From: Lepidodermella squamata
Taxonomy: Eukaryota > Animalia > Gastrotricha
Assembly (NCBI GenBank): GCA_047495785.1
Contig: JBLDXI010000020.1
Coordinates: 3,038,001-3,102,000 of the forward strand
Length of the DNA: 64,000 bases
Reading direction: 5' to 3'
Every line of letters starts with the position of its first letter. Position 1 is the first letter of the stretch. Of this stretch, positions 1-64,000 are shown in pieces. Under the pieces are notes generated by a model. It searched no databases, was not told the origin of the DNA, and saw only the letters and a program-made list of their open reading frames with translations. The position numbers were made by a program, and so were the translations under genes.

Positions 1-441
1 GCGGTGCTACCGTGGGCAAATCGCTCATGGGCCTTAAAGTTATCCAGCACGACATTGCGCGAATGCGCGCCGGCAACCAGCCGAATACGGTGATCGTGCA
101 AAACGCGCAGACGCTATCGGTTTGGCGCGCCTTCCTGCGGTCGGTCATCAAAAATTTCTCCGCCTCGGTCATGTTCCCGGCGTCGCTGACTGTGTTTTTC
201 TACTCGCATCGCCTTGCGGTTTACGACATTTTGGCGGCTTCTACGGTGGTCGAAGCGGCTTCAGGTGAATATCATTTTCTTATTGAAGATGAAAATACAA
301 AATTTGAGCGGAATATTATGAAAAATATTTTTCCATTTTTTCAAATTTATGGAAAATATTTGAAAATTGTTTTTTTTAAGAATTATTATATTTTTTTAAT
401 ATTTTTCAGAACGCGAAGTGACCAACGAGCATGCTGATTGA
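1..441 (+). CDS. FAM8A1: 3' end of RDD-domain membrane protein, FAM8A1-like (exons <1-264, 410-441)
   Basis: GATVGKSLMGLKV...RAFLRSVIKNFS...R-x-x-YDILA-x-x-x-VV matches the recalled RDD/FAM8A1 C-terminus. GT-AG intron at 265-409. Confidence 0.8.
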
Positions 442-2198
442 ACGCATTTGTATAAATTGGATATGAAAAAAAATTTGGCATCATATAAAAGTTATTTGTT
501 ATTATAAATGCTATTATATAATCTGCTGTTTCTCGCCCATTTTTCTTGCTTTTTCTCAATGTTGACGATTGATCGGTTTTATGAGAAAGCGGAAAAAAAT
601 GAATCGGAAGTGTGCATCAATGTGACGAAATGTATTTTGCAAATTTTGCTGCTTGAATAGTTGGGAAAAATCGTGCACGTAAACTCTGTGACATTCATGC
701 GTGTCCTTATATCATTTGTCGCACCGGAACTTGCAAAATATACCTAATCAACTTGACTCCGGCTGTGTTTCTGGTGACGGGGTTAGACACAAATACTGCG
801 AAAAATATTTCATTTGTAATAAAAGGCAACAATTGCTTGTTCATAGTCTTGTTTAATGAAGTGCTGGTCGAAGGCTACGCTGCAAAGTAATTTCTGCACG
901 CAAAGCTGATGATAACGATTAGTACCTTATTAGCTAAACAGGGAACTAATCGTACCCCAGCTGGCACGGCCGAAATGGAAAACCCCAAAAAGCAAATACA
1001 ACGTTTGCCGTAGTTTTACGAGGCTTTCACGGCATAACTTCGTAAAACTTCGTAAAAACGCGGCAAGCCAAAACTGCGGTTAAAGCACGGTAAAGAATGC
1101 TGCAATAGAAACACGGCAAAAATGAATTGAGTAAAAATACAAGTTTCATTGAATTGAGCTACACAAGGATACGCTCGTTTTCTGCTAGTTTTACCGCAAA
1201 AGCAGAAAAAATTGCGCACAAAATGCGAACACCAGTGAATTCAGCGCAACATTCTCTGTAAGACGGAGTGTTCAATCCCGAATTCATGTCTAGCTTAAAA
1301 TTCGTAGAAATGTTCAAAAAATGACTCTTGACATATTTCGACTTTGGTTCCGCAAAAAGCAAATTTGGTTCCACTAAAAGATATTCCCATTTTTTACATA
1401 AATAAAAAATAATTACTAGTGGATCGCACCAACGGAAATGTTTCATCCCGGAGTCATAGCAACAATCAATCGACCAATCAGCGTGCGCGCCCAAGTTCAA
1501 CTTTTTAGTGGTTCCACAATGCTTAACAGCGCCAAAGAAAATTTCACACAAAAATAAAAACAGCGCTCGTTTGAATTAAAGTAAAAATGATGACGCAACA
1601 GCCGAAGTACCTAATTAACATCGATAATATCGAAGTAGCTCGTGTAAATGCGACGACTATCATCTCTATGGTGAACCTGCTGGCCAGGGTTGGTAAGAAA
1701 TGGAATGATGCTGCAACGCATTTTGATCAGATTTGTAATATCATTGCTTGTAAGTCCTTTTTCCCTTCTCTCAGCCAGAGAAACTTGAAGCCTTTATCAT
1801 CTGGCAAAATAATTATAGTATGCTCGCGAAATTGTGTTTAGGATTTTTAGTTACGCTACTACAACGCACGTGGACGGTCACATGATGAACTGCGGGATGT
1901 GCGGGATGACTGCGGGAAGAACTGGTATATTGACGCGCGAGATGGCTAAAAGCAACATCTTCCTTTCTGATGATAGCAATTCTGGCGGTAATATACGCGT
2001 TAGACCGCATCTAAGCCATACTAGGTCAGAAAGAAACGACTAACTACTGCTCCAACAAAATCGTCACGCTCTTTCTACGCCTCCGTCTTAATCCGAAAAT
2101 ATAGTTGAGACTGCCAATTACTTATTAAGAAAACATGGTGTTTCATGTGATCAATTTTGAAGTATTGCGCATATATTGCTTATATCGTTTCGAAGAGC

Positions 2199-4502
2199 AT
2201 GATTGGCTTATATTTCGTTTTCTTTATAGTACTGGCGATATGTGGCATATCTTCCACGAGAAAATCTTACAACTTAACTCTTCTCCATCTGACTTATACA
2301 GTTGGAGGCGAGCCGTTGCCGTTGCAAGCTTGCAGAAGCGTCAAAGAGTTCATCGCAGAAGAAATCAATTCACGAGATGATATCTTACGTGACTACCATA
2401 TCATCAATAGATATGCTGACGATGGGCCTGGGGGTGTGTACGATGCCGCTATCGCCATCAACTTCAGTCGGGAAATGGATGAATTTTACCAGAAAAGGAA
2501 TCGCACTTCAAATATTGCAGTGACATATCAGTCGCCGCTCATTCTCGGCGCAACTTTCACACCTGGTTGCAAATCTTACGGAGCAATGGTTCACCATTTG
2601 AACAGCGTTGCGATCACATGGGCTTGTCTTAGTCCAATATACACCGCAAATCGGAGTAAGTTTCCCAACATCTACCGTACAAGAGTATCTGCAGAAGTTT
2701 GGAATTACGTTGTCATTGAATTCCTCAAGGAAAACGGATGGAAAAGAGTCGCGCTATACGCAAATGCGGATAACTCGTATAACATCATGCTAGCAACTCA
2801 TTTCAAACAGCTCAGCGATACTTCAGGCATAGAAATCACATGGTTCAATGTTGCTTCTGGTATAACCCCGTCAATAGTCGAATCAATGAAGCTAAGTGAC
2901 GCTAGGATATTCGTGATCCAAGCAGTAGAGGTACCTGTAGTTTACTCCTTTTTATGCTTAGCCTACGACTATGGGATAAAAGGACATCGATACGTTTTTC
3001 TACTCTCCACCTCGATTTCTGTTGATCCCGACGCTCTGCCTGACGCTATCAGCCCAGGATGTACTGGATCAAAGTTAAGAGCCCAATTTTTGTCAACCTT
3101 TTGGTTCGGCCCTTCTGCAATACCTTTCGAAGATCATGGAAACTCTACTTTCTTCAAATTGAACCAAAAAGCACTGGATGAAAAGTTGAATCCTCGTTTG
3201 AGAAACTTGACACGATCCTCGGACTACCGGGAAAGGTTTGGATGCTTTGACATCATGCTCCAGGGGGTTCTGGCTCTTGATCAAGCAGAGAAAGCCCTAG
3301 CTCTTGAAGGGAAATCCCTTCGAGACTATCCAGAAGATCCTTTTGGCGTGATGCAAGTCGTCAATCGAAGTGTTGCTTCGACAGATTACGTAGGTATCAG
3401 AGCCGGTAGGCTGAAATATTCGCAGCGCATTGAGTATGACGACGAACCAATATACATTCAATCATGGCGGCCAAAAATAGGCTATCAAATGCACTTCAAG
3501 GGAATAAGATATCAACAAAACTTTACTGACCTGGGATTTCGCTTGGCCAGCTTTTCCAAAATACCGTGGATTGCTCCGGATGATAGTCCTCCGAGCGACT
3601 CGGCTCATTCAGCTCACATTGAGATGGGATTCACCTTTTTCGAAGCTTTTCTATCAATAGCGATTTCGTCTCTCGTCGCCTTGGCGAATGCGGGAATGTA
3701 CTTCGCAACTTGGAAAAAGTGGAAAGATAAACCTATTTTAGTAAGTTATAGTGTCCTTGCCTTGGGTTGCCTAGCACTCGAACTGGCAACAATACTATTA
3801 GCCCTAAATCTCGGTTGGGCTAGTTCTGAACAGTTATGCTCCGCCTGGACGTTTCTGCTAGTCTCCGGAGTGTGTTTAATAACAAGCAGTTCAAGCTTCA
3901 GAGTTATAGCCATGAGAAGGCATCATCTTAACAAAATCTATTCTATTTATGCTGATTCAATGGCAGCAACTCAAACAAGTTTTTCTTCAATGCTACGAAG
4001 ACGATCATCTATCGCATTCGAGCTTAATTTTCGATCGGAACGGATTGTTGCCCTATCAGCTGTGTCTTTCTCTGTGATAAATCTTGCAATAATTGCCATT
4101 CTAGTGTTATATGATCCGCCTGAACCTCTAAGGTACGAAGACAGGTCAAGGACAAGTTATGACTCCGCGGCCGATGTCATGACGTATTTCTACGGACGTG
4201 CTTGTTTCTCAAAAACGGGAAGTTACTTCTACACGGCTATCATTCTGCTTCATGCGATTTGCCTCTTGCCAGGATGCTGGTCGACCTATATGCTAAACAG
4301 AAGTCGTAAAAGCTTTAAGGCAGTTGATAAGGCATACAGCATAGTTGTTGCGATAATAACTCCGCTTTTAGTGGCGGCAATAGTAATAGGCATCATACTT
4401 CAGCCGCATCCAACTGCTCAGCTCATGTCATTCATCGGCTTTTCCTTAGTTACGTCCGTCTCAGTGACTTCCGTCGTATTTGGGCCGGTGGTTTTTGGAT
4501 GA
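2199..4502 (+). CDS. Intronless class C GPCR, divergent GABA-B-like (signal peptide, Venus flytrap domain, 7TM)
   Basis: ATG 2199 begins a hydrophobic leader. EEINSRDDILRDY, FPNIYRT, GWKRVA and DARIFVI are ANF-receptor-type motifs. Seven hydrophobic helices. No cysteine-rich linker. Confidence 0.85.
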   Translation: MIGLYFVFFIVLAICGISSTRKSYNLTLLHLTYTVGGEPLPLQACRSVKEFIAEEINSRDDILRDYHIINRYADDGPGGVYDAAIAINFSREMDEFYQKRNRTSNIAVTYQSPLILGATFTPGCKSYGAMVHHLNSVAITWACLSPIYTANRSKFPNIYRTRVSAEVWNYVVIEFLKENGWKRVALYANADNSYNIMLATHFKQLSDTSGIEITWFNVASGITPSIVESMKLSDARIFVIQAVEVPVVYSFLCLAYDYGIKGHRYVFLLSTSISVDPDALPDAISPGCTGSKLRAQFLSTFWFGPSAIPFEDHGNSTFFKLNQKALDEKLNPRLRNLTRSSDYRERFGCFDIMLQGVLALDQAEKALALEGKSLRDYPEDPFGVMQVVNRSVASTDYVGIRAGRLKYSQRIEYDDEPIYIQSWRPKIGYQMHFKGIRYQQNFTDLGFRLASFSKIPWIAPDDSPPSDSAHSAHIEMGFTFFEAFLSIAISSLVALANAGMYFATWKKWKDKPILVSYSVLALGCLALELATILLALNLGWASSEQLCSAWTFLLVSGVCLITSSSSFRVIAMRRHHLNKIYSIYADSMAATQTSFSSMLRRRSSIAFELNFRSERIVALSAVSFSVINLAIIAILVLYDPPEPLRYEDRSRTSYDSAADVMTYFYGRACFSKTGSYFYTAIILLHAICLLPGCWSTYMLNRSRKSFKAVDKAYSIVVAIITPLLVAAIVIGIILQPHPTAQLMSFIGFSLVTSVSVTSVVFGPVVFG

Positions 4503-5449
4503 AACAATTCAATAATTTCAAAATTCAATAATTCGAATAATTGGATGCTGGTTTGATGTTGGAAAATGCAGAAGAATATACAGTGTGTTCAATATAGTTT
4601 GGATTGTCATATTATATATTGGATTGAACATGATTTTGAAAGCTAGAAATTGCTACGTTTCCGTGATCAAAACTATTTACACGTGGCTTGTAAAATAATG
4701 ATGCTGTGAATTTGATTTAAGATTTAAGATTTAAGAGTTTTTGATTTAAAAAAACTGGTAATTTCAAAATCACACACTCTATCCTCGAAATATCCTACCT
4801 TCAATCAAATCATATTATATTTGTATGGTATGACATGAGTAAAACGTTTATATCTGTCACCAATCACCAAACTACAAGAAAGTGTCATCGAAATTGATTT
4901 TGCTCAAAGTAATACCCGAATGGATTTCTAGGTAGATCTCATCACGCTGATGAACTTTTTCTTTGAGAGCGGCTTCTTATCTATCATTGTTCTCGAGATA
5001 ACCGCTCATAGGTAAAAGATCACGTGACCACCTTGACACTGGAATATCTCAGTAACTAAGTGATATAATTACGGAGTATTTCGAATTCTTTTTTCCCTAT
5101 GTAAATAAGGAAAGAAAAATAAAATATTTCCTCATCAACATTCTGGGCTTCTCTATTCAATTGTATAAGAGGCATTTTTCAAATTGTACTCAAAGAAAGT
5201 TTTTTCCTCAATAGGCAGAAAATCGCTTTTTTCTGCTAATACAGTTTTTTTTTGGTTAACAGTGATACGGGTATGAACCTCACTTAGCGCAGAACAAGTT
5301 ACCTGAATCCAATATTTACATGACCTAAGTGAAGTTAGACACGATACCTGAACAAAAACGTTTCAGACGAACCAACAAAAGTCGAGCGTGGAAAAAAGTC
5401 ATTACTACAAGGAACAGTTTCATAGAATAAAACTTCTCGCGATTTGACT

Positions 5450-7828
5450 ATGTTTAGTGCATTTATCGGTCTTTTAATTTCCATCGGAATCGCATCGGTC
5501 CATTGCCAATATGAAGAAGATCCGGAAAAGGTATACATATAGATTCAAATAATATTTTATTTTATCGTTCAAACTAATCTAAATTTAAATTTCTAATTTC
5601 TAAGTTTTGAAAATTTAAATTTCAAAATTTGAAATAAAAAACAACACATTTTATTTTAAAAAAATCAAGAAATTTATTTGAGCAAAAATGAAATTTGATT
5701 ATAATTATTAAGTCTAGATAGAAATTTTTTCGTAACATCGAAATTATCTAAAATTAGCTGTAACGTTTGTTTCCAATTTTTCCAATGTTCCAGGTTGCTA
5801 TTCGTGAATTTGGCCAAGCCATTGTCAACAATCGGTTGGACATAATGCGTCAAATGCTAACGAGCCGCCGGGTTCGCGTCAACGCAGTCGGCTTCGACGA
5901 ATGGCTGTGCCGACCGTGGAACCTGCCGAACGGAACCGCCCTAAACTGGGCAGCTGGTTGCCGCAAAATCGACAATATCGCCATGATAACGCTGCTGCTA
6001 GACCAAGGCGCTAACATCGAAGCCGGCGATCAATGGGGTTGGACCTCCCTCATGATCGCGGCTAAGGATGGTAGGACTGATATTGCGAAACTCCTATTAG
6101 ACCGGGGCGCTAAGGTTGATAAGAAATCACAACACGGCACAACCCCTTTAATGCTAGCGGCTAATAACGACCGGAATGAAACTGCTACGTTGCTGATTCA
6201 AAGAGGGGCTGATATCGAAGCTAAGGACATGGGCTTTTGGACACCCTTGATATGGGCGGGTCGAGCTGGCGCGACTTCAGTGGCTAAAATTTTGTTGGAT
6301 AAGGGCGCTAATTTTCGGGCGAAGAATAACTTCGGCTCAACGGCGCTTATGTTAGCCGTGAATACGGAAAAAATTGAAACTGCTAAGCTTTTGCTCGACT
6401 ACGGCGCTAATACCGAGTCGTTGGACTACGACGGTTGGACGGCGTTGCATTACACGGCGAAGAATGGCCGGACGAATGCGGCCAAGTTGCTGCTGGATCG
6501 CGATGCTGATCTCGAGGCGATGGATGGTCGAGGCATGACGCCGTTGCATTATGCGGCGAATTATGAGAGGACTGAGACGGTTAGCCTGTTTGTCACGCGG
6601 GGAGCGAATATTGAGGCGAAGACTAATCAGGGAGCTACGCCGTTGATGGTGGCGTGTTCGAACAACGGAACTACAACCATTAGGTAAATTGCCTGTTATG
6701 ATCATTCTCACGCTATGTTTTGGTTCCCCTTGACTGGTAACAGACTTCAAAATTTCTTAATACCCCAAGGATCGTGGAGTCCAACCTCGTTTCGTTAAAT
6801 TCGAATTTACCTTGATTTTATACGAAAATTATAAATTATTTTCTTCTTCGTCCAAGTTTTTCATATAATGCGAGTAAACAGTCGTTCGATTGCGACATAC
6901 TCTCATAAAATCAGAAATTATATAATTAAAAATCGATGAAAACAACGGAAATTTAATCAAACACTTGAAATTTGTAAGCTCTAAAAGAGTTCTGGGTCAG
7001 CTATTTTTGGGACAGAGAGTGTTCATTGGAAGTATGTAGAGCTAAGATTTTCTTGGAATGGGACATTTGAAGCTCTGTTCCTTTCCCTCGATTTCCATTA
7101 AAACTTATTCAATAAATCAGAAATCAAGTGAAAATTGTTCTTAACTTGAAAATTGTATTTAGGCTCTTGTTGACCAATGGCGCCAATGTAGCGGCTACAG
7201 CGAATGACGGCGCGACGGCGCTCATGTATGCGGCTCACAACGGCCGCATCCCAACAGCCCAGTTGTTGCTCCAGTTCGGCGCTGCTATCGAAGTCAAAGA
7301 TAAGGACGGTTGGACTCCCATGATTTACGCATGTCAGTTTTCATTAATTTAATTTTATTCAAAAATTTATTGAAAATCTATTCAAAGATTTTATGAAAAT
7401 TTCAAATTTCTTTATCAATTTTTTTAATTTAACAATTTTTTTATTTTTCCCTAAATTTAAAGAAAGAAAATTTAAGGTTACGAAAACGCCAGTTAGTATC
7501 AAATTTTAGTGATTTTATCTCTCTTTTTTAAGGTCGATTTGGCCAAACGGCAATGGCGCAATTCTTGCTATCGAAGGGTGCCAAAGTGAATGTAGTCGAT
7601 AACGACGGTTGGACGCCGCTGATGTTCGCGGCTTATAACGGCCACGAAGACACTGTTTGGTTCCTGCTCAACAACAGAGCTGAAGTGGACGCCAAATCGA
7701 AAGACGGCAAAACAGCGCTCATCTGGGCTGCCTCAAAGGGCTTCATGGGCCCTATGCGCGCCCTTATACAACGAGGCGCTAACCGAATCTGGTGCAATTT
7801 ACCCATCTGCTCTTCGATTTACTTGTAA
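5450..7828 (+). CDS. Ankyrin-repeat protein with N-terminal signal peptide (exons 5450-5530, 5794-6683, 7163-7332, 7533-7828)
   Basis: About a dozen G-x-T-P/A-L-x-x-A-A...LL-x-x-GA repeats. In-frame GT-AG junctions. Exon 1 encodes MFSAFIGLLISIGIASVHCQYEEDPEK. The 3' end is uncertain. Confidence 0.85.
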
Positions 7829-9771
7829 ATTAATATCCAGTGACTCGGGATCTCAATATTTTCCGCTATAATAAAAATCTCGATTTTTACATACGTCATT
7901 TATTTTACGACCAAGGTATCTGATTGCTGATTAATTTTTTGGCTCATCGAATTATCCACAAATTAATTAGAGGCTAATTATCGAGTATCACGGGTAATAA
8001 AATTTGATACGCAATAATGATCTGCATCAGTGCGTAAGTAAGGGACTAATTACCCTAGCCACGTGCCTCGAGGCGCATAATTCACCCACAATCCTAATAT
8101 ACGCGATTAGTGAAATCCACGTCAATTCAGCCCTGGTATTAGTTTTAATAATGAGCACTCGTTTAATGGCGAAAACATATGTATATGTAGTGGAATCGGG
8201 AGGGAAATAATTATTATTATTTACTATCACGGTCATGCATCGCAAGATAAGATGATGACTAATGTGCGCCGGAACCTGGCGCGGTCCTTTTGAAGCGCGC
8301 CGCACATCACAGGGTGCGCACATCTGCCAAAAAGAGGCGATTGATTTATAATACACCTTAATTATATAGGGAGGCTTGTCATTGAGCGCAAACAAAAAAA
8401 TATTCGAACTATTAATTACGCTAGAAAAATTATGCGCACTCTTTATTAGTTTATTCCGATCTCGTACCAACAGTTTTCTAGTCACGTTCGTCTCATGACA
8501 CGCCTCGAGGGCGATGAGCTGGACATTACTTATAAATAATATTGTTGTTATTGTTCATCATCAGGGTGACCTAATAGTATTTGTTATCTTATTATATGAA
8601 TAACGCGCAGGTGCGATCTTGACGATTGTGGTGGTTTTTGGCCCGAGGGGGCGATAAAGCCCGCGTGATTGTTTTCATAATTACGCGCACACCCAGTTAG
8701 TCGCTCAATGATGCGAGCGATGAGTTTTGTAGTCACCTCAACAATCGTATTATTTGCTCGCGTCGCACCCTACAACAAGTGTTATTGCCCTGTGCGCTGC
8801 AATTAGAAACGGCGCGGCTATGAATGAACTTTCTCAGCCTCCCACCAGTACACTAATACAGGGATGAGCTTGTTTTATTATCAACACACCTTATTTATTC
8901 GCTAATAACGAATTTTTGATAATTTAATCGCTGGTAATATCCTCCGGGGACAGGCTTATTAAATTATATCAAAAGGCCGTAAAAATTTAGGATTATTTTT
9001 GTAATATATAAGTTAATATATAACCGAGGGGCGTAGGTCGCGTAACCCGTTCGTTGTGACGCGCGTTGCGCAATGCGCGACACTGCGCGTCTCCTATTTC
9101 TCGCATAGTCGCCCTAAAAACCATCTGCCAGTTTGCCAAGCCCTATTAGCTACTGGATATACTTATATACTACAAGCAGCGCCCTGCTGGCTGCGATGAT
9201 GAGAGGATCCTTATATATTGGGATATATATTTCGCGAGTGCGTGGGCTGGATTTTGAAAATCTTACACAGGCTAAGCCGTTAGTTAGACAAAACATGGCA
9301 GCTAATTGAAGGCGACATTGCAATGCTATTGCTAAACACCTGCCAGCTCTTTTACGCATCGCCTCGCGCTATGCTAAAACGATGTGACAATATTTTCAAA
9401 AATCTAGCCTGTGATTATTTTGTAAAATAACAATTTTTCTCCGGTCACTTTTACGATGGTTTGTAGTAGTAATTATATATGGCGCGCGTGTTTTTATTTT
9501 GTGTGCGCGCTCGATGCTGATTGGTCGGTGCGCGGCCAATGAAAAGCGCGCACACGCACTGAGGATTATTTGGTGCGCGCATTCGCCTCGTGCAGTCGCG
9601 TGGCTCACACACATCGTCGCTAGTAGCTGCTATCGAGCAAATTAATATTATCATTATTATTACACGCGTAACTTCTCCGAATCAACAAGTTGCTAAAACT
9701 TGATTTTTTTTCTCATCCTATTTAGCTGCGATTATTTTTTATTATTGATAATAATTGATCAATTTTAATTA

Positions 9772-12700
9772 ATGGCATCGCTCAAGCGCTCGGCTGGCGA
9801 GGCGGATTTGTCTTCGGTCGCTAGTGACGTTAGCGACGACGATTGTGATGACGACAGCAGTTTATTTGACGGATCGAGTGGAGATGCAACTATCAGGTAA
9901 GAAATTTCCGTTTTATTACGAAAAATTGTGTTAATTCCGATTTTCCCTATTCTAGACCAAACGGGTCAAGTAAGGGCAGTGGCCGTCCGGAACGTTCTTC
10001 TGACAGAAAGCGGCGACGTGGGGTTAGTTGATTTTTAATTCAATTAATCATTTTTCATCATTTTCCCGTCTTTAAATTAGGTCATTGAAAAACGTCGCCG
10101 GGATCGAATTAACAACAGTTTATGCGAATTACGGCGACTGGTTCCTCAAGCGTTTGAAAAGCAGGTTTGTTTCATTTTGAATATATTTTTTTCAACTAAT
10201 TATTGTCGGCTGGGAGTAAAGAGAAACGGTTGCTTTGCGGGGCTTTAGCGCGCGCCGCCACGCGCCTTTGGGATTTGCGCCTCGGAACCTGAAGCGCGCA
10301 CCTTGTACTAATTAATGCCCACCAGTTGTAGATAATCGACGAGTTCCAACAAGTATCTGTTAGTTTATTAATCCCCCGTAAGATAACCACCCGCGATAGC
10401 CGTTGCAAATCGTGTATCTTTAGTTGTTGTTGCCGAGCCACTACTCGCAACGCCTTAATTAGTTGCGGATGCGAGCCGCTGTTTTGAAGCGCCGCCTTAA
10501 TAATAAAAATGCTGAAAAATTACCTGCGCACACCTTGAACGCTCCTCATTATTATTATTATTATTATTATTGCATGTCGCGTTCGTAATAACTGGTAATG
10601 TCATAATAATAATAATCCGCCAACTTTCAACGGTTTTCCTTTCTAGCTTAGAGCAACTAGAGAAATTTCGCCATTTTTGACCGCGTCGCGTCAAAAGCGC
10701 GCGCTTGTTGACCTTATTATTATCATCCAGCGATTATTTTTTCGCTCTCAAAAGATTATTATTTGTCACCCGCGCCCTCGCCTAAGATGGCGACGACAAA
10801 TTACAGGTCTCGCGATGAGAGGCCAACGTTGCGCTGTCTAGTCGAGCACGCCGTTTGACATTGCGAAATCGAGCGTGAACACAAAAAAATATGAACTAGC
10901 CACAGTGGGAAAAACACAACAAGTAGGTGCGCGAATCACCTGTCAAAAATAACACAACACCTGAATTAATTACCACCGCAGCAATTGACAGGTGTCTCAG
11001 GCCAAATGATGCGTAATATGACAAAAATTAATAAGATTAATTACCATTTAATTATAATTATTTCATTTCATGTTTTCCAGGGTAACGCAAAGTTGGAGAA
11101 GGCAGAAATTTTACAGCTGACCGTCGATTACCTGCGCGATCTTCATCATAGACAGCAGAAAGGTGAGTACAAGCGTTCGTTTATTTGTTTGCGCGACTAA
11201 ATAAGTGCGGCCGAAAGCGACTCGAAATTTAATTGCGTTTCTCACAGCCGGCGAGGCGTACCTTTCGCATCAAGTGGAACGCGTTGTGCCTGTATCTTTT
11301 TAATAGAGTAGACAAGTGCGCGGTAAACGCGTCTTTTGAGCGCCTCATGCGCGCTTCTTTCAAAGCAAGATATATGTAGCGATCACGTTTAAATAATAAT
11401 AAAATTTTACGGGCGTTTAATTTCGCCGCGCCGCTGCTGCCAATTAGTTAAATAACAGCGCGACTACCGGTTTTGTCGCTCGGCAGGTGCGAATCTGCGG
11501 CTGCTCTTTTGATTATCTCAGCCTGCCTAACGAGCGTGTTCGCACCCTGTTAGGCGATGGTAGGCGAGCTCCTAAGCCCGTCGTGATGTTAAACACGATT
11601 GAATTAAGTGTCGGCGAGTGGCCTTTGTCCGGCGACTCCCGACGGCTGCTAACCGCTGCTACTGTTTGGTTTGTGCCTTGGTTAATCCGGTTTTCGGGTT
11701 TAGTCACCCTACTGCACCGCAGATGGGCTGCCGCGGGTGCGGGTGGCTTCCGTCGATTTTTATGCATAACGCGTATATGTATTGTCATTACGAAGATGAA
11801 TGATAAACAAACCCGGGTACATCATTGACCGAACCAGACATTGATATTTGCGGCTACCGTCTCGTGTTTGCGCGCAGATTTATAATCTACCGTTCAGCAG
11901 CTGCCTGGGTGGTGTTTGCGTTACCAGCAACGAGTTGACAGCAGATGTCATCGTTTGCCGTCGATTTTTATAGCCGCAAACACGTGAAATTGACACGAGT
12001 CGCAGTGTAAACACCGTAGGACAACGACCTTACTACCCTCTTATTACCCTCAATTACCGAAACGTGATGAAAATGAGGTAAAATTGTGTGCGTCTATTTC
12101 ATTCTAGGGCTACTATTCGCCGATCCCGAAGCGCTGGCCATCGATTACCGGTCACTTGGATTCCGCGAGTGCATGGCCGAGGTCGCGCGCTATTTGAGCC
12201 TCGCCGAGGGCCTCGACGCTCAAGACCCGATGCGACTGCGCCTTTTGACACACCTGCAGTGCTTCTCAACAAATTGCCAACCAGCGTCAACCCCGCCGCT
12301 GCCGAACCAGGTCCCGCAGCCGCAAATGATCCCACAGCACGCTTCAACCCCTCGAATGCCGATCGGCCCGCCGCAGCAGTATCTGGAGCATGGCATGCAT
12401 TTCGTTAACGGCGGCAATTCGCCGGGTAGTTACAACCCTGCAACCCCTGAACAGTCACCCGCGGGTTATACTGGGCCGAATATGGCGCCTGGGTTCAACG
12501 CAGGCTCGTCAGCCCCATCTCCCTACAATCCGGCTGGTTTCTACCAACCGCCACAACCTGCTCCTAACCAGCAATTCTACCCGCAACAACAAAATCGAGG
12601 CGATAACTCGAAATGGTGCCAACTTCTATCGGCCGGCCTCGCTGCTGCCTACGACACTGTCCCACTTTCGGCGGCGAATGATAACCATCCGAATTTTACT

Positions 12701-12841
12701 AACATCGCTCCGGGTAAAATCGCGCCGGCTATGGGTGGCGTTTCTGCCTCGGAAAATGCGGCTGCGTGGCAGCAACAGCACCAGCAACACCACCCCGGCA
12801 TGATGAATGGCCTCGTTAAGCCTGAACAGTTGTTGTTCTAA
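9772..12841 (+). CDS. HEY: HEY-family bHLH-Orange repressor (exons 9772-9896, 9956-10022, 10081-10164, 11081-11162, 12108-12841)
   Basis: Spliced b[55 protein letters not shown] has Gly in the basic region, diagnostic of HEY. Orange domain [17 protein letters not shown]. Confidence 0.93.
10905..10911 (+). promoter_or_regulatory. Candidate CSL/Su(H) site GTGGGAA in HEY intron 3 (second site TGTGAGAA on minus strand at 11239-11246)
   Basis: Matches the CSL core consensus. HEY genes are established Notch targets. A 7-mer can occur by chance. Confidence 0.3.
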
Positions 12842-13456
12842 AACGCAGAAAAAAACGAGTAATATTGATTATGTACAAAGAAATTCAATGAATACGTGTA
12901 ATCGAATAATATAACCTTATTTGTACCATAAGCACTATGTTTATAAGCTTGACAAATCCGGTCAATTAATATCATTATCATCGTCAATTTTCTCCGCTTC
13001 GTCGAAATGACTATTTACATACGCAAGTTTGTTAAGTCTGTTTTTACCGTTTAAAAATAATATTGCAAGTGCAATTTGTTGAGAAAGAGAGAGATGATAG
13101 CTTTATTCCATAATCATTGCTGCTTCCGTCTTATTAAATCTGCATTGTCTTTTTTCTTTTTTTTTCGCTTTGCGATGATGAATCCACTGTACAGGATATG
13201 ATATACAACATTCGACTTATTTCATCAGAAAAATGACTATGCGTTTGTTTGAAGTGAAGAAAAATAAACGTGACCTAATGAATCGAGACATTTATCTTTA
13301 TTTTACAAGCGCGCATAAACCCATTTCATTTTTTTTTATCTGAACGACACAAGGTCTTAGGATTCGATAATTAAAAAAAATAACACACATAGATTACATC
13401 TTTAGGAAAATATTAAGCAAGTTGTTTTTTTTCAAATCGTTCCACACCATGGCTGT

Positions 13457-14355
13457 TTACAAAGTAGGCTTAACATAAACTCCGGTGCCCTCAACTCCTT
13501 CGCGATCAACTCTATCCGTATCCCGATACGCGGCAGCACGAGCACATTCCGAGCGAGATCTGAAAGTGCTAAGATGTGGTTTGGCATTATTTTCGAACTT
13601 CGGCAATTTCCACAGAGGCTTGTCGTCAACTTTGGGTTGATAAACACGAAGCAGTGATGTCCTCGTCTGGTATGGCTGATCAATCCTTTGTTTCTAATAA
13701 TTAAAATTGAAATGTACAAACACAGTCAGAGTAACAATTGAATTGCACAAACCACAACTTGCTGCTCCTTCTTGCGCTCATTAGCAAGGGCAGCTTGTTG
13801 TTGAATCCATGCATCCTGGTATTTGTGTTCAATTAAACTGTAGATCGGAGTCGAAGGTCTGGTGGGAAGTCCGAAAACCATATTTGGAGGGATCCTACGA
13901 ACTTTCGTCGAGCACTTCTTAATGTGCTTATCAACCTTGCGAATGTCGTTTGACGCCTTAAAAGCAGCCAACTCGTCAGTGGTGACGCATCCGTTCATTG
14001 CAGCAAGGCGATTCATTTCAACGAAGTCTCGTTCGTTCTCTAACTTCCTTCTAGTAATCGGCAAGCTAACCGATTGCCATCCACAGAGCGCTAATAATAA
14101 TAATTTCATTATAACACTGTGGTTCAATAGAGAAAACCGGAAGCTTACTTTCTTTGACGCCGACCCCAGTCGGTCTGGTGGGAGCACCAAATGTTGCTTG
14201 GTCAGGAACATTGTGTCCTCGAGACAACGAACGTGCCAGATCAGACTGTGATTGCAACATAATGAAAATGATGAGCATACACTAATTTTGGCTTACTCTC
14301 AAATGTAGTGGATTTCGAAGCATTGTTTGGCGTTTGTCCCCAAGGACGCCAGTAG
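13457..14355 (-). CDS. CFAP77: Cilia- and flagella-associated protein 77 (multi-exon; 5' end not resolved)
   Basis: Spliced peptides RQTMLRNPLHLRSDLARSLSRGHNVP, RDFVEMNRLA, FGLPTRPSTPIYSLIEHKYQDAW and PLWKLPKF...HLSTFRS match recalled CFAP77. Confidence 0.85.
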
Positions 14356-15327
14356 CTGTATGAGAGTAATCACCGATCATTGTTCTTTTAACTAGTCCTA
14401 CATGAGAAATGTGGTTGATGTAATCTGCAAGTGCTGAGTTATATTACTAATTAGTGATTTTTAAGGAATATTGTATAGGCTGCAACGAGTGCTCAGCTGC
14501 GGGAAGAGCTATGAACGAAAACAGTAGTAAAATCAACAATGAATAACAGGTTTCTAAGGACAGACGTTGCCAGGAAAGCATCCTGTTACTAAGAACAAAT
14601 AAATGATGAAAACAAGTCTAACAAATTTTAATTTACGCTTTTAATCATTATACAAATAATCGAGTTAACAAAATAAAATATTAAATTTTGGTTTCGCGCG
14701 CGCAAACTTCATGCGGAAATGAAGCGAACGTTCTCGATCCCCTGTAGAAAAGGCTTTGCTTGTGGTTTTTAGAAGGAGATTCTATCTGATAAAAACTCAT
14801 GGCCAGTCGTATTTTTATAGATTTCATGTCGAAATCTCGTTTTCGGTTTTGTCAGAGGAGATCGCAAGCTGCCCGAATATTTTATTTGACTGATAACAAC
14901 GCTTGAAAATACTGGCATGCGTAAGTCGGTGGCGATGAAAGTCTGAGGCCTGAGGCCAATACACTTGGATGAGACAGACTAAAAAAACTGCTGCTAATCT
15001 AGCTCACCAGACTCGCGTCCGTGCGATTACCCAACTGCTTCATTGGCCTTGTTAGCTCGCGGCTCGCGAATACGATCTTGGTTCGTCTGATAATTCTCTA
15101 CATAAGGTTGAAGTAACATTTGAAATATCTTCGTGATACGTTCTTGGTCGATTTGGTAAATTTGATCCCAATCGCTTTCCTCTTTTACGTAATATTATTC
15201 TGAAATTAACTATAGATCAATGGAAACTGTTCTTCATTTTCTACTGTCCTTGTTTAACTATAAGTATTTTAATTGTATTCATCTTGTATCTTGCGTTTCC
15301 ACCTAGTGTGTGTTAAATTATAAGATA

Positions 15328-16578
15328 ATGCAGCAGCTATGCCCCACAGTTTCGTGGGGTCAGAAGAAGGACACAATATTGCTGAAAGTTCATCTGAAAG
15401 ACATGAAGGTAAAGATCCTATAAGATGCCTAAAAAATGTCTTTAATTACTCTTGGTGCACAGAATCATGAAGTCAGTGTTTCGGGTGGTTCGATCTCATT
15501 CAGTGGATTTGGCATAGGCGCTAATGGAGAGAACAATTACAAATTTGATTTGAAGCTTTTCAATGCTGTGAGTGATAACCCCTCGGTCACTGTTTCTCCT
15601 GCTGGCTGTCAAATAGTTTTGACCAAGAAAAATGAAGACGAACCGTGGCCACGTTTGACCAAGGATAAGGCGAAACTACCATGGCTGCGCGTTGACTTCG
15701 ATTATTTAGATACCGGCGATGCTGATACCGAAAGTGAAGGGGCTGACGATGAGGCTGACAAAGATTTCAATATACAAAACGTTGAAAAGATGCTTAAGCA
15801 TTCGCCAGCTGAAATCAAGGCACAAATGATGTCTTCTCTGAGTAAGTTTTCCTACTATTTTTGAGGACTTCCTATTTATGATCTTTTTGATTATTTCGCA
15901 GATGATAGTTTGAAGACGATATACCTGTTTTCATACAATATGTTCCAATGGATTGTGTTTTGCGTGATTCTCTTCAATTTGATCATCACCGTTGCTGTCG
16001 AACGCTTGCCCGAGGCATTTTACGTCCAAACCGACTTTTTATTCAAACTTGCTCAGGGAGTAATGTTCCTAGAGGTTGTAAATGCAGCTCTTAAATTGAC
16101 TAAATCCTCATTGATTCCGACTCTTATGCAAATCGGTGGCCGGGGCCTGTTTATTTTTGTAATTCTACCGAATGAGCCTCGACTACAGTCTTCGTTATTC
16201 ACACTCGGCCTGTTTTTCGCCTACGCTGGCGCTGAACTCTTCCGATATCCGTTCTACATGTTTCAAACATTGGGAAAAGACTGGCACCCAATCAGCTGGC
16301 TGAGATACACCGTTTGGATCTTCCTTTACCCATTCGGTTTCGCCATGGAAGGCGCTATTATGTACCTGTTTATCACCCATCGCGCTGAAACCATGTTTGA
16401 GCCCCAAATCGCGACCCTTGCTCCATTTATCACGATTCCAATCTTGCTGTTGATGATGATCGGTGACTACACGATGTTGCGGTATATGTGGCGTCAACGT
16501 GTGAAGAAATTCGGCGGCGGAGGATCGTCGGCCCAAAAAACGCGTCGAGGCCCGCCTCGGAAGCCGAAAACCACCTGA
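15328..16578 (+). CDS. HACD3: Very-long-chain 3-hydroxyacyl-CoA dehydratase 3 (exons 15328-15408, 15463-15841, 15902-16578)
   Basis: N-terminal CS/p23 domain (PTVSWGQ...WPRLTK..KLPWLRVDFD) plus PTPLA domain (ELFRYPFY, WLRYTVWIFLYP-x-G-x-x-x-E). Confidence 0.92.
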
Positions 16579-16873
16579 ACAAGTCGAGCGGAAATGATTG
16601 CGAGCATAATTTGTAACAGAAGTATTGTGCATATTTTCGATTCATTATTGTAGTTTCGTGAGATGTACCTATTGAGTCTGGTCTCGTTTCATAAAAAAAA
16701 AGATATATCTATATATAAATGTATTTCACAGTGCTACCCCGACTTTGATTGCAATACATAGTTTCGGTGTCTAAAGAATAATCCACACAAACACTGCTTG
16801 TCTTTGAGAAAAAGTGAAAAATTATGTCGATTAAATGCGAAATTTTTTCAATTTTTTTAGAGTTTTTCTCTAC

Positions 16874-19118
16874 ATGTCTAAACCCAAGTTTGCAGCTGGC
16901 GAAAAGGTGCTATGTTTCCATGGTGTGCTGCTGTATGAAGCCAAGATATTAGAAGTCGATACAAAAGACAAGGTGCCAAAATATTTGGTCCACTATCAGG
17001 GATGGAATAAAAAGTTGGCATTAGAAAAATTTCTAAGAAAAATAATAAATTTTTTCCGAATTATAGTTGGGACGAATTTGTTTTGGAGAAACGGATTCTC
17101 AAGTTCAACGAGCAAGGCCTGGCGAAGCAGAAAGAACTGAGGCAGGCGAATGTTGGCAAAAGGAGTAGTCGGTTGTTTCGAGATAATGCGAAACCGCCAG
17201 GGGGCGGCGAGACCAGCTCAGTTGAAGACAGCGAAGGCGGCGGTGGAACGGGAAGCGCTGAGCCGCCTACCCCCACAGCGACTTCAAATACCGACAGCTC
17301 ATCAGCCCTACCTACAGAAAAACCGACTAAAAGTGAGCTGTTTGTCTAAAATTATTTCTCGAATTTAATTCAATTTATTTCAGAGGGTCCTCCTTCAGAA
17401 TCTGGAGCTAGTGATACATCGTCAGTTGTAGCTCAATCCGAGACTTCGAATAGTAAGCGGCGTAAAACCGCTCCACCTGCCCCGAAAGAAACCGGTACAG
17501 TTGAGACGGAAGAGGCGTACGTGAGTAAGCTCGAAGTTCGCATCAAAATTCCGGAAGAGCTCAACGTGTGGCTTGTCGACGATTGGGATCTCATCACGCG
17601 TCAGCGTAAACTTGTCTCACTGCCGGCGACGAAATCGGTCGATGCGATTCTGGATGAGTACTACGCGGCGAAAAGCGAGCGCGCCGGGGCGTTGGTGAAA
17701 ACTACGCTGACTGAACTTGTTCAGGGCATCCGCGACTACTTCAACGTCATGCTTGGCTCGCAGCTGCTGTACAAATTTGAACGGCCTCAATACAGCGATG
17801 TGAGTTTTCCGTAGAACGTTCATTTTTCGACTAATTTTTCCGAAAAATTCAGGAAAGCATATCTTTTAGGTCAGGATTTCTCGAACATGATAATTAAAAC
17901 ATGATAGAATTCTAAGTCCTTATAAGAATTGAAGGCTTTTCTATTACATTTTTCCTTTAAATTTTTTGAAAGCGAACAAAATTCCCAGCATTTTCTTCGG
18001 TTTTTGTGGACAAATCTCTTGAAAATCGCAAACAAATCAAGGCAGCAGGAATGTTAGGTTGGAGGAAAATATATTGAAAATATTTATAAATTGAAGAAAA
18101 AATTGAAGAAAGATTAAAGAATTGAAGACAAATTGAAAAAATTAAAGAAAAAATATCAAGCACAAAGTTTCACATTTTTAACTCGATTTTCTGGAACCGG
18201 ATCTTAGCGATTTTGAGAGCGATCCAGAGGCTTGGCAGGAATCAGGAATTTCAGCTAGTGCGATAAAATTCTAGAGATTCCAGCTTCACTAGATCATGGG
18301 GTTCGGCCAGAAGGTTTCTGAAATGAAAACTTTCTCCCTGGAGGTGTTTATTTCCGAGATCTTTTCTTGATAGAGACCGTTGTTACAAATATTTACTAAT
18401 ATACTAATATAAAAAGGAATTTTCGAATTTTACTAATATACTAATATTTTCGGAAATTTTGATTTTTTGAATATTTTCGAATATTCTCGAAAATTCGGCA
18501 TTATCTGGTGTAGAATTTTAAGAATCCGAATTTTAACGTGTCATGATTCACAGCCTTTCGACTTTTTCGCTCAATTTCGCTCTTATTTATAGATAAAAAT
18601 CCTATAATTTGAAATTTCAGAGAAAAATAATCATTTTTCGCTAATAGCATGCGATACACAAAAATATCCTGCATCCTTTGACTGAACTCGAATCAGCCAT
18701 CGGTAAAATTGTCGTATGACGTACTATTATAGTGAATTTTTAAACTAGTTGAAATGCCAAAGTCTGATCGCTAATGATTTTTAATAGCCAAATCATGCAT
18801 TTTTAATGTCGCCATTATTTTAGTTGTTGACCGAACACCCCGAATCGTCGCTATCTCGCCTCTACGGCGCTCCGCATCTGCTGCGGCTCTTCGTCCGGCT
18901 CGGGTCGATGCTAGTCTACACGCAACTCGACGAAAAGAGCATGCAACAACTTCTTCATCAGCTTCACGATTTTCTCAAGTAATTCAAATTTCTTTCAACT
19001 AATTTTCAATTTTTTTAATTTTTTTTAAACCAGGTGGTTGTCGATCAATTCTTCTAGATTTTTCTCTCATTCCTCCTACATGATCACAACACCCGAGTAC
19101 CAACGGCGGGCGATGTGA
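16874..19118 (+). CDS. MORF4L1: MRG15 chromodomain/MRG-domain protein, multi-exon
   Basis: Chromo barrel GEKVLCFHGVLLYEAK...YLVHYQGWNK. MRG domain WLVDDWDLITRQ, YFNVMLGSQLLYKFERPQY, YGAPHLLRLFV. C-terminus PEYQRRAM. Confidence 0.95.
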
Positions 19119-20337
19119 TTGGCACTGCGGCAGAATTTCAACCTTTTCTATTCATGAATAAAATAAAAAAAAATAGCAACACAAATCTGTCAATTTTTCG
19201 AATTCCAGACCGACGCACGGTGAACATAACTTTGCTGATTCTTGCTCGATTTTCCCTGTTGTCTTTTTTATACACCAGTAAAAATTGCTTCAAATAATAG
19301 AATAAATGCAATGATGATAATGATATTGTCGCCAGTTTCTTTTCTCTTTCTCGCTATATAGTTTGTTGAGAAACTTCTTCTGAAATCGCTATATTATTGG
19401 CATGAAATTTTGAAAAAAAATAAAAATAAAAAACGATGCCGCGTTGTATAATTCTCCTTTTATTCCAGGGCTGACCCGGAAAATTTGAATGCATGAATGA
19501 GAAACGGCAACATTTTTGTGGCTATTTTGCTCCTGTCCCTCGTGCGCCTAACCCCGAAAATTGATTGGCTGGCGTGGGAAAATAAGCTGAATTTTAAATT
19601 GAAACGACCGCGTGGTTGTTTCGGTGCGTTCCATTGTTTCTCGGTCTTGCATTCAAAATATTATCATTGAAGGTATTCATTTATATGGCAGACATTTGTG
19701 TGTAAACGAAAGATTGAAGAAAAGAGGTCGTTATAACCGAAAAACACGTTGAACGAGAAAGAAAGGCGTACGTACACCTCCAAGAGGCGTGCCGCAAAGT
19801 CAATGATTGATTTTTTCGGATCGATTATTGTCTTGCGCTGGCAGTAACATTTTGGTTGTATTATGGCGGCGCACTTTGTGTTGGCGCCACTTGGCTATTC
19901 TAGCGACGCGCGCGCGTAAACGGGTCGATGCGCGCGGCGAGTGTCGCCTAGTGCACGTCGAAGCGCGAAAACAAACTGCGCGCAAGTGCGATCCGGCTTC
20001 GAAATGCATTGGCCGATCAAACTTTAATCATTCTGCCGTTGTGTTGCTAGCAACATCCAGCGATGAGCAATGCTGCTTGCGTTTCACTCATAATGCCAAA
20101 TAATAAATGATAATAACGCAATAAGACCTGCTGCGCATATTTAGCAAAAAAATTGAATCGCTGGACAGAAAATTCAGCGCAATTGTTTAAAAATTTGATC
20201 TTCAAAATTCTAGGAATAACCGAATGCGAATAATTTATCGAATAGCGCTTCTTGCGCTCTGTGGCCAAGTTGCGCGCTTCCAAGGTCAGCAAACTATAAC
20301 CCAATTTCTAGTTATTTTCATTGAAACATTTTAACAG

Positions 20338-23300
20338 ATGCGACTACAACTCAGTCGTCAACTGTGAGTACTTCGACCATGTCCACCAGCACCGTTTCTA
20401 CAACTACGGCTCATTCAACGGTGACTGCGACTGTAACAGGGACTACTACTCAAGTTTCAACAACAGCCGTCAACACTACAACAGCTTCTACAACTGCAGC
20501 TACAACTAGTTAGTCCGGAAATATTTCTGTGTTTTCTTTTACAATGTCTGAGTGTTTTCAGCTCCTTATTGCTTGTTGCAATGTCAAAATGGAGGGTTCT
20601 GTTATACCAACATCGACACCTATGAAATGGCATGCATATGTCCTGGAAACTGGGGCGGAGGGCTTTGCGAAATCGGTAAGTCGTTACTTGATTTATGTCC
20701 TAGTTTTATTTGATTTTTTTATTGATTAGACCCTCGAGGCTCGAAAATTTCTTTCAATACGCCATGTGCGTACGATAGCGATTGCTCGGGTCCAAACGAA
20801 TTTTGCACGAGGTACCCTGGAGGACATCGTTACACTTGGCCAAAGTACGAGCCTTACATTTACAAACCTCCAGTACCGGCCGGCTGTATCTGCCCAACTA
20901 CAACAGCCGCTACCACAATTTTTACAACTGTAACTGGGACGGAGACAACTACGACCACCGTAACGACTACAACGGCTGGCACGACCACGGTGACTACAAC
21001 TACAGCCCCGACTACAACCGGTTACAACACAACTGCTGGTCCTACGACCCCTATGATGACCACCCTATGCATTTGCGGCACTTTGGACCCGAATATAACT
21101 ACAACTACGGTTGCATCTACTACGACAACCACAACAGCCCCTACCACTACGGCTTCAACCACAGCACTACCTCCAGGGGTTACGTTGAAGCCATGGGGTG
21201 TCTGCTACTGCAAACCGGGTTACTTCTACAGCGATGATTTAGCAGGTTGCGCAGAAAACGACCCATGCGCTCTTGGTGAGACTTGCGGGCAAATCGAAGG
21301 AGGTTTCTGCGAGATGCTTGGCGATTCTCTAAACTGCACTTGTCCTTACTACATGACCGATATCTATTGCAATGCAACCGTACCAATCTGGGGCAATTGG
21401 ACCGATTGGTCGCAGTGTGACAACTCGACGTGCGGAGTTTGCCGGCAAACTAGAACACGGCCTTGCATCGACCACCGCGGCTATGAAACCGACCCGTCCT
21501 CGTGCAACAACTTGTTTGCCACAATTGGGGGCGAAATTCAAATGAATTACACAACCATGTCAATGAACTGCACGGCGGCTGATAATCCTTGCACGCGTGA
21601 TCCGTGCAATTCCAATAATTTCAATCGGACACAGCTTCATACGTGTATTCAGAACCCGAACGCTCCGCAGGGATTCATCTGCCAATGTGCGAGTGGTTAC
21701 GTACATCGAGGCGACAGCCCCCTTTGCTTCGGTAAGTTGCATAATCTAAGATTTAACTAAGTTAAACTCATCCATCTTTTAGAGGAGAGCAAATGCTTAG
21801 GAAGCAATGACTGTCAGCTAATGATACCCGGTGTGATTTTGGCGCCTCGGAAGTGCATTCATATGGGTTATGGTAACTACACATGCGAATGCCCAGCTGG
21901 TTACAAACAAGACCCGAAAGATACAACTTACCGGAAGTGCGTCGATATCGATGAATGCGCGCTTGGAACCCACAACTGCGACACCTCTGATCGAGCAACC
22001 TGCACAAACACTTTGGGCGGCTTCACCTGCACTTGCAATACCAACCTTGTCGGAGACGGTACCCTAGGAAGTTGCCGATGTGAGTTGAATTACAAAAAAT
22101 CAACGAACCCCATTAACTAATTGAATTTTTAGTTGACGTTTTTCTGGCTTTTGCTGCTTCCGGCGACAACTTTACCTACATACCCCCGGATGTTGCCCAA
22201 AACTCAAGAATGACGACACCCTGTGTTGCCGCCAGAGTTCCGATCCCCCTTCATACTGGGCTTTTCGCAACCAAATTCTACGCGACTTGGAATGGCCTGA
22301 TTGTCATGACGAACTACACCGAAGAAGAGGCCTGCAACCAGTTTGCATTCGGCTCCCCGCCCCAGAGTGGTCTTTCTTCGATGAAATTGCCGAAACGTGT
22401 CGTGGGTGTTGTCGCACCTTACTGGAGTTCGATGGGCAGCTGGTTAACTAGCGACTTACCATCAATGGTAAATTTTTTGGCGAATAATAGTCATCATTCA
22501 GCTTGTGATCTTTAATTTTCTAGAGCCAATATCGCCGTGGCATATACTTCAAAGTTTTCCATAACAAAACTATCCCTCTAACGGGTGTGTATGCTAACAA
22601 CCCCACCGCTACTACCTTCTTCCAAATTCTCGTTGTTTGGCACCGAATGCAGTATGTCGCTAATCCAAACCAGGAAGCGACCTTCTACGCTTGGGTCAGT
22701 TCGAATTTCATCAACACCTGGGCTGGGGCAGGTTACGGTGATAAACTCATGAACTGGAACATCCTCTCACCCGATACCTCCTCAGTATACCCGGTCAGGG
22801 TTGGCGTGTTCTTGTCGTCAACCTTCTACGCTGAATGGGCGTATTCATGGCCGTCTGCTACGAATACAACAGCAGTTGCGGCCATCAAAGCTCCAGATGC
22901 TGTTTTCGACTTTTTGTCTGTTGATTACGGCAAGGGTATTCAGTGGCAAATCGGGGATGAAAGCACAAAGACCCTATCGCCATACCGCCATTGCGCCGAT
23001 TGGGCTCTGGACGCGTTCTCCCAACCTCGTCTTGCACGGATGCAACAAATCGCACAGTACTGCCCTCCTATAAAATCTATGACATTGGGCATGCATCGAT
23101 TCCAGAAAATTGCAAATAACACCTGGCTGGACTGTTACAGATGGATTGAGGGCGTCGATGTTGCTGATGATACTATCTACGCATCTTGCTGTTACGACTA
23201 CGCAACGGGCAGCTTGGTTCAGCCGCAAATTACCTTGACCTTCGCGATGCCTGGCCACGTTCAACGCAAGTCAAATGGAGCTAAATCGTTGTTGACTGAC

Positions 23301-26300
23301 AGCGATGCGTTGCAAATTTGTTGCATTCCCTATCGAACTGCCGCCTGCAACTATTTCTCGACTACAGCGGGGACGAGTGCGTTGTTCAAAGCCTCTACTT
23401 TGGCCACTGCGTATGGCTCTGGTCATGTTACGACCTTCGACGGAGCTGAGTACGTCATTAAAAATCGAGGCGATGTGACACTGACTGACATTTTCGACCC
23501 ACGTTTCGGAGCAGCCGCTCTTAGATTCCGGTTACAGGTATATTTTATTCAGAAATTTGGGTCCATTGTGTAAATTATTTTCAATCAGGGTCGATTGGAA
23601 CTGGCCTCAAAACTTATCAATGGCACGGACCTGACTACGCCAGCTGGAACTTGGAATTGGACGGCTTGGAGCTCTTTTGCCGTTAAACTTTACAACCCAG
23701 ACAGCCCGATCGTCGAAGTCCGCTTCAATGCAAGCAGCGATTACGGCTACGACATTTTGTTTGATCGCGTTTGGATGCCGATTCCGTGCGTCTACCCTAC
23801 AAGCAGCACATCAGCTGGCACGACTGTTTCGACCGATACTACGACAACATCAACTACTACAACAACGAGCACTTCGACCTCGACAACAACTCCGCCACCT
23901 GTGACTACAACTCTGGCACCAACAGCTGCTGATAAGTGCGCATCGGAAGTTAATGAGACGTGGATCTGTGAGTATCCATTGTCCCGCATGACAGTTCGAC
24001 TCGGTTATGACTGGGTCATCATCAGCATGTACAACGGAGCTGCGGTGAAAATTCGGGTCCATGACTTCTTTTTGAGCGCACTTTTGATAACTTCATCCGA
24101 CTGGAACGACAACTCAACCGGACAGCCGCAGTTGTACAAGGGCTTGTTTGGAAATAGAAACGGAAATAAAGACGACGATATGCAGACGAACTTCGGGGTT
24201 CAATACGACTTCTCGGCGTCCTCTGTTTCCACCGTTGCTAAATCATGTGAGTTTGAAACTGGGATTCCTAACTAAATTTGAGCTTTAATTTCTCTACCAT
24301 CAGGGTTTGTGACTCAAAGTTCATCACTCTTCTTCTACCCTACTTCGGCCCCATACCGAAACACCCGGTTGACATGGCTCGCCCACACTCCGACCCTGGG
24401 TCGCTCCAACCTCGAAGCCCTCAATACCGCTTTAAGTCGCGTAACTCAACAACAAGTCAACACTTGGTGCTTCAGCAGTGAAATATGCATGCTGAACGCT
24501 GCCGTTTTCGGAGACATTCGTGCTGGTCGCAACGCCCTCGAGTTCATAAACTGTTTCAGCTCGTCCAAAACTACAGCCTCGAGCTACCCCGTGATGGCTA
24601 TTAACGGGAGTGTAGTTTTAAAAGTGACGCATGGCCAGTCGTTAACTCAGCAAATTGAGTTGTACAGCCCGATGAATCAGCTGTATACATTGAAGGCCAT
24701 TACCGTACCGGATAACTTCACTGTCCCAGAAGGCACCAATCAGCTAACCGCTCCTAATGTAACCCGTGGAATGGTGAATGAGACTACGATCATCCTAGCG
24801 GCGATTGACAACCTAGGGACAGCTTCTTTGCTCATCGCGTCAGTCCAGCTGTGTCGATGCCAAAATAATGGCGTTTGCTTGTATGGCTACGGATACACCC
24901 TTTACTCCGAAATGCCTTGCCAATGCCCAGTTGGTACTGGTTGGTCTGGCAAGTTCTGCGATGAAGATCTTGACCCATGTCTACTATCGCCTTGCTCATC
25001 GGGTGTCTGTGCTCGAAATGACACCTTCCGAGACCAGTATATCTGCAAACCATGCCCAGCTCCTTACATTGGCGATGGAACTCGATGCTATCGTAAGTTG
25101 GCTAATTGTTCTTCCTTTTTCGAGTTTTACGATGTCTTTTTTCAGTGGACGACCCGTGTGGAAATGGCAAAGCCCTCTGCACTGGCTTAGCCAAGTGCCG
25201 TAACACCTTCCCGAACTATGTTTGCGAGTGTCCGACGGGTTATGTACCCGAGAATGGTGGCTGCCGCGACATTGATGAATGCTTCTCGAAAACAGCGACC
25301 TGCCCTGGCAATTCAATCTGCACAAACACACCCGGCTCATACAAATGCACTTGCCAGCCCGGTTACAGGCTAGATCCAACTGGTCAATGCTCAGATATCA
25401 ACGAGTGCGTGGAGTCGATCCGAGGCCCATGCTCCGCGATGAACTACTCGATTTGCGTCAATTCAATCGGATCTTACTCATGCCAGTGTGCCTTTGGGTT
25501 CCAGGCGTCCCCTGATAAAACAACATGCATACGTAGGCCATAAAACTTTCCATCTTAAGATTGCCCTAATTGAGTCTTCTTTCCCAGCTGTTGATGCCTG
25601 CAAACTGCCAGCCGTTAGTTGCGAGGGGTCGTGCAATCCAGCCAATGGAACTTACACTTGCGGTTGCCGAACTGGTTTCAATCTGACAGGAACCTCACAA
25701 TGCATGCGTATGTCCTGCCTTGATCATAATTTTTTTTGAATTATCTTCAATTTTCGCAGCAACTACCAACTGCACCGCTGCCCAAGTTACGGCAGCAGCT
25801 TGTGGCTCACATCCCAACGCACTTTGCTACATTGGAGGCGACGGTAATCCGACCTGTACCTGCAAAGGCCGCTTCGAATTTTCTGGCGGTACTTGCGTCG
25901 CTATCAACGAATGCACTAAAGGAACCAGTATGTGTGACTTGTCTGTCTCGAACTGCGTAGATACAGACTCCGGCTACACCTGCCAATGTAAAACTGGCTA
26001 CACCCAGGCGACGGATGGCTTCGGTTGCGTTGATGTAAACGAATGTGCTACTAACTACGGCGGCTGTGACATCTTGCTATCAACCTGTGTCAACACCCCT
26101 GGCTCGTTCTACTGCAGTTGTAAACAGGGATACATCGCCTCGACTCCTGATTCAAACGGCCGAGTGACTTGTACTGATATCGACGAGTGCAAGATTCGAA
26201 CTGCAAATTGCGCGCTGATTGCCACCTGCACGAACACACCAGGAAGCTACACCTGCGCTTGCCCTGCCGGCTACACCGGGTCAGGGCAGTTCTGCAGTGA

Positions 26301-28768
26301 TATCAACGAATGTGCCGCTGCAACCAGTCCTTGCCCGACGAAATCGACGTGCTTCAACACCCCTGGCAGCTATTTCTGCACGTGTCAAGCCGGCACCTAC
26401 AACTCATCGAACACTTGCGTTGATTTTGACTGGTGCACTTATGGCACCTCGATTTGCCCGAGTGGTTCTACCTGTGTCAAGACCGCAGCTGGGAAGTTTA
26501 CCTGCACCTGCCCAAGCGGCTATACCTACGATGGAACTAACTGTGTTGGGCCTCGATCTTGCCAATCAACGACTTGTACTGACCCGGTCAGCCAAGTTTG
26601 TGTCGTGAATCCAACAACCCTAGCTGAGAGTTGCATTTGTAAGACCGGGTATACAACCTCGGGTAGTGGATGTACCGATGTTGATGAATGTTCTGTACTT
26701 GGATCAGTAGCTTGCCCAACCTCGGGCGGAGCCACATGCATAAATTTGCCTGGTTCTTACAAATGCGGATGCCCAGATGGCTACTACGAAGCTAATCCTG
26801 GCCAGTGCTTGAACATCAACGAGTGTCTCGACAGCACAAAATGCCCGACTGGCTCGATTTGCACTGATAAATTACCGCCAGAGAAATATTCATGCACATG
26901 CCCGACCGGTTATAACTTGAAAGGAAGCGCTTGTGTTCCGTTCGATATGTGTGCCGCTGGTTTATCAGCCTGTGCTCCAAGCACATCTGGCGGCCTTTGC
27001 ATCAGTGGGAACGGAACTTATACGTGCTCATGCGCGGCTGGTTATACTGGGGACGGGTTTTCGTGCTACGACGTTAATGAATGTGCCTTGGCTAAATCTC
27101 CATGCCCTCAAGGGTGCACAAACACCTATGGCTCGTATTCTTGCTTCTGTTACCCGGGCTACGTGTTGAACGGTCTCGGCCAATGTGAAGATCTGGACGA
27201 ATGCCAATTGATGCGCCACGATTGTGGTCAGGTTTGCAACAATGTCCCTGGAACTTACACTTGCTCGTGCCAGACTGGTTTCTCCCTTGATTCTGACGGG
27301 AAGACTTGCAAAGCGAATACTGCATGTCCAAGCGGAGCGGGCTGTTCCTCGCTATGCGCAATGGTCAACGGGATCGCGAAATGCTTCTGCAAGGACACGA
27401 CCAACTACTTCCTGGATACAGACGGAAAAACTTGCCGAAATGTGGACCTGTGTGCCAAGAAACCTTGCGTTGGCGATAATGCAGTTTGCGTCAACCTTGC
27501 CGGTGGTTTCAACTGCTCTTGCACCAACGGGTATAAGCAATCTCCGAACGGTTTGAAATGCGTCGATAGGGACGGTGCCTGGTCTAACTGGTCACCATGG
27601 TCAACTTGCACGAAGACCTGCGGCGGTGGCACTCAGTCGCAAAACAGGTCTTGCGATAGCCCATCGCCTATTGCAGCAGGCATGCCTTGCTCCGGCGCTT
27701 CCCAACAGTCTCAAGCATGTAACACTGACGTGTGTCCGAAATCGGATGCTGAAAAGAAATACGCTGTTGACTCATCGTGGAGTTTTACGAGCACGGAGAC
27801 TGTCAACCTGGTTAACATTTTCAACACTCAAGGAGATCAAGTCAGGAGTATTGTTGCTGATGGGGTCAACTCGAAATGCCGCAGTAGCCCTGCTACTTGC
27901 TGCGGAACAACTTCCGACTCAGCTTATTCGTAAGTCTGGTTTAAATAAAGTTTAATGATATTTTCATTCCGTATTTTACTTTCGCAGTGTCCCAAGTAAT
28001 GCAATGTTCACATCTTACGACCAAGTTGCTCTTGGCGGGTTTGTTCAGACCACGTCGACCTTCACATTCAGCACAGCTGTAGCGGCTTATAAGACCAACA
28101 AAGTTTGCACATCAGCAACGGTCCAGGCTCGAAAGAAGCGAGACTTTTTCACCTACAACGAGACCAGCCAAATTCCTCTACCGCAGAGCATGATGTCATC
28201 TGTGATGAACGACGCGACTGTTCAGCAGAAAATTGCTGATTGGCTTCTTTCGCAGTATAACGTGAAAATTACTTGGGCGACTACCACCACCCTACCGCCT
28301 GTCACGACTTCTCCGAACAGTGTTGTCACAGGAACTGCTCAAGCTTCTCAATCTAGTGGATTGCCTATTTGGGTGATCATTGTCATAGTCGTAGGCGCGG
28401 TTGTGGTCATTGCTGTAGTCATCGTGGTCGTAATTATTGTCATCAAGAAGAAGAAGCATAAGATTGCGGACGGCGGCGAATCGGCTACTCCTAAGAAGGT
28501 TTCAGCTCCTCCTGCAAAGAAGACCGAGCTAACAAAGAAACCTGAGCCGAAGAAAGCTGAACCAGCGAAGAAGGCAGAACCAGCCAAGAAAGAAGAGCCG
28601 AAGAAGGCTGAGCCGGCCAAGAAAGCCGAGCCAGCTAAGAAAGCCGACCCGCCAAAGAAGGAAGAGCCGAAGAAAGCGGAACCGGCGAAAAAAGGAGCAA
28701 AGAAAGATGAGGTCGAGGTGATTGACGAGATTGAATTAAAAAAGACAAACACAACAAAGAAAAAGTGA
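20338..28768 (+). CDS. Large type-I membrane glycoprotein, MUC4/SUSD2/Mesh-like: Thr-rich, EGF, TSP1, NIDO, AMOP, VWD, many Ca-EGF, TSP1, TM, KKAEP-repeat tail. Possible signal-peptide exon from 19497.
   Basis: DIDEC/C-x-NT-x-GSY-x-C repeats. WGNWTDWSQC and WSNWSPWSTC TSP1 motifs. VAPYWS (NIDO), CPP...CCYD (AMOP), GHVTTFDG and GLFGN-x-NG (VWD). TM IWVIIVIVVGAVVVIAVVIVVVIIVI. Confidence 0.85.
28537..28700 (+). repeat. Coding tandem repeat of KK(A/E)EP(A) units in the cytoplasmic tail
   Basis: About ten 5-6 aa units read directly in ORF 28004..28768. Confidence 0.9.
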
Positions 28769-29292
28769 TGATGATGATGATGATTTGAGCCTGGCGTCGA
28801 ACCCCTTGACCTTTACTTCTTTTCTGCGTCCCCGTCTTTCTTCAATCGAATCAACGAATCAGTACCAACTACTCGTGTGATAATTTGTAAACATAATTCC
28901 TTAAAAACAAACATTATTTTTCGTGCATTTTATTACTATTTTGTTTTGATGCTGTGGCACAAAATTAACTTGTTGAGAATCTCTAGTTTTCCTAAAATCA
29001 ACAATCCGGTTTATCGAAAGATTTGTAATATATCAATTAGTGTTGTACTTATAGCATGCCGTTCTGCATATAAATATGCCGTATCAGAGTGATTTTCTAA
29101 AAATAAGCTTTGTTCATCTCTCAAGTTATTCTGACGCCAACATTTATAATTTTTTATAACACTTATAACCAAAAACAGCGAAATCTGCTAACAAGTCTCA
29201 TATATTTTGTCGTTGATACTCACTCTCAACGTGCTTATAACTGAAAGAGAAAAACTGAAATAAAAATGGGGAAAATATTAACTATAAGGTTG

Positions 29293-31973
29293 TCATGGAT
29301 GCTCCTTAGTTGGGTCGGACATGCATTTAACATCGCTTCCTAACGCGACCAGAGGCAAAAAAATCGCAACTGGAGCGAAGAAAGCAGCTCCAGCGCAGAT
29401 GAATAAGGCCAATGAGTCGATTTTATAGGCCAGTTCGATCCAAAGGTCAGAATATCGAACAGACCTTGTATTTAGTGAAACCCGGCGGTCATGAAGAGAT
29501 CTACGCTTTTCGCTTTGCTGCTGGAAGGATTCACGTCGGCATGGCATTGCGGATTTCTGTTGATAGTTTTGTAAGCTATCCGGGCTGTAGTCTAGGCTGT
29601 TAGATGATTTTCCCGGTTCGAATCGGACCTGTTTTGCCGCCTGCTGGCATTCTGAGTAGTACTGTCTGGCCTTTCTCTCGCATGTCCAACGGTTGATTCT
29701 CTCGAAAGCACAGCATTGCTTCTTTTGGAGATAACTATAAGCGTGGCTACTATCGCTAATGCTTTCCACAGTGGTCGGATCCTCGGCACTATCAAGCGTA
29801 CTCTCTGGTACGCTATTCAACGATGGATGGAAGGAAACCATCGAGGCAGACTGGCACATCTCTCCATGAGCTTTAGCAAACAGTTTCCCTCGCATCATTG
29901 CTAGATCATAAGAAGGCCTTCGTGGACTACCTTCCTCGGGAGTGACACGTTCGGAGCTTTTTGAGTCACTTCGTGGTTGTTTTTCGCAGTAAACTGGGTC
30001 GATTTTCCCGAAATTATCTTGATTTTCGTAGTAGGAAATGTCCTCGTTTTTCAGAGGGAATTCCTCGCCAAACAGGTCGAACCTTTCCGTGTCGATCGTA
30101 AACTTCCTCGGAGGTGATAACGGGGTTTCATCTTCGTAGTCCTGTTGGGATCTTCTCTTAGCGGCGGGTGATTCTCGAAGAATGATCGGGACTCGATGAA
30201 ACAGCCTCAAAATAAACGATGGTGGGTTTGATGTCGTCCGCTCAGCAACTCGCTCAACTATAACAGATTCGCAAATGCCGATTGCAGACATGCATATCAG
30301 ACAGATGACGTATTTAGACAGGGCAGTAACAGCATCACTTGTTTTGGGCTATATACGAGATGCATGTAATGTTATGAATCAATAAATTTGATTCCTCACC
30401 ATTTCCTCGGTTAGGATAGTCTGAAACACAACCAAAGTGAGAAGGTTAGTCGTTCCGAAACCGATTCTGTCAGCCGTGGTATCATGACCTATTCGAAGTT
30501 CAACAAGTTGCATCTTTCTTGGAAAAATAGGGCAAAATACTTGGAATTAAAAAAGTCAGTAGTTGGATTAAAGACAATGTGGCGCACTGGAAAACAAATG
30601 ACGCATTATAAATGACTACAGGCATTTAGTTTAGCCTCACCGGGAATATCAGATTAATGACGTAAAATGTGCTTTTCCGTTTCACGGTGAATTCGAAGCG
30701 AAGTCGAGTAAAGGTTTCACCTGTGAAATTATAGGTGTGATAGTACGTCTGAAAAGAGAATTCGTATAGAAAATTTGATAGCTTTGAATTTTGAAAACTA
30801 ACAATTGCTCGATGTTCGCAAAGTTGAAATTGAGTTGATGCGAATGAACTGTCCACGAGCAGGTCGCTCATCCCATCGAATGTCATGGTTGTGCTGTCGA
30901 GGGACCAGCTAAAATGAGGCTCTGTATAGCACCGTCTCTCAACTTTCTTCAGGAGACTATAGAACTCACCTTTCGAATTCCAGTGAGCACTGGAGACAAT
31001 ATTATTCAGCTTAAAAAGTTGCAGGAATTACCAATACTTACTTGTTGGATATCGAATGGAAAGGTAAGCAGTTTCAGCTCTTTTACGACGTAATGACGTC
31101 ATAAATCAAAGTTCTTTCCAATTTGTGAAAACAAGAAACTTACCACACCATGTCCTCGCAGTTCCTTAAATATTCATGGATTAAGAAGGTTTAATGATAT
31201 ATTTCAGATTTATTACCGGTTGGGACAAATTTGAAGACACCGTCGTAGCTAACTCTAACCATGAATCTGGAATCGCGAGAAATCTCATACAGGTGTTCGG
31301 CAGAGTTGGTCATCTTAATTTCATAATTGGGTAGAGCACATCGAAATGTATGCATTTCATACCGCAATGTCGGGCAGCCAAACCTGAGATAAGCGTTAAG
31401 TATAAAAATGTAACAAATGTGTCTTCAATAGTTTACTTGCTCCGTTGAAAAAGAGAGAAATGTGAGATTCGCATACTCCACTGGATCCCTGTTTGAACGA
31501 GTGTTCATATATCCGAGGTAAGGAGCATAAGACATACCAAACCATACGACGATCTCGCCATTCCTTGAAAAATCTAGATGAATATGGTGTTACACATCAT
31601 GTTGCCCACTACTTACGATCATCAGGGCAATCACACTTTCGAAGATGCCCTCTTTCTCCACCTGAAATCGTCGCACAATACAAATTTGAATTTTATGCTT
31701 AGATGCTGGCTGATACCGTATTTTTGACTTTCAAAAGAAGGATATCCATGTGAATGACGATTGGCATGTCCAGAACAACTTCCTAACATTAGTGCTTTGA
31801 CAAAATACATCATAATTTGTAAGCAAAATCACCTTGTTGTACGACTTAAACAGTCCCTCAATGAGTTTTTGAGCTGTCGAGGCCTGTATCGTTCTCTGAG
31901 TTAAAACAAATTCTTCGCTAGCCGTAACCAAACCGGGAGCTAAGACCAAAAAAGATAAGTATATCAATTCCAT
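29293..31973 (-). CDS. Cys-loop ligand-gated ion channel subunit (nAChR non-alpha/5-HT3-like), many short exons
   Basis: Signal peptide, WLPDI, spliced Cys-loop CELKLLTFPFDIQQC, RKSTFYVINLIFP (M1), DRIGFGTTNLLTLVVF (M2), PKTSD, and M4 after LAYKIDSL. No vicinal CC. Confidence 0.88.
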
Positions 31974-32819
31974 TTCCTAAAAGTGCTGACTGCTCTCCTG
32001 ACTTGAGACGTTTCTGGCAGGCAGCTTTATTGGTGTCGCACTTGATGAAATTTATTTTCGCTGCGTTGACGTCTCATTAGATTAGTTATCTGACCCAATT
32101 TCTAATCTTTTCTCAAATGAGAAAATCATTCACTTAAATTTTCGCTTTATTGGCATGTAGCACTTTCATTAGGTGCATTTGTCGGAAAAATGACCGCAGG
32201 AAGCATGCACTGACCGCTGCTCATAATGAGGGGATCGATATTAATCCCACGCTAACATTTCTATGAGGTGTCCATCGATAAAATTGAAATTGCGCATGAC
32301 GTGTGATGTTTTATAGAAAAGTTGCTTGTACTTTGCAGGAAAAAACAGCGGATGGCCAGGTGTGTTTTTTGACGATGGCGATGCATTTATTAGCAAATTT
32401 TGCAAGTTCCTCGGCGATACCCATGGGCGAGATGCTAAAGTGAGCAGATGCAGACGATAGCTCGCACTGGCCTTTCACTTTTACCGGCGCGCGCACGCCT
32501 GCAGCACTCTCAGTGACGATATTAGCGGCTGGTAAATATTACCACGTGGCCTGTTCCTTCATTCAACCTGCCCTAGCTCGATAGTACACGCGGAAAATAA
32601 AACAAAACACCTTTACAGCAGAAGCGTGACTTCACGCAAATTAAATTACACTAGAGTTATTGCACTTGCCGGGAAGCATTTTTTCGAAAAAAAATCGAGC
32701 GTTGTTTTTGACACATTCCTACTTTTACAGCAATGCAAATACAAAAAGGCGACGATGACCTGGTGCGCTGACCGTTGTTGGTACAGCCATAACTACCGTG
32801 TGCTGGTGACATTTAAATT

Positions 32820-35616
32820 ATGACCAGCTTTCTCCACTCGGCTGTCTGGTTGTTAATTGGGATAAACATAACCGTCTCGTACCCTATCAGTGAAATCTCC
32901 TCAACTCGTCAATGGGCTGTCTTACTTCAAGGTGGCGAAGCGGCAGCTAAGAAGCTAGCGCAAGAACTAGGCCTTGCGTACAAAATCCCGGTAGAATTTC
33001 TCTAGAAATCTTGACAAAACACTTTCTCATTCTCATTTTTTTCATTCTCAAGGTTGGTTCCATTCAAGATGTTTACATCCTCGAAGGAAAGTGGCCTGAA
33101 TTCCGGAAAGTTTCCGAATTCTCCCGGCCCATCAAGAAGAGAGAAGCGCTTACCCAGAGTAGAACCTGGGCCTCTGTGATAACTGATAAGCTCAAGCATC
33201 ATGATGGAGTGGCCTTCACCGAAATTCAAATCCCTCTTAAGAGGGTGAAAAGGGCGATAAGTCTCTACGACGATGATTCACTCTTCGACGACCCCCTGTG
33301 GCCCAAAACATGGTACTTGGTAAGTCCAGCCTCATCGATATCTCAACTACTTGAGAATTTTCAAACTTTGTAGAATAAAGCTCGAACGAGGTATGGATTC
33401 GATATGGATGTGCAGAACGCATGGGCAGCCGGTTATTCTGGGAAACAAGTCGTAATCACAATTTTAGACGACGGCATTGAGGGAAAACACGAAGATCTCG
33501 CGACGAATTTCGACGGAAGGGCTAGTTACGATGTCAACGATGGCGATGGTGACCCTACCCCTGCTTACGACCCCCTTGACAACAACAGGCATGGAACTCG
33601 ATGTGCTGGAGTAGCAGCTGCTATTGCCAATAACAGTCTTTGCTCAGTTGGGGTTGCCTATAATGCATTAATAGGAGGAATTAGGATGTTAGACGGGCAA
33701 ATTACTGATGTTGTCGAAGCTCAGTCTATATCTTTCAATCCCCAGCATATCGATATATACTCCGCTAGCTGGGGGCCGGATGACGATGGGAAAACTGTGG
33801 AAGGACCAGGAAAATTAGCTTCATTAGCATTTCAACGTGGGGTAAAGTTAGGAAGAGGTGGGAAAGGTAGTATCTACGTCTGGGCATCTGGAAACGGCGG
33901 AACCAATATCGATTCTTGTGCTTGTGATGGCTATGCAAGTTCGATTTACACAATTTCGATTAGCAGTACGACTGAGAATGGGCTCAAGCCGTGGTACCTG
34001 GAAGAATGCGCATCTACTCTTGCTACTACATACAGCTCTGGAAATCCTGGCTTTGAACGCCAGGTAGTGACTACCACGCTTCGAAACCGCTGCACTGATG
34101 CTTTCACTGGGACGTCGGCGTCCGCGCCCTTTGCAGCTGGGATGATTGCTCTGACTTTGGAGGCGAATCCAAATCTTACTTGGCGAGATGTTCAGCACAT
34201 AATTGTGGAGACCGCGAGACCTGAGCCGCTGATGGACGCTGGCTGGGTTCTTAATGGGTACGTTCAAAATGACAAAATTCCGGCATTAAATAATTCGAAC
34301 ATGTTTGAATAGTGTTGGCAGGAACGTAAGCACGAAGTATGGCTATGGTTTAATGTCGGGATTCGCCATGGTAAAACTTGCGGAGCGTTGGAAAACCGTC
34401 CCTGAATTACTGACGTGCAATGCATTTGTTTCGGGCGGGCCTTACGACTTGACAGACATCCCTAGTCTGAGTCTCCTGGCAACTGTCAGCGACTCTGCAT
34501 GCTCTGGTTTCCCCGTCGTTTACATCGAACACGTTCAAGTCGTTGTTTCATTAAATTACTCTCGAAGAGGTGATCTGAGCATTTACTTGACCTCTCCAGC
34601 CGGAACTAAATCTCAACTGCTACCTCCGAGATGGTTGGACAGGGAGCCGGGTGAATTCAAAGACTGGCCACTTACCTCCGTACAATTCTGGGGTGAACGG
34701 GTCGAAGGGGATTGGCTTTTGTTAATATCGAACGTGGGACAATCTAACTTCGGATCTTTAAGAAAGTGGCAGCTTGTTTTTCATGGAACTGAAACGGCAC
34801 CTGCTTCCTCAGCTCTGCCCAGAAAGGTTGTGAAAGTAACAACAACGGCGAAATCTGAGTCTTTCGAAACAACAACCCGGTTCATTTCAACATCAACGAC
34901 TCTCAAAACCACGGTGAGTATTTGTTGGTCTGCTGTTTGTTGGGCTAATTATTTTGAGCTTTTTGTAGAAATCATCCACGAAACCTGCTACAACTACAGC
35001 TTTCACCACTACCACCACAGTTCGAACGACTACTGACAAGTCTACTCCAACTATTCCCACAACTCGACTAACGACTAGGACATCAACTTCTCTGTCAACT
35101 GTAACTGTTACGCCAAGGAGGGTAACAACGACTCCTACTACGTCTCCCACAACACGTCGAGTAATTACAGTGCCAATGACATTTTACCCCAATAACACAT
35201 CGACTGCGAGAGCAACTGCGACTCGGAGGACTGCAACGACGCGCAAACTTACAACAGTTCCTATTTACACTCCTGAGCAGTGGCCTACCCGGCCTTTAAC
35301 CACCCCTAGTTTACCTTGGCAGCCCGTCGAAGCAAGAAATCAGTGGAGGTCGTTCGCCATGGTTCTGTACAACACCACAGTAATGCCGACAACAACCACC
35401 CCAACGACATCAGTTACTACCGAGGAACAAACTTCCCAAACTTATAGGACGAGAATTGTCACTGTTCCAACAGTAAAGTCCACCACGGCTTCTCCCAAAA
35501 CCGAGACAGGACTGATTTCTTCAGCTTACAATCCACAAGCGATGCAATTGTTGAAGTTTTCAGCCATCAACTATTTGCTGTTATTTTTGAAAAACAACAC
35601 CCTTCTTTACCTTTGA
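32820..35616 (+). CDS. Furin/PC5-like proprotein convertase with Thr-rich stalk (exons ~32820-32990, 33053-33320, 33373-34258, 34313-34913, 34969-35616)
   Basis: Propeptide site KRVKR. Catalytic LDDG, HGTRCAG, SGNGG and GTSASAP motifs. P-domain RRGDL. Thr-rich region and hydrophobic C-terminus. Confidence 0.92.
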
Positions 35617-35698
35617 GAAGGAGCTTTTTCTGCGATAATGTCTGTCATTTGTACAGCTACCAGTATATTTTTATTCAATAAAAATGCTGCTATAAAAA

Positions 35699-38468
35699 TC
35701 AGAATTGTGTAATCGAGTGTCGTTTATGCATGTTCAGCACCATGAAAGAGCCATTTCCTTGAGCTATAAATTGAGAATTGCGTCTTGTTGGCTTGTGCAC
35801 AGCTGGCATAGCAGCCATAGAAGACTTAGGATCGATCATTGGCTCAATTGGCTTTGAAATTAGCTTGGGTATGAAAATATTAGCAAGATTTATCACAACG
35901 AAGGCGATTGCGCTAGACGCTATCGTAATTATCAAGCCGCGAGCATTTTGTGCGAAAATCAATCCTAATATGATGGTCGCGAAAGAAAGAATCAGTTTTC
36001 TATAAATACACCGGCACGACGCTTGAAAATCTGGAATATTTACGAATGATTGCTGAAAAATTAAAATTATCAATATTCCTAATATTACCATTCAAAAATA
36101 AATTACCGATCTGAGAACATATGCGAGGAAACTTTGACGGAGGATGTAGAGCTCTTCTAAAGCCGCGATCACAGCAAAGATAGTAAGAGGAACAGCAGAT
36201 ATTACTGGCTTGAAACTTGGCGAAGAGTATTGATAGAACAAGCTGATATCTGAGTGTGAGATCTCCAATCTTTCATACTGCCTATCCACCCGTATTGAAT
36301 CCACCAAGGCCCAAGCTATGATTAGCGCTGTAAGCAGGCCTATCCAAGACAGCATGAACTTGACAATATTACGCTCCACGATTTTGATAGGCAGGTTATT
36401 TCTTCTCGCCCGATGCTTTGATCTTTTCGCATTCGCGGGGGAGCTGATTTTAAATAAAATTGATCCTATTTCCATCTTGGCAGAGAGAGCAGCAAATACT
36501 ATCACAGCTCCGATGACGAGGAGCGATACGGACGCTTTGAAGTATGGCAAAGCTACTTTAGGGTCAGCTTGTGTAGGCAAAATAATTAGATGACTTGAAA
36601 TGACGCAATTCCCAAACAAAATCGTGCTGTTCAGCGCCATATGAAAGCCTTGGCTAAATGGAACAATCGGCCGCAATAACTGATCAAGCAAAAGCAAAAA
36701 ACTAGTAATGATGAGTACGATGGCGATCGAAACCAAGATGTAATACTCGTAAGACACTAATAACGGGACGAGGATTTCTTGAATTACCATAGAATCTGAA
36801 TGAGGTCGACCGCTGTTGGTCCGCCAGGTTATCTGTGCTGGGCCAAGTTGGAAACCAGTCAGATTATTAGCGTCTGCATACGCGACGATTTTCATTACGA
36901 GCTGACCATTGGTCGAAAGCTGATTTTGAAGCATTGCGATCGGTGTATATCCTCGGGTGTTGTCCATAGTCGACTCTTCATACTGGTAATCTCCAAAAAG
37001 CCCTTCTGATCTGAACGTGTACAATGTCTTGCGCAACAAATCTCTGACGAAACTGCCATTTTTGCGAAAATTCACGGAATTCGTGAACCAGTCGGATAGC
37101 TTCTCACCACCTGAGGAAAGCAATCAGCTCTCTTATGTAAGAATATGGGAAATTCTTACTTTTACGCAGATATGCTTCTGTTAAGTTGAGCCACCGAGCA
37201 GCCATCATCGTTTGCTCGTAACATAGGAGACGGAGGCCCCAAATCGACGGATTAACCGGGCTTGTCGCTCTCGCTAACATCAACTCGTCGAATTGTCTCT
37301 GAGTCATGCCAGAAAAATCTGCCACTTCTGCACTTGAAACTTGGCCTTTTGAAACGGGGCCAATGAAAAAAGTGCTGAGCAAAACCTGAGGAACAAATGA
37401 TTGAACATTCTTCAAGGGATTTCGAAATTATACTTCTTTCAACATGTCTGATGTGCACCATGGGTATCTCAGTGGGGTATTTGGCTGATAACCGCCAAGT
37501 AACGGAGAAATAATCGTGATCGCCGGCCCAAACAATCCGTATCGATGCAGAAAACAAGCAACCAGAGACTGTGTGCCTGATACGGTTACAATAACCCTGG
37601 GTCGAACTGACGCCAAATCCATAACAGCTGATTCTACATCAGATTCTTTCGGCAAACTAGCCCCGACAGATTCCGTGGGATACTTGAACATCCCAATAAG
37701 GAAGGTCACGTTTATTAGGTCCATCTCAGCCAATAGAGCGGTCTCAACCAAATTCCAGATAGGGTACAGCTCTGAGAGCATAGCGATTTTCCGCCAGCCC
37801 ATTTTTGCGATGAAGTGAGCTGCCAGTCTTGCTTGCGATATCGGAGGAGCGATCATCACAAATAGAGAATTGTAGGCCTTTCTATTCATCTGCACATGAG
37901 CTGTATTAGCTGCAGTGGTGATCTTCGGATTATATTGAGGTTTAATTAATAAATACGATGCCTGCATTTTACGACATACCCCTAAGACGTCGTAGTAGGG
38001 CAGGAAAAGTCCAGTGAACTGGTTGCCAGTCGACATGGGTCCCAGCACTAGGGGCAATCGATTAGGTGCCTGTGTTAACTGCTCCAATTTTTCGATGACC
38101 ATAGCAACTTGTACAGGAACCAATGTCTTAAAATTTGTTAATAAGGATTAAGGATTCATCAATTAGAAAATGTCAATAGATACTTTGTCATCAATCAGCT
38201 CAATTTCAAGCTGGTAATCCCGAAGGAGCCCAGCTTTCTCCACTTGAGCCAAAGCAATCTCGGTTGCCTTGGTGCATACCCTACCCATTGGATAAACAGT
38301 AGAATTGTAATAGATGAAAGCCAGTAGCGAGAGCTTTGTGCGATTGCCAGAATTTGTGCTATTCAACTGCTCCGAAAACACCTTCGCCGGCATCGGTGGC
38401 ATCCAATAATCTGACATCGCACGCACGATGTGGATAAAGACGACTGAAGTAAATATTAAATTTTTCAT
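35699..38468 (-). CDS. Divergent class C GPCR-like receptor (exons 38184-38468, 37980-38126, 37434-37922, 37160-37385, 36107-37110, 35699-36052)
   Basis: Signal peptide, GLLRDYQLEIELIDD, GWRKIAML, FRSEGLFGDYQY, seven hydrophobic helices, and TM7 FIPK motif. Confidence 0.78.
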
Positions 38469-38872
38469 TTGATCAAAAATTTGATTTGAATTTTAACCTG
38501 TGGAAGCAGTTATTAGAGCCAACTACGCCTCTGCTTTTCCTGATAGCGACTAATTAGCGGAATGATCATTCGCTCGTTTTTTTCACGCGATTCCCTTCAA
38601 GCGTTATTTGATACTTTTATCCATCCGTCTGCACTCAGCAAAGGCTATAAATGAAAGTAACGATTTAGCGTGAGAATCGAAAATAACGAATGTCTCTTGA
38701 GAAAAGTCTTCACTTACGGAGATGTGCGATATGGATACCATCGTTGTTTGTGTCGGCTGCCGGAAAAAATTGAATCGCTATTAGAAAAATATTGTTTTGT
38801 TCCCACGATCATCGACCTGTTTTTAGAATGTTGTTTAGTATGAATGACAACATTTTGACGGCTATCCATGAA

Positions 38873-39370
38873 ATGCTCATCCTAAGTATATTTATGCTGG
38901 CTAAGCTAACGCTAGGAATGAAAGCTGCCGTTGTCCAACCATGCATTTTGTCAACTCTGCCGCTAAATCAGCCTGATTCCGAAAGCACTGATATTATCGA
39001 CACAAACCACAGAAATCTTTGTCAAGTAAACGCTGAAGAAGCTGCGAGTATCAGCCGGGAGAGACTATGTCCAAACGTCGTTTGGAGATGGCGGTACAGC
39101 TACGAAGACAAAATTTGCATTAGATTCATGTATCACGGATGTGAGGAATGTAAGTTTTGAGATGATAATAGCCAGTGTTTCAAGAAATCATTTTTTTCAG
39201 TTCTGAAAAATGCTTTTATGTCTAAAGAGGATTGCGAAACTGAATGTGGAGCTCCACCGCTACAACAAGACGCTTTCGTTGACGCTCTATCTAACTCCAG
39301 TCCCGCCAAACACCTGCCGTTTCTGTCACTGACCATAGCAATCTCTTTATTCTCAGGATTTTTCAAATAA
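38873..39370 (+). CDS. Single Kunitz/BPTI-domain protein, probably GPI-anchored (exons 38873-39149, 39201-39370)
   Basis: C..C....RWRY.....C.RF.YHGC....NAF.SKEDCETEC. Signal peptide and hydrophobic tail LPFLSLTIAISLFSGFFK after SNSS. Confidence 0.8.
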
Positions 39371-39388
39371 ATAATGCTTATTTCTTTG

Positions 39389-40042
39389 TCAGTAGTGTGG
39401 GGCGATTGCAGCTCCTTGCCCTTCCCATCTGGCTGCGTTTTGGGGGTCAAGATAAATGTTAGGTACATCAATTCGATTTTGATGAGCCATCATTGGCGGA
39501 GGCATTCCGTGATATGACATAACCGGTGTCAACGACGCAAGTTTTTTCCTCTGATAGTATCGGTAGGCCCCATAGCACAGGAAACAACCAATAACAGCGA
39601 AGAAGATGAGCGCGATAATCCCGACCTCAGCACCCGTCAGTTGCAGACTTACTTCAGTCGACAAAGCTTGAGACCCGCAAGCCGAATCAACGGGTATGAC
39701 AATGACGGTATAGACTTGCAGGTTCCCGACAAAGTTGTAGGTGTTTTGCGTAACAGTTGCATTTTCGACGTCCATGTTCGAGCTTGATTTCGCACAGCGG
39801 TAACATTTTCTCCCACATTTGACTCTCTTAGCACATGATTCGTGGGAGATGGATATTAGAGTCAAGGAATTCCCGCCGTCCCAGTTGCAAGACAACCGAC
39901 GTTCTGAGCTGAAAATACCGCTAATTTGCTCGCAATTCAGGTAAGTAAAGCTTGAGCAGTCGCTTGAAGGAATTATTGTTGATATATTTTGACCATAAGC
40001 CACTTGGATGAAAGATAAAATTAAAACTAGTCTGCAGCACAT
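39389..40042 (-). CDS. Array member A: Cys-rich type-I membrane protein (intronless)
   Basis: Signal peptide, IFS-x-x-R-x-L-x-C-x-W, ISHE-x-C-x-K-x-x-x-CG-x-x-C-x-x-C, LTGAEVGII TM, Pro/Tyr tail. Confidence 0.85.
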   Translation of the reverse strand: MCCRLVLILSFIQVAYGQNISTIIPSSDCSSFTYLNCEQISGIFSSERRLSCNWDGGNSLTLISISHESCAKRVKCGRKCYRCAKSSSNMDVENATVTQNTYNFVGNLQVYTVIVIPVDSACGSQALSTEVSLQLTGAEVGIIALIFFAVIGCFLCYGAYRYYQRKKLASLTPVMSYHGMPPPMMAHQNRIDVPNIYLDPQNAARWEGQGAAIAPHY

Positions 40043-40247
40043 TCAAAACATCTTTTACTGAACTTTGGAGCTGAATGTTGATGGAAATTGTTTTTATTAT
40101 TTTTTAGAATCGCCAGGATACGGCAAAAGCTGATAAAGAATTCATGCACACGAGCAGCACTAATGGCTCTAAGATCAATAATAAGAGTATTCCGGGTATT
40201 TTTTGACAGTGCCAACGGAGTCGAAGAAGATACCAACGTTACAACCT

Positions 40248-40978
40248 TTAATGGGGATAGTAATTAGGATTGACTTGAGGACCAGCACCATAATTAGGCG
40301 GAGGAGGGTAGGATTGCATCAGTGGAGGAGCAGGGTTGTAAACAGTACTGTACGTAGCAGTTTTGTAGCGACCAGCAAAGCAGCACCAGCCGTGGCGTAG
40401 AGCACAACAGAGGGAGATGCCAATACAGCTGCCGAGCACAACCGCCACGATCGTAACAATAATCGCGACTTCAGCCGGGGTAAGGTCAGCACTTGCAATG
40501 GTTTGCATCATTTGGGCGGGCTCATTGGGGCACTTGTTATTGCGGCGGTAGAGGTAAACCTGGTCATTACACATGCTACACAACAAATTTTATAATTTAA
40601 TAATCAACGAACCGAGTAACTTTCCAATGGACCGCTGAATTCGAAATATTGGCCAGTGGAGATAGTCCGGTTTCGAATATCAGTCACAGTTTCATACAAC
40701 ACGCATTTCTTGCAGTTCTTGCCACAATTCACTTGCTTGACACATTTATCATGTGTTACCGTAAATGTGTAGTTCACATGAGACGAGTTAGAGTCGAAGT
40801 CTTCCTCTCTCCAGCTACAGCCGATGACTCGATCAACGCTGAAAATCGCGTTCGAACCAGATTTGCATTGGAAATCGCTGAATGTTGCTGAGTAACATTG
40901 AGCGGTCGTAGTGGTGTTAGCGGCTTCTATAGCCGCTAGCATCCCGAAAAATAAAGCCAGTAACATGAATTGAGTCAT
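40248..40978 (-). CDS. Array member B (exons 40613-40978, 40248-40559)
   Basis: Same Cys pattern. LTPAEVAII TM, then CC..CC cluster and a PPNY (PPxY) motif. Confidence 0.85.
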
Positions 40979-41485
40979 GTTCGAAAGCAAATGTATGGTC
41001 CTTCGCAGGGGGTTTACGAAAATTCTAATTTTCAATATCCAGCATGCGGGAGAGGATTCGAAATCAAACCAAGAAATTAAGAAATACGTTTAACTAGGAT
41101 TATTACCTGTTTTCTGTCGCGACTCTGGTATAAATGATCCGGCACCAGCTTATCGTATTAGGAATACGGAAGCGCGGGTAGGCCAGCTGTTTAACCATAG
41201 TTTACGCCGAGAAAATCGATGCATGTTAGTTCTGCCATCTTTATGCTGTTTTTTCATTTTTTGCACCGATCCATGCTTTAATTCTATGCTAAACTGTTAT
41301 TTGCTCAGCAATGCGTGGGATGATGACTGATATCTAGCCTTACAACAATAGATGAATGGACTCGTCAAAACAAATGAGTGAAATTGACAACTTCAGCCTG
41401 CACACAAAAAACTAAGGCTTGTTTATTGGTCAGATTCTCTTAAAAATAATCACAAGTTCAATATTGCGCCAAATGAGTCATTCAT

Positions 41486-42308
41486 TCAGTGAGCAGTAAA
41501 CTGTTCATAGGGTCTACCTTGTTGATGTGACGCCGGTTGGTAAGCCGCATTATTATTGCTCCAGCCAATAGTTTGCTGCTGAACCTGCGGTGGAGGGTTG
41601 ACGTAGTAAGGTGCCGTCGAGTTGGGTTGAGGCGGCGGCGGCACATAAATTTGAGCCATGGGTTGCCCGCCGATTGATGAAAAGACGGGTTGAGGCGGTG
41701 GCCTATTCCGGCCACAGCAAATACAAGCGATGGTTATTCCGCCAATAATTAAAATTATGACAATTATGATGGCCGCGATTACCCCTCCCTCGGCAGCAGT
41801 GAGTCCAGCATCAACCGAGGTCGAAAGGGATTGTGTGAAATTCTCGCAAGTACGTGTAATAGTGATCTGAAGAGAGAGAATAATGAAAGTTTTCGGAAAT
41901 AACTCAAAATAATTATTTTACAAAATATATTTCTGCTGATCCGATGTATTTGAAATAAGTTTGATTGGTTACGGTGTTTGTCACATCGTTTGCGTTTGCG
42001 TACTCGACGCATTTATCGCAATTTCTCCCGCATGAGATTCGCCGCTTACACTCTTGATGAGAAATCGAGATGAGGTACTGCAGCTGCTTCGGCGGAGGGC
42101 TTGTATCAGTCCATCTGCATTCGACCTTCCGTGGGACACTGAAAATTGGGTTATCTGAGTCACACGAAGCTGCTCCGAAGTTGGTAGAGTACGAACATAT
42201 CGCCGGACGAGATGGCACTGTTGTTGTATTAGCAATGATAGTACGATTATCTGCGGCCCAGTTCATCTCGATAGCCAAGCTGAATAGAATAGTCAGAGAT
42301 CTCAGCAT
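41486..42308 (-). CDS. Array member C (exons 41922-42308, 41486-41866)
   Basis: Exon 2 translated by hand: ITITRTCENF...LTAAEGGVIAAIIIV...CICC, then a Pro/Gln/Tyr-rich tail. This frame is missing from the ORF track. Confidence 0.85.
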
Positions 42309-42676
42309 TCTTCGGGCGTTGCACAGGGAGGATGGAAATTTTTTGATTTGCAGCAGCTATAGACCAAACTATATTCTTTGATGCTAAGCTTGATGTGGCT
42401 ACGTTGGAAAACTGGCAACGAGCCCATTCATTATTCATGAGTTAAACTTCACCGCATCATGCGAGTTTCGATATTTTCCGCTGTGTACTGCGCTGCGAAA
42501 TCGATTGTAATTTTTCCTCTACACACGTACCCCTACCTGCCTCGATATCGATTATTCTCAGCTTATTGTGCTACTTTTTCCCACATTACGAGAGTGCAGA
42601 AATTCAAAACTGCCCATGGAAGATATTTATTAAAAATCAGGTTTGTAATACAAAAATATTACTACAATTCAGTCTT

Positions 42677-43433
42677 TCATTTCTTCGAAATCGTATTATC
42701 AGTAGGTGAGACAGAGTTTTGCGTAACAGCCGCTTGCTGATTTTCGGGTGTTGCCATAACCCCAAACTGAAACGCAGGATTGTAAGCTCCATCGTAAATC
42801 TTCTGTTGCTCGATTGGGATCATTGGAAAAGTTTTCTTTGGGGCGAAGCAGCAGACTTTCTTGGAGCCACAGATAATTACAGGCGTGATTACGAGGATAA
42901 GAAACACGGCAATTATTGCTCCAATTATTCCCCATTCAGTGGGTGTCAACCGAGCGTTGACTTCGTACGTTGCCGATGACACAAAATTATCGCATACTCT
43001 AAGAACAGTTACCTAGAAAGTCACGGGATAGCCATACTTTAGCAGATATTTCATAATTTCCCAAAAAGCTCACCTGATAAACTTTCGCTGAACCACCGTA
43101 TTTGAAATAATTGCCCTGAATCGTCTCGTTCAGGACATCGTAAGTAGTGTTGGAAGCTACGCACTGGACGCAGTTTTTCCCGCAGCCACGTTGCTTTGTG
43201 CACACCTGGTGCGAAACTGATATTTTGTAGGTAAGATTTGGGCTCTTATCGCCATCATCAGTCCAGCTACATTCCACACTCCTTGTAATACTAAAAATCG
43301 GATTTTCGGATTTGCAAGAAAGACCTCCATCAGCATCAAAAGCTGAAGATAAGCTGCAATCTTGGCCGTGAATCGTTACAAGCCCAGCCCCGAAAAGTAG
43401 CAGTGCAACACTTTCCAGTAAAAATAGTTGCAT
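42677..43433 (-). CDS. Array member D (exons 43074-43433, 42677-43012)
   Basis: CKSENPIFS..VECSW..CGKNCVQC; exon 2 VTVLRVCDNF..LTPTEWGII. Confidence 0.87.
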
Positions 43434-44463
43434 AATTTGAAGGCAGATGTTCTAAAGAATTGCAATAGCACAAATATACGCTTTTGTAGCGCTGAGGTTT
43501 TGCCTTGGAGCTATTTGAGCGCTTTGTGGAAACCTTTTCGTTCCCAGAAGAACGAACTGAGTGTTCGCTCGAAATCCCTCGCTAGAAAACGAAGAGTTTT
43601 CAGGCGCGATTGAGACGAGAGAGAACGCGTTGAAAAACTGCGAAGTGGTTAGATGGAAGCGTTATCTTCATCTTACTAAAGTTACTAAATTCTACAGAAT
43701 TTGCACAGATAAACTTAAAGATATTAGCAGCAAGCCATACCTGCGCTAAGGATCCTCGCATATCAGGGCTATAGCTGGCAATTATTTTCGTGTGGTGTTT
43801 AAAGCATAGCAATTTTCATTCAACAAATCTTTGGCTGGTAATGAACGAAATTCTATACAACTTTTCTATTGAGTATTATTTCACTGTTGAATACCTAGAA
43901 CCTTCTATACCAAATGTACAAAAAATCATTAATGAACGACCCTAGCGGAAATTTCATAGCTACAGCGGTTCATTAAGACTGTTTTCAAGGCTCATCACTC
44001 CGAACAGCCACAATGCATCATACAGGATAGCCTTAGGCCTTAGTAGCCCATCATTATGGAGAATTATGGCCCAGTAAGAAGTAATTATGACACAGATAAA
44101 AAGAAAATCATAATGCATAAGGAAATCATAAGGAACGCACCTTTCAGCAAGTAAAGCCTCTAATTTGACTTGAAGTTTTGTTTCTGATATATTTCAAAGG
44201 TGGGGACATATCCGGGGACATATCCGATATCCGGGACCTTTGGGACAATCCGAGCCCCAGGACACTCCTAGGCATCTCCAACAGCCGGCATATGGGTCAA
44301 CAGGCTATGACGAAATGATCACTTTATCGAACAAATCTATGCATCTGGGTAATTCGATGAAAATATATTTTTCACACGTCATGCAAGTGCGGAATTTGAA
44401 AACTGCTCCTTGGAGATATTTATTAAAAATCACGATTACGATAAACGATTAGCCTTCTGTCTT

Positions 44464-45184
44464 TCATTCCTTCGGCATTGTTTTTTCAACGGGCGAGACA
44501 GAGTTTTGCGAAACAACCGCTTGCTGATTGGCTGGTGGTGTTATAACCGTGAACTCATTCGCAGGTTGTTGCTGCGTTTCAGGATTCCTCGTCCCGAAGC
44601 CGCATGCTCCGATGCAGAAGCAAACGATTATAGGAATGATGATGATCAGAATGAACACAATAACAAGTGCCGCGATAAGAACTCCTTCACCGGCTGTCAA
44701 CCCAGCATCGGCTTCGTCCGTTGCTAATGTCGTAAAATTATCGCATACTCTAAGAAGGTATACCTAAAAAATCACGGGATAGCCATATATTTGAACAAAA
44801 TTATCCACAGATAAAGCTCACCTGATATTTTTGAGCTGAACCATCATCGTATTTGTAGTAATTGCCTTGAATTGTCTGGTTCGCGACATCGTAAGTAGTG
44901 TCAGAAGATACGCACTGGCGGCAATATTTTCCACAGGAAACTTGCGTTGTGCACACCTCATGCGAGACTGATATCTTGTAAATAATTTTCGGGTTCTTCG
45001 CGGCATCGTCTGTCCAGTTGCATTCCACCTTCCTTTTAATACTAAAAACAGTGTTTTCGGATTTGCAAGAAATTCGTCCATCAACACCAAAGGCTGATGG
45101 TGAGCTGCAATCTTGGCCGTGAATCGATGGAAGGCCAGCTCCGAAAAGCAGGAGGGCAAGATATTCCCACATAAATAGTTGCAT
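44464..45184 (-). CDS. Array member E (exons 44822-45184, 44464-44763)
   Basis: CKSENTVFS..VECNW..CGKYCRQC; exon 2 VYLLRVCDNF..LTAGEGVL. Confidence 0.87.
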
Positions 45185-47470
45185 AATTAAAAGGCAGATT
45201 TTCTTAACAATTTCATAAGGAAACATAATTTTTATGGGGCCGAAGCTGGAAACTTGTTTATTTCCAGTTATTAAATTGAATTCAAACATTTTTTACGGGT
45301 TGGCAAGCCAAATAGCTTGTTACCTATTTCATTTTCTATCTGCTCGAGGGACGTGTTCAGTTTCGCCAAATTACATTGTAATTTTCCAACGAGTGGCGAG
45401 CACATATTATAAGAATATGTGTTCATTTCAGCTGGTGACTGAAGATAGGACTGAAGCTGCCCTCTTCTGGGCGTTAAAGCTTATAAATAAATAAATAAAT
45501 AAATAAATAGGAGGATGGATGTAAGCCGCCCACCAACATATTAAAATCGCTCAACAATATACAATATACAAGAATTAAAAGTCCTTTTACGAAGAGAAAA
45601 CAAAGAATTCTCTGGTGCGATTGAAAAGAGAGAGAAAGCGTTGAAACGCTGCGAAATGGTTGGATGGAAGCATTATTCTTTCCTTATCTTGATTCCTAAA
45701 TTCTACGAAATTTGTCTACGGTAGTTAACGTAAAGCTACCACCAGCAAGCTAAACTACCGCTAAGGAACTTCGTAAACCAGGCTTAGCTGGAAATGAAAC
45801 GATTACTTTCGCGTAGTGTTGAAAGCAAACAGCAATTTTCATTAAACACATTTTAGGTGGGATAAATAGTGAATAAAGTTCTATACATACATATATAGAG
45901 GTGCGCACAAACAGTCCTTTCATTGTGTTTAACGCACAACGTTGCACGGCATTATATCTTATTACTATAGGTTATTTTTGAGCGTTAACAAACTCAGGTT
46001 TTTCAATTGTATTAAACCAATATTTTAAACAGATTTTTGGCAGGGACAAACAACTTTAAAATAAATAGTAATAAGAAGAAAAAATGTCACGGCGCTGAAT
46101 CACTGCTTTCTTACCTACTAAAAATAATTTCCAAGCCTGCAAGTGAATACCTCTTATATTTCCTTGAATACGTTTGGACTCTATATATGTGGGACATTCT
46201 ATGCGTATAATGCAAAAAAGCATCAACAGATTCATTTGAGCAAAAACATGTTCATACATATTAGAAAGTTTGCTTTCAACACCACGCGAAAAAGCGTGTC
46301 ATGTGGCGTATAATATGTGAAAAGACACAGGCCTGGGCCGATTTTTTGCCTGAGCCTCGAAACACGAATATTCAAGAATTGAGCCCGCGTCCACATGTAC
46401 GTCACATGACTATAAGGTATACCGCGCGATGAGAAAGCACTAATGCCGTAGCTCCAGGAGTGTGCATAAACATGGTCATTTCAATGTACTTAGAGCAAAA
46501 ATAACGTTGCATGGCATTATTTTTATTATTACCATGATGTCATTTTTAAGTGTTCGCAAACTCAAATGTTTTTGTATTTTTTGTTCACCAATGTTTTAAG
46601 GAGATGTTTGGTGGAAACAAGAAAATCTAGGCAGGTTAACAGCAGGTATCGAACCCAAATCGCCATGAATGTGGGGGCAGCTTATTTATGAATAATCCAC
46701 GATCGCACATTCGTTTTCAGAAATATTGCGGCATCGTCCTGAAGGCTGTCTACGACGCGAAGCGAGTAGACGGGGCTGTAAAATAGGGTTGCCTAGTCGA
46801 CTCTCTGCCGACTCGCTATATTTGGAAGTTGGAGTTTTGCATGATACTTGAAGCAAAAAACTTAATCGCGTCTTCTTCGACTTGTCTCTAGCCTAAGCAA
46901 ATATTTATTCGACGAGATGTGCGCACGGATTAATCTTTGACGCCTTCGTTGAACAGCGCATAGTAATGCCAAAATTGCGTCTAATGGTAAAGATCCAAAA
47001 ATAGGGCAGCATGCAGAAATAGGTACATGCTGAATTTTTGTATTCGAGGTAAATGAGATGACAGTAGGCCAAAAATCAGCTGGTTTCACCGCCACAGCGA
47101 AAAGTTTTGACTTTCAGATTTTTCTTGAGAAGCAATTTTGCCGTCACAATGCAGGAATTTATTATGAAGAAGACTGGTTACAACTGATAAGGATTCAAAT
47201 CCAATTTTTGAGTGCCTCTTAGGCAATTGTTAAATTTCATCAAAGGTATTCGGTCCATTCAAATGGCGCTTGAAATTCATTTCTTCTCTGTTAACTCACC
47301 GTCCGGGGTCTAGTTCGACTGCTCATGGTGGACGGCTGACTTCATTAGTGTAATCAGCTTTTGCTCTTATTCACACGTCATGCCATTGCGAAATTTGAAA
47401 ACTGAGATATTTATTGAGATATTTATTGAAAATTACTAATACAATATAAATTCAAGTACCATCCAGTCTC

Positions 47471-48216
47471 TCATTTCTTCGAAATCGTATTATCAGTGGG
47501 CGAGACAGAGTTTAGCGGAACGGCCGCTTGCTGATTGGCTGCTGTTGCCATTACCGCGAACTGATTTGCAGGATTGAAAACTCCACGGTACATCTGTTGT
47601 TGCTCGAATGGGATCACTGGAAAGGTTTTCTTCGGGGCGAAGCAGCAGCTTTTCTTACAGCAGCATATGATTGTAGGAGTGAGCATGAGGAGAACGAACG
47701 CAACAATTATTGCTCCGATTATGCCTCCTTCAGCGGCTGTCACACCAGCGTTAACTTCCACCGTTGCTGATGATGTAAAATTTTCGCATACTCTAAGAAC
47801 AGTAACCTACAAGACCCTTTTCCAAGAATGATTATTTCGCAATGGAAACCCACCTGATATACTTGCGCTGATCCATCGTATTTGTAATAATTGCCTTGAA
47901 TTGTCTCGTTGAGGACATCGTAAGCAGAACTAGAAGATGCGCATTTCCAGCAGTTTTTACCGCAGGTGAGTTTCTTGGAACACACCTGGTGCGAGACTGA
48001 TACCTTGTATACAACTTTCGGACTCTTCAGTGCATCGTCGGTCCAGCTACATTCCACCTTTCTTGAGATACTGAAAATAGGGTTTTCGGATTTGCAAGAA
48101 AGACCTCCGCCAGCATCAAAGGATGAGGATGTGCTGCATTCTTGGCCTTGATTTGTTGTAACGCAAAGGCCAAGAACTATTAGCAGTGCGAGGTTTCCCA
48201 ATAGAAATATGTGCAT
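47471..48216 (-). CDS. Array member F (exons 47854-48216, 47471-47806)
   Basis: CKSENPIFS..VECSW..CGKNCWKC; VTAAEGGII TM; CCCKKSCC cluster. Confidence 0.87.
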
Positions 48217-48661
48217 AATTAAAAGGAAAATTCTTTCAAGAAGTGTAACAGAACATCAGCGCAAATTTTGGGGTGCTGAATGTGAAACTTGAGTCCAATA
48301 AGCGATTCTGAGCAAACTTTCACTCTTCCAGGAATTGAAAAATTAAATTGAATGTAAACCTTCTTTTTAACGATATTCGAGCTTGAAATTGCCTTGGAAT
48401 ATCGCGAATCAATACTTCGCCACTTCGAAACTCTGCACGTGGCTACAAATTAGAATACTATTTTTGCGCAGTGTCGAAAGCAAAACATAAATTTTTGGCT
48501 GGAATCAATAATGTAAAAAATAGATATCCTTTCCATCATCTTAAAAACCTTCCATGAACACTTGAGAGTTTACTATACAGATTACAAAAATAAAGATTGA
48601 AATATGTTGTTTAAGATTAATGTAGTAGTGTAATATAAAATCCACAAATATCGCTTGTAAT

Positions 48662-49397
48662 TCATTTCTTCTCCGTTTCCTCAGCAGGTGAGACCGAGTT
48701 CGACCGCTGAGGGTGGACGGCTGATGTCATAGCCATGTACTGCGGGGCTGGGTTGAAAACGCCGTGATACATCTGCTGCTGCCCGAATGGAATCATTGGA
48801 AACGGCTTCCTTGGTCTGAAGCAGCATGTCTTTGTGCAACAGCAGAGCAGAATAGATCCTAGAATTAGCAATATGAAGCCGCCGAAAATGCCTCCGATAA
48901 TGCCTCCTTCGACTGACGTCAGCCCTGCATCCACCTCTGCTGTTATCACTTGTGTGATATTTCCGCAGATACGATTTACTGTAACCTAAAAGTTGGAGAT
49001 AAATATAATCCCTTCGGATTTAATTGGAGCAAATGGTTACTTGGTATAACGCTGACGACCCAACATACTTGTAGTAGCTTCCAGTCACGGTTTCATTGGC
49101 GACGTCGTAAGCGTTGGCAAACAGTGTGCATTTCGAACATTTTCGTCCGCAGGATGTTCTTTTCTGGCACTCTTGATGCGTGATTGAGATCGTGTAGGAG
49201 ACCGCTGAGTTTTTAACTGCGTCAGCCATCCAACTACATTCCACTTGCCTCTGGGTACTGAAAATAGGATTCTCTGATTTGCATGTGAGCCCGGCGTCGT
49301 CAAATGCCGAAGAATAGTAACATATGTCAGATGCTACTACTGCAAAGCTCACCGCGAAAACGAATAGCGCAAAAACCTTGCAGGGTGGCGATTCCAT
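48662..49397 (-). CDS. Array member G (exons 49041-49397, 48662-48985)
   Basis: CKSENPIFS..VECSW..CGRKCSKC; LTSVEGGII TM; CCCTKTCC cluster. Confidence 0.87.
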
Positions 49398-50049
49398 GAT
49401 TCAGCCCGAATCAGTCCCGAATTTTCGGAGCTCAGGTGGGCTCGGCGTTGAAAATTTGACGAATGATTCAATTTAATAAACTTGACGTTTGCGATCTCGA
49501 TCTACCACCAGTAATTTCCGTGGTAGGAAATCAAAAGTAAGCGGAACTGAATGAACCCTGGTCTCTGTTATGAGCTGTTTGGAATTGACTGAATTTATTG
49601 AATATTTGCGATGTTGGGAACTTATCGTGACTTGGCTCACTCTTCAAACTTCCACATTTTTCTGAAATATCGTAGGCAATGCATGAAAAAGCTCAAAAAA
49701 CGCGGATTATCAGAAACGAGTCTCCAGCAGTCGGTCGTTTTAGTCATGAAACCTAAAGTAAGTCTCATGGTTTTAGCGCTTTCTGTAATAATCAAATAGG
49801 TGTTAAAAAAAATGAGCAAGGGGATTCTCTTTTACATTCAGCCTCTCTTAATCAAAGAAAAATAAAAAATCTGACGATGTGCCTTAGCAGTTAGCTTGAA
49901 AATCAACTTGAAAATCTATGAAAACGCGGTAATTTTAGTATAAATAGGTATATGCGAACAATAAAATTGTGCTCAGAAACAGCTCACGTGCCATCTTTTG
50001 ATTTTCTTCATAATTCGAAGACCCAAATTTCACGGGCGAATCTTGGAAA

Positions 50050-50370
50050 ACCTCAGTAAGCTGCGTCGACGATAAAGGTGAACCCATACCACCGGGGCCA
50101 GTCTACGACCTTTGTAGGTGGATTGCGCCTAAGGAATGGAAGAGACCGGTGGGGAAACCTCGAACTAGATGGCTAGATGCGGTTGAAAGAAGTTTAAAGT
50201 AGGACTTACAACAGAAAATATGATAAGAAAAAAACCGACGGGTCCCGTGGCAGACCTCGTAAAGATGGTAGCAGTGTAACCGAAATTTCAGAAAAAACTG
50301 TTGACTGGACATTTACCGAAACAACGGCATTAGATCGAGTTGAATGGCGGAAAATAGTCGAGTCTCTGGA
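50050..50370 (+). mobile_element. Degenerate 3' fragment of an RTE-type LINE
   Basis: Peptides WKRPVGKPRTRWLDAVERSL and ALDRVEWRKIV resemble the RTE C-terminal GRP..RW.D and DR..WR motifs. They are separated by an interruption of ~100 nt. Confidence 0.6.
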
Positions 50371-51120
50371 AGATTTTGAATTCTATAATAAAAGTAAGAT
50401 TTGATTTTCTCGGCTGTGGGGGCGGGTGACTAAATTTTTTGGTTTGCCTTACCTTCGCCTTCCTCAAAACCCGCCGAAAGGGTACAGACGTCTAGTCGCG
50501 GGGAAGAGAAACAAATAATTCATTTTCATAAATCATTTTCATTTGCAGAAAAATTATAAATCACTTTGCCCATGTTTTCCAATCTTTATCTTATTTTAAC
50601 CGCCGAATAACAGGTCTTGTCCAAAGTCACTCATCGCCAAGGTAAGTCCCATTCAAAGGTGAGCAGCAACCAAATACCATAGTCGTATGATGATATCATC
50701 ATACATTCACCATTTCTATATTTCTGAACACTCGGAATGCATTTCTGGCGTGGAACAATGTTTGCTCTCATAAGAGCTGTGTACTCAGCGTTTGTTTGAA
50801 GCATTTTTCTGTAAGGGATTATTCATTCTCAAGAGTTCCGTCTGATTGCAGCAGCAGAGATCATCAGCATTTCCGGCAAAATTCGGGGCGAAGAAAAAAA
50901 CTCGGGCTATTCCGTTGTTACATTAGTTTACTGTTATCACAATTACAACACAAAAAATGCATACTGCACAAAAATGAGAGTGAGATCAATTGTTTAGCCT
51001 GCTATGTTTTCCTTATATGCTAATAGCAGCAGCTATTTGTTATAATTATTGAATGTATAATATGTAATTTCAAACGTGAATATGCGTGGGTTCAAGTCTT
51101 TCAATTTCTATTCCTTCTAA

Positions 51121-51907
51121 TCAGACCGCAGTATGGCAAAGCGGGCAATGAACGCAACGGCGAATATCTTGTTCGTAAGCTCGGTGTTTGCAGGTGCCGC
51201 AGACCCAGAACTGGAAATGGTACAGCGGGCGGCCGGAGACAACGCAAACGGGGAATTTTGCGAAACAGCTCGGGCAGCTCGTTGACCAGTCCGGAATTTG
51301 AGCGTCGCAGCTCGGGCAAGCTGCCATAGTAGCTCGCGTGTCTTTCGGCGGGCGACGGACGAAAATTTCAACGGCTAATTCTTCGATTTGTTGCTTATTT
51401 GCCGTAGGCAGCTGGTCGGGGCCGAGAGACTCGAGCCGCAAAAATGCTGCAGAGCAACTGCCATAATTTCGGCTAGCTGCAGCACACAATGCTAAAAAAA
51501 ATAGGCATTAAAATATTTCAATTTCTTTTTGAATTAGCAATTAATTAAAATGTTTGTCAACTAGAAATATTTAAATTTTAAATTTTAATTTTAAAATAAG
51601 AAAATATTATAATTTTTCCATTTTCGACAGAAAATTCCAGTAAAATCAATTCTAGACGCTAGGGCTGCTTACCAACTAGGCTGTAGAGTCTGAATGATCC
51701 AATGAAGTCTTCGTAGTCTCGAAGCAACAAAGCTGTTCGGTGGGCCGCATCGTAATCGCCTTTGTAAAGGTGCCGATGGGCTAAAATCATGAAATGATAC
51801 GCTTCAGCGCCTCGCCACGCGTTATCGATTAACCGCGCATCACCGCCGACTCCGGAAGCCGCCACAGCTGCATCCTCAGCCAATAAACCAGCCAGCGACA
51901 GCGTGGG
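51121..51907 (-). CDS. WDR35: Last two exons of WDR35/IFT121 (51673-51907, 51121-51491); upstream exons not in window
   Basis: LAGLLAED...DNAWRGAEAYHF, YGSCSAAFLRLE and C-terminal zinc fingers FPVCVVSGRPL...CPLCH. Confidence 0.93.
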
Positions 51908-52569
51908 CTGAAATCATAAAAATGTACATATTGGATAAAATTCAATATAAAAATCGAAAATAATTTTTGATATTCAATTGATCGGTGTGACAAGTGAATG
52001 ACCAAAAAATGACTAAATAACAGTTTTATTTGAACGAAACGTGTGATCAGGAAATGCTTTAGAAAACAAATTGTCCCGGCTAATTCCGAATTCAAAGTAC
52101 TCAAACAACAGCTTCAAACCGATTTCACAGCCGAAAGTGTGGCGAAAAAGGCGAAGCAGGCTTGGAAGCAATATGATCCCACTAATTTTAACTACGAAAA
52201 ATTATTGCCTCAATAATGGCTGTGTTTTATTCATCTGACCATGATTTTGTCCTGAAAATTGATCATTTTGGAAATTTGCGTGCAACTCAGGAAAATTTAT
52301 TTTTTCATCAAACGAGGAATTCGACGCTTTTCTTTTTCTTTCGCTTTACAGTAGAAATTATTCCTTCAAAATGTTGTCCGAATGTGTCCTGGGATGTCAA
52401 GTTCCAGTTATACTCTTTCTCCATTTACATTTGCCGATAAATTGACGAAAATTTTTGGAGCTTGTTCTCAAGCTACCTTGAGGTTATTGATACAGCGTGT
52501 CCCAGAATTTGGCAGATTTTGTGGGGAACTAATGAAAATATACCTACTGAGACATTATTCCAGCTTTTA

Positions 52570-52665
52570 GGAATAAAAAATTCACCGGAGAAAAGCCGGA
52601 AACCCCGACGGTAATTATCGGTATTTTACTCGCTCGGGCCAAATTTCTCCGGAATTTTTTATTCC
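52570..52665. repeat. Short inverted repeat / MITE-like hairpin
   Basis: GGAATAAAAAATTC(A)CCGGAGAAA pairs with TTTCTCCGGAATTTTTTATTCC across a spacer of ~50 nt. Confidence 0.6.
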
Positions 52666-53463
52666 ATTAACACGTGACATAGGTACTTGATTACCAATCT
52701 CGCGATTTTTTGAAGTTTTTTGAACTTTGTCTCTAATTTTACAGTTTCTGAATCATTGTCATTGTCCGTGTGTTTTCTTTGATGCGTTACTTATGGGACA
52801 CGCTTTAAAAGGTTCTGCCCTTCACTATAAAAAATTTCGTAATTTAACCGCTAATTAACCGACTTTTACTCGGGCTCCTATTTAGCCTAAAAACTTAAAT
52901 TCAAGCTTCGATTAACCGAAAAATGAAATTCGAGGCGATAATTGCCAAATTTTGGGTAAAAAGTATAAAAAGACCGATTTTCTTAGTCTATCTATTTTTG
53001 AACACCCTAAACTCCATTTTACTTGCCCCATGTTACTCTGTATTGTATGGATAAATAACCCCCGAATTATTCTAAATAGTTTAGCGACTCGAAATGGTTT
53101 CGTATTTTATTCTAAATAACCGGCCGTGCTAACTGCCAAAAGCTAAATAGCGAACTTTCTTTAATGTTTATTTCGGCCCTGGCTCTTATTTCGGCATTTA
53201 CGGTAAACTCTTCATCGAGAGAGATTTGATAAGAGCCATTCAATCACTCTGTTAACACGGCCTGGTCCGGGACCGGAGCGAAAAATGCAACAAGAAAGTC
53301 TACACGGCGGCTGGGATGAGTAAAATGGGATAAGACACATGAGACGTAGAAACTAAAATATAACATATTTTAGTCTGCGATTGAAAGCGCGCGTCTGCAG
53401 AAATATCTGCGATTGAATATTAAATTTTCTGAGATTTGTTAAACATATTATTGAACCGAACAA

Positions 53464-54549
53464 ATGGCGAGCACGACTCTGCAAGCTAAACTGCTTAAAA
53501 TGGCTGAAGACGAGGCAATTTGTGACTTGGTTAAGAAACTCGGATTTTCAGTGGCTTCGATGCTGAGTGACCTGATCTCCATCGAATCTGAAAGGAAAGA
53601 CGAAATAATCACGGTAACCAAACAATATCAACAATTTGTTGACGAAGTCAAAGAAGATACTGCTTATGCGGCTGATAACGTGATCGACTCTGTCAAACAA
53701 GCGTCCTATGAGATCAGGAATGGCGGATGCCTGATCACCGCCGTCCACGAGGCCCTTTCCCAACGGGACAGGGCGAACAACATCGTTATCTCCGGACTGG
53801 AAGCGCCAGACGGTAATACCGTCATAGCCTTATCTGACCTGGTTGCAAATCTCGGCATCCTGAACTTCGACGTCAAAGAACGCATAATACGAACGAACCT
53901 GATCACGAGGGAAAACCAAGATCCTAAAATTATTGTGCAGCTGAAATATGCTTCCGACAAACGTCTGTTTCTCGAAAAAGCCCCCCAGCTTCGCAAAAAA
54001 GCTGGGTGGGAGTCTGTGTTCATTAGCAAGGACCTGACCCCTGCTCAAGCTAAGATCGAGTTTGAAAAACGGGAGCACAACAGACGCCAACGATCGACTG
54101 GTGCGCCGGTAAAGAAAAACCTGGTACCTCCTCAGCCGACATCACCTTAGGAACCTGGCGCCCTGTCCGTTGCTGACAAGAAAAACAGTAATGAAACTAT
54201 TAACTTCCCATGCTACTTAATCAATACTAGACAGCTAACAAATCCGTATAAAGTTTCTCTGTTATTACTCAATCTCCTAACTACAAATGTAATCTTTGCC
54301 TTTATAACTGAAACGTGGTACAATGATGATTTTAATTCTTCCTTCTTCGAAAATAATGGATATAAGGTCCATAGAGCTGACAGAACAGACCGAGAAAGTG
54401 GTGGATCCATGCTACTCATTCACAAATCTTACGAATCCACCCTTGTAGCACAAACCTCGATGGGGGCGCGACTCTGGGAGTTCCGAAGGAACGCCAGTTC
54501 CTTTACACGTGTTTTACACATACGCCGTAGATTACCACGAACGAAGTGA
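53464..54549 (+). mobile_element. CR1/L2-group LINE: intact ORF1 (53464-54150) and 5' part of the APE endonuclease, truncated
   Basis: ORF1 has RANNIVISGL, PKIIVQL and VFISKDLTPAQ. The same frame continues with LINTRQL, ITETWY and YKVHRADR...GGSMLLI. No RT domain in the window. Confidence 0.85.
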
Positions 54550-55286
54550 GATTTCATCCCAACAGGGGGGCCCGAGAACGCGTTGGTTAACAGGACATTC
54601 TCCGATGAAGCCGCCCGATTTATGGTAGTATCCTGGACCCCTCAGGACCTCCCAGAAACTTTTTCAGCTCTAACGGACCTTCCGTTGATTTTCTAGAAAT
54701 TAGGACGGTTTTTTCCTATTTTACCGTATTTTTTGGTCACGTGACCCGGAATGGGTAGTATATGAGGGGACAGTAGGAGGATATGATAAGGACACCAAAA
54801 AACTAACCACGCTAACCAGAGTATCCAAGCCAGCTGACAGGCTGGCCCCTCGCCCCTGGGGGAGAGGGGCCTACAATAAATCAACAATGCTAGCTGGCGA
54901 CCAAAGAGCAAACGACGAAAAGGCAATATACGTATAAGTCAAGGTCAATTGAACAATTCTGCGGCGAATAAATTGTGCATTTTCCATATACAACAATAGG
55001 TTTACATGTAATCGACAACGGAGAATCCGAATATGACGTTCATTTTGTTATGAAGCAATTATAACCCAATGATAGCCCCTCCAACTAATTTTTCTGTTCA
55101 CTGCTATGGAGTTGGCATGGTTATATTTTTTATTAAATAACATAATGCAGTTCAAGTTTCAGGGCTCGAAGTTTTAAAGCACATTTTTAAGTGAGCGGTT
55201 CAATAACGCACTGTCTTATTTCCATATTCATATGCATGCGCAGAAACAAAAAAAAATAATAATAACAATAAAAAATTAAAAGAAAA

Positions 55287-55363
55287 TGTGTCGCGGCCGG
55301 GACTCGAACCCTCCATTAACTGCATTTCACAACGTTACACTGAAACCACTCGGCCACAACACA
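55287..55363 (-). ncRNA. tRNA-like Pol III cassette (A box, B box, T-run); not a canonical tRNA
   Basis: Minus strand: TGGCCGAGTGG (A box), GGTTCGAGTCC (B box), ends pairing as TGTGTTGTGGCCG/CGGCCGCGACACA, followed by TTTT. The anticodon stem does not pair. Confidence 0.6.
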
Positions 55364-56084
55364 TCTGACATATCCATCGCAAATTAAATTTCAATTAAAT
55401 ATTCAACGAAATTATCAAAACAGTTTCCAGCGCCTTCCGGGAATCGGACGCGTCTCTATATAATTTATTCACTATATAATTCGCTACGCAGTGGTTCGGA
55501 AGGCAGTGGTTCGATTGCTGCTCACATCACATTTTTCCTTCTCATTTTTTCTTCTTAAAATCAGATTTATTTCTGTTTAATTTTTTTGCAGAGTGAGCAA
55601 TAAAAAATAAACGTTTACCATTCACGTGAATCTTCATGAGTACAAAGTGCATGCCTGTCATATGGCCGACACGCGATTCAGCATCAGCTGTTTCACGGCG
55701 CAGCGGCGGCAACAGCAAGCAGACGGTTCGATCCGGTATTCAACCATCATTCACAACGATTTATTTCTCTTCAAAACAACCTCTATTTCCCTAATCATTA
55801 GAATTACTTATGCTGCCAGCTCCTATCAATCTATCTTCCGCTCGAATCGATAACATTGTGACAATGTTGCTCTCTCAGGTTTGCTAGTATATTATTCCCA
55901 GTTCATATCACCATTCCCACTATAATTACAGCTACTGGATGAAATGGCGATTTCAACACTGTTGTCCACTTTGGTTTTCCATGGTCACTACTCCCTACCA
56001 GAAAGCGGTGAGTACATTATTTTCCTCATTCATTTTTTTTACTATTGTAAAATTTATTGATTTTTTCATTCATTAACACGTTTT

Positions 56085-58217
56085 TTTTGCTCCCCAATAT
56101 TTTCTTTCGTCGTTATGCTCCCGTATTCGACGTTTTCGCCATCAGCAACGTCGATTCCACTAATTCATGTCATTTAATTTTACCCTGATTTACTTTTTTC
56201 AAGAATTTTTTCAAACTTTGAAATTCCAAACCAAGGTCGTAGGTTGGTGCCCGACCTCTCATTTTTTCGCCCTCAAATATTTTCTTTCATCGATATGCTC
56301 CCGTTCTCGACGTTTTCGCCATCAGCAACGTCGATTCCACTAATTCATGTCAATTAATTTTACCCTGATTTACTTTTTTCAAGAATTTTTTCAAACTTTG
56401 AAATTCCAAACCAAGGTCGTAGGTTGGTGCCCGACCTCTCATTTTTTCGCCCTCAAATATTTTCTTTCATCGATATGCTCCCGTTCTCGACGTTTTCGCC
56501 ATCAGCAACGTCGATTCCACTAATTCATGTCAATTAATTTTACCCTGATTTACTTTTTTCAAGAATTTTTTCAAACTTTGAAATTCCAAACCAAGGTCGT
56601 AGGTTGGTGCCCGACCTCTCATTTTTTCGCCCTCAAATATTTTCTTTCATCGATATGCTCCCGTTCTCGACGTTTTCGCCATCAGCAACGTCGATTCCAC
56701 TAATTCATGTCAATTAATTTTACCCTGATTTACTTTTTTCAAGAATTTTTTCAAACTTTGAAATTCCAAACCAAGGTCGTAGGTTGGTGCCCGACCTCTC
56801 ATTTTTTCGCCCTCAAATATTTTCTTTCATCGATATGCTCCCGTTCTCGACGTTTTCGCCATCAGCAACGTCGATTCCACTAATTCATGTCAATTAATTT
56901 TACCCTGATTTACTTTTTTCAAGAATTTTTTCAAACTTTGAAATTCCAAACCAAGGTCGTAGGTTGGTGCCCGACCTCTCATTTTTTCGCCCTCAAATAT
57001 TTTCTTTCATCGATATGCTCCCGTTCTCGACGTTTTCGCCATCAGCAACGTCGATTCCACTAATTCATGTCAATTAATTTTACCCTGATTTACTTTTTTC
57101 AAGAATTTTTTCTAACTTTGAAATTCCAAACCAAGGTCGTAGGTTGGTGCCCGACCTCTCATTTTTTCGCCCTCAAATATTTTCTTTCATCGATATGCTC
57201 CCGTTCTCGACGTTTTCGCCATCAGCAACGTCGATTCCACTAATTCATGTCAATTAATTTTACCCTGATTTACTTTTTTCAAGAATTTTTTCAAACTTTG
57301 AAATTCCAAACCAAGGTCGTAGGTTGGTGCCCGACCTCTCATTTTTTCGCCCTCAAATATTTTCTTTCATCGATATGCTCCCGTTCTCGACGTTTTCGCC
57401 ATCAGCAACGTCGATTCCACTAATTCATGTCAATTAATTTTACCCTGATTAACTTTTTTCAAGAATTTTTTCAAACTTTGAAATCCCAAACCAAGGTCGT
57501 AGGTTGGTGCCCGACCTCTCATTTTTTCGCCCTCAAATATTTTCTTTCATCGATATGCTCCCGTTCTCGACGTTTTCGCCATCAGCAACGTCGATTCCAC
57601 TAATTCATGTCAATTAATTTTACCCTGATTTACTTTTTTCAAGAATTTTTTCAAACTTTGAAATTCCAAACCAAGGTCGTAGGTTGGTGCCCGACCTCTC
57701 ATTTTTTCGCCCTCAAATATTTTCTTTCATCGATATGCTCCCGTTCTCGACGTTTTCGCCATCAGCAACGTCGATTCCACTAATTCATGTAAATTAATTC
57801 TACCCTGATTTACTTTTTTCAAGAATTTTTTCAAACTTTGAAATCCCAAACCAAGGTCGTAGGTTGGTGCCCGACCTCTCATTTTTTCGCCCTCAAATAT
57901 TTTCTTTCATCGATATGCTCCCGTTCTCGACGTTTTCGCCATCAGCAACGTCGATTCCACTAATTCATGTCAATTAATTTTACCCTGATTTACTTTTTTC
58001 AAGAATTTTTTCAAACTTTGAAATCCCAAACCAAGGTCGTAGGTTGGTGCCCGACCTCTCATTTTTTCGCCCTCAAATATTTTCTTTCATCGATATGCTC
58101 CCGTTCTCGAAGTTTTCGCCATCAGCAACGTCGATTCCACTAATTCATGTCAATTAATTTTACCCTGATTTACTTTTTTCAAGAATTTTTTCAAACTTTG
58201 AAATTCCAAACGAAGGT
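56085..58217. repeat. Tandem array of ~12 near-identical 180-bp units
   Basis: TAATTCATGT recurs at 56161, 56341 ... 58141 with an exact 180-nt period. Only scattered substitutions. Confidence 0.98.
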
Positions 58218-58918
58218 CATTTTTTTGAATTTTAGAATTTCGGAAATTTATATTAGCATTTCATTTTTTTTTATTTTTTCTCTTTTTTACCAGTTTGCGA
58301 ATCGAATGACCGATGTTGCACATGCTGTAATCAAATGGCTGAAAACGATTTCAAGACGAAGTGATTTGTGATTTTTCAAACGTGCTACTTCATTTGAACG
58401 TTGTTTACCAGCTTTGCTGTATGATGCTTTTTAAATTATATTGTTCCAAACCCCATTTTCGCTGACCCAGGCAGTAATAGGGTAGAGATGCCGTCTCAAT
58501 GCCCGGCTATGCAGTTAAATAGCCAACCGACGTTGGAATAGTCGGTATAAACTTCCACCGTCCCGGCTCAGACGGCGAAAACGACCACGTCTTGGTGAGA
58601 CGGTAAAAAAAACTCCGACAAGGCAAGGTCGGTAAAAAACTTCCAAAATGTCCGCAGGGCTGAGCGACCAGCGCCCTCACTGTGATTCGTCACAAATACT
58701 AAGCTGGAAGGGAACCTATGACGATCTGTCAGGCATCTTCGGATCCGAGGTTTCTCCCCGATATTTCAATTATTGATGTGCATTGGTAATTTCAATAAAA
58801 TATGTTTTTCATTTCAATATATTTTTTTTAATTGATGTTCTTCATTCCATTCGCATATGGTGTTATTTTTTATTTATCTAGTTTTATGATGACAATTTTG
58901 TGATTATGAACTGGAATC

Positions 58919-61900
58919 ATGGTGAAACCGCCTAATTGGAAGCCAAAATCGAAGGGATCGCGTAAGTGTTCCTTTTGCAAACGGAAAGGTGTTCGAATCT
59001 CAACCCACTGCGGACTACTCAATTGCTCTAAAGCTAAAGGGCAACACCATCCCAAGCCGTGCATTAAGGTTCAACCTCCACAGTCCGCTTCTCAGTCCAA
59101 TTGTATGTTTTCCTAATCAATCAGTTATATATGTTTCATCTGTTTTTACACAGCCACGTCGTGTTCGCATGTTGGCGAATCTTTATCGGTAGCTCCATCC
59201 TCACTCACTGTTCAGAATACGTCTCAGCAGTCGTTGATATCTCAAGGCTTGTTCTTGTTATTCATCCTCAAATTGTATAAATTTGCGATAAAATTTCCCC
59301 ATAGGTAGCGGCGCTGTTCTGACTGCTTCGGAGCAATTGTTGGATTCTCAAGGTCAGTAATTTTTATTTCTCAACTATAACTTGACATGTGGCTGTGCCG
59401 TTCCAGCTGTTCCGGCTACCCGGGAAGATCCGCTGCCACCTCCGGGTTAGTTGTTAGATTGAGATTTATTTCATGTCTTGAGCGAATACCACTAAGCTCT
59501 TTTAAGAATTATAAGAATTGAAGAGGTGTTAACATATGATTGTTATGTCATTTAGTCTTGTCAAATAATATTTTCAGGCGCTTCTTTGAACGAACGGCAG
59601 GAATCTAGCGCGCCTGCAACACGTCAGCCAGTAACTCAGCCATCTTGTCCAGTATGCGGCGCAAAAGGCAGGAAGTATCTGACCCACTGCGACAATGAGG
59701 AATGCCGGATTAGTGGCCGCGGGCATCACGCTAATCCCTGTTTCCAGTTGGAACGACCCGGGCTACAGGCCGGTGTAAATCTTGAGCAGCAACGTAAGTA
59801 TTATCCACCGGGTAACAACCTTTCATAAATAATGATTCATTTAGCTGTGGCGTCCTCTGGAGCTGTTGCTGCTACGTCACAACGGTCGCTGCCATCTATA
59901 GGTTAGTTATTTAATCAAGAATTGTGCTGCCTGGTGTTAACTAAAACTGCTGTTTGTTGCAGCTAGTGGTGGTTCTTCTAATGCACCTATTCTATGTGAC
60001 AACTGCAGAAGACGATCGGTGCCCTTTTTCGACATCGACATTGCTGTCGTGGAAGAGCCGGTATCTGGACGCAGCTATGGTGCTCTAGGACTAAGGAAAG
60101 TCTATGAAAACTGCTCGTTATGCCGTTGTTGCCGTCACTATTTGCGCAACGGCGATGCTCGTTTTCCCGCCGGATGGCCAGCCCTTGTTTATAGCCTTTT
60201 CTTCAAAGCAGCGAATAGGCACCTAGCAGAGGCCCTCTCTAACTACATATCGCCGCTCATGAAAATGATGTGGAGCGAGGTCGACGGCTCAAATGTTATG
60301 CGGGACTCGCAGCCGTGTTTCGTTGACAAGACACGTGATCTGGCTGATTTCATGGCCAATATCTACAAAGACGCAGGTATTCTATCAACCTACTAAATGA
60401 GTATACGAATGCAGTTTTTTTTTTAATTGCAGGAGGATTCAGTTACGCGCTAAACATGTACCCAGTGCCCGACGTGATATGTCCGCAAGGTTGCCTCGCT
60501 TTCATGGAGAAGTGCCAGCTAATCCCGTACCATCATTTGATCCAACATGTCACTGGCAGCAATTTCTTCGATTCCGACTTGCGCTGGTTCGAGTCAAGGA
60601 GACCCGACTGGCCGTGCAACCCAGTGCCTTTCCTCGCTTGGGATTTCGCTGCTGCAATGGTCATGGACGAGACAAAGGGCCTATGCATCCTTGCCTGCAT
60701 TGACCACAGCAAGCCGGACCTGTTTTCCATGTACCTGCATCTCCCTGCGAATCCCGAGTTCGACCGGTTCCACGATCCGCAGCAGACCGAAATCTATGCA
60801 CCCGTGCACGTGCAGCCCAATTTCGTCAGAGGCGGGCGAGTCGGTCAGTCGAACGCATCAGTGCCAGTGACAAAAACTCTGGGTGATCAATTAGGTGTCG
60901 GCAGCTTTACATTGCGTGGTGCTCACTCGGCAAATCGCAAGGCTTTGAGCATGTACGCCAGCGCCTTTAAGCCACACCTTTTGGCCTTGCGATATCGTCC
61001 TGAGATTCGCAACACCGCGATCAGCAGATTTGGCGAGGAACACGTGGCTCACGTTCTTGCTGATTTTGATCAGCATTGCCCAACTGCTGTCGTGAGAAAC
61101 CATGTCAAGGGTGGCACTTTCATCGAGCTAGCTGACTGTTACTTCACCTGGGCTATTCGCCGCAAAATCGCGACAGGTCAGTACATTTCATTCTTAATCT
61201 ACTACTATAGATTAGACTCAACAGAATTAGCACTGCATTAATTTTGCTGATAGTGATAGCCTTGTAATCGGGCCCTGCACTGAATTTTAGATGCGTTTTG
61301 TCCAATATAAAATTCTCCAATATAAATGGTCAAAGAACGGATGTAGCAACTGTAGTAGAGTATCGCGCGGGATAACCACTGCAAATTATTATGTAGTGTA
61401 CTTCGGGAGGATAAGATTAGGCCGATCGAACTGCTCCAAATTCTCGATATAATAAACAAATATAGAGATACTAAGATTCAAGCGCATTAACAATTCATCA
61501 TCGATTCCTACGAATTGTCTCATTTCGTCCTTCTTTATTTTAGGAAGTGATTCGTCGAAAAAAGGGAAAACACCTTCAGAAGCCGTGATCTTCAATCCGG
61601 TTCACCCGAACGATGATCATGGCTTAATCCCCTGGGCGTTCAAGTCGGGTCAAGGCGACAACCCTAGTCAGCTCCTGACACTGGTTGCCAACGTCGTTTC
61701 GTTGTGCCGCCCTGTGTACCGTGCGGCGTTGAGTCATCTAGTGCTTGGCAGTCCCGATTTAACACGCGTCGACATCGGTGACTTGCTCAGTCATACTGTT
61801 TCGCTGCCGCGCCCGAAAACCCCTCGTACTCTGAATTTGTCGCATCTGGCAAGGGACTTCTGGTCACTGACAGAACCCGAAAGTGATAGCGGATCTGACG

Positions 61901-64000
61901 ATGACGAAGAATCCCCCGATGTCGTTACGCGGGCATTAACTTTGATTGGGAGAGTTACTGCGCCGATTAATGATGTCGAGTTGTCGTTTGCTGGATCTCA
62001 TCTTTTAGCGATAAGAAAGGGGCAAACCATGGACGGCGAAAGAAGGAGTCTCCGAAGTCATGGTGAGTGTTTTATTCATATTTTGGCAATTATTGCTGCA
62101 TTATTAGACGTTGTGGTGATACATATCATGATCTTGGGTCCTGAATTTCAAAATTTACTGGTTTTAATCAAAAATTGAAACAACAAAAAATTGAGGGCTC
62201 CCATTCAAGTTATAATGACGTAAATCTTGAAATATTGAGTAATTTTCAAATCGTTTGATTCATACCTAGATAACCCTTGTTTATTTCGTGTTGACAGTGG
62301 GTAGGGTGCTGGTCATCCACGGAGGTCAATCTCAGCTGCTGACCGAATACCAGACTTCGCATGAGCTGCTGATGTGCCGACCCGAAGGTGCCTTGCCGAT
62401 CAATTGGCCCGCATTGCCCTTGTCGCTGAAAGCTGGTCATCACCTGCTACTTGCCCGCGTCAAGTTTGGCTCGAAATCCTACATCGTTTTTCGATGGTCG
62501 CCTAGCTTCAGTGGCTGGTGGACAGTAGAGCCTAGCGGGCGAGTGGTTCGTGGTGTCAGTGATCAGCACATGCGCTCTGACGTCCAATTTGCGATTTACG
62601 CTCTGCCTGGCAACCAGACGTTCTGCAATCAAGCCGTCCGTCAATCGCTCGGTGGTCAAAGCAAGGCTGCCTGCGAAATGCATTTCGACTCTGTCGAGTT
62701 CAACTTCACTCTTATGAAAGTGCCGGTGAAACATAAGGTGAAGTGTTGCATGCGATCACCGGGAAGAGCCAATCAATGCGGCAAACCTGCTCAGTTGCGC
62801 TGTCCTGCGGGCTTGCAGAATGGCAGCTTGTCGTGCAGTGTCGGCATCTGCACGCGGTGCTTCAAGAAGCTTCCAGCGGACGGTATCACCAAGCTCTCAG
62901 CGCCTGACTTTCTGCCTGATGTGCCTGAAGATGCTGAATTGCAACTGTCAGCTAGCAGGGCATCGAACTTGGAAGCTCAAGCCGACGAGGTTCCGCCGCA
63001 GCCTGAGCAGCTTCATTTGGCTACTGATATTCAATTTCCTCGAGGCGATGCTGAGCCGCTGTATGATCCGACCAAGGGTATTCTCGCCAAGTATCTCTGG
63101 CAGCACTTGGGAATTCTGCAGCGAACCAGGCTCGCTTTCGATTCTGCCCAGAAGTCTTTTCTACTGCAGCAGATGGTTGCCTTCGGAGATGCCCCTGCTA
63201 CTTCCATCTTGTACCCGGAGGGTGCTCTGTTTCCGTCACTTTTCTATTGCCAACGTGATGGCAGTGTTGTTGGTGCTTTGCCTCACCATCACTACTCGTC
63301 CTACAACTCCGACTATACAGGTGGAATCGGCTCCCTGTCTGATCATGTCAAAGTCAGGTTGCGCAACTTCTTCTTGGCAACAAGCTGGTCGTTTGCGTCA
63401 ATCTACTTCTCCTTTGACATGAAGCTATCGGCGCAGCTGAACAAAAACAGCACTGCAATCTTCATGAAGCGTGGGACAGAAGGCCTGGCAGGTAAAGGCG
63501 CTGTTGGCTGGTCTCCTCCTGGCACGGCTCTCGAATACGAGGAGTTCGACAAGGAGTCGAGGCTGAAAGAGCTTGGCGCCCTAATCAAGCATGAAGAATG
63601 GAAGTGGTTCGGGACAATTACTTGTAATGATACAGGTTAGCACAAGTTTTGGTATTCAATCTCACTCAATTGTAGACTGAATAATTTCTCCAAGAATTGT
63701 TTGAAATTTGAAATTTTACCACCTCGACCTACACAATGCATTATTTTTCAATTCCAGGCACACCTGGTGTATGTGAAATCGTCAAAGCCCTTATGATAAA
63801 CGCTCAAAGGCACCATGGTCCACGCCCTGTTCTGTCGAAGGCCGACTATCAGCGAACTTTTCGTCAGCGTCTGCTCCTTGTTTCAAGGCTTGACGAGACC
63901 GAGTACAAGCGGCTGTACTACGCCCATTTCATCCTCATCAGCATGGCTTGGCAACGAGTGCAGGAGCATCTGATCGAGTTCCTGAAGCGCACGAATGTTG
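58919..64000 (+). CDS. Putative Helitron-like Rep(-helicase) gene, 5' part (exons 58919-59102, 59154-59246, 59305-59352, 59407-59445, 59578-59793, 59845-59901, 59963-60376, 60433-61176, 61544-62062, 62298-63635, 63758->64000)
   Basis: Exons splice into one open frame. Several Cys/His clusters, LYPEGALFPSLFY, and WFGTITCN...EI resembling Helitron Rep motif 1 (F-x-T-x-T-C-N). HUH motif not reached within the window. Confidence 0.65.

Follow-up and report, generated by a model that had tools for sequence, protein, structure and literature searches.

What kind of protein is encoded by the cluster of small genes at 39389-49397 of the window, by which we mean the whole 64,000-nucleotide stretch of Lepidodermella squamata DNA that was analyzed, and what might these proteins do? 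An earlier note, made from the sequence alone, recognized no named family here and suggested a lineage-specific, diversified surface receptor or recognition system. The account that we favor, with moderate confidence, is that of a seven-gene tandem array encoding lineage-restricted, small type I membrane glycoproteins, each with a single FN3-like ectodomain, that serve as small receptors or co-receptors.

Layout and expression of the array

All seven paralogues lie on the minus strand, and no other copy was found in the window with the ORF list, splice reconstruction, and a tblastn search of the entire stretch with the family. The earlier note had described seven co-oriented paralogues of ~215 to 260 aa whose frames are intact despite high divergence; this description holds, with intact reading frames in 7/7 paralogues and products of 217 to 255 aa. 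The gene models are as follows:

g1: 39389-40042, minus strand, single exon, 217 aa; more divergent than any other copy and the only intronless one (from ORF and alignment)
g2: 40248-40978, minus strand, exon 1 40978-40613, intron of 53 nt, exon 2 40559-40248, 225 aa (gene model)
g3: 41486-42308, minus strand, exon 1 42308-41922, intron of 55 nt, exon 2 41866-41486, 255 aa (gene model)
g4: 42677-43433, minus strand, exon 1 43433-43074, intron of 61 nt, exon 2 43012-42677, 231 aa (gene model)
g5: 44464-45184, minus strand, exon 1 45184-44822, intron of 58 nt, exon 2 44763-44464, 220 aa (gene model)
g6: 47471-48216, minus strand, exon 1 48216-47854, intron of 47 nt, exon 2 47806-47471, 232 aa (gene model)
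g7: 48662-49397, minus strand, exon 1 49397-49041, intron of 55 nt, exon 2 48985-48662, 226 aa (gene model)

Pairwise identity among the paralogues ranges from 29 to 70%, the latter value being that of g6 and g4. tblastn between copies gave E-values as low as 1e-80, and the g4, g5, and g6 units share 70 to 76% DNA identity over ~850 nt, intron included. Judged from these comparisons, the similarity within the array lies far beyond chance expectation. A single phase-0 GT-AG intron of 47 to 61 nt, located between Y-x and V-x-V, interrupts six of the genes. Retroposition was considered and rejected as the source of the intronless g1, which sits in register and in orientation within the array, 205 nt from g2; intron loss would therefore be the simpler origin.

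The earlier note had made its reading depend on the existence of spliced transcripts, and these were found among cDNA contigs from the public run X1, in which SMART-oligo loose ends are present. In the g2 contig, 53 nt are missing at 40556/40610 (CT..AC on the plus strand, cut +3), and the contigs of g4 and g5 skip 61 nt at 43010/43072 and 58 nt at 44761/44820, respectively (both cut +2, 0 mismatches). The introns skipped in these three genes are exactly the predicted ones. The g3 contig stops at 41922, and its loose end reads as nt 1 to 11 of exon 2. At least four genes, g2 to g5, are thus spliced and expressed. The depth of cDNA contigs over g1 is thin (2-6.5), and the run contains 0.43 of the words sampled from the g6-g7 stretch.

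Elsewhere in the window, an ANF_receptor ORF of 781 aa, for which a search gave no match at E ≤ 1e-10, is located at 2157-4502, and family-C-receptor-like genes occur in the regions flanking the array. The neighboring gene at 35699-38468 has no Pfam match, and Rfam returned no match within the window.

Protein architecture and sequence relatives

In each paralogue, a signal peptide is followed by an ectodomain of ~120 aa, and a T-x-x-E membrane entry leads into a single TM helix and a cytoplasmic tail. Eight Cys residues are conserved in the ectodomain of 7/7 copies; exon 1 encodes seven of them and exon 2 the last. The alignment of the exon-1 ectodomains contains 18 invariant residues, and the invariant ectodomain motifs are F-S..R...C-x-W, H..C.....CG..C..C, D..N, and G....Y. 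The Trp of C-x-W, in predicted strand B, is found in every copy, as is the Tyr that opens predicted strand F and is followed by V/I-x-V/I/L. An N-glycosylation sequon (N-x-T/S) is present at DV-x-N-x-T in six of the seven copies, and g3 has N-T-V at this site. The T..E before the TM helix is likewise invariant; this extracellular entry and the first half of the helix, with GGIIGAII-type spacing of small residues, are among the better conserved parts of the protein, and a cluster of two to five membrane-proximal Cys residues is present in each copy. The features listed in the earlier note, that is, signal peptide, eight-Cys ectodomain, T-x-x-E start of the TM segment, juxtamembrane Cys residues, and divergent tails, were all recovered.

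The tails (51-77 aa) are rich in Pro, Gln, and Tyr and are divergent. That of g2 contains PPNY and NPNY, that of g3 is long and Pro/Gln-rich, and both g2 and g3 have poly-Pro runs. (Y/F)NPA is found in the tails of g2, g4, g6, and g7, and YxxPhi in five of the seven (absent in g4 and g5). FPxIP and NSVSP characterize the g4/g6/g7 group, in which FPxIP lies 13 to 20 residues past the TM helix, and g5 has lost its FPxIP and YNPA blocks. These motifs are short and none is common to all copies: g5 is without most of them, and those of g1 are different. No enzymatic domain was found in the tails in the Pfam search of the TM/tail parts.

Searches for relatives gave no named family. The seven exon-1 ORFs, including full-length g1, had no Pfam match at E ≤ 1, and the TM/tail parts had none at E ≤ 10 except a subthreshold match of WBP-1 to g5 (E = 0.1). 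A profile built from the seven exon-1 ectodomains, as the earlier note had proposed, had 0 matches among PDB sequences and 0 matches at E ≤ 1e-3 in an exhaustive search of 1.84e9 proteins; the failure of the earlier note to recognize one is borne out. Two word-indexed searches, with full-length g1 and with g6 exon 1, returned no match, not even the query itself, so the word-indexed library does not include this genome. An exact search for g1 among public assemblies found no entry either. A full-text literature search gave nothing relevant on this family. The array apparently represents an undescribed, lineage-restricted sequence family; as the protein libraries were searched without this genome's own copies, "lineage-restricted" is here inseparable from "sister taxa unsampled." Invertebrate genomes often contain orphan families of small surface proteins in tandem arrays.

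Predicted fold of the ectodomain

The whole ectodomain of g1 (residues 18-143) was modeled with AF2 from an alignment of seven sequences. The alignments A3 and A4, which held exon-2 fragments as separate rows, had been discarded because MAFFT misplaced the fragments, and the C-terminal third of the model therefore derives from g1 alone. The model (pLDDT 74.9, pTM 0.66) has seven strands. Among 48,161 PDB representatives, 47 matched it at Z of at least 8, and FN3 domains make up nearly all of the 50 best PDB entries listed, for example, those of lambda gpJ (Z = 9.9), gp130 (9.0), CD45 (9.0), and fibronectin (8.9), with an rmsd of 2.5 to 3.2 over 81 to 90 residues for many of the best FN3 matches. 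The Z values of 8 to 10 are slightly above the best Z (7-8) that is typical of models without a clear match. A second-look alignment gave Z of at least 8 for 110 of 1000 Foldseek candidates. Foldseek itself assigned a probability of ~1.0 to FN3 domains and the growth-hormone receptor (E = 5e-3), and a shape search of the ESM Atlas gave TM scores of 0.58 to 0.64 for matches to FN3 and phage FNIII domains. A model of g6 built from exon 1, which lacks most of the F strand and the whole G strand, was set aside, its matches having Z no higher than 4 and Foldseek E > 0.3.

In this moderate-confidence predicted model, the strands follow FN3 topology, with A, B, and E in one sheet and C, C', F, and G in the other of a seven-stranded β-sandwich, and the basic four-Cys segment is placed in an over-long C-C' hairpin. 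A Trp in strand B and a Tyr-x-hydrophobic-x-hydrophobic pattern in strand F are hallmarks of FN3 domains, and both are found here. The Pfam fn3 profile had no match at E ≤ 1 in any of the seven copies. We predict that the whole ectodomain is one disulfide-braced domain of FN3 type. The earlier note had proposed an FN3/cytokine-receptor-like sandwich with an inserted basic Cys hairpin and the use of AlphaFold and Foldseek to check it; the model returned the FN3-type sandwich (seven strands, Z 8-9.9, Foldseek probability ~1) and the hairpin, but the link to cytokine receptors was not supported, as the matches are to generic FN3 domains.

These best structural matches (gp130 D4-6, CD45 d3-4, ROS1/Sevenless, DCC/neogenin, and integrin beta4, together with the FNIII domain of phage lambda gpJ; Z 8.3-9.9, rmsd 1.9-3.6 Å over 76-106 residues) are modules of large multidomain proteins with 6 to 20% sequence identity, and none has the eight-Cys pattern. 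In overall layout, the family is similar to FNDC4 and FNDC5 (the irisin precursor), small type I membrane proteins whose ectodomain is a single FN3: both have a signal peptide, one FN3, one TM helix, and a short nonenzymatic tail within ~210 to 250 aa. The present family differs in its eight conserved Cys residues, the over-long basic C-C' hairpin, the juxtamembrane Cys cluster, and the seven-fold tandem expansion, and there is no sign of a shed hormone-like product. The likeness is one of architecture only; homology to FNDC4/5 is unsupported, given the empty profile search of 1.84e9 proteins and the lack of a Pfam fn3 match.

Selection, possible roles, and alternative readings

The ectodomain and tail were compared for dN/dS, another check that the earlier note had put forward. 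For pairs of the young trio g4/g5/g6, ectodomain dN/dS is 0.27 to 0.52 at dS of 0.4 to 0.6; older pairs are saturated in dS and still have intact frames. Pairwise dN/dS is below 1 except for the g5/g6 tail (1.08), and strong diversifying selection across the family was rejected on this basis. Polymorphisms in g2 and g3 comprise eight synonymous and two nonsynonymous changes, with 5/6 synonymous in g3, and those in g1 comprise eight synonymous and 10 nonsynonymous changes; all changes in the structural core of g1 are synonymous. Purifying selection acts on those copies for which a test was possible. Conservation is seen in strands A, B, E, and F, and the variable parts are the BC loop (which has indels), the N-terminus, the hairpin tip, and the FG loop. 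The "diversified recognition system" of the earlier note is not supported, with average dN/dS below 1, although the variation is concentrated in these loops, the hairpin tip, and the N-terminus.

We suggest the following mode of action. After cleavage of the signal peptide, the entire extracellular part would fold into one FN3-like seven-stranded sandwich, with C-x-W in the B strand and Y-x-V-x-V in the F strand. It would probably be stabilized by four disulfides, of which one would link strands A and B, two would lie inside the over-long, basic C-C' hairpin (H..C-x5-CG-x2-C-x2-C), and one would connect the N-terminal segment with the FG loop. A recognition surface could be made up of the variable regions (BC loop, FG loop, hairpin tip, and N-terminus). 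The T-x-x-E, together with the first half of the TM helix and its small-xxx-small pattern, may mediate association within the membrane, either with itself or with a partner protein, and the membrane-proximal Cys cluster may be palmitoylated. Linear motifs in the tail (PPxY, NPxY, (Y/F)NPA, YxxPhi, FPxIP, and NSVSP) would recruit trafficking or adaptor proteins. The disulfide pairing, palmitoylation, oligomerization, and tail partners are inferred, and on this scheme the proteins probably function as small receptors or co-receptors. If so, the array would represent a previously unrecorded family in which an FN3 domain has drifted beyond the reach of every profile and kept its fold, encoded by seven receptor-like genes in a compact, expressed array. 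The paralogues differ in their motifs (PPxY only in g2; FPxIP and NSVSP only in g4, g6, and g7), which offers hypotheses about partners. The genes are small, and the ectodomain is expected to be easy to express. The array by itself opens no long-standing question, and its practical value is modest but real.

A different role, which we consider unlikely, is that of auxiliary or escort subunits whose TM segment (T-x-x-E/small-xxx-small) binds multipass receptors or channels and tunes their trafficking or gating, as RAMPs, Shisa/CKAMP, and FXYD proteins do for their partners. The invariant Thr and Glu and the small-residue spacing at the TM entry and first half are consistent with this role, as are a tail with a palmitoylatable Cys cluster and without a catalytic domain, and the family-C-receptor-like genes that flank the array, including the ANF_receptor ORF. 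That ORF, the nearest of its kind, is however 35 kb off, the gene next to the array has no Pfam match, and a glycosylated, disulfide-rich ectodomain of 120 aa with variable loops suits ligand binding at least equally well.

We regard as quite improbable that the proteins are very divergent kin of domain D1 of class I cytokine receptors, "mini" receptors in which the membrane-proximal FPxIP resembles box-1 kinase docking. Language-model features of exon 1 of g6 and g3, which are 38% identical, share the top cluster IL2RB_N1/IL3Rb_N/IL4Ra_N (feature score 0.90, with 184 and 183 of 256 features shared), and cytokine-receptor families account for 9/10 of the best named matches; the recognition scores of 2212 and 2050 nevertheless fall under the tool's mark of 2300, and the g1 ectodomain gave no usable match in this search. 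Chains of the growth-hormone receptor appear repeatedly in the top Foldseek rows, but the structural matches are generic FN3 domains tied within one Z unit. Structurally, D1 is no closer to the family than FN3 domains in general, and in EpoR the matching part is D2 (residues 121-224) rather than D1. The family resembles D1 in having a Cys-bearing N-terminal FN3 right after the signal peptide with C-x14/15-C-x-W in strands A/B, which we take to recall the C-x9-C-x-W of cytokine receptors, just as FPxIP near the membrane in g4, g6, and g7 presumably recalls box 1. However, the Cys spacing is off by five to six residues, four extra Cys residues are present, FPxIP is without the final Pro and is missing from g1, g2, g3, and g5, and WSxWS was absent in 7/7 copies by regex search. 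A single domain fills the ectodomain from signal peptide to TM helix in place of a D1 + D2 module, and no HMM similarity was seen, as Pfam cytokine-receptor families (the D1 families EpoR_lig-bind, IL2RB_N1, etc.) gave no match at E ≤ 1. The link to D1, drawn solely from language-model features, is not supported. The chance is slim that the array reflects a nonchordate radiation of one-domain, D1-like receptors (with a C...C-x-W FN3 next to the signal peptide and FPxIP as a box-1-like element close to the membrane); if true, it would mean an independent or very early-branching signaling of helical-cytokine type outside the known Domeless/CRLF3 set.

There is even less reason to expect PY-motif TM adaptors of the Shisa/WBP1/VOPP1 (STMC6-like) kind, which would recruit NEDD4-type WW-domain ubiquitin ligases and down-regulate surface proteins. 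The layout agrees in that both are small, single-pass proteins in which one TM helix joins a Cys-containing ectodomain to a Pro/Tyr-rich tail, and g2 has a canonical PPNY, with poly-Pro runs in g2 and g3. PPxY is, however, present in only 1/7 tails, the other six having neither PPxY nor LPxY, and the WBP-1 match (PF11669) reached at best 13.7 bits on g5, over the TM helix only, against a threshold of 28.1 bits. Shisa ectodomains include CC doublets in their pattern; the present ectodomain is a β-sandwich of ~120 aa without such doublets, not a Cys knot of ~50 aa, and no Pfam Shisa match was found. The resemblance to Shisa/WBP1 that the earlier note had remarked on is architectural only.

Almost no weight falls on decaying duplicates or chance ORFs, for which the scant cDNA coverage of g1 and its five nonsynonymous polymorphisms within 12 tail codons would speak, against seven frames intact despite dS saturation in most pairs, dN/dS below 1, 18 invariant exon-1 residues with the eight Cys kept in every copy, and exact spliced cDNA contigs for four genes, by which this reading is already contradicted for g2 to g5.

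Gene models and transcripts of the array

Seven co-oriented genes (g1 to g7, numbered by rising coordinate) were recognized from the ORF list and the reading of exon junctions, and a tblastn search with the seven proteins as queries found these family loci and no others in the whole 64-kb window. g1 is a single ORF, and g2-g7 are six ORF pairs, each fitting an exon 1/exon 2 layout with one GT-AG intron (53, 55, 61, 58, 47, and 55 nt, respectively). These introns are all in phase 0 and lie at the same site, between the conserved Y-x and V/I-x-V/I, giving spliced products of 225, 255, 231, 220, 232, and 226 aa. The spacers between the genes are 205-2286 nt long. The array sits between a neighboring gene and the exons of an IFT121/WDR35 homologue, the latter on its upstream side:

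35699-38468, minus strand: neighboring gene with long ORFs of 343, 231, 130, and 101 aa, without a Pfam match at E ≤ 0.1
39389-49397, minus strand: array of g1-g7
40042-39389, minus strand: g1, one complete ORF of 217 aa
51121-51883, minus strand: C-terminal exons of the IFT121/WDR35 homologue, encoding its second zinc finger and TPR_IFT121

Two public runs were compared with the window: X1, which is a cDNA library because the loose ends of its contigs are the SMART cDNA oligo, and the DNA run X2. Spliced transcripts of the array, which the earlier note had claimed as seven small receptor-like genes, were found in X1. Its contigs joined 40556 to 40610 in g2, 43010 to 43072 in g4, and 44761 to 44820 in g5, skipping 53, 61, and 58 nt that correspond exactly to the predicted introns and end in CT..AC on the plus strand; in g3, the contig stopped at 41922 and then showed the first 11 nt of exon 2. 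X2 spanned the same places without these joints. X1 also contained 0.43 of the sampled words from the g6-g7 stretch (47471-49397), and therefore at least part of g6/g7 is present in the cDNA assembly; its coverage of g1 was thin and oddly joined. The g5 cDNA contig extended past the homologous start codon by at least 106 nt on the upstream side (45185-45289), where an in-frame ATG at 45289 would give g5 35 extra residues before the signal peptide. Three lines of evidence, transcripts, divergence, and polymorphism, indicate that these are real genes.

Protein anatomy and sequence relatives

The anatomy described in the earlier note proved accurate, its parts being found in all seven copies. Each protein has a hydrophobic N-terminal signal peptide and an ectodomain of ~120 aa between this peptide and the transmembrane helix, with eight conserved Cys residues, seven encoded by exon 1 and one, the eighth, by exon 2. 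Among the positions that never vary are F-S..R...C-x-W, H..C-x5-CG-x2-C-x2-C, D..N, and G....Y, and the H..C…C segment, 17 residues long, is basic overall (two to six Lys/Arg versus zero to two Asp/Glu). Every ectodomain carries two to four N-x-S/T sites, one of which is at a conserved position in six of the seven copies (DV-x-N-x-T), with N-T-V there in g3. The entry into the membrane, (L/V)-T-x-x-E, is conserved, the first half of the helix is rich in small residues (e.g., GGIIGAII), and two to five Cys residues per copy stand at its cytoplasmic end. The divergent tails (51-77 aa) are rich in Pro, Gln, Tyr, and Asn: g2 has PPNY and NPNY; (Y/F)NPA is common to g2, g4, g6, and g7; F-P-x-I-P occurs near the membrane in g4, g6, and g7, and NSVSP near the C-terminus in g4-g7; and the Pro-rich tails of g1 and g3 each have a sequence of their own. 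The genes, which are conserved and of which at least four are expressed, encode small single-pass proteins with glycosylation sites.

The earlier note had recognized no named family, and the searches bore this out. Pfam gave no match at E ≤ 1 to the exon-1 parts and full-length g1 and nothing meaningful at E ≤ 10 to the transmembrane and tail parts, the best tail match being WBP-1 (E = 0.1, g5) over the transmembrane helix. Two word-indexed protein searches returned no match, and an ectodomain profile of 94 positions from the seven sequences matched nothing among PDB sequences at E ≤ 10 and none of 1.84 billion representative proteins at E ≤ 1e-3. As the searched protein libraries are without this genome's own copies, these results exclude relatives in well-sampled groups, not in unsampled sister taxa. 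As a sequence family it is new, but its kind, the single-FN3 (fibronectin type III) type I membrane protein, is a known one.

Predicted ectodomain fold and possible function

A first model, restricted to exon 1 of g6, was missing the last strands and gave no good structural match. A second model covered the whole g1 ectodomain (residues 18-143), aligned with the six exon-1 pieces, and had seven strands, a mean pLDDT of 74.9, and a pTM of 0.66. Compared with 48,161 PDB representatives, it matched 47 chains at Z ≥ 8, and FN3 domains made up nearly all of the best 50 entries listed, including lambda gpJ FNIII (9.9), gp130 (9.0), CD45 d3-d4 (9.0), fibronectin (8.9), ROS1/Sevenless (8.8), IL-20R2 (8.7), and tenascin (8.7), with typical rmsd values of 2.5-3.2 Å over 81-90 residues. 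Of the best 1000 Foldseek candidates, 110 reached Z ≥ 8 in a second look, and these too were FN3 domains; Foldseek itself returned weak E-values (5e-3) with probabilities of about 1, and an ESM Atlas shape search matched FN3 domains and phage FNIII domains with TM scores of 0.58-0.64. Since Z values of 7-8 are, by the tool's own warning, common for unmatched models, these matches are fold-level evidence of moderate strength. Predicted strand B contains the invariant Trp, and predicted strand F contains Y-x-V-x-V; these are classical FN3 core positions, and the two features strengthen the FN3 reading. The FN3-like sandwich proposed in the earlier note is therefore supported by the seven-stranded model and its FN3 matches at Z 8-9.9, as far as a predicted structure allows.

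In this model, the unusually long C-C' hairpin (17 and 18 residues), with C-G-(K/R)-x-C at its tip, contains the four central Cys residues. Mapped on the model, conservation is highest in strands A, B, E, and F, whereas variation is greatest in the N-terminal segment, the BC loop, where indels occur, the tip of the hairpin, and the FG loop. The binding end of other FN3 binders is usually made up of their BC and FG loops. The ectodomain is thus predicted to be an FN3 domain with variable loops, braced by disulfides that the eight Cys residues would form; the expected bonds are one joining strands A and B, two inside the C-C' hairpin, and one from the N-terminus to the FG loop. We propose a ligand- or partner-binding role for the variable loops and the basic hairpin. 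The conserved T-x-x-E and the small-xxx-small helix may drive lateral association, the membrane-proximal Cys cluster may be palmitoylated, and the tails could work through short linear motifs that serve endocytosis or recruit adaptors. Among known designs, the FNDC4/5-type single-FN3 membrane proteins are the closest, in architecture only. It is a reasonable alternative that the products are auxiliary subunits for this genome's receptors.

The cytokine-receptor half of the earlier FN3/cytokine-receptor reading did not hold up in the same way. A language-model feature search placed g6 exon 1 and g3 exon 1, only 38% identical to each other, on one top cluster, IL2RB_N1/IL3Rb_N/IL4Ra_N (scores 0.90; 184/256 and 183/256 shared features), and nine of the ten best named feature matches were in cytokine-receptor families. 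However, the recognition scores (2212 and 2050) fell below the tool's mark of 2300, the same search with the g1 ectodomain yielded no usable match, no Pfam family of D1 (the N-terminal domain of class I cytokine receptors) was matched, and the structural matches were generic, with EpoR aligned via its second domain, D2. With a single domain and no WSxWS as well, a relationship to D1 has a low probability. Membership in Shisa/WBP1, to which the earlier note had likened the transmembrane and tail parts, was rejected, since PPxY occurs in one of seven tails, no profile matched, and the ectodomain is a predicted β-sandwich rather than a small Cys knot; only the general layout is in common.

Divergence, variation, and neighborhood

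The ectodomains of g4, g5, and g6 gave dN/dS values of 0.27-0.52 at dS 0.4-0.6; all older pairs were dS-saturated, yet the frames are intact in every copy. In the tree, g4, g5, and g6 formed one group (support 92/99), g7 came next, and the branches of g1, g2, and g3 were long and deep. Over about 850 nt, intron included, the DNA of the g4/g5/g6 units is 70-76% identical. The array is old, with one later duplication burst. A non-coding block of ~290 nt upstream of g4 (43584-43859) and g5 (45595-45887), 72.6% identical between the copies, may be a common promoter or 5' region duplicated along with the genes.

Between the window and the two runs, g2 and g3 showed eight synonymous and two non-synonymous polymorphisms, and g1 showed eight and ten, respectively; all changes in the structural core of g1 were synonymous, and the replacements fell within the N-terminal segment and the final 15 codons. 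Against X2, g1 (39300-40060) differed at ~21 positions in roughly 730 nt (~3%) and g2-g3 at about 0.6%, and X2 contained two alternative 124-nt contigs at 39818-39941 with zero and seven differences. The g1 divergence and these contigs point either to two divergent haplotypes or to an additional, collapsed copy. One X2 contig linked 43028 to 44845, from the g4 intron to g5 exon 1, skipping 1816 nt with only 29 nt on its shorter side; this joint may represent an allele with a g5/g4 fusion or deletion, or a paralogue assembly artefact.

The window also holds the following features:

2157-4502, plus strand: uninterrupted ORF of 781 aa with an ANF_receptor ligand-binding region (E = 1.3e-13)
5767-6687: ankyrin-repeat protein
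12086-12841: Hairy-orange domain
15910-16578: PTPLA dehydratase
25720-27933: large EGF_CA/TSP1 protein
33404-34312: subtilase S8, probably a proprotein convertase

In the word-indexed library, the 781-aa ORF had no protein match at E ≤ 1e-10, so the gene is family-C-receptor-like but very divergent. The gene content, together with introns of about 50-60 nt, points to a compact invertebrate genome. Strong strand asymmetry was observed at 56001-58000, with a GC skew of -0.33 and an AT skew of -0.25.

Follow-up and report, generated by a model that had tools for sequence, protein, structure and literature searches.

A probable giant Helitron-like rolling-circle transposon in the gastrotrich Lepidodermella squamata and the conserved front end of its transposase

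The last part of a 64,000-nucleotide stretch of the Lepidodermella squamata genome (assembly GCA_047495785.1, contig JBLDXI010000020.1, forward-strand positions 3,038,001 to 3,102,000; hereafter the window) very probably holds, at 54842-64000, the first 9.2 kb, counted from the left end, of a giant and autonomous rolling-circle transposon of the Helitron-like (RepHel) type. It comes from a clade whose transposases combine an N-terminal module, an HUH Rep nuclease, a Pif1 helicase and a GIY-YIG nuclease. The locus adds a further copy to a Helitron-like variant whose branch, though widespread, has barely been described. Our analysis establishes the homology of the gene, its architecture, the left boundary of the element and the copy number of its 5′ region.

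Results

The transposase gene

Open reading frames of 65, 80, 125, 261, 197 and 450 aa follow one another on the plus strand between 58919 and 63640, and the 450-aa frame ends in WFGTITCNDTG. A dynamic programme over splice sites, with manual corrections, resolves the region into 10 GT-AG exons within the window (58919-64000, plus strand), with introns of 51-367 nt, all GT-AG, and not one stop in 1,267 codons; 1,176 codons of the spliced frame lie upstream of WFGTITCN. The initial annotation had described an open multi-exon gene of this kind, and its figures of 11 exons and ~1,200 codons before the motif become 10 and 1,176 here. Cysteine (3.2% overall) and histidine (3.6%) are both clustered along the protein. 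Outside support comes for the junction of exons 6 and 7, for exon 9 and for exon 10, while exons 1-5 and 8 are predicted from splice signals and frame.

The gene opens in exon 1 (58919-59102, plus strand, as are all exons below), where the ORF, splice signals and frame define an ATG, a basic stretch and a first zinc knuckle, CX2CX10HCX4CX7HHX3C; a second knuckle with the same eight-ligand spacing lies in exon 4 (59578-59793). Between these sit two small putative exons, exon 2 (59305-59352) and exon 3 (59407-59445), placed by frame and splice signals only. After exon 4 comes a putative and optional exon 5 of 57 nt (59845-59901), which has a good acceptor and donor and keeps the frame, and which the splice programme omitted. 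Conserved block A, a CxxC...LCxxC zinc ribbon with a WP motif, occupies exon 6 (59963-60376) and is drawn from blastx and blastp matches to relatives and from alignment A2; block B (CPxGC, C..H and H.P.NP) fills exon 7 (60433-61176). Spliced across the 56-nt intron that separates them, exons 6 and 7 are collinear with intron-less relatives. Exon 8 (61544-62062), read from splice signals and frame, encodes a variable and partly acidic low-complexity linker unlike anything in the relatives, where a variable segment of ~200 aa occupies the same place.

Exon 9 (62298-63635) carries block C, comprising a sheet like the USP palm, a Cys/His cluster, a helical pre-Rep region and Rep motif 1, WFGTITCN, at 63606-63629. 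The splice programme proposed a further intron at 62738-62818, which was rejected: exon 9 was kept continuous because this intron would delete C149 and C168, two of the residues that are invariant in the exon 9 alignment A1 (C125, H128, C149, C168, C179 and C184). Exon 10 (63758-64000) runs off the window in the Rep region between motif 1 and HUH, and aligns with R.W.R...F..YL of the relatives.

The Rep motif and the relatives of the gene

That this is a Helitron-like rolling-circle transposase gene with WFGTITCN as its Rep motif 1, as first proposed from the sequence alone, is borne out by comparison. A phmmer search with exon 9 returned 283 relatives, 78 of them below 1e-10, and WFGTITCN, which has the hydrophobic-x-T-x-T-x-N form of Rep motif 1, occupies the column W.YF.TLTCND in an alignment of 25 relatives. 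When a Rep profile of the clade was compared with solved structures, the sole meaningful match was Helraiser (7LCC; E 0.0036), which aligned at motif 1, at HUH and at Y2, the motif with two tyrosines, with WFGTITCN opposite LFITMTCN. Past motif 1, the Rep of the relatives continues with EFQ...GN.PH.H (E-x-Q...H-x-H) and then SY..KY (a Y-x-x-K-Y pair); long relatives have a Pif1 helicase after Rep (present in P0010, P0013 and P0040), and a GIY-YIG nuclease forms the C-terminus in 17 of 22. The initial annotation had predicted E-x-Q...H-x-H, Y-x-x-K-Y and Pif1 downstream, which is exactly what the relatives carry; the window ends at 64000, and HUH, Y2, Pif1 and GIY-YIG were read in the relatives rather than in this copy.

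The Pfam family Helitron_like_N matches the Rep regions of all 24 relatives compared (best E 3.6e-10) and 4 of 34 pre-motif pieces. The ORF pieces of the window, which stop at motif 1, gave no Pfam match above threshold and a weak DUF7478 hit only. No match to the A1 profile was found among PDB sequences, the ESM Atlas feature search with exon 9 gave no usable match, and tblastn against phages gave none; word-based searching with the P0013 Rep region brought up only three proteins, and exact look-ups of two window ORFs in public assemblies yielded no record.

The N-terminal module

The stretch before motif 1 had been described as an atypical N-terminal module, but it is not atypical for its lineage. 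In full-length relatives from hagfish, tunicate and many environmental (metagenome) contigs, motif 1 is preceded by 850-1,470 residues, in which conserved blocks A, B and C recur in collinear order. Moreover, the final ~110 aa form a helical pre-Rep region within the ordinary Helitron_like_N, and Helraiser itself has ~520 aa before motif 1. Because the N-terminal blocks recur in these long relatives, the lineage is old and widespread, and not new here.

Read from its start, the module would comprise a head with two zinc knuckles, a zinc-binding domain of 386 residues, a variable linker, the palm-like sheet, the Cys/His cluster and the pre-Rep helices. A basic stretch and a CCHC knuckle also open the proteins P0015 and P0032; the CX2CX10HCX4CX7HHX3C form occurs in none of 158 relatives, and the two-knuckle head is specific to the lineage of this gene. 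Blocks A and B together make up the zinc-rich 386-residue domain, for which the A2 model reached a pLDDT of 88.6 and a pTM of 0.82. Foldseek searches with this model (PDB and viral sets), a VIA-wide search and the atlas gave nothing credible (best Z 5.5 at rmsd 8.8), and the domain, although confidently predicted, matches no solved fold.

In exon 9, ~88 residues within residues 5-106 superpose on the palm of USP structures at Z 6-7 and rmsd 3.6-4.2, with Foldseek giving E 0.013 or weaker. A USP deubiquitinase was considered and rejected, because the overlay covers the palm and not a full thumb-fingers-palm fold, no conserved His or Asp corresponding to the USP catalytic residues (Cys, His and Asp/Asn) occurs at the palm-like sheet in A1, and the UCH Pfam family matched neither the N-termini of eight relatives nor any of the 34 A1 members. 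The sheet is predicted to be non-catalytic and to resemble the USP palm weakly.

The left end and the 5′ region

A contig of depth 321 in a public run ends exactly at 54842, against a depth of ~48 for the unique flank, and this repeat boundary lies 2 nt from the start at 54844 that had been proposed from the sequence. The left end and its terminal G+C hairpin span 54842-54871 on the plus strand; the 8-bp stem, GGCCCCTC/GAGGGGCC, begins two bases in (54844-54871), and the hairpin, also noted initially, folds as DNA at -13.2 kcal/mol (z -3.3). With its seed set at 9 nt, a search for inverted repeats passed over this stem. The element begins CTGGCC after ...ACAGG, the boundary being good to a few bases. 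CTNGAT, reported as the target word of a different family in this genome, was tried here and rejected, the six bases before 54842 being GACAGG. Among the observations that stand against our best explanation are that the window pieces fall below every Pfam threshold and that the left end is not that of HLE1 (TC) and does not seem to suit HLE2 (T|T).

The non-coding 5′ region extends for 4.1 kb (54842-58918, plus strand) and is presumably continuous with the coding part. Its contigs, over 54842-55216, 55417-55662 and 55714-56080, have depths of 298-321 and 0-1 differences. From contig depth, we estimate ~6-7 near-identical copies of the 5′ region, the part to which this figure applies, with 0-1 differences per 250-375 nt; when the window was compared with itself, nothing from 52.4-64 kb recurred. 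Because the 5′-region copies are near-identical, the family is young in this genome, so the suggestion of a probably young lineage holds for the family here and fails for the lineage, which is old and widespread.

Two internal features of this region had been noted initially. The satellite is confirmed as a 180-bp tandem array, very probably inside the element (56082-58218; Tandem Repeats Finder, 11.9 copies, 98% matches), with a strong skew of C over G and T over A. The tRNA-like cassette fared less well: ARAGORN called a degenerate tRNA-like sequence at 55288-55360 on the minus strand at the 80% threshold only, and neither default ARAGORN nor Rfam gave a match on 50-64 kb.

One could regard the 4 kb before the ATG as a pile of unrelated repeats, with the true left end nearer the gene, for example after the satellite. 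Adjacency is the sole tie of 54842-58218 to the gene, and the joints in some contigs skip or rearrange parts of 55358-56061. This arrangement is nevertheless decidedly unlikely, as three separate contigs over 54842-56080 have equal depth (298-321) and 0-1 differences, as for one unit, and satellite-like tandem arrays are carried by published elements of the Helentron type (PMC7492417). It is also unlikely, though less so, that this copy is dead or rearranged, with an intact part in the window and a gene that is broken or truncated further on, leaving the element non-autonomous. The gene is read here only to 64000, but the frame runs for 1,267 codons free of stops and frameshifts, and the 5′ region is nearly the same from copy to copy, which points to recent activity.

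Genomic setting

The Helitron-like transposon, probably an autonomous one, sits in a nest of repeats made up of a LINE that is cut and a repeat of older date. All of this is inside a WDR35 intron, with the transposase gene antisense to WDR35; the last WDR35 exons map to the minus strand at 51.1-51.9 kb. The 5′ part of the LINE, with ORF1 and the start of ORF2, occupies 53432-54461 on the plus strand and is cut at 54461/54462. A contig of depth 276 continues for 606 nt unlike the window after 54461, in agreement with the initial observation of a LINE breaking off upstream of the element. The ORF2 piece is Exo_endo_phos-like by atlas features only; it had no Pfam match, and its best PDB matches (E 0.23) were unrelated enzymes. 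The interval from the LINE break to the left end is filled by an older, higher-copy repeat (54462-54841; depth ~770-1400), in which the window and the contigs show ~9 differences.

A domesticated single-copy host gene, descended from a Helitron-like transposase and retained for a cellular function rather than as part of a mobile element, would also present a frame open over 1,267 codons and clean introns, and the Myxine and Styela relatives are annotated as ordinary 'uncharacterized protein' genes; the copy-number figure, furthermore, covers the 5′ region and not the coding part. Such an origin is most improbable, however, given that the upstream sequence from 54842 exists in ~6-7 copies that hardly differ and begins at a sharp repeat boundary inside the cut LINE, and that the gene lies antisense in a WDR35 intron among other repeats.

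Discussion

By itself, the locus is ordinary, since it only adds a copy to a Helitron-like family of giant elements that has been active recently. The gain is at the level of the clade, where the long transposase front end appears as a conserved, structured module and not as junk or captured sequence. Helraiser depends on its N-terminal 489 residues for binding and cutting single-stranded DNA (PMC4778049), and by analogy the N-terminal module here most likely recognises and holds the element ends for the HUH nuclease. If the module does read transposon ends, this would explain why the ends differ from those of both Helitrons and Helentrons, and would also offer a handle for classification and annotation, for which current tools lean on Helitron_like_N, weakly scoring on the relatives, and on DUF6570, which gives no score. 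Annotation of this genome can also draw on the left end, placed at base level, and on the internal satellite.

Canonical Helitrons (HLE1) start with 5′-TC and insert between A and T. At the left end here, with the boundary good to a few bases, there is CTGGCC and no TC, so that the element opens unlike HLE1, with CTGG and a hairpin. Resemblance to Helraiser (HLE1; PDB 7LCC; PMC4778049) is found within Rep, where motif 1, HUH and Y2 align through the clade profile, in the Pif1-type SF1B helicase that follows Rep in the relatives of this gene, and in the pre-Rep stretch, which lies within Helitron_like_N. The Helraiser N-terminal domain, with its zinc finger, is needed for single-stranded DNA binding and cleavage (PMC4778049). 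However, Helraiser has ~520 aa before motif 1 and this gene 1,176, the N-terminal profiles and models obtained here show no similarity to 7LCC, and the relatives of this gene add a C-terminal GIY-YIG.

Further comparisons concern HLE2 and Replitrons. HLE2 elements (Helentrons) have short terminal inverted repeats and insert between T and T, and Helentrons in the strict sense carry an AP endonuclease (Exo_endo_phos) behind the helicase, whereas Replitrons have a Rep transposase without a helicase. Here the element starts with C, and G rather than T flanks it on the left; an AP endonuclease was found in none of the C-termini of 22 relatives, 17 of which have GIY-YIG instead; and a Replitron was rejected, as relatives sharing this N-terminus and Rep carry Pif1. 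The likeness to HLE2, Helentron and Helitron2 elements lies in the multi-domain RepHel build and in tandem arrays inside elements (PMC11417382). HLE2 elements encode large multi-domain RepHel proteins with upstream OTU/UCH-type accessory domains and a downstream nuclease, a 5′ stem-loop has been described for 'HLE2-reverse' and proto-Helentron forms, and DUF6570 upstream of Rep is a proposed HLE2 marker (PMC11417382). No DUF6570 match was found at E up to 0.5-1 in the window ORFs, the N-termini of eight relatives or the 34 A1 members; distant kinship between DUF6570 and blocks A and B may exist.

A GIY-YIG domain inside a Helitron-like element is shared with HelenSM92 of Sphagnum, an HLE2 family and the only published mention of this combination that we found (PMC11417382). 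In HelenSM92, it is a captured domain in one plant family (PMC11417382), whereas here, in a comparison made by description only, GIY-YIG is the regular C-terminus across a clade of mostly animals and environmental contigs.

The closest parallels are P0010 (metagenome), P0015 (Styela clava XP_039257388.1) and P0013 (Myxine glutinosa), which have blocks A, B and C, Rep and Pif1 in the same order, although their identity to this gene is at most 38%. GIY-YIG follows in the same order in P0010 and P0015, and P0015 shares the N-terminal basic stretch and zinc knuckle. An OTU domain in the head of P0010, P0015 and P0094 is absent from this gene, and several metagenome relatives are apparently single uninterrupted ORFs (for instance, one of 1,797 aa in a contig of 5,755 nt), in contrast to the nine introns in the first half here. 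We raise tentatively, as a doubtful proposal, that Rep-Pif1-GIY-YIG elements might form a third major Helitron-like group beside HLE1 and HLE2, defined by the ~1,000-residue N-terminal module, in which the 386-residue domain would be a new fold recognising the ends, with the 5′ hairpin as its substrate.

A RepHel homologue with a long front end

The locus holds a further copy of a Helitron-like transposon variant that has hardly been described, and sequence comparison shows its gene to be a homologue of RepHel transposases. When exon 9 was used as a phmmer query against 1.84 billion representatives, 283 proteins had E values below 1e-3, and for 78 of them the value was below 1e-10. Lengths of 2,000-2,800 aa, with the match at residues 850-1,500, are frequent among these relatives; the named ones come from Cyprideis torosa, Myxine glutinosa and Styela clava, and several metagenome relatives carry the label "predicted GIY-YIG superfamily endonuclease". 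Of four relatives searched with Pfam, three have Helitron_like_N, three have PIF1 and two have GIY-YIG, and Helitron_like_N matches the Rep regions of all 24 relatives tested (best E 3.6e-10).

The initial annotation had taken WFGTITCN (63606-63629) as Rep motif 1, and in a MAFFT alignment it does fall in the W.YF.TLTCND column of the relatives, with the last exon in the window carrying on with their conserved R.W.R...F..YL stretch. In the relatives there follow R.EFQ...GN.PH.H and then, at a distance of about 170 residues, SY..KY, which are the motifs that had been predicted to lie beyond motif 1. A profile built from the Rep regions of this clade matches Helraiser (PDB 7LCC, E 0.0036) over motif 1 plus HUH (Helraiser 517-612) and the tyrosine pair (697-748); the five other profile matches listed have E values of 0.27-0.93, are mostly antibody light chains and look like chance. 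The domain order is established, with the HUH, Y2, Pif1 and GIY-YIG part read from relatives, since in this copy it would fall beyond the window.

Structure of the transposase gene

Consecutive plus-strand ORFs of 65, 80, 125, 261, 197 and 450 aa occupy 58919-63640, the 450-aa ORF terminating in WFGTITCNDTG, and GC content across them rises from about 0.38 to 0.47-0.53. An exon model was built with a splice-site dynamic programme plus inspection, and all of its exons are on the plus strand. Exons 1 (58919-59102), 2 (59305-59352), 3 (59407-59445), 4 (59578-59793), 5 (59845-59901) and 8 (61544-62062) were placed by splice signals and frame only. Exons 6 (59963-60376) and 7 (60433-61176) are collinear with relatives, exon 9 (62298-63635) aligns with relatives and contains motif 1, and exon 10 (from 63758) continues the conserved Rep stretch and runs off the window at 64000. 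The predicted introns are all GT-AG and 51-367 nt long. The spliced frame is open for 1,267 codons, 1,176 of which precede WFGTITCN, so the earlier estimate of 11 exons and about 1,200 codons was essentially right, ten exons lying in the window.

Collinearity with relatives supports the 56-nt intron that separates exons 6 and 7: the 386 residues that result from splicing align end to end with residues 508-879 of P0010 (a metagenome protein), 168-545 of P0013 (Myxine glutinosa) and 348-663 of P0015 (Styela clava XP_039257388.1). An extra intron proposed by the programme at 62738-62818 was rejected, as it would remove two cysteines invariant in 34 relatives. The metagenome relatives P0005, P0010 and P0154 each seem to be encoded by one ORF without interruption (one such ORF has 1,797 aa on a contig of 5,755 nt), and the L. 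squamata copy has nine predicted introns in the first half of its gene, some just 51-61 nt long. These uninterrupted relatives raise the point that the transposase gene may have gained introns.

The N-terminal module

The region before motif 1 had been called atypical, but a long N-terminus is the norm in this clade: motif 1 stands at residues 854-1,472 in the aligned full-length relatives, whereas in Helraiser it stands at about residue 520. Alignment shows that the clade shares this long front end as a conserved module, which is new in this analysis. It has six parts, all encoded on the plus strand: a head, blocks A+B, a linker, a sheet, a Cys/His cluster and a helical pre-Rep region.

The head (about 180 aa, exons 1-5) contains a basic stretch, and the motif CX2CX10HCX4CX7HHX3C, present in none of 158 relatives, occurs in it twice. 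A basic stretch together with a CCHC knuckle likewise stands at the start of P0015 and the relative P0032; P0097 has several CCHC knuckles in a row, and an OTU-type stretch occurs in P0010, P0015, P0046, P0057 and P0094. Because heads differ in this way among relatives, we regard the head as a variable accessory region. The Myxine glutinosa protein P0013 differs from the relatives with zinc-knuckle or OTU heads: in its head (residues 1-160) the peptide HVLTHVREVEQHIAQVPTHGDPT is repeated in tandem for about 7 units, and histidine makes up 15.6%.

Blocks A+B (386 aa, exons 6-7) are conserved across the clade in the alignment, with nearly invariant CxxC...LCxxC, W, CPxGC and C..H, and in many relatives they begin 10-80 residues from the N-terminus. 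An AlphaFold model made on the alignment, with P0010:500-885 as first row, reached a pLDDT of 88.6 and a pTM of 0.82. No credible match to this model was found by Foldseek in the PDB (best E 5.7), by VIA against 48,161 chains (best Z 5.5 at rmsd 8.8), in the ESM Atlas (TM <=0.28) or in BFVD (best E 1.3). As modelled, one domain of the module is therefore without counterpart among solved structures, a second point new in this analysis. The linker (173 aa, exon 8) has low complexity, is acidic in part, and shows no similarity to the relatives, whose roughly 200 residues at this position are variable.

Residues 5-106 of exon 9 are predicted to form a beta sheet. Nearly all of its closest structural matches are deubiquitinases of the USP fold (USP7 361-526, USP28, USP18, USP16, Ubp8 and CYLD, along with coronavirus PLpro); Z is 6.0-7.1 and rmsd 3.3-4.2 over 86-94 residues, while Foldseek gives E values of 0.013 or weaker. 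Several atlas rows for the sheet also carry UCH families. Because these scores sit in the tool's own "middling" range, the alignment of 34 relatives has no conserved His or Asp in the sheet, and no UCH match was obtained by sequence, the predicted fold is at most a non-catalytic, USP palm-like remnant. The Cys/His cluster (exon 9, residues ~110-205) follows with six invariant ligands. The helical pre-Rep region (exon 9, residues ~270-445; LLYPEA.LFP.IFW ... W.YF.T.TCND) is the best-conserved part of the module and overlaps the first ~110 positions of Pfam Helitron_like_N.

Left end and genomic setting

Two minus-strand exons at 51121-51883 are, by Pfam, the last ones of WDR35/IFT121 (51121-51489, Zf_2nd_IFT121, E 3e-19; 51659-51883, TPR_IFT121, E 5e-19), and because of this orientation the higher coordinates correspond to an upstream intron of WDR35. 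Depth and boundaries come from the only public run in which this DNA is present; its Logan contigs were placed on 52000-56080, where unique contigs have a depth of about 48 (52356-53427).

A small high-copy repeat at 52548-52684 (and 52822-53232) looks MITE- or SINE-like; one bin has a depth of 2,606, loose ends are many, and several contigs jump 90-130 nt around 52653-52783. By far the highest summed contig depth in the stretch, 65,114, falls in a 137-nt bin just before the LINE 5' end (53370-53506), in which a very high-copy short sequence is present.

The 5' part of a plus-strand LINE (53432-54461) includes ORF1 (231 aa, 53455-54147) and the start only of ORF2 (54151-54546), both from an ORF search. 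ORF1 matches no Pfam family, and the ORF2 piece resembles an Exo_endo_phos endonuclease in atlas features (score 0.94, 37 of 40 hits), with no Pfam match and only chance-level matches in a PDB sequence search. The LINE-bearing contig (depth 276) continues after 54461 with 606 nt that differ from the window, which puts the cut in this LINE copy at 54461/54462. Thus the LINE does break off before the element as first proposed, its endonuclease being recognized by features only. By depth the LINE family has about 6 copies, and the identity to its contig is 99.2%. A separate older repeat of higher copy number (54462-54841, no strand assigned; contig depth ~770-1,400, about 9 differences from the window) spans the gap from the LINE break to the element.

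A depth-321 contig that ends exactly at 54842 covers 54842-55216 with one difference, and two more contigs, at depth 311 (55417-55662) and depth 298 (55714-56080), match the window without any. A repeat of about 6-7 near-identical copies, a figure that refers to the 5' region (54842-56080), therefore begins at 54842, two bases from the start first annotated at 54844. The left end of this Helitron-like family is placeable at 54842, which is likewise new in this analysis; it is sharp and hairpin-bearing, and the 5' region behind it has multiplied recently. The terminal hairpin GGCCCCTC...GAGGGGCC opens the repeat (-13.2 kcal/mol, z -3.3), and both this hairpin and the satellite (180 bp x 11.9 copies, inside the repeat) had been noticed upstream of the gene from the start. 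The tRNA-like cassette reported with them is there in degenerate form (complement 55288-55360), called by ARAGORN only at an 80% threshold. From adjacency and equal depth across 54842-56080, we infer that the 5' region and the gene are one unit.

Single contigs of low depth (36-40) link 55358 to 55545, 55792 to 55873 and 55923 to 56061, and one contig runs back from 56045 to 55756; some element copies therefore have deletions or rearrangements in the 5' region. The left end (CTGG after a G) fits neither the TC rule of canonical Helitrons (HLE1) nor the T|T rule of Helentron/Helitron2 elements (HLE2). CTNGAT was considered as a target word and rejected, being absent there.

Possible mechanism and relation to known elements

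Helraiser nicks single-stranded DNA with its HUH motif and two tyrosines, and its N-terminal 489 residues are required for DNA binding and cutting (PMC4778049). By analogy with that N-terminus, the zinc-rich module probably binds and presents the element ends, possibly the terminal hairpin, while the knuckle head could supply nucleic-acid or nuclear-import contacts.

DUF6570, proposed as a marker of HLE2 (PMC11417382), was found neither in the window nor in the relatives. HLE2 elements have been described with domains of the OTU, UCH and Herpes_teg_N types placed upstream of RepHel (PMC11417382), and satellite-like arrays are known from Helentron-type elements (PMC7492417). The single literature mention of GIY-YIG in a Helitron-like element that we found concerns an HLE2 family of Sphagnum, in which the domain is described as captured (PMC11417382). 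Helentrons carry an AP endonuclease, a domain seen in none of 22 long relatives; in contrast, 17 of these 22 have a C-terminal GIY-YIG nuclease, which may take the place of the Helentron enzyme in this clade.
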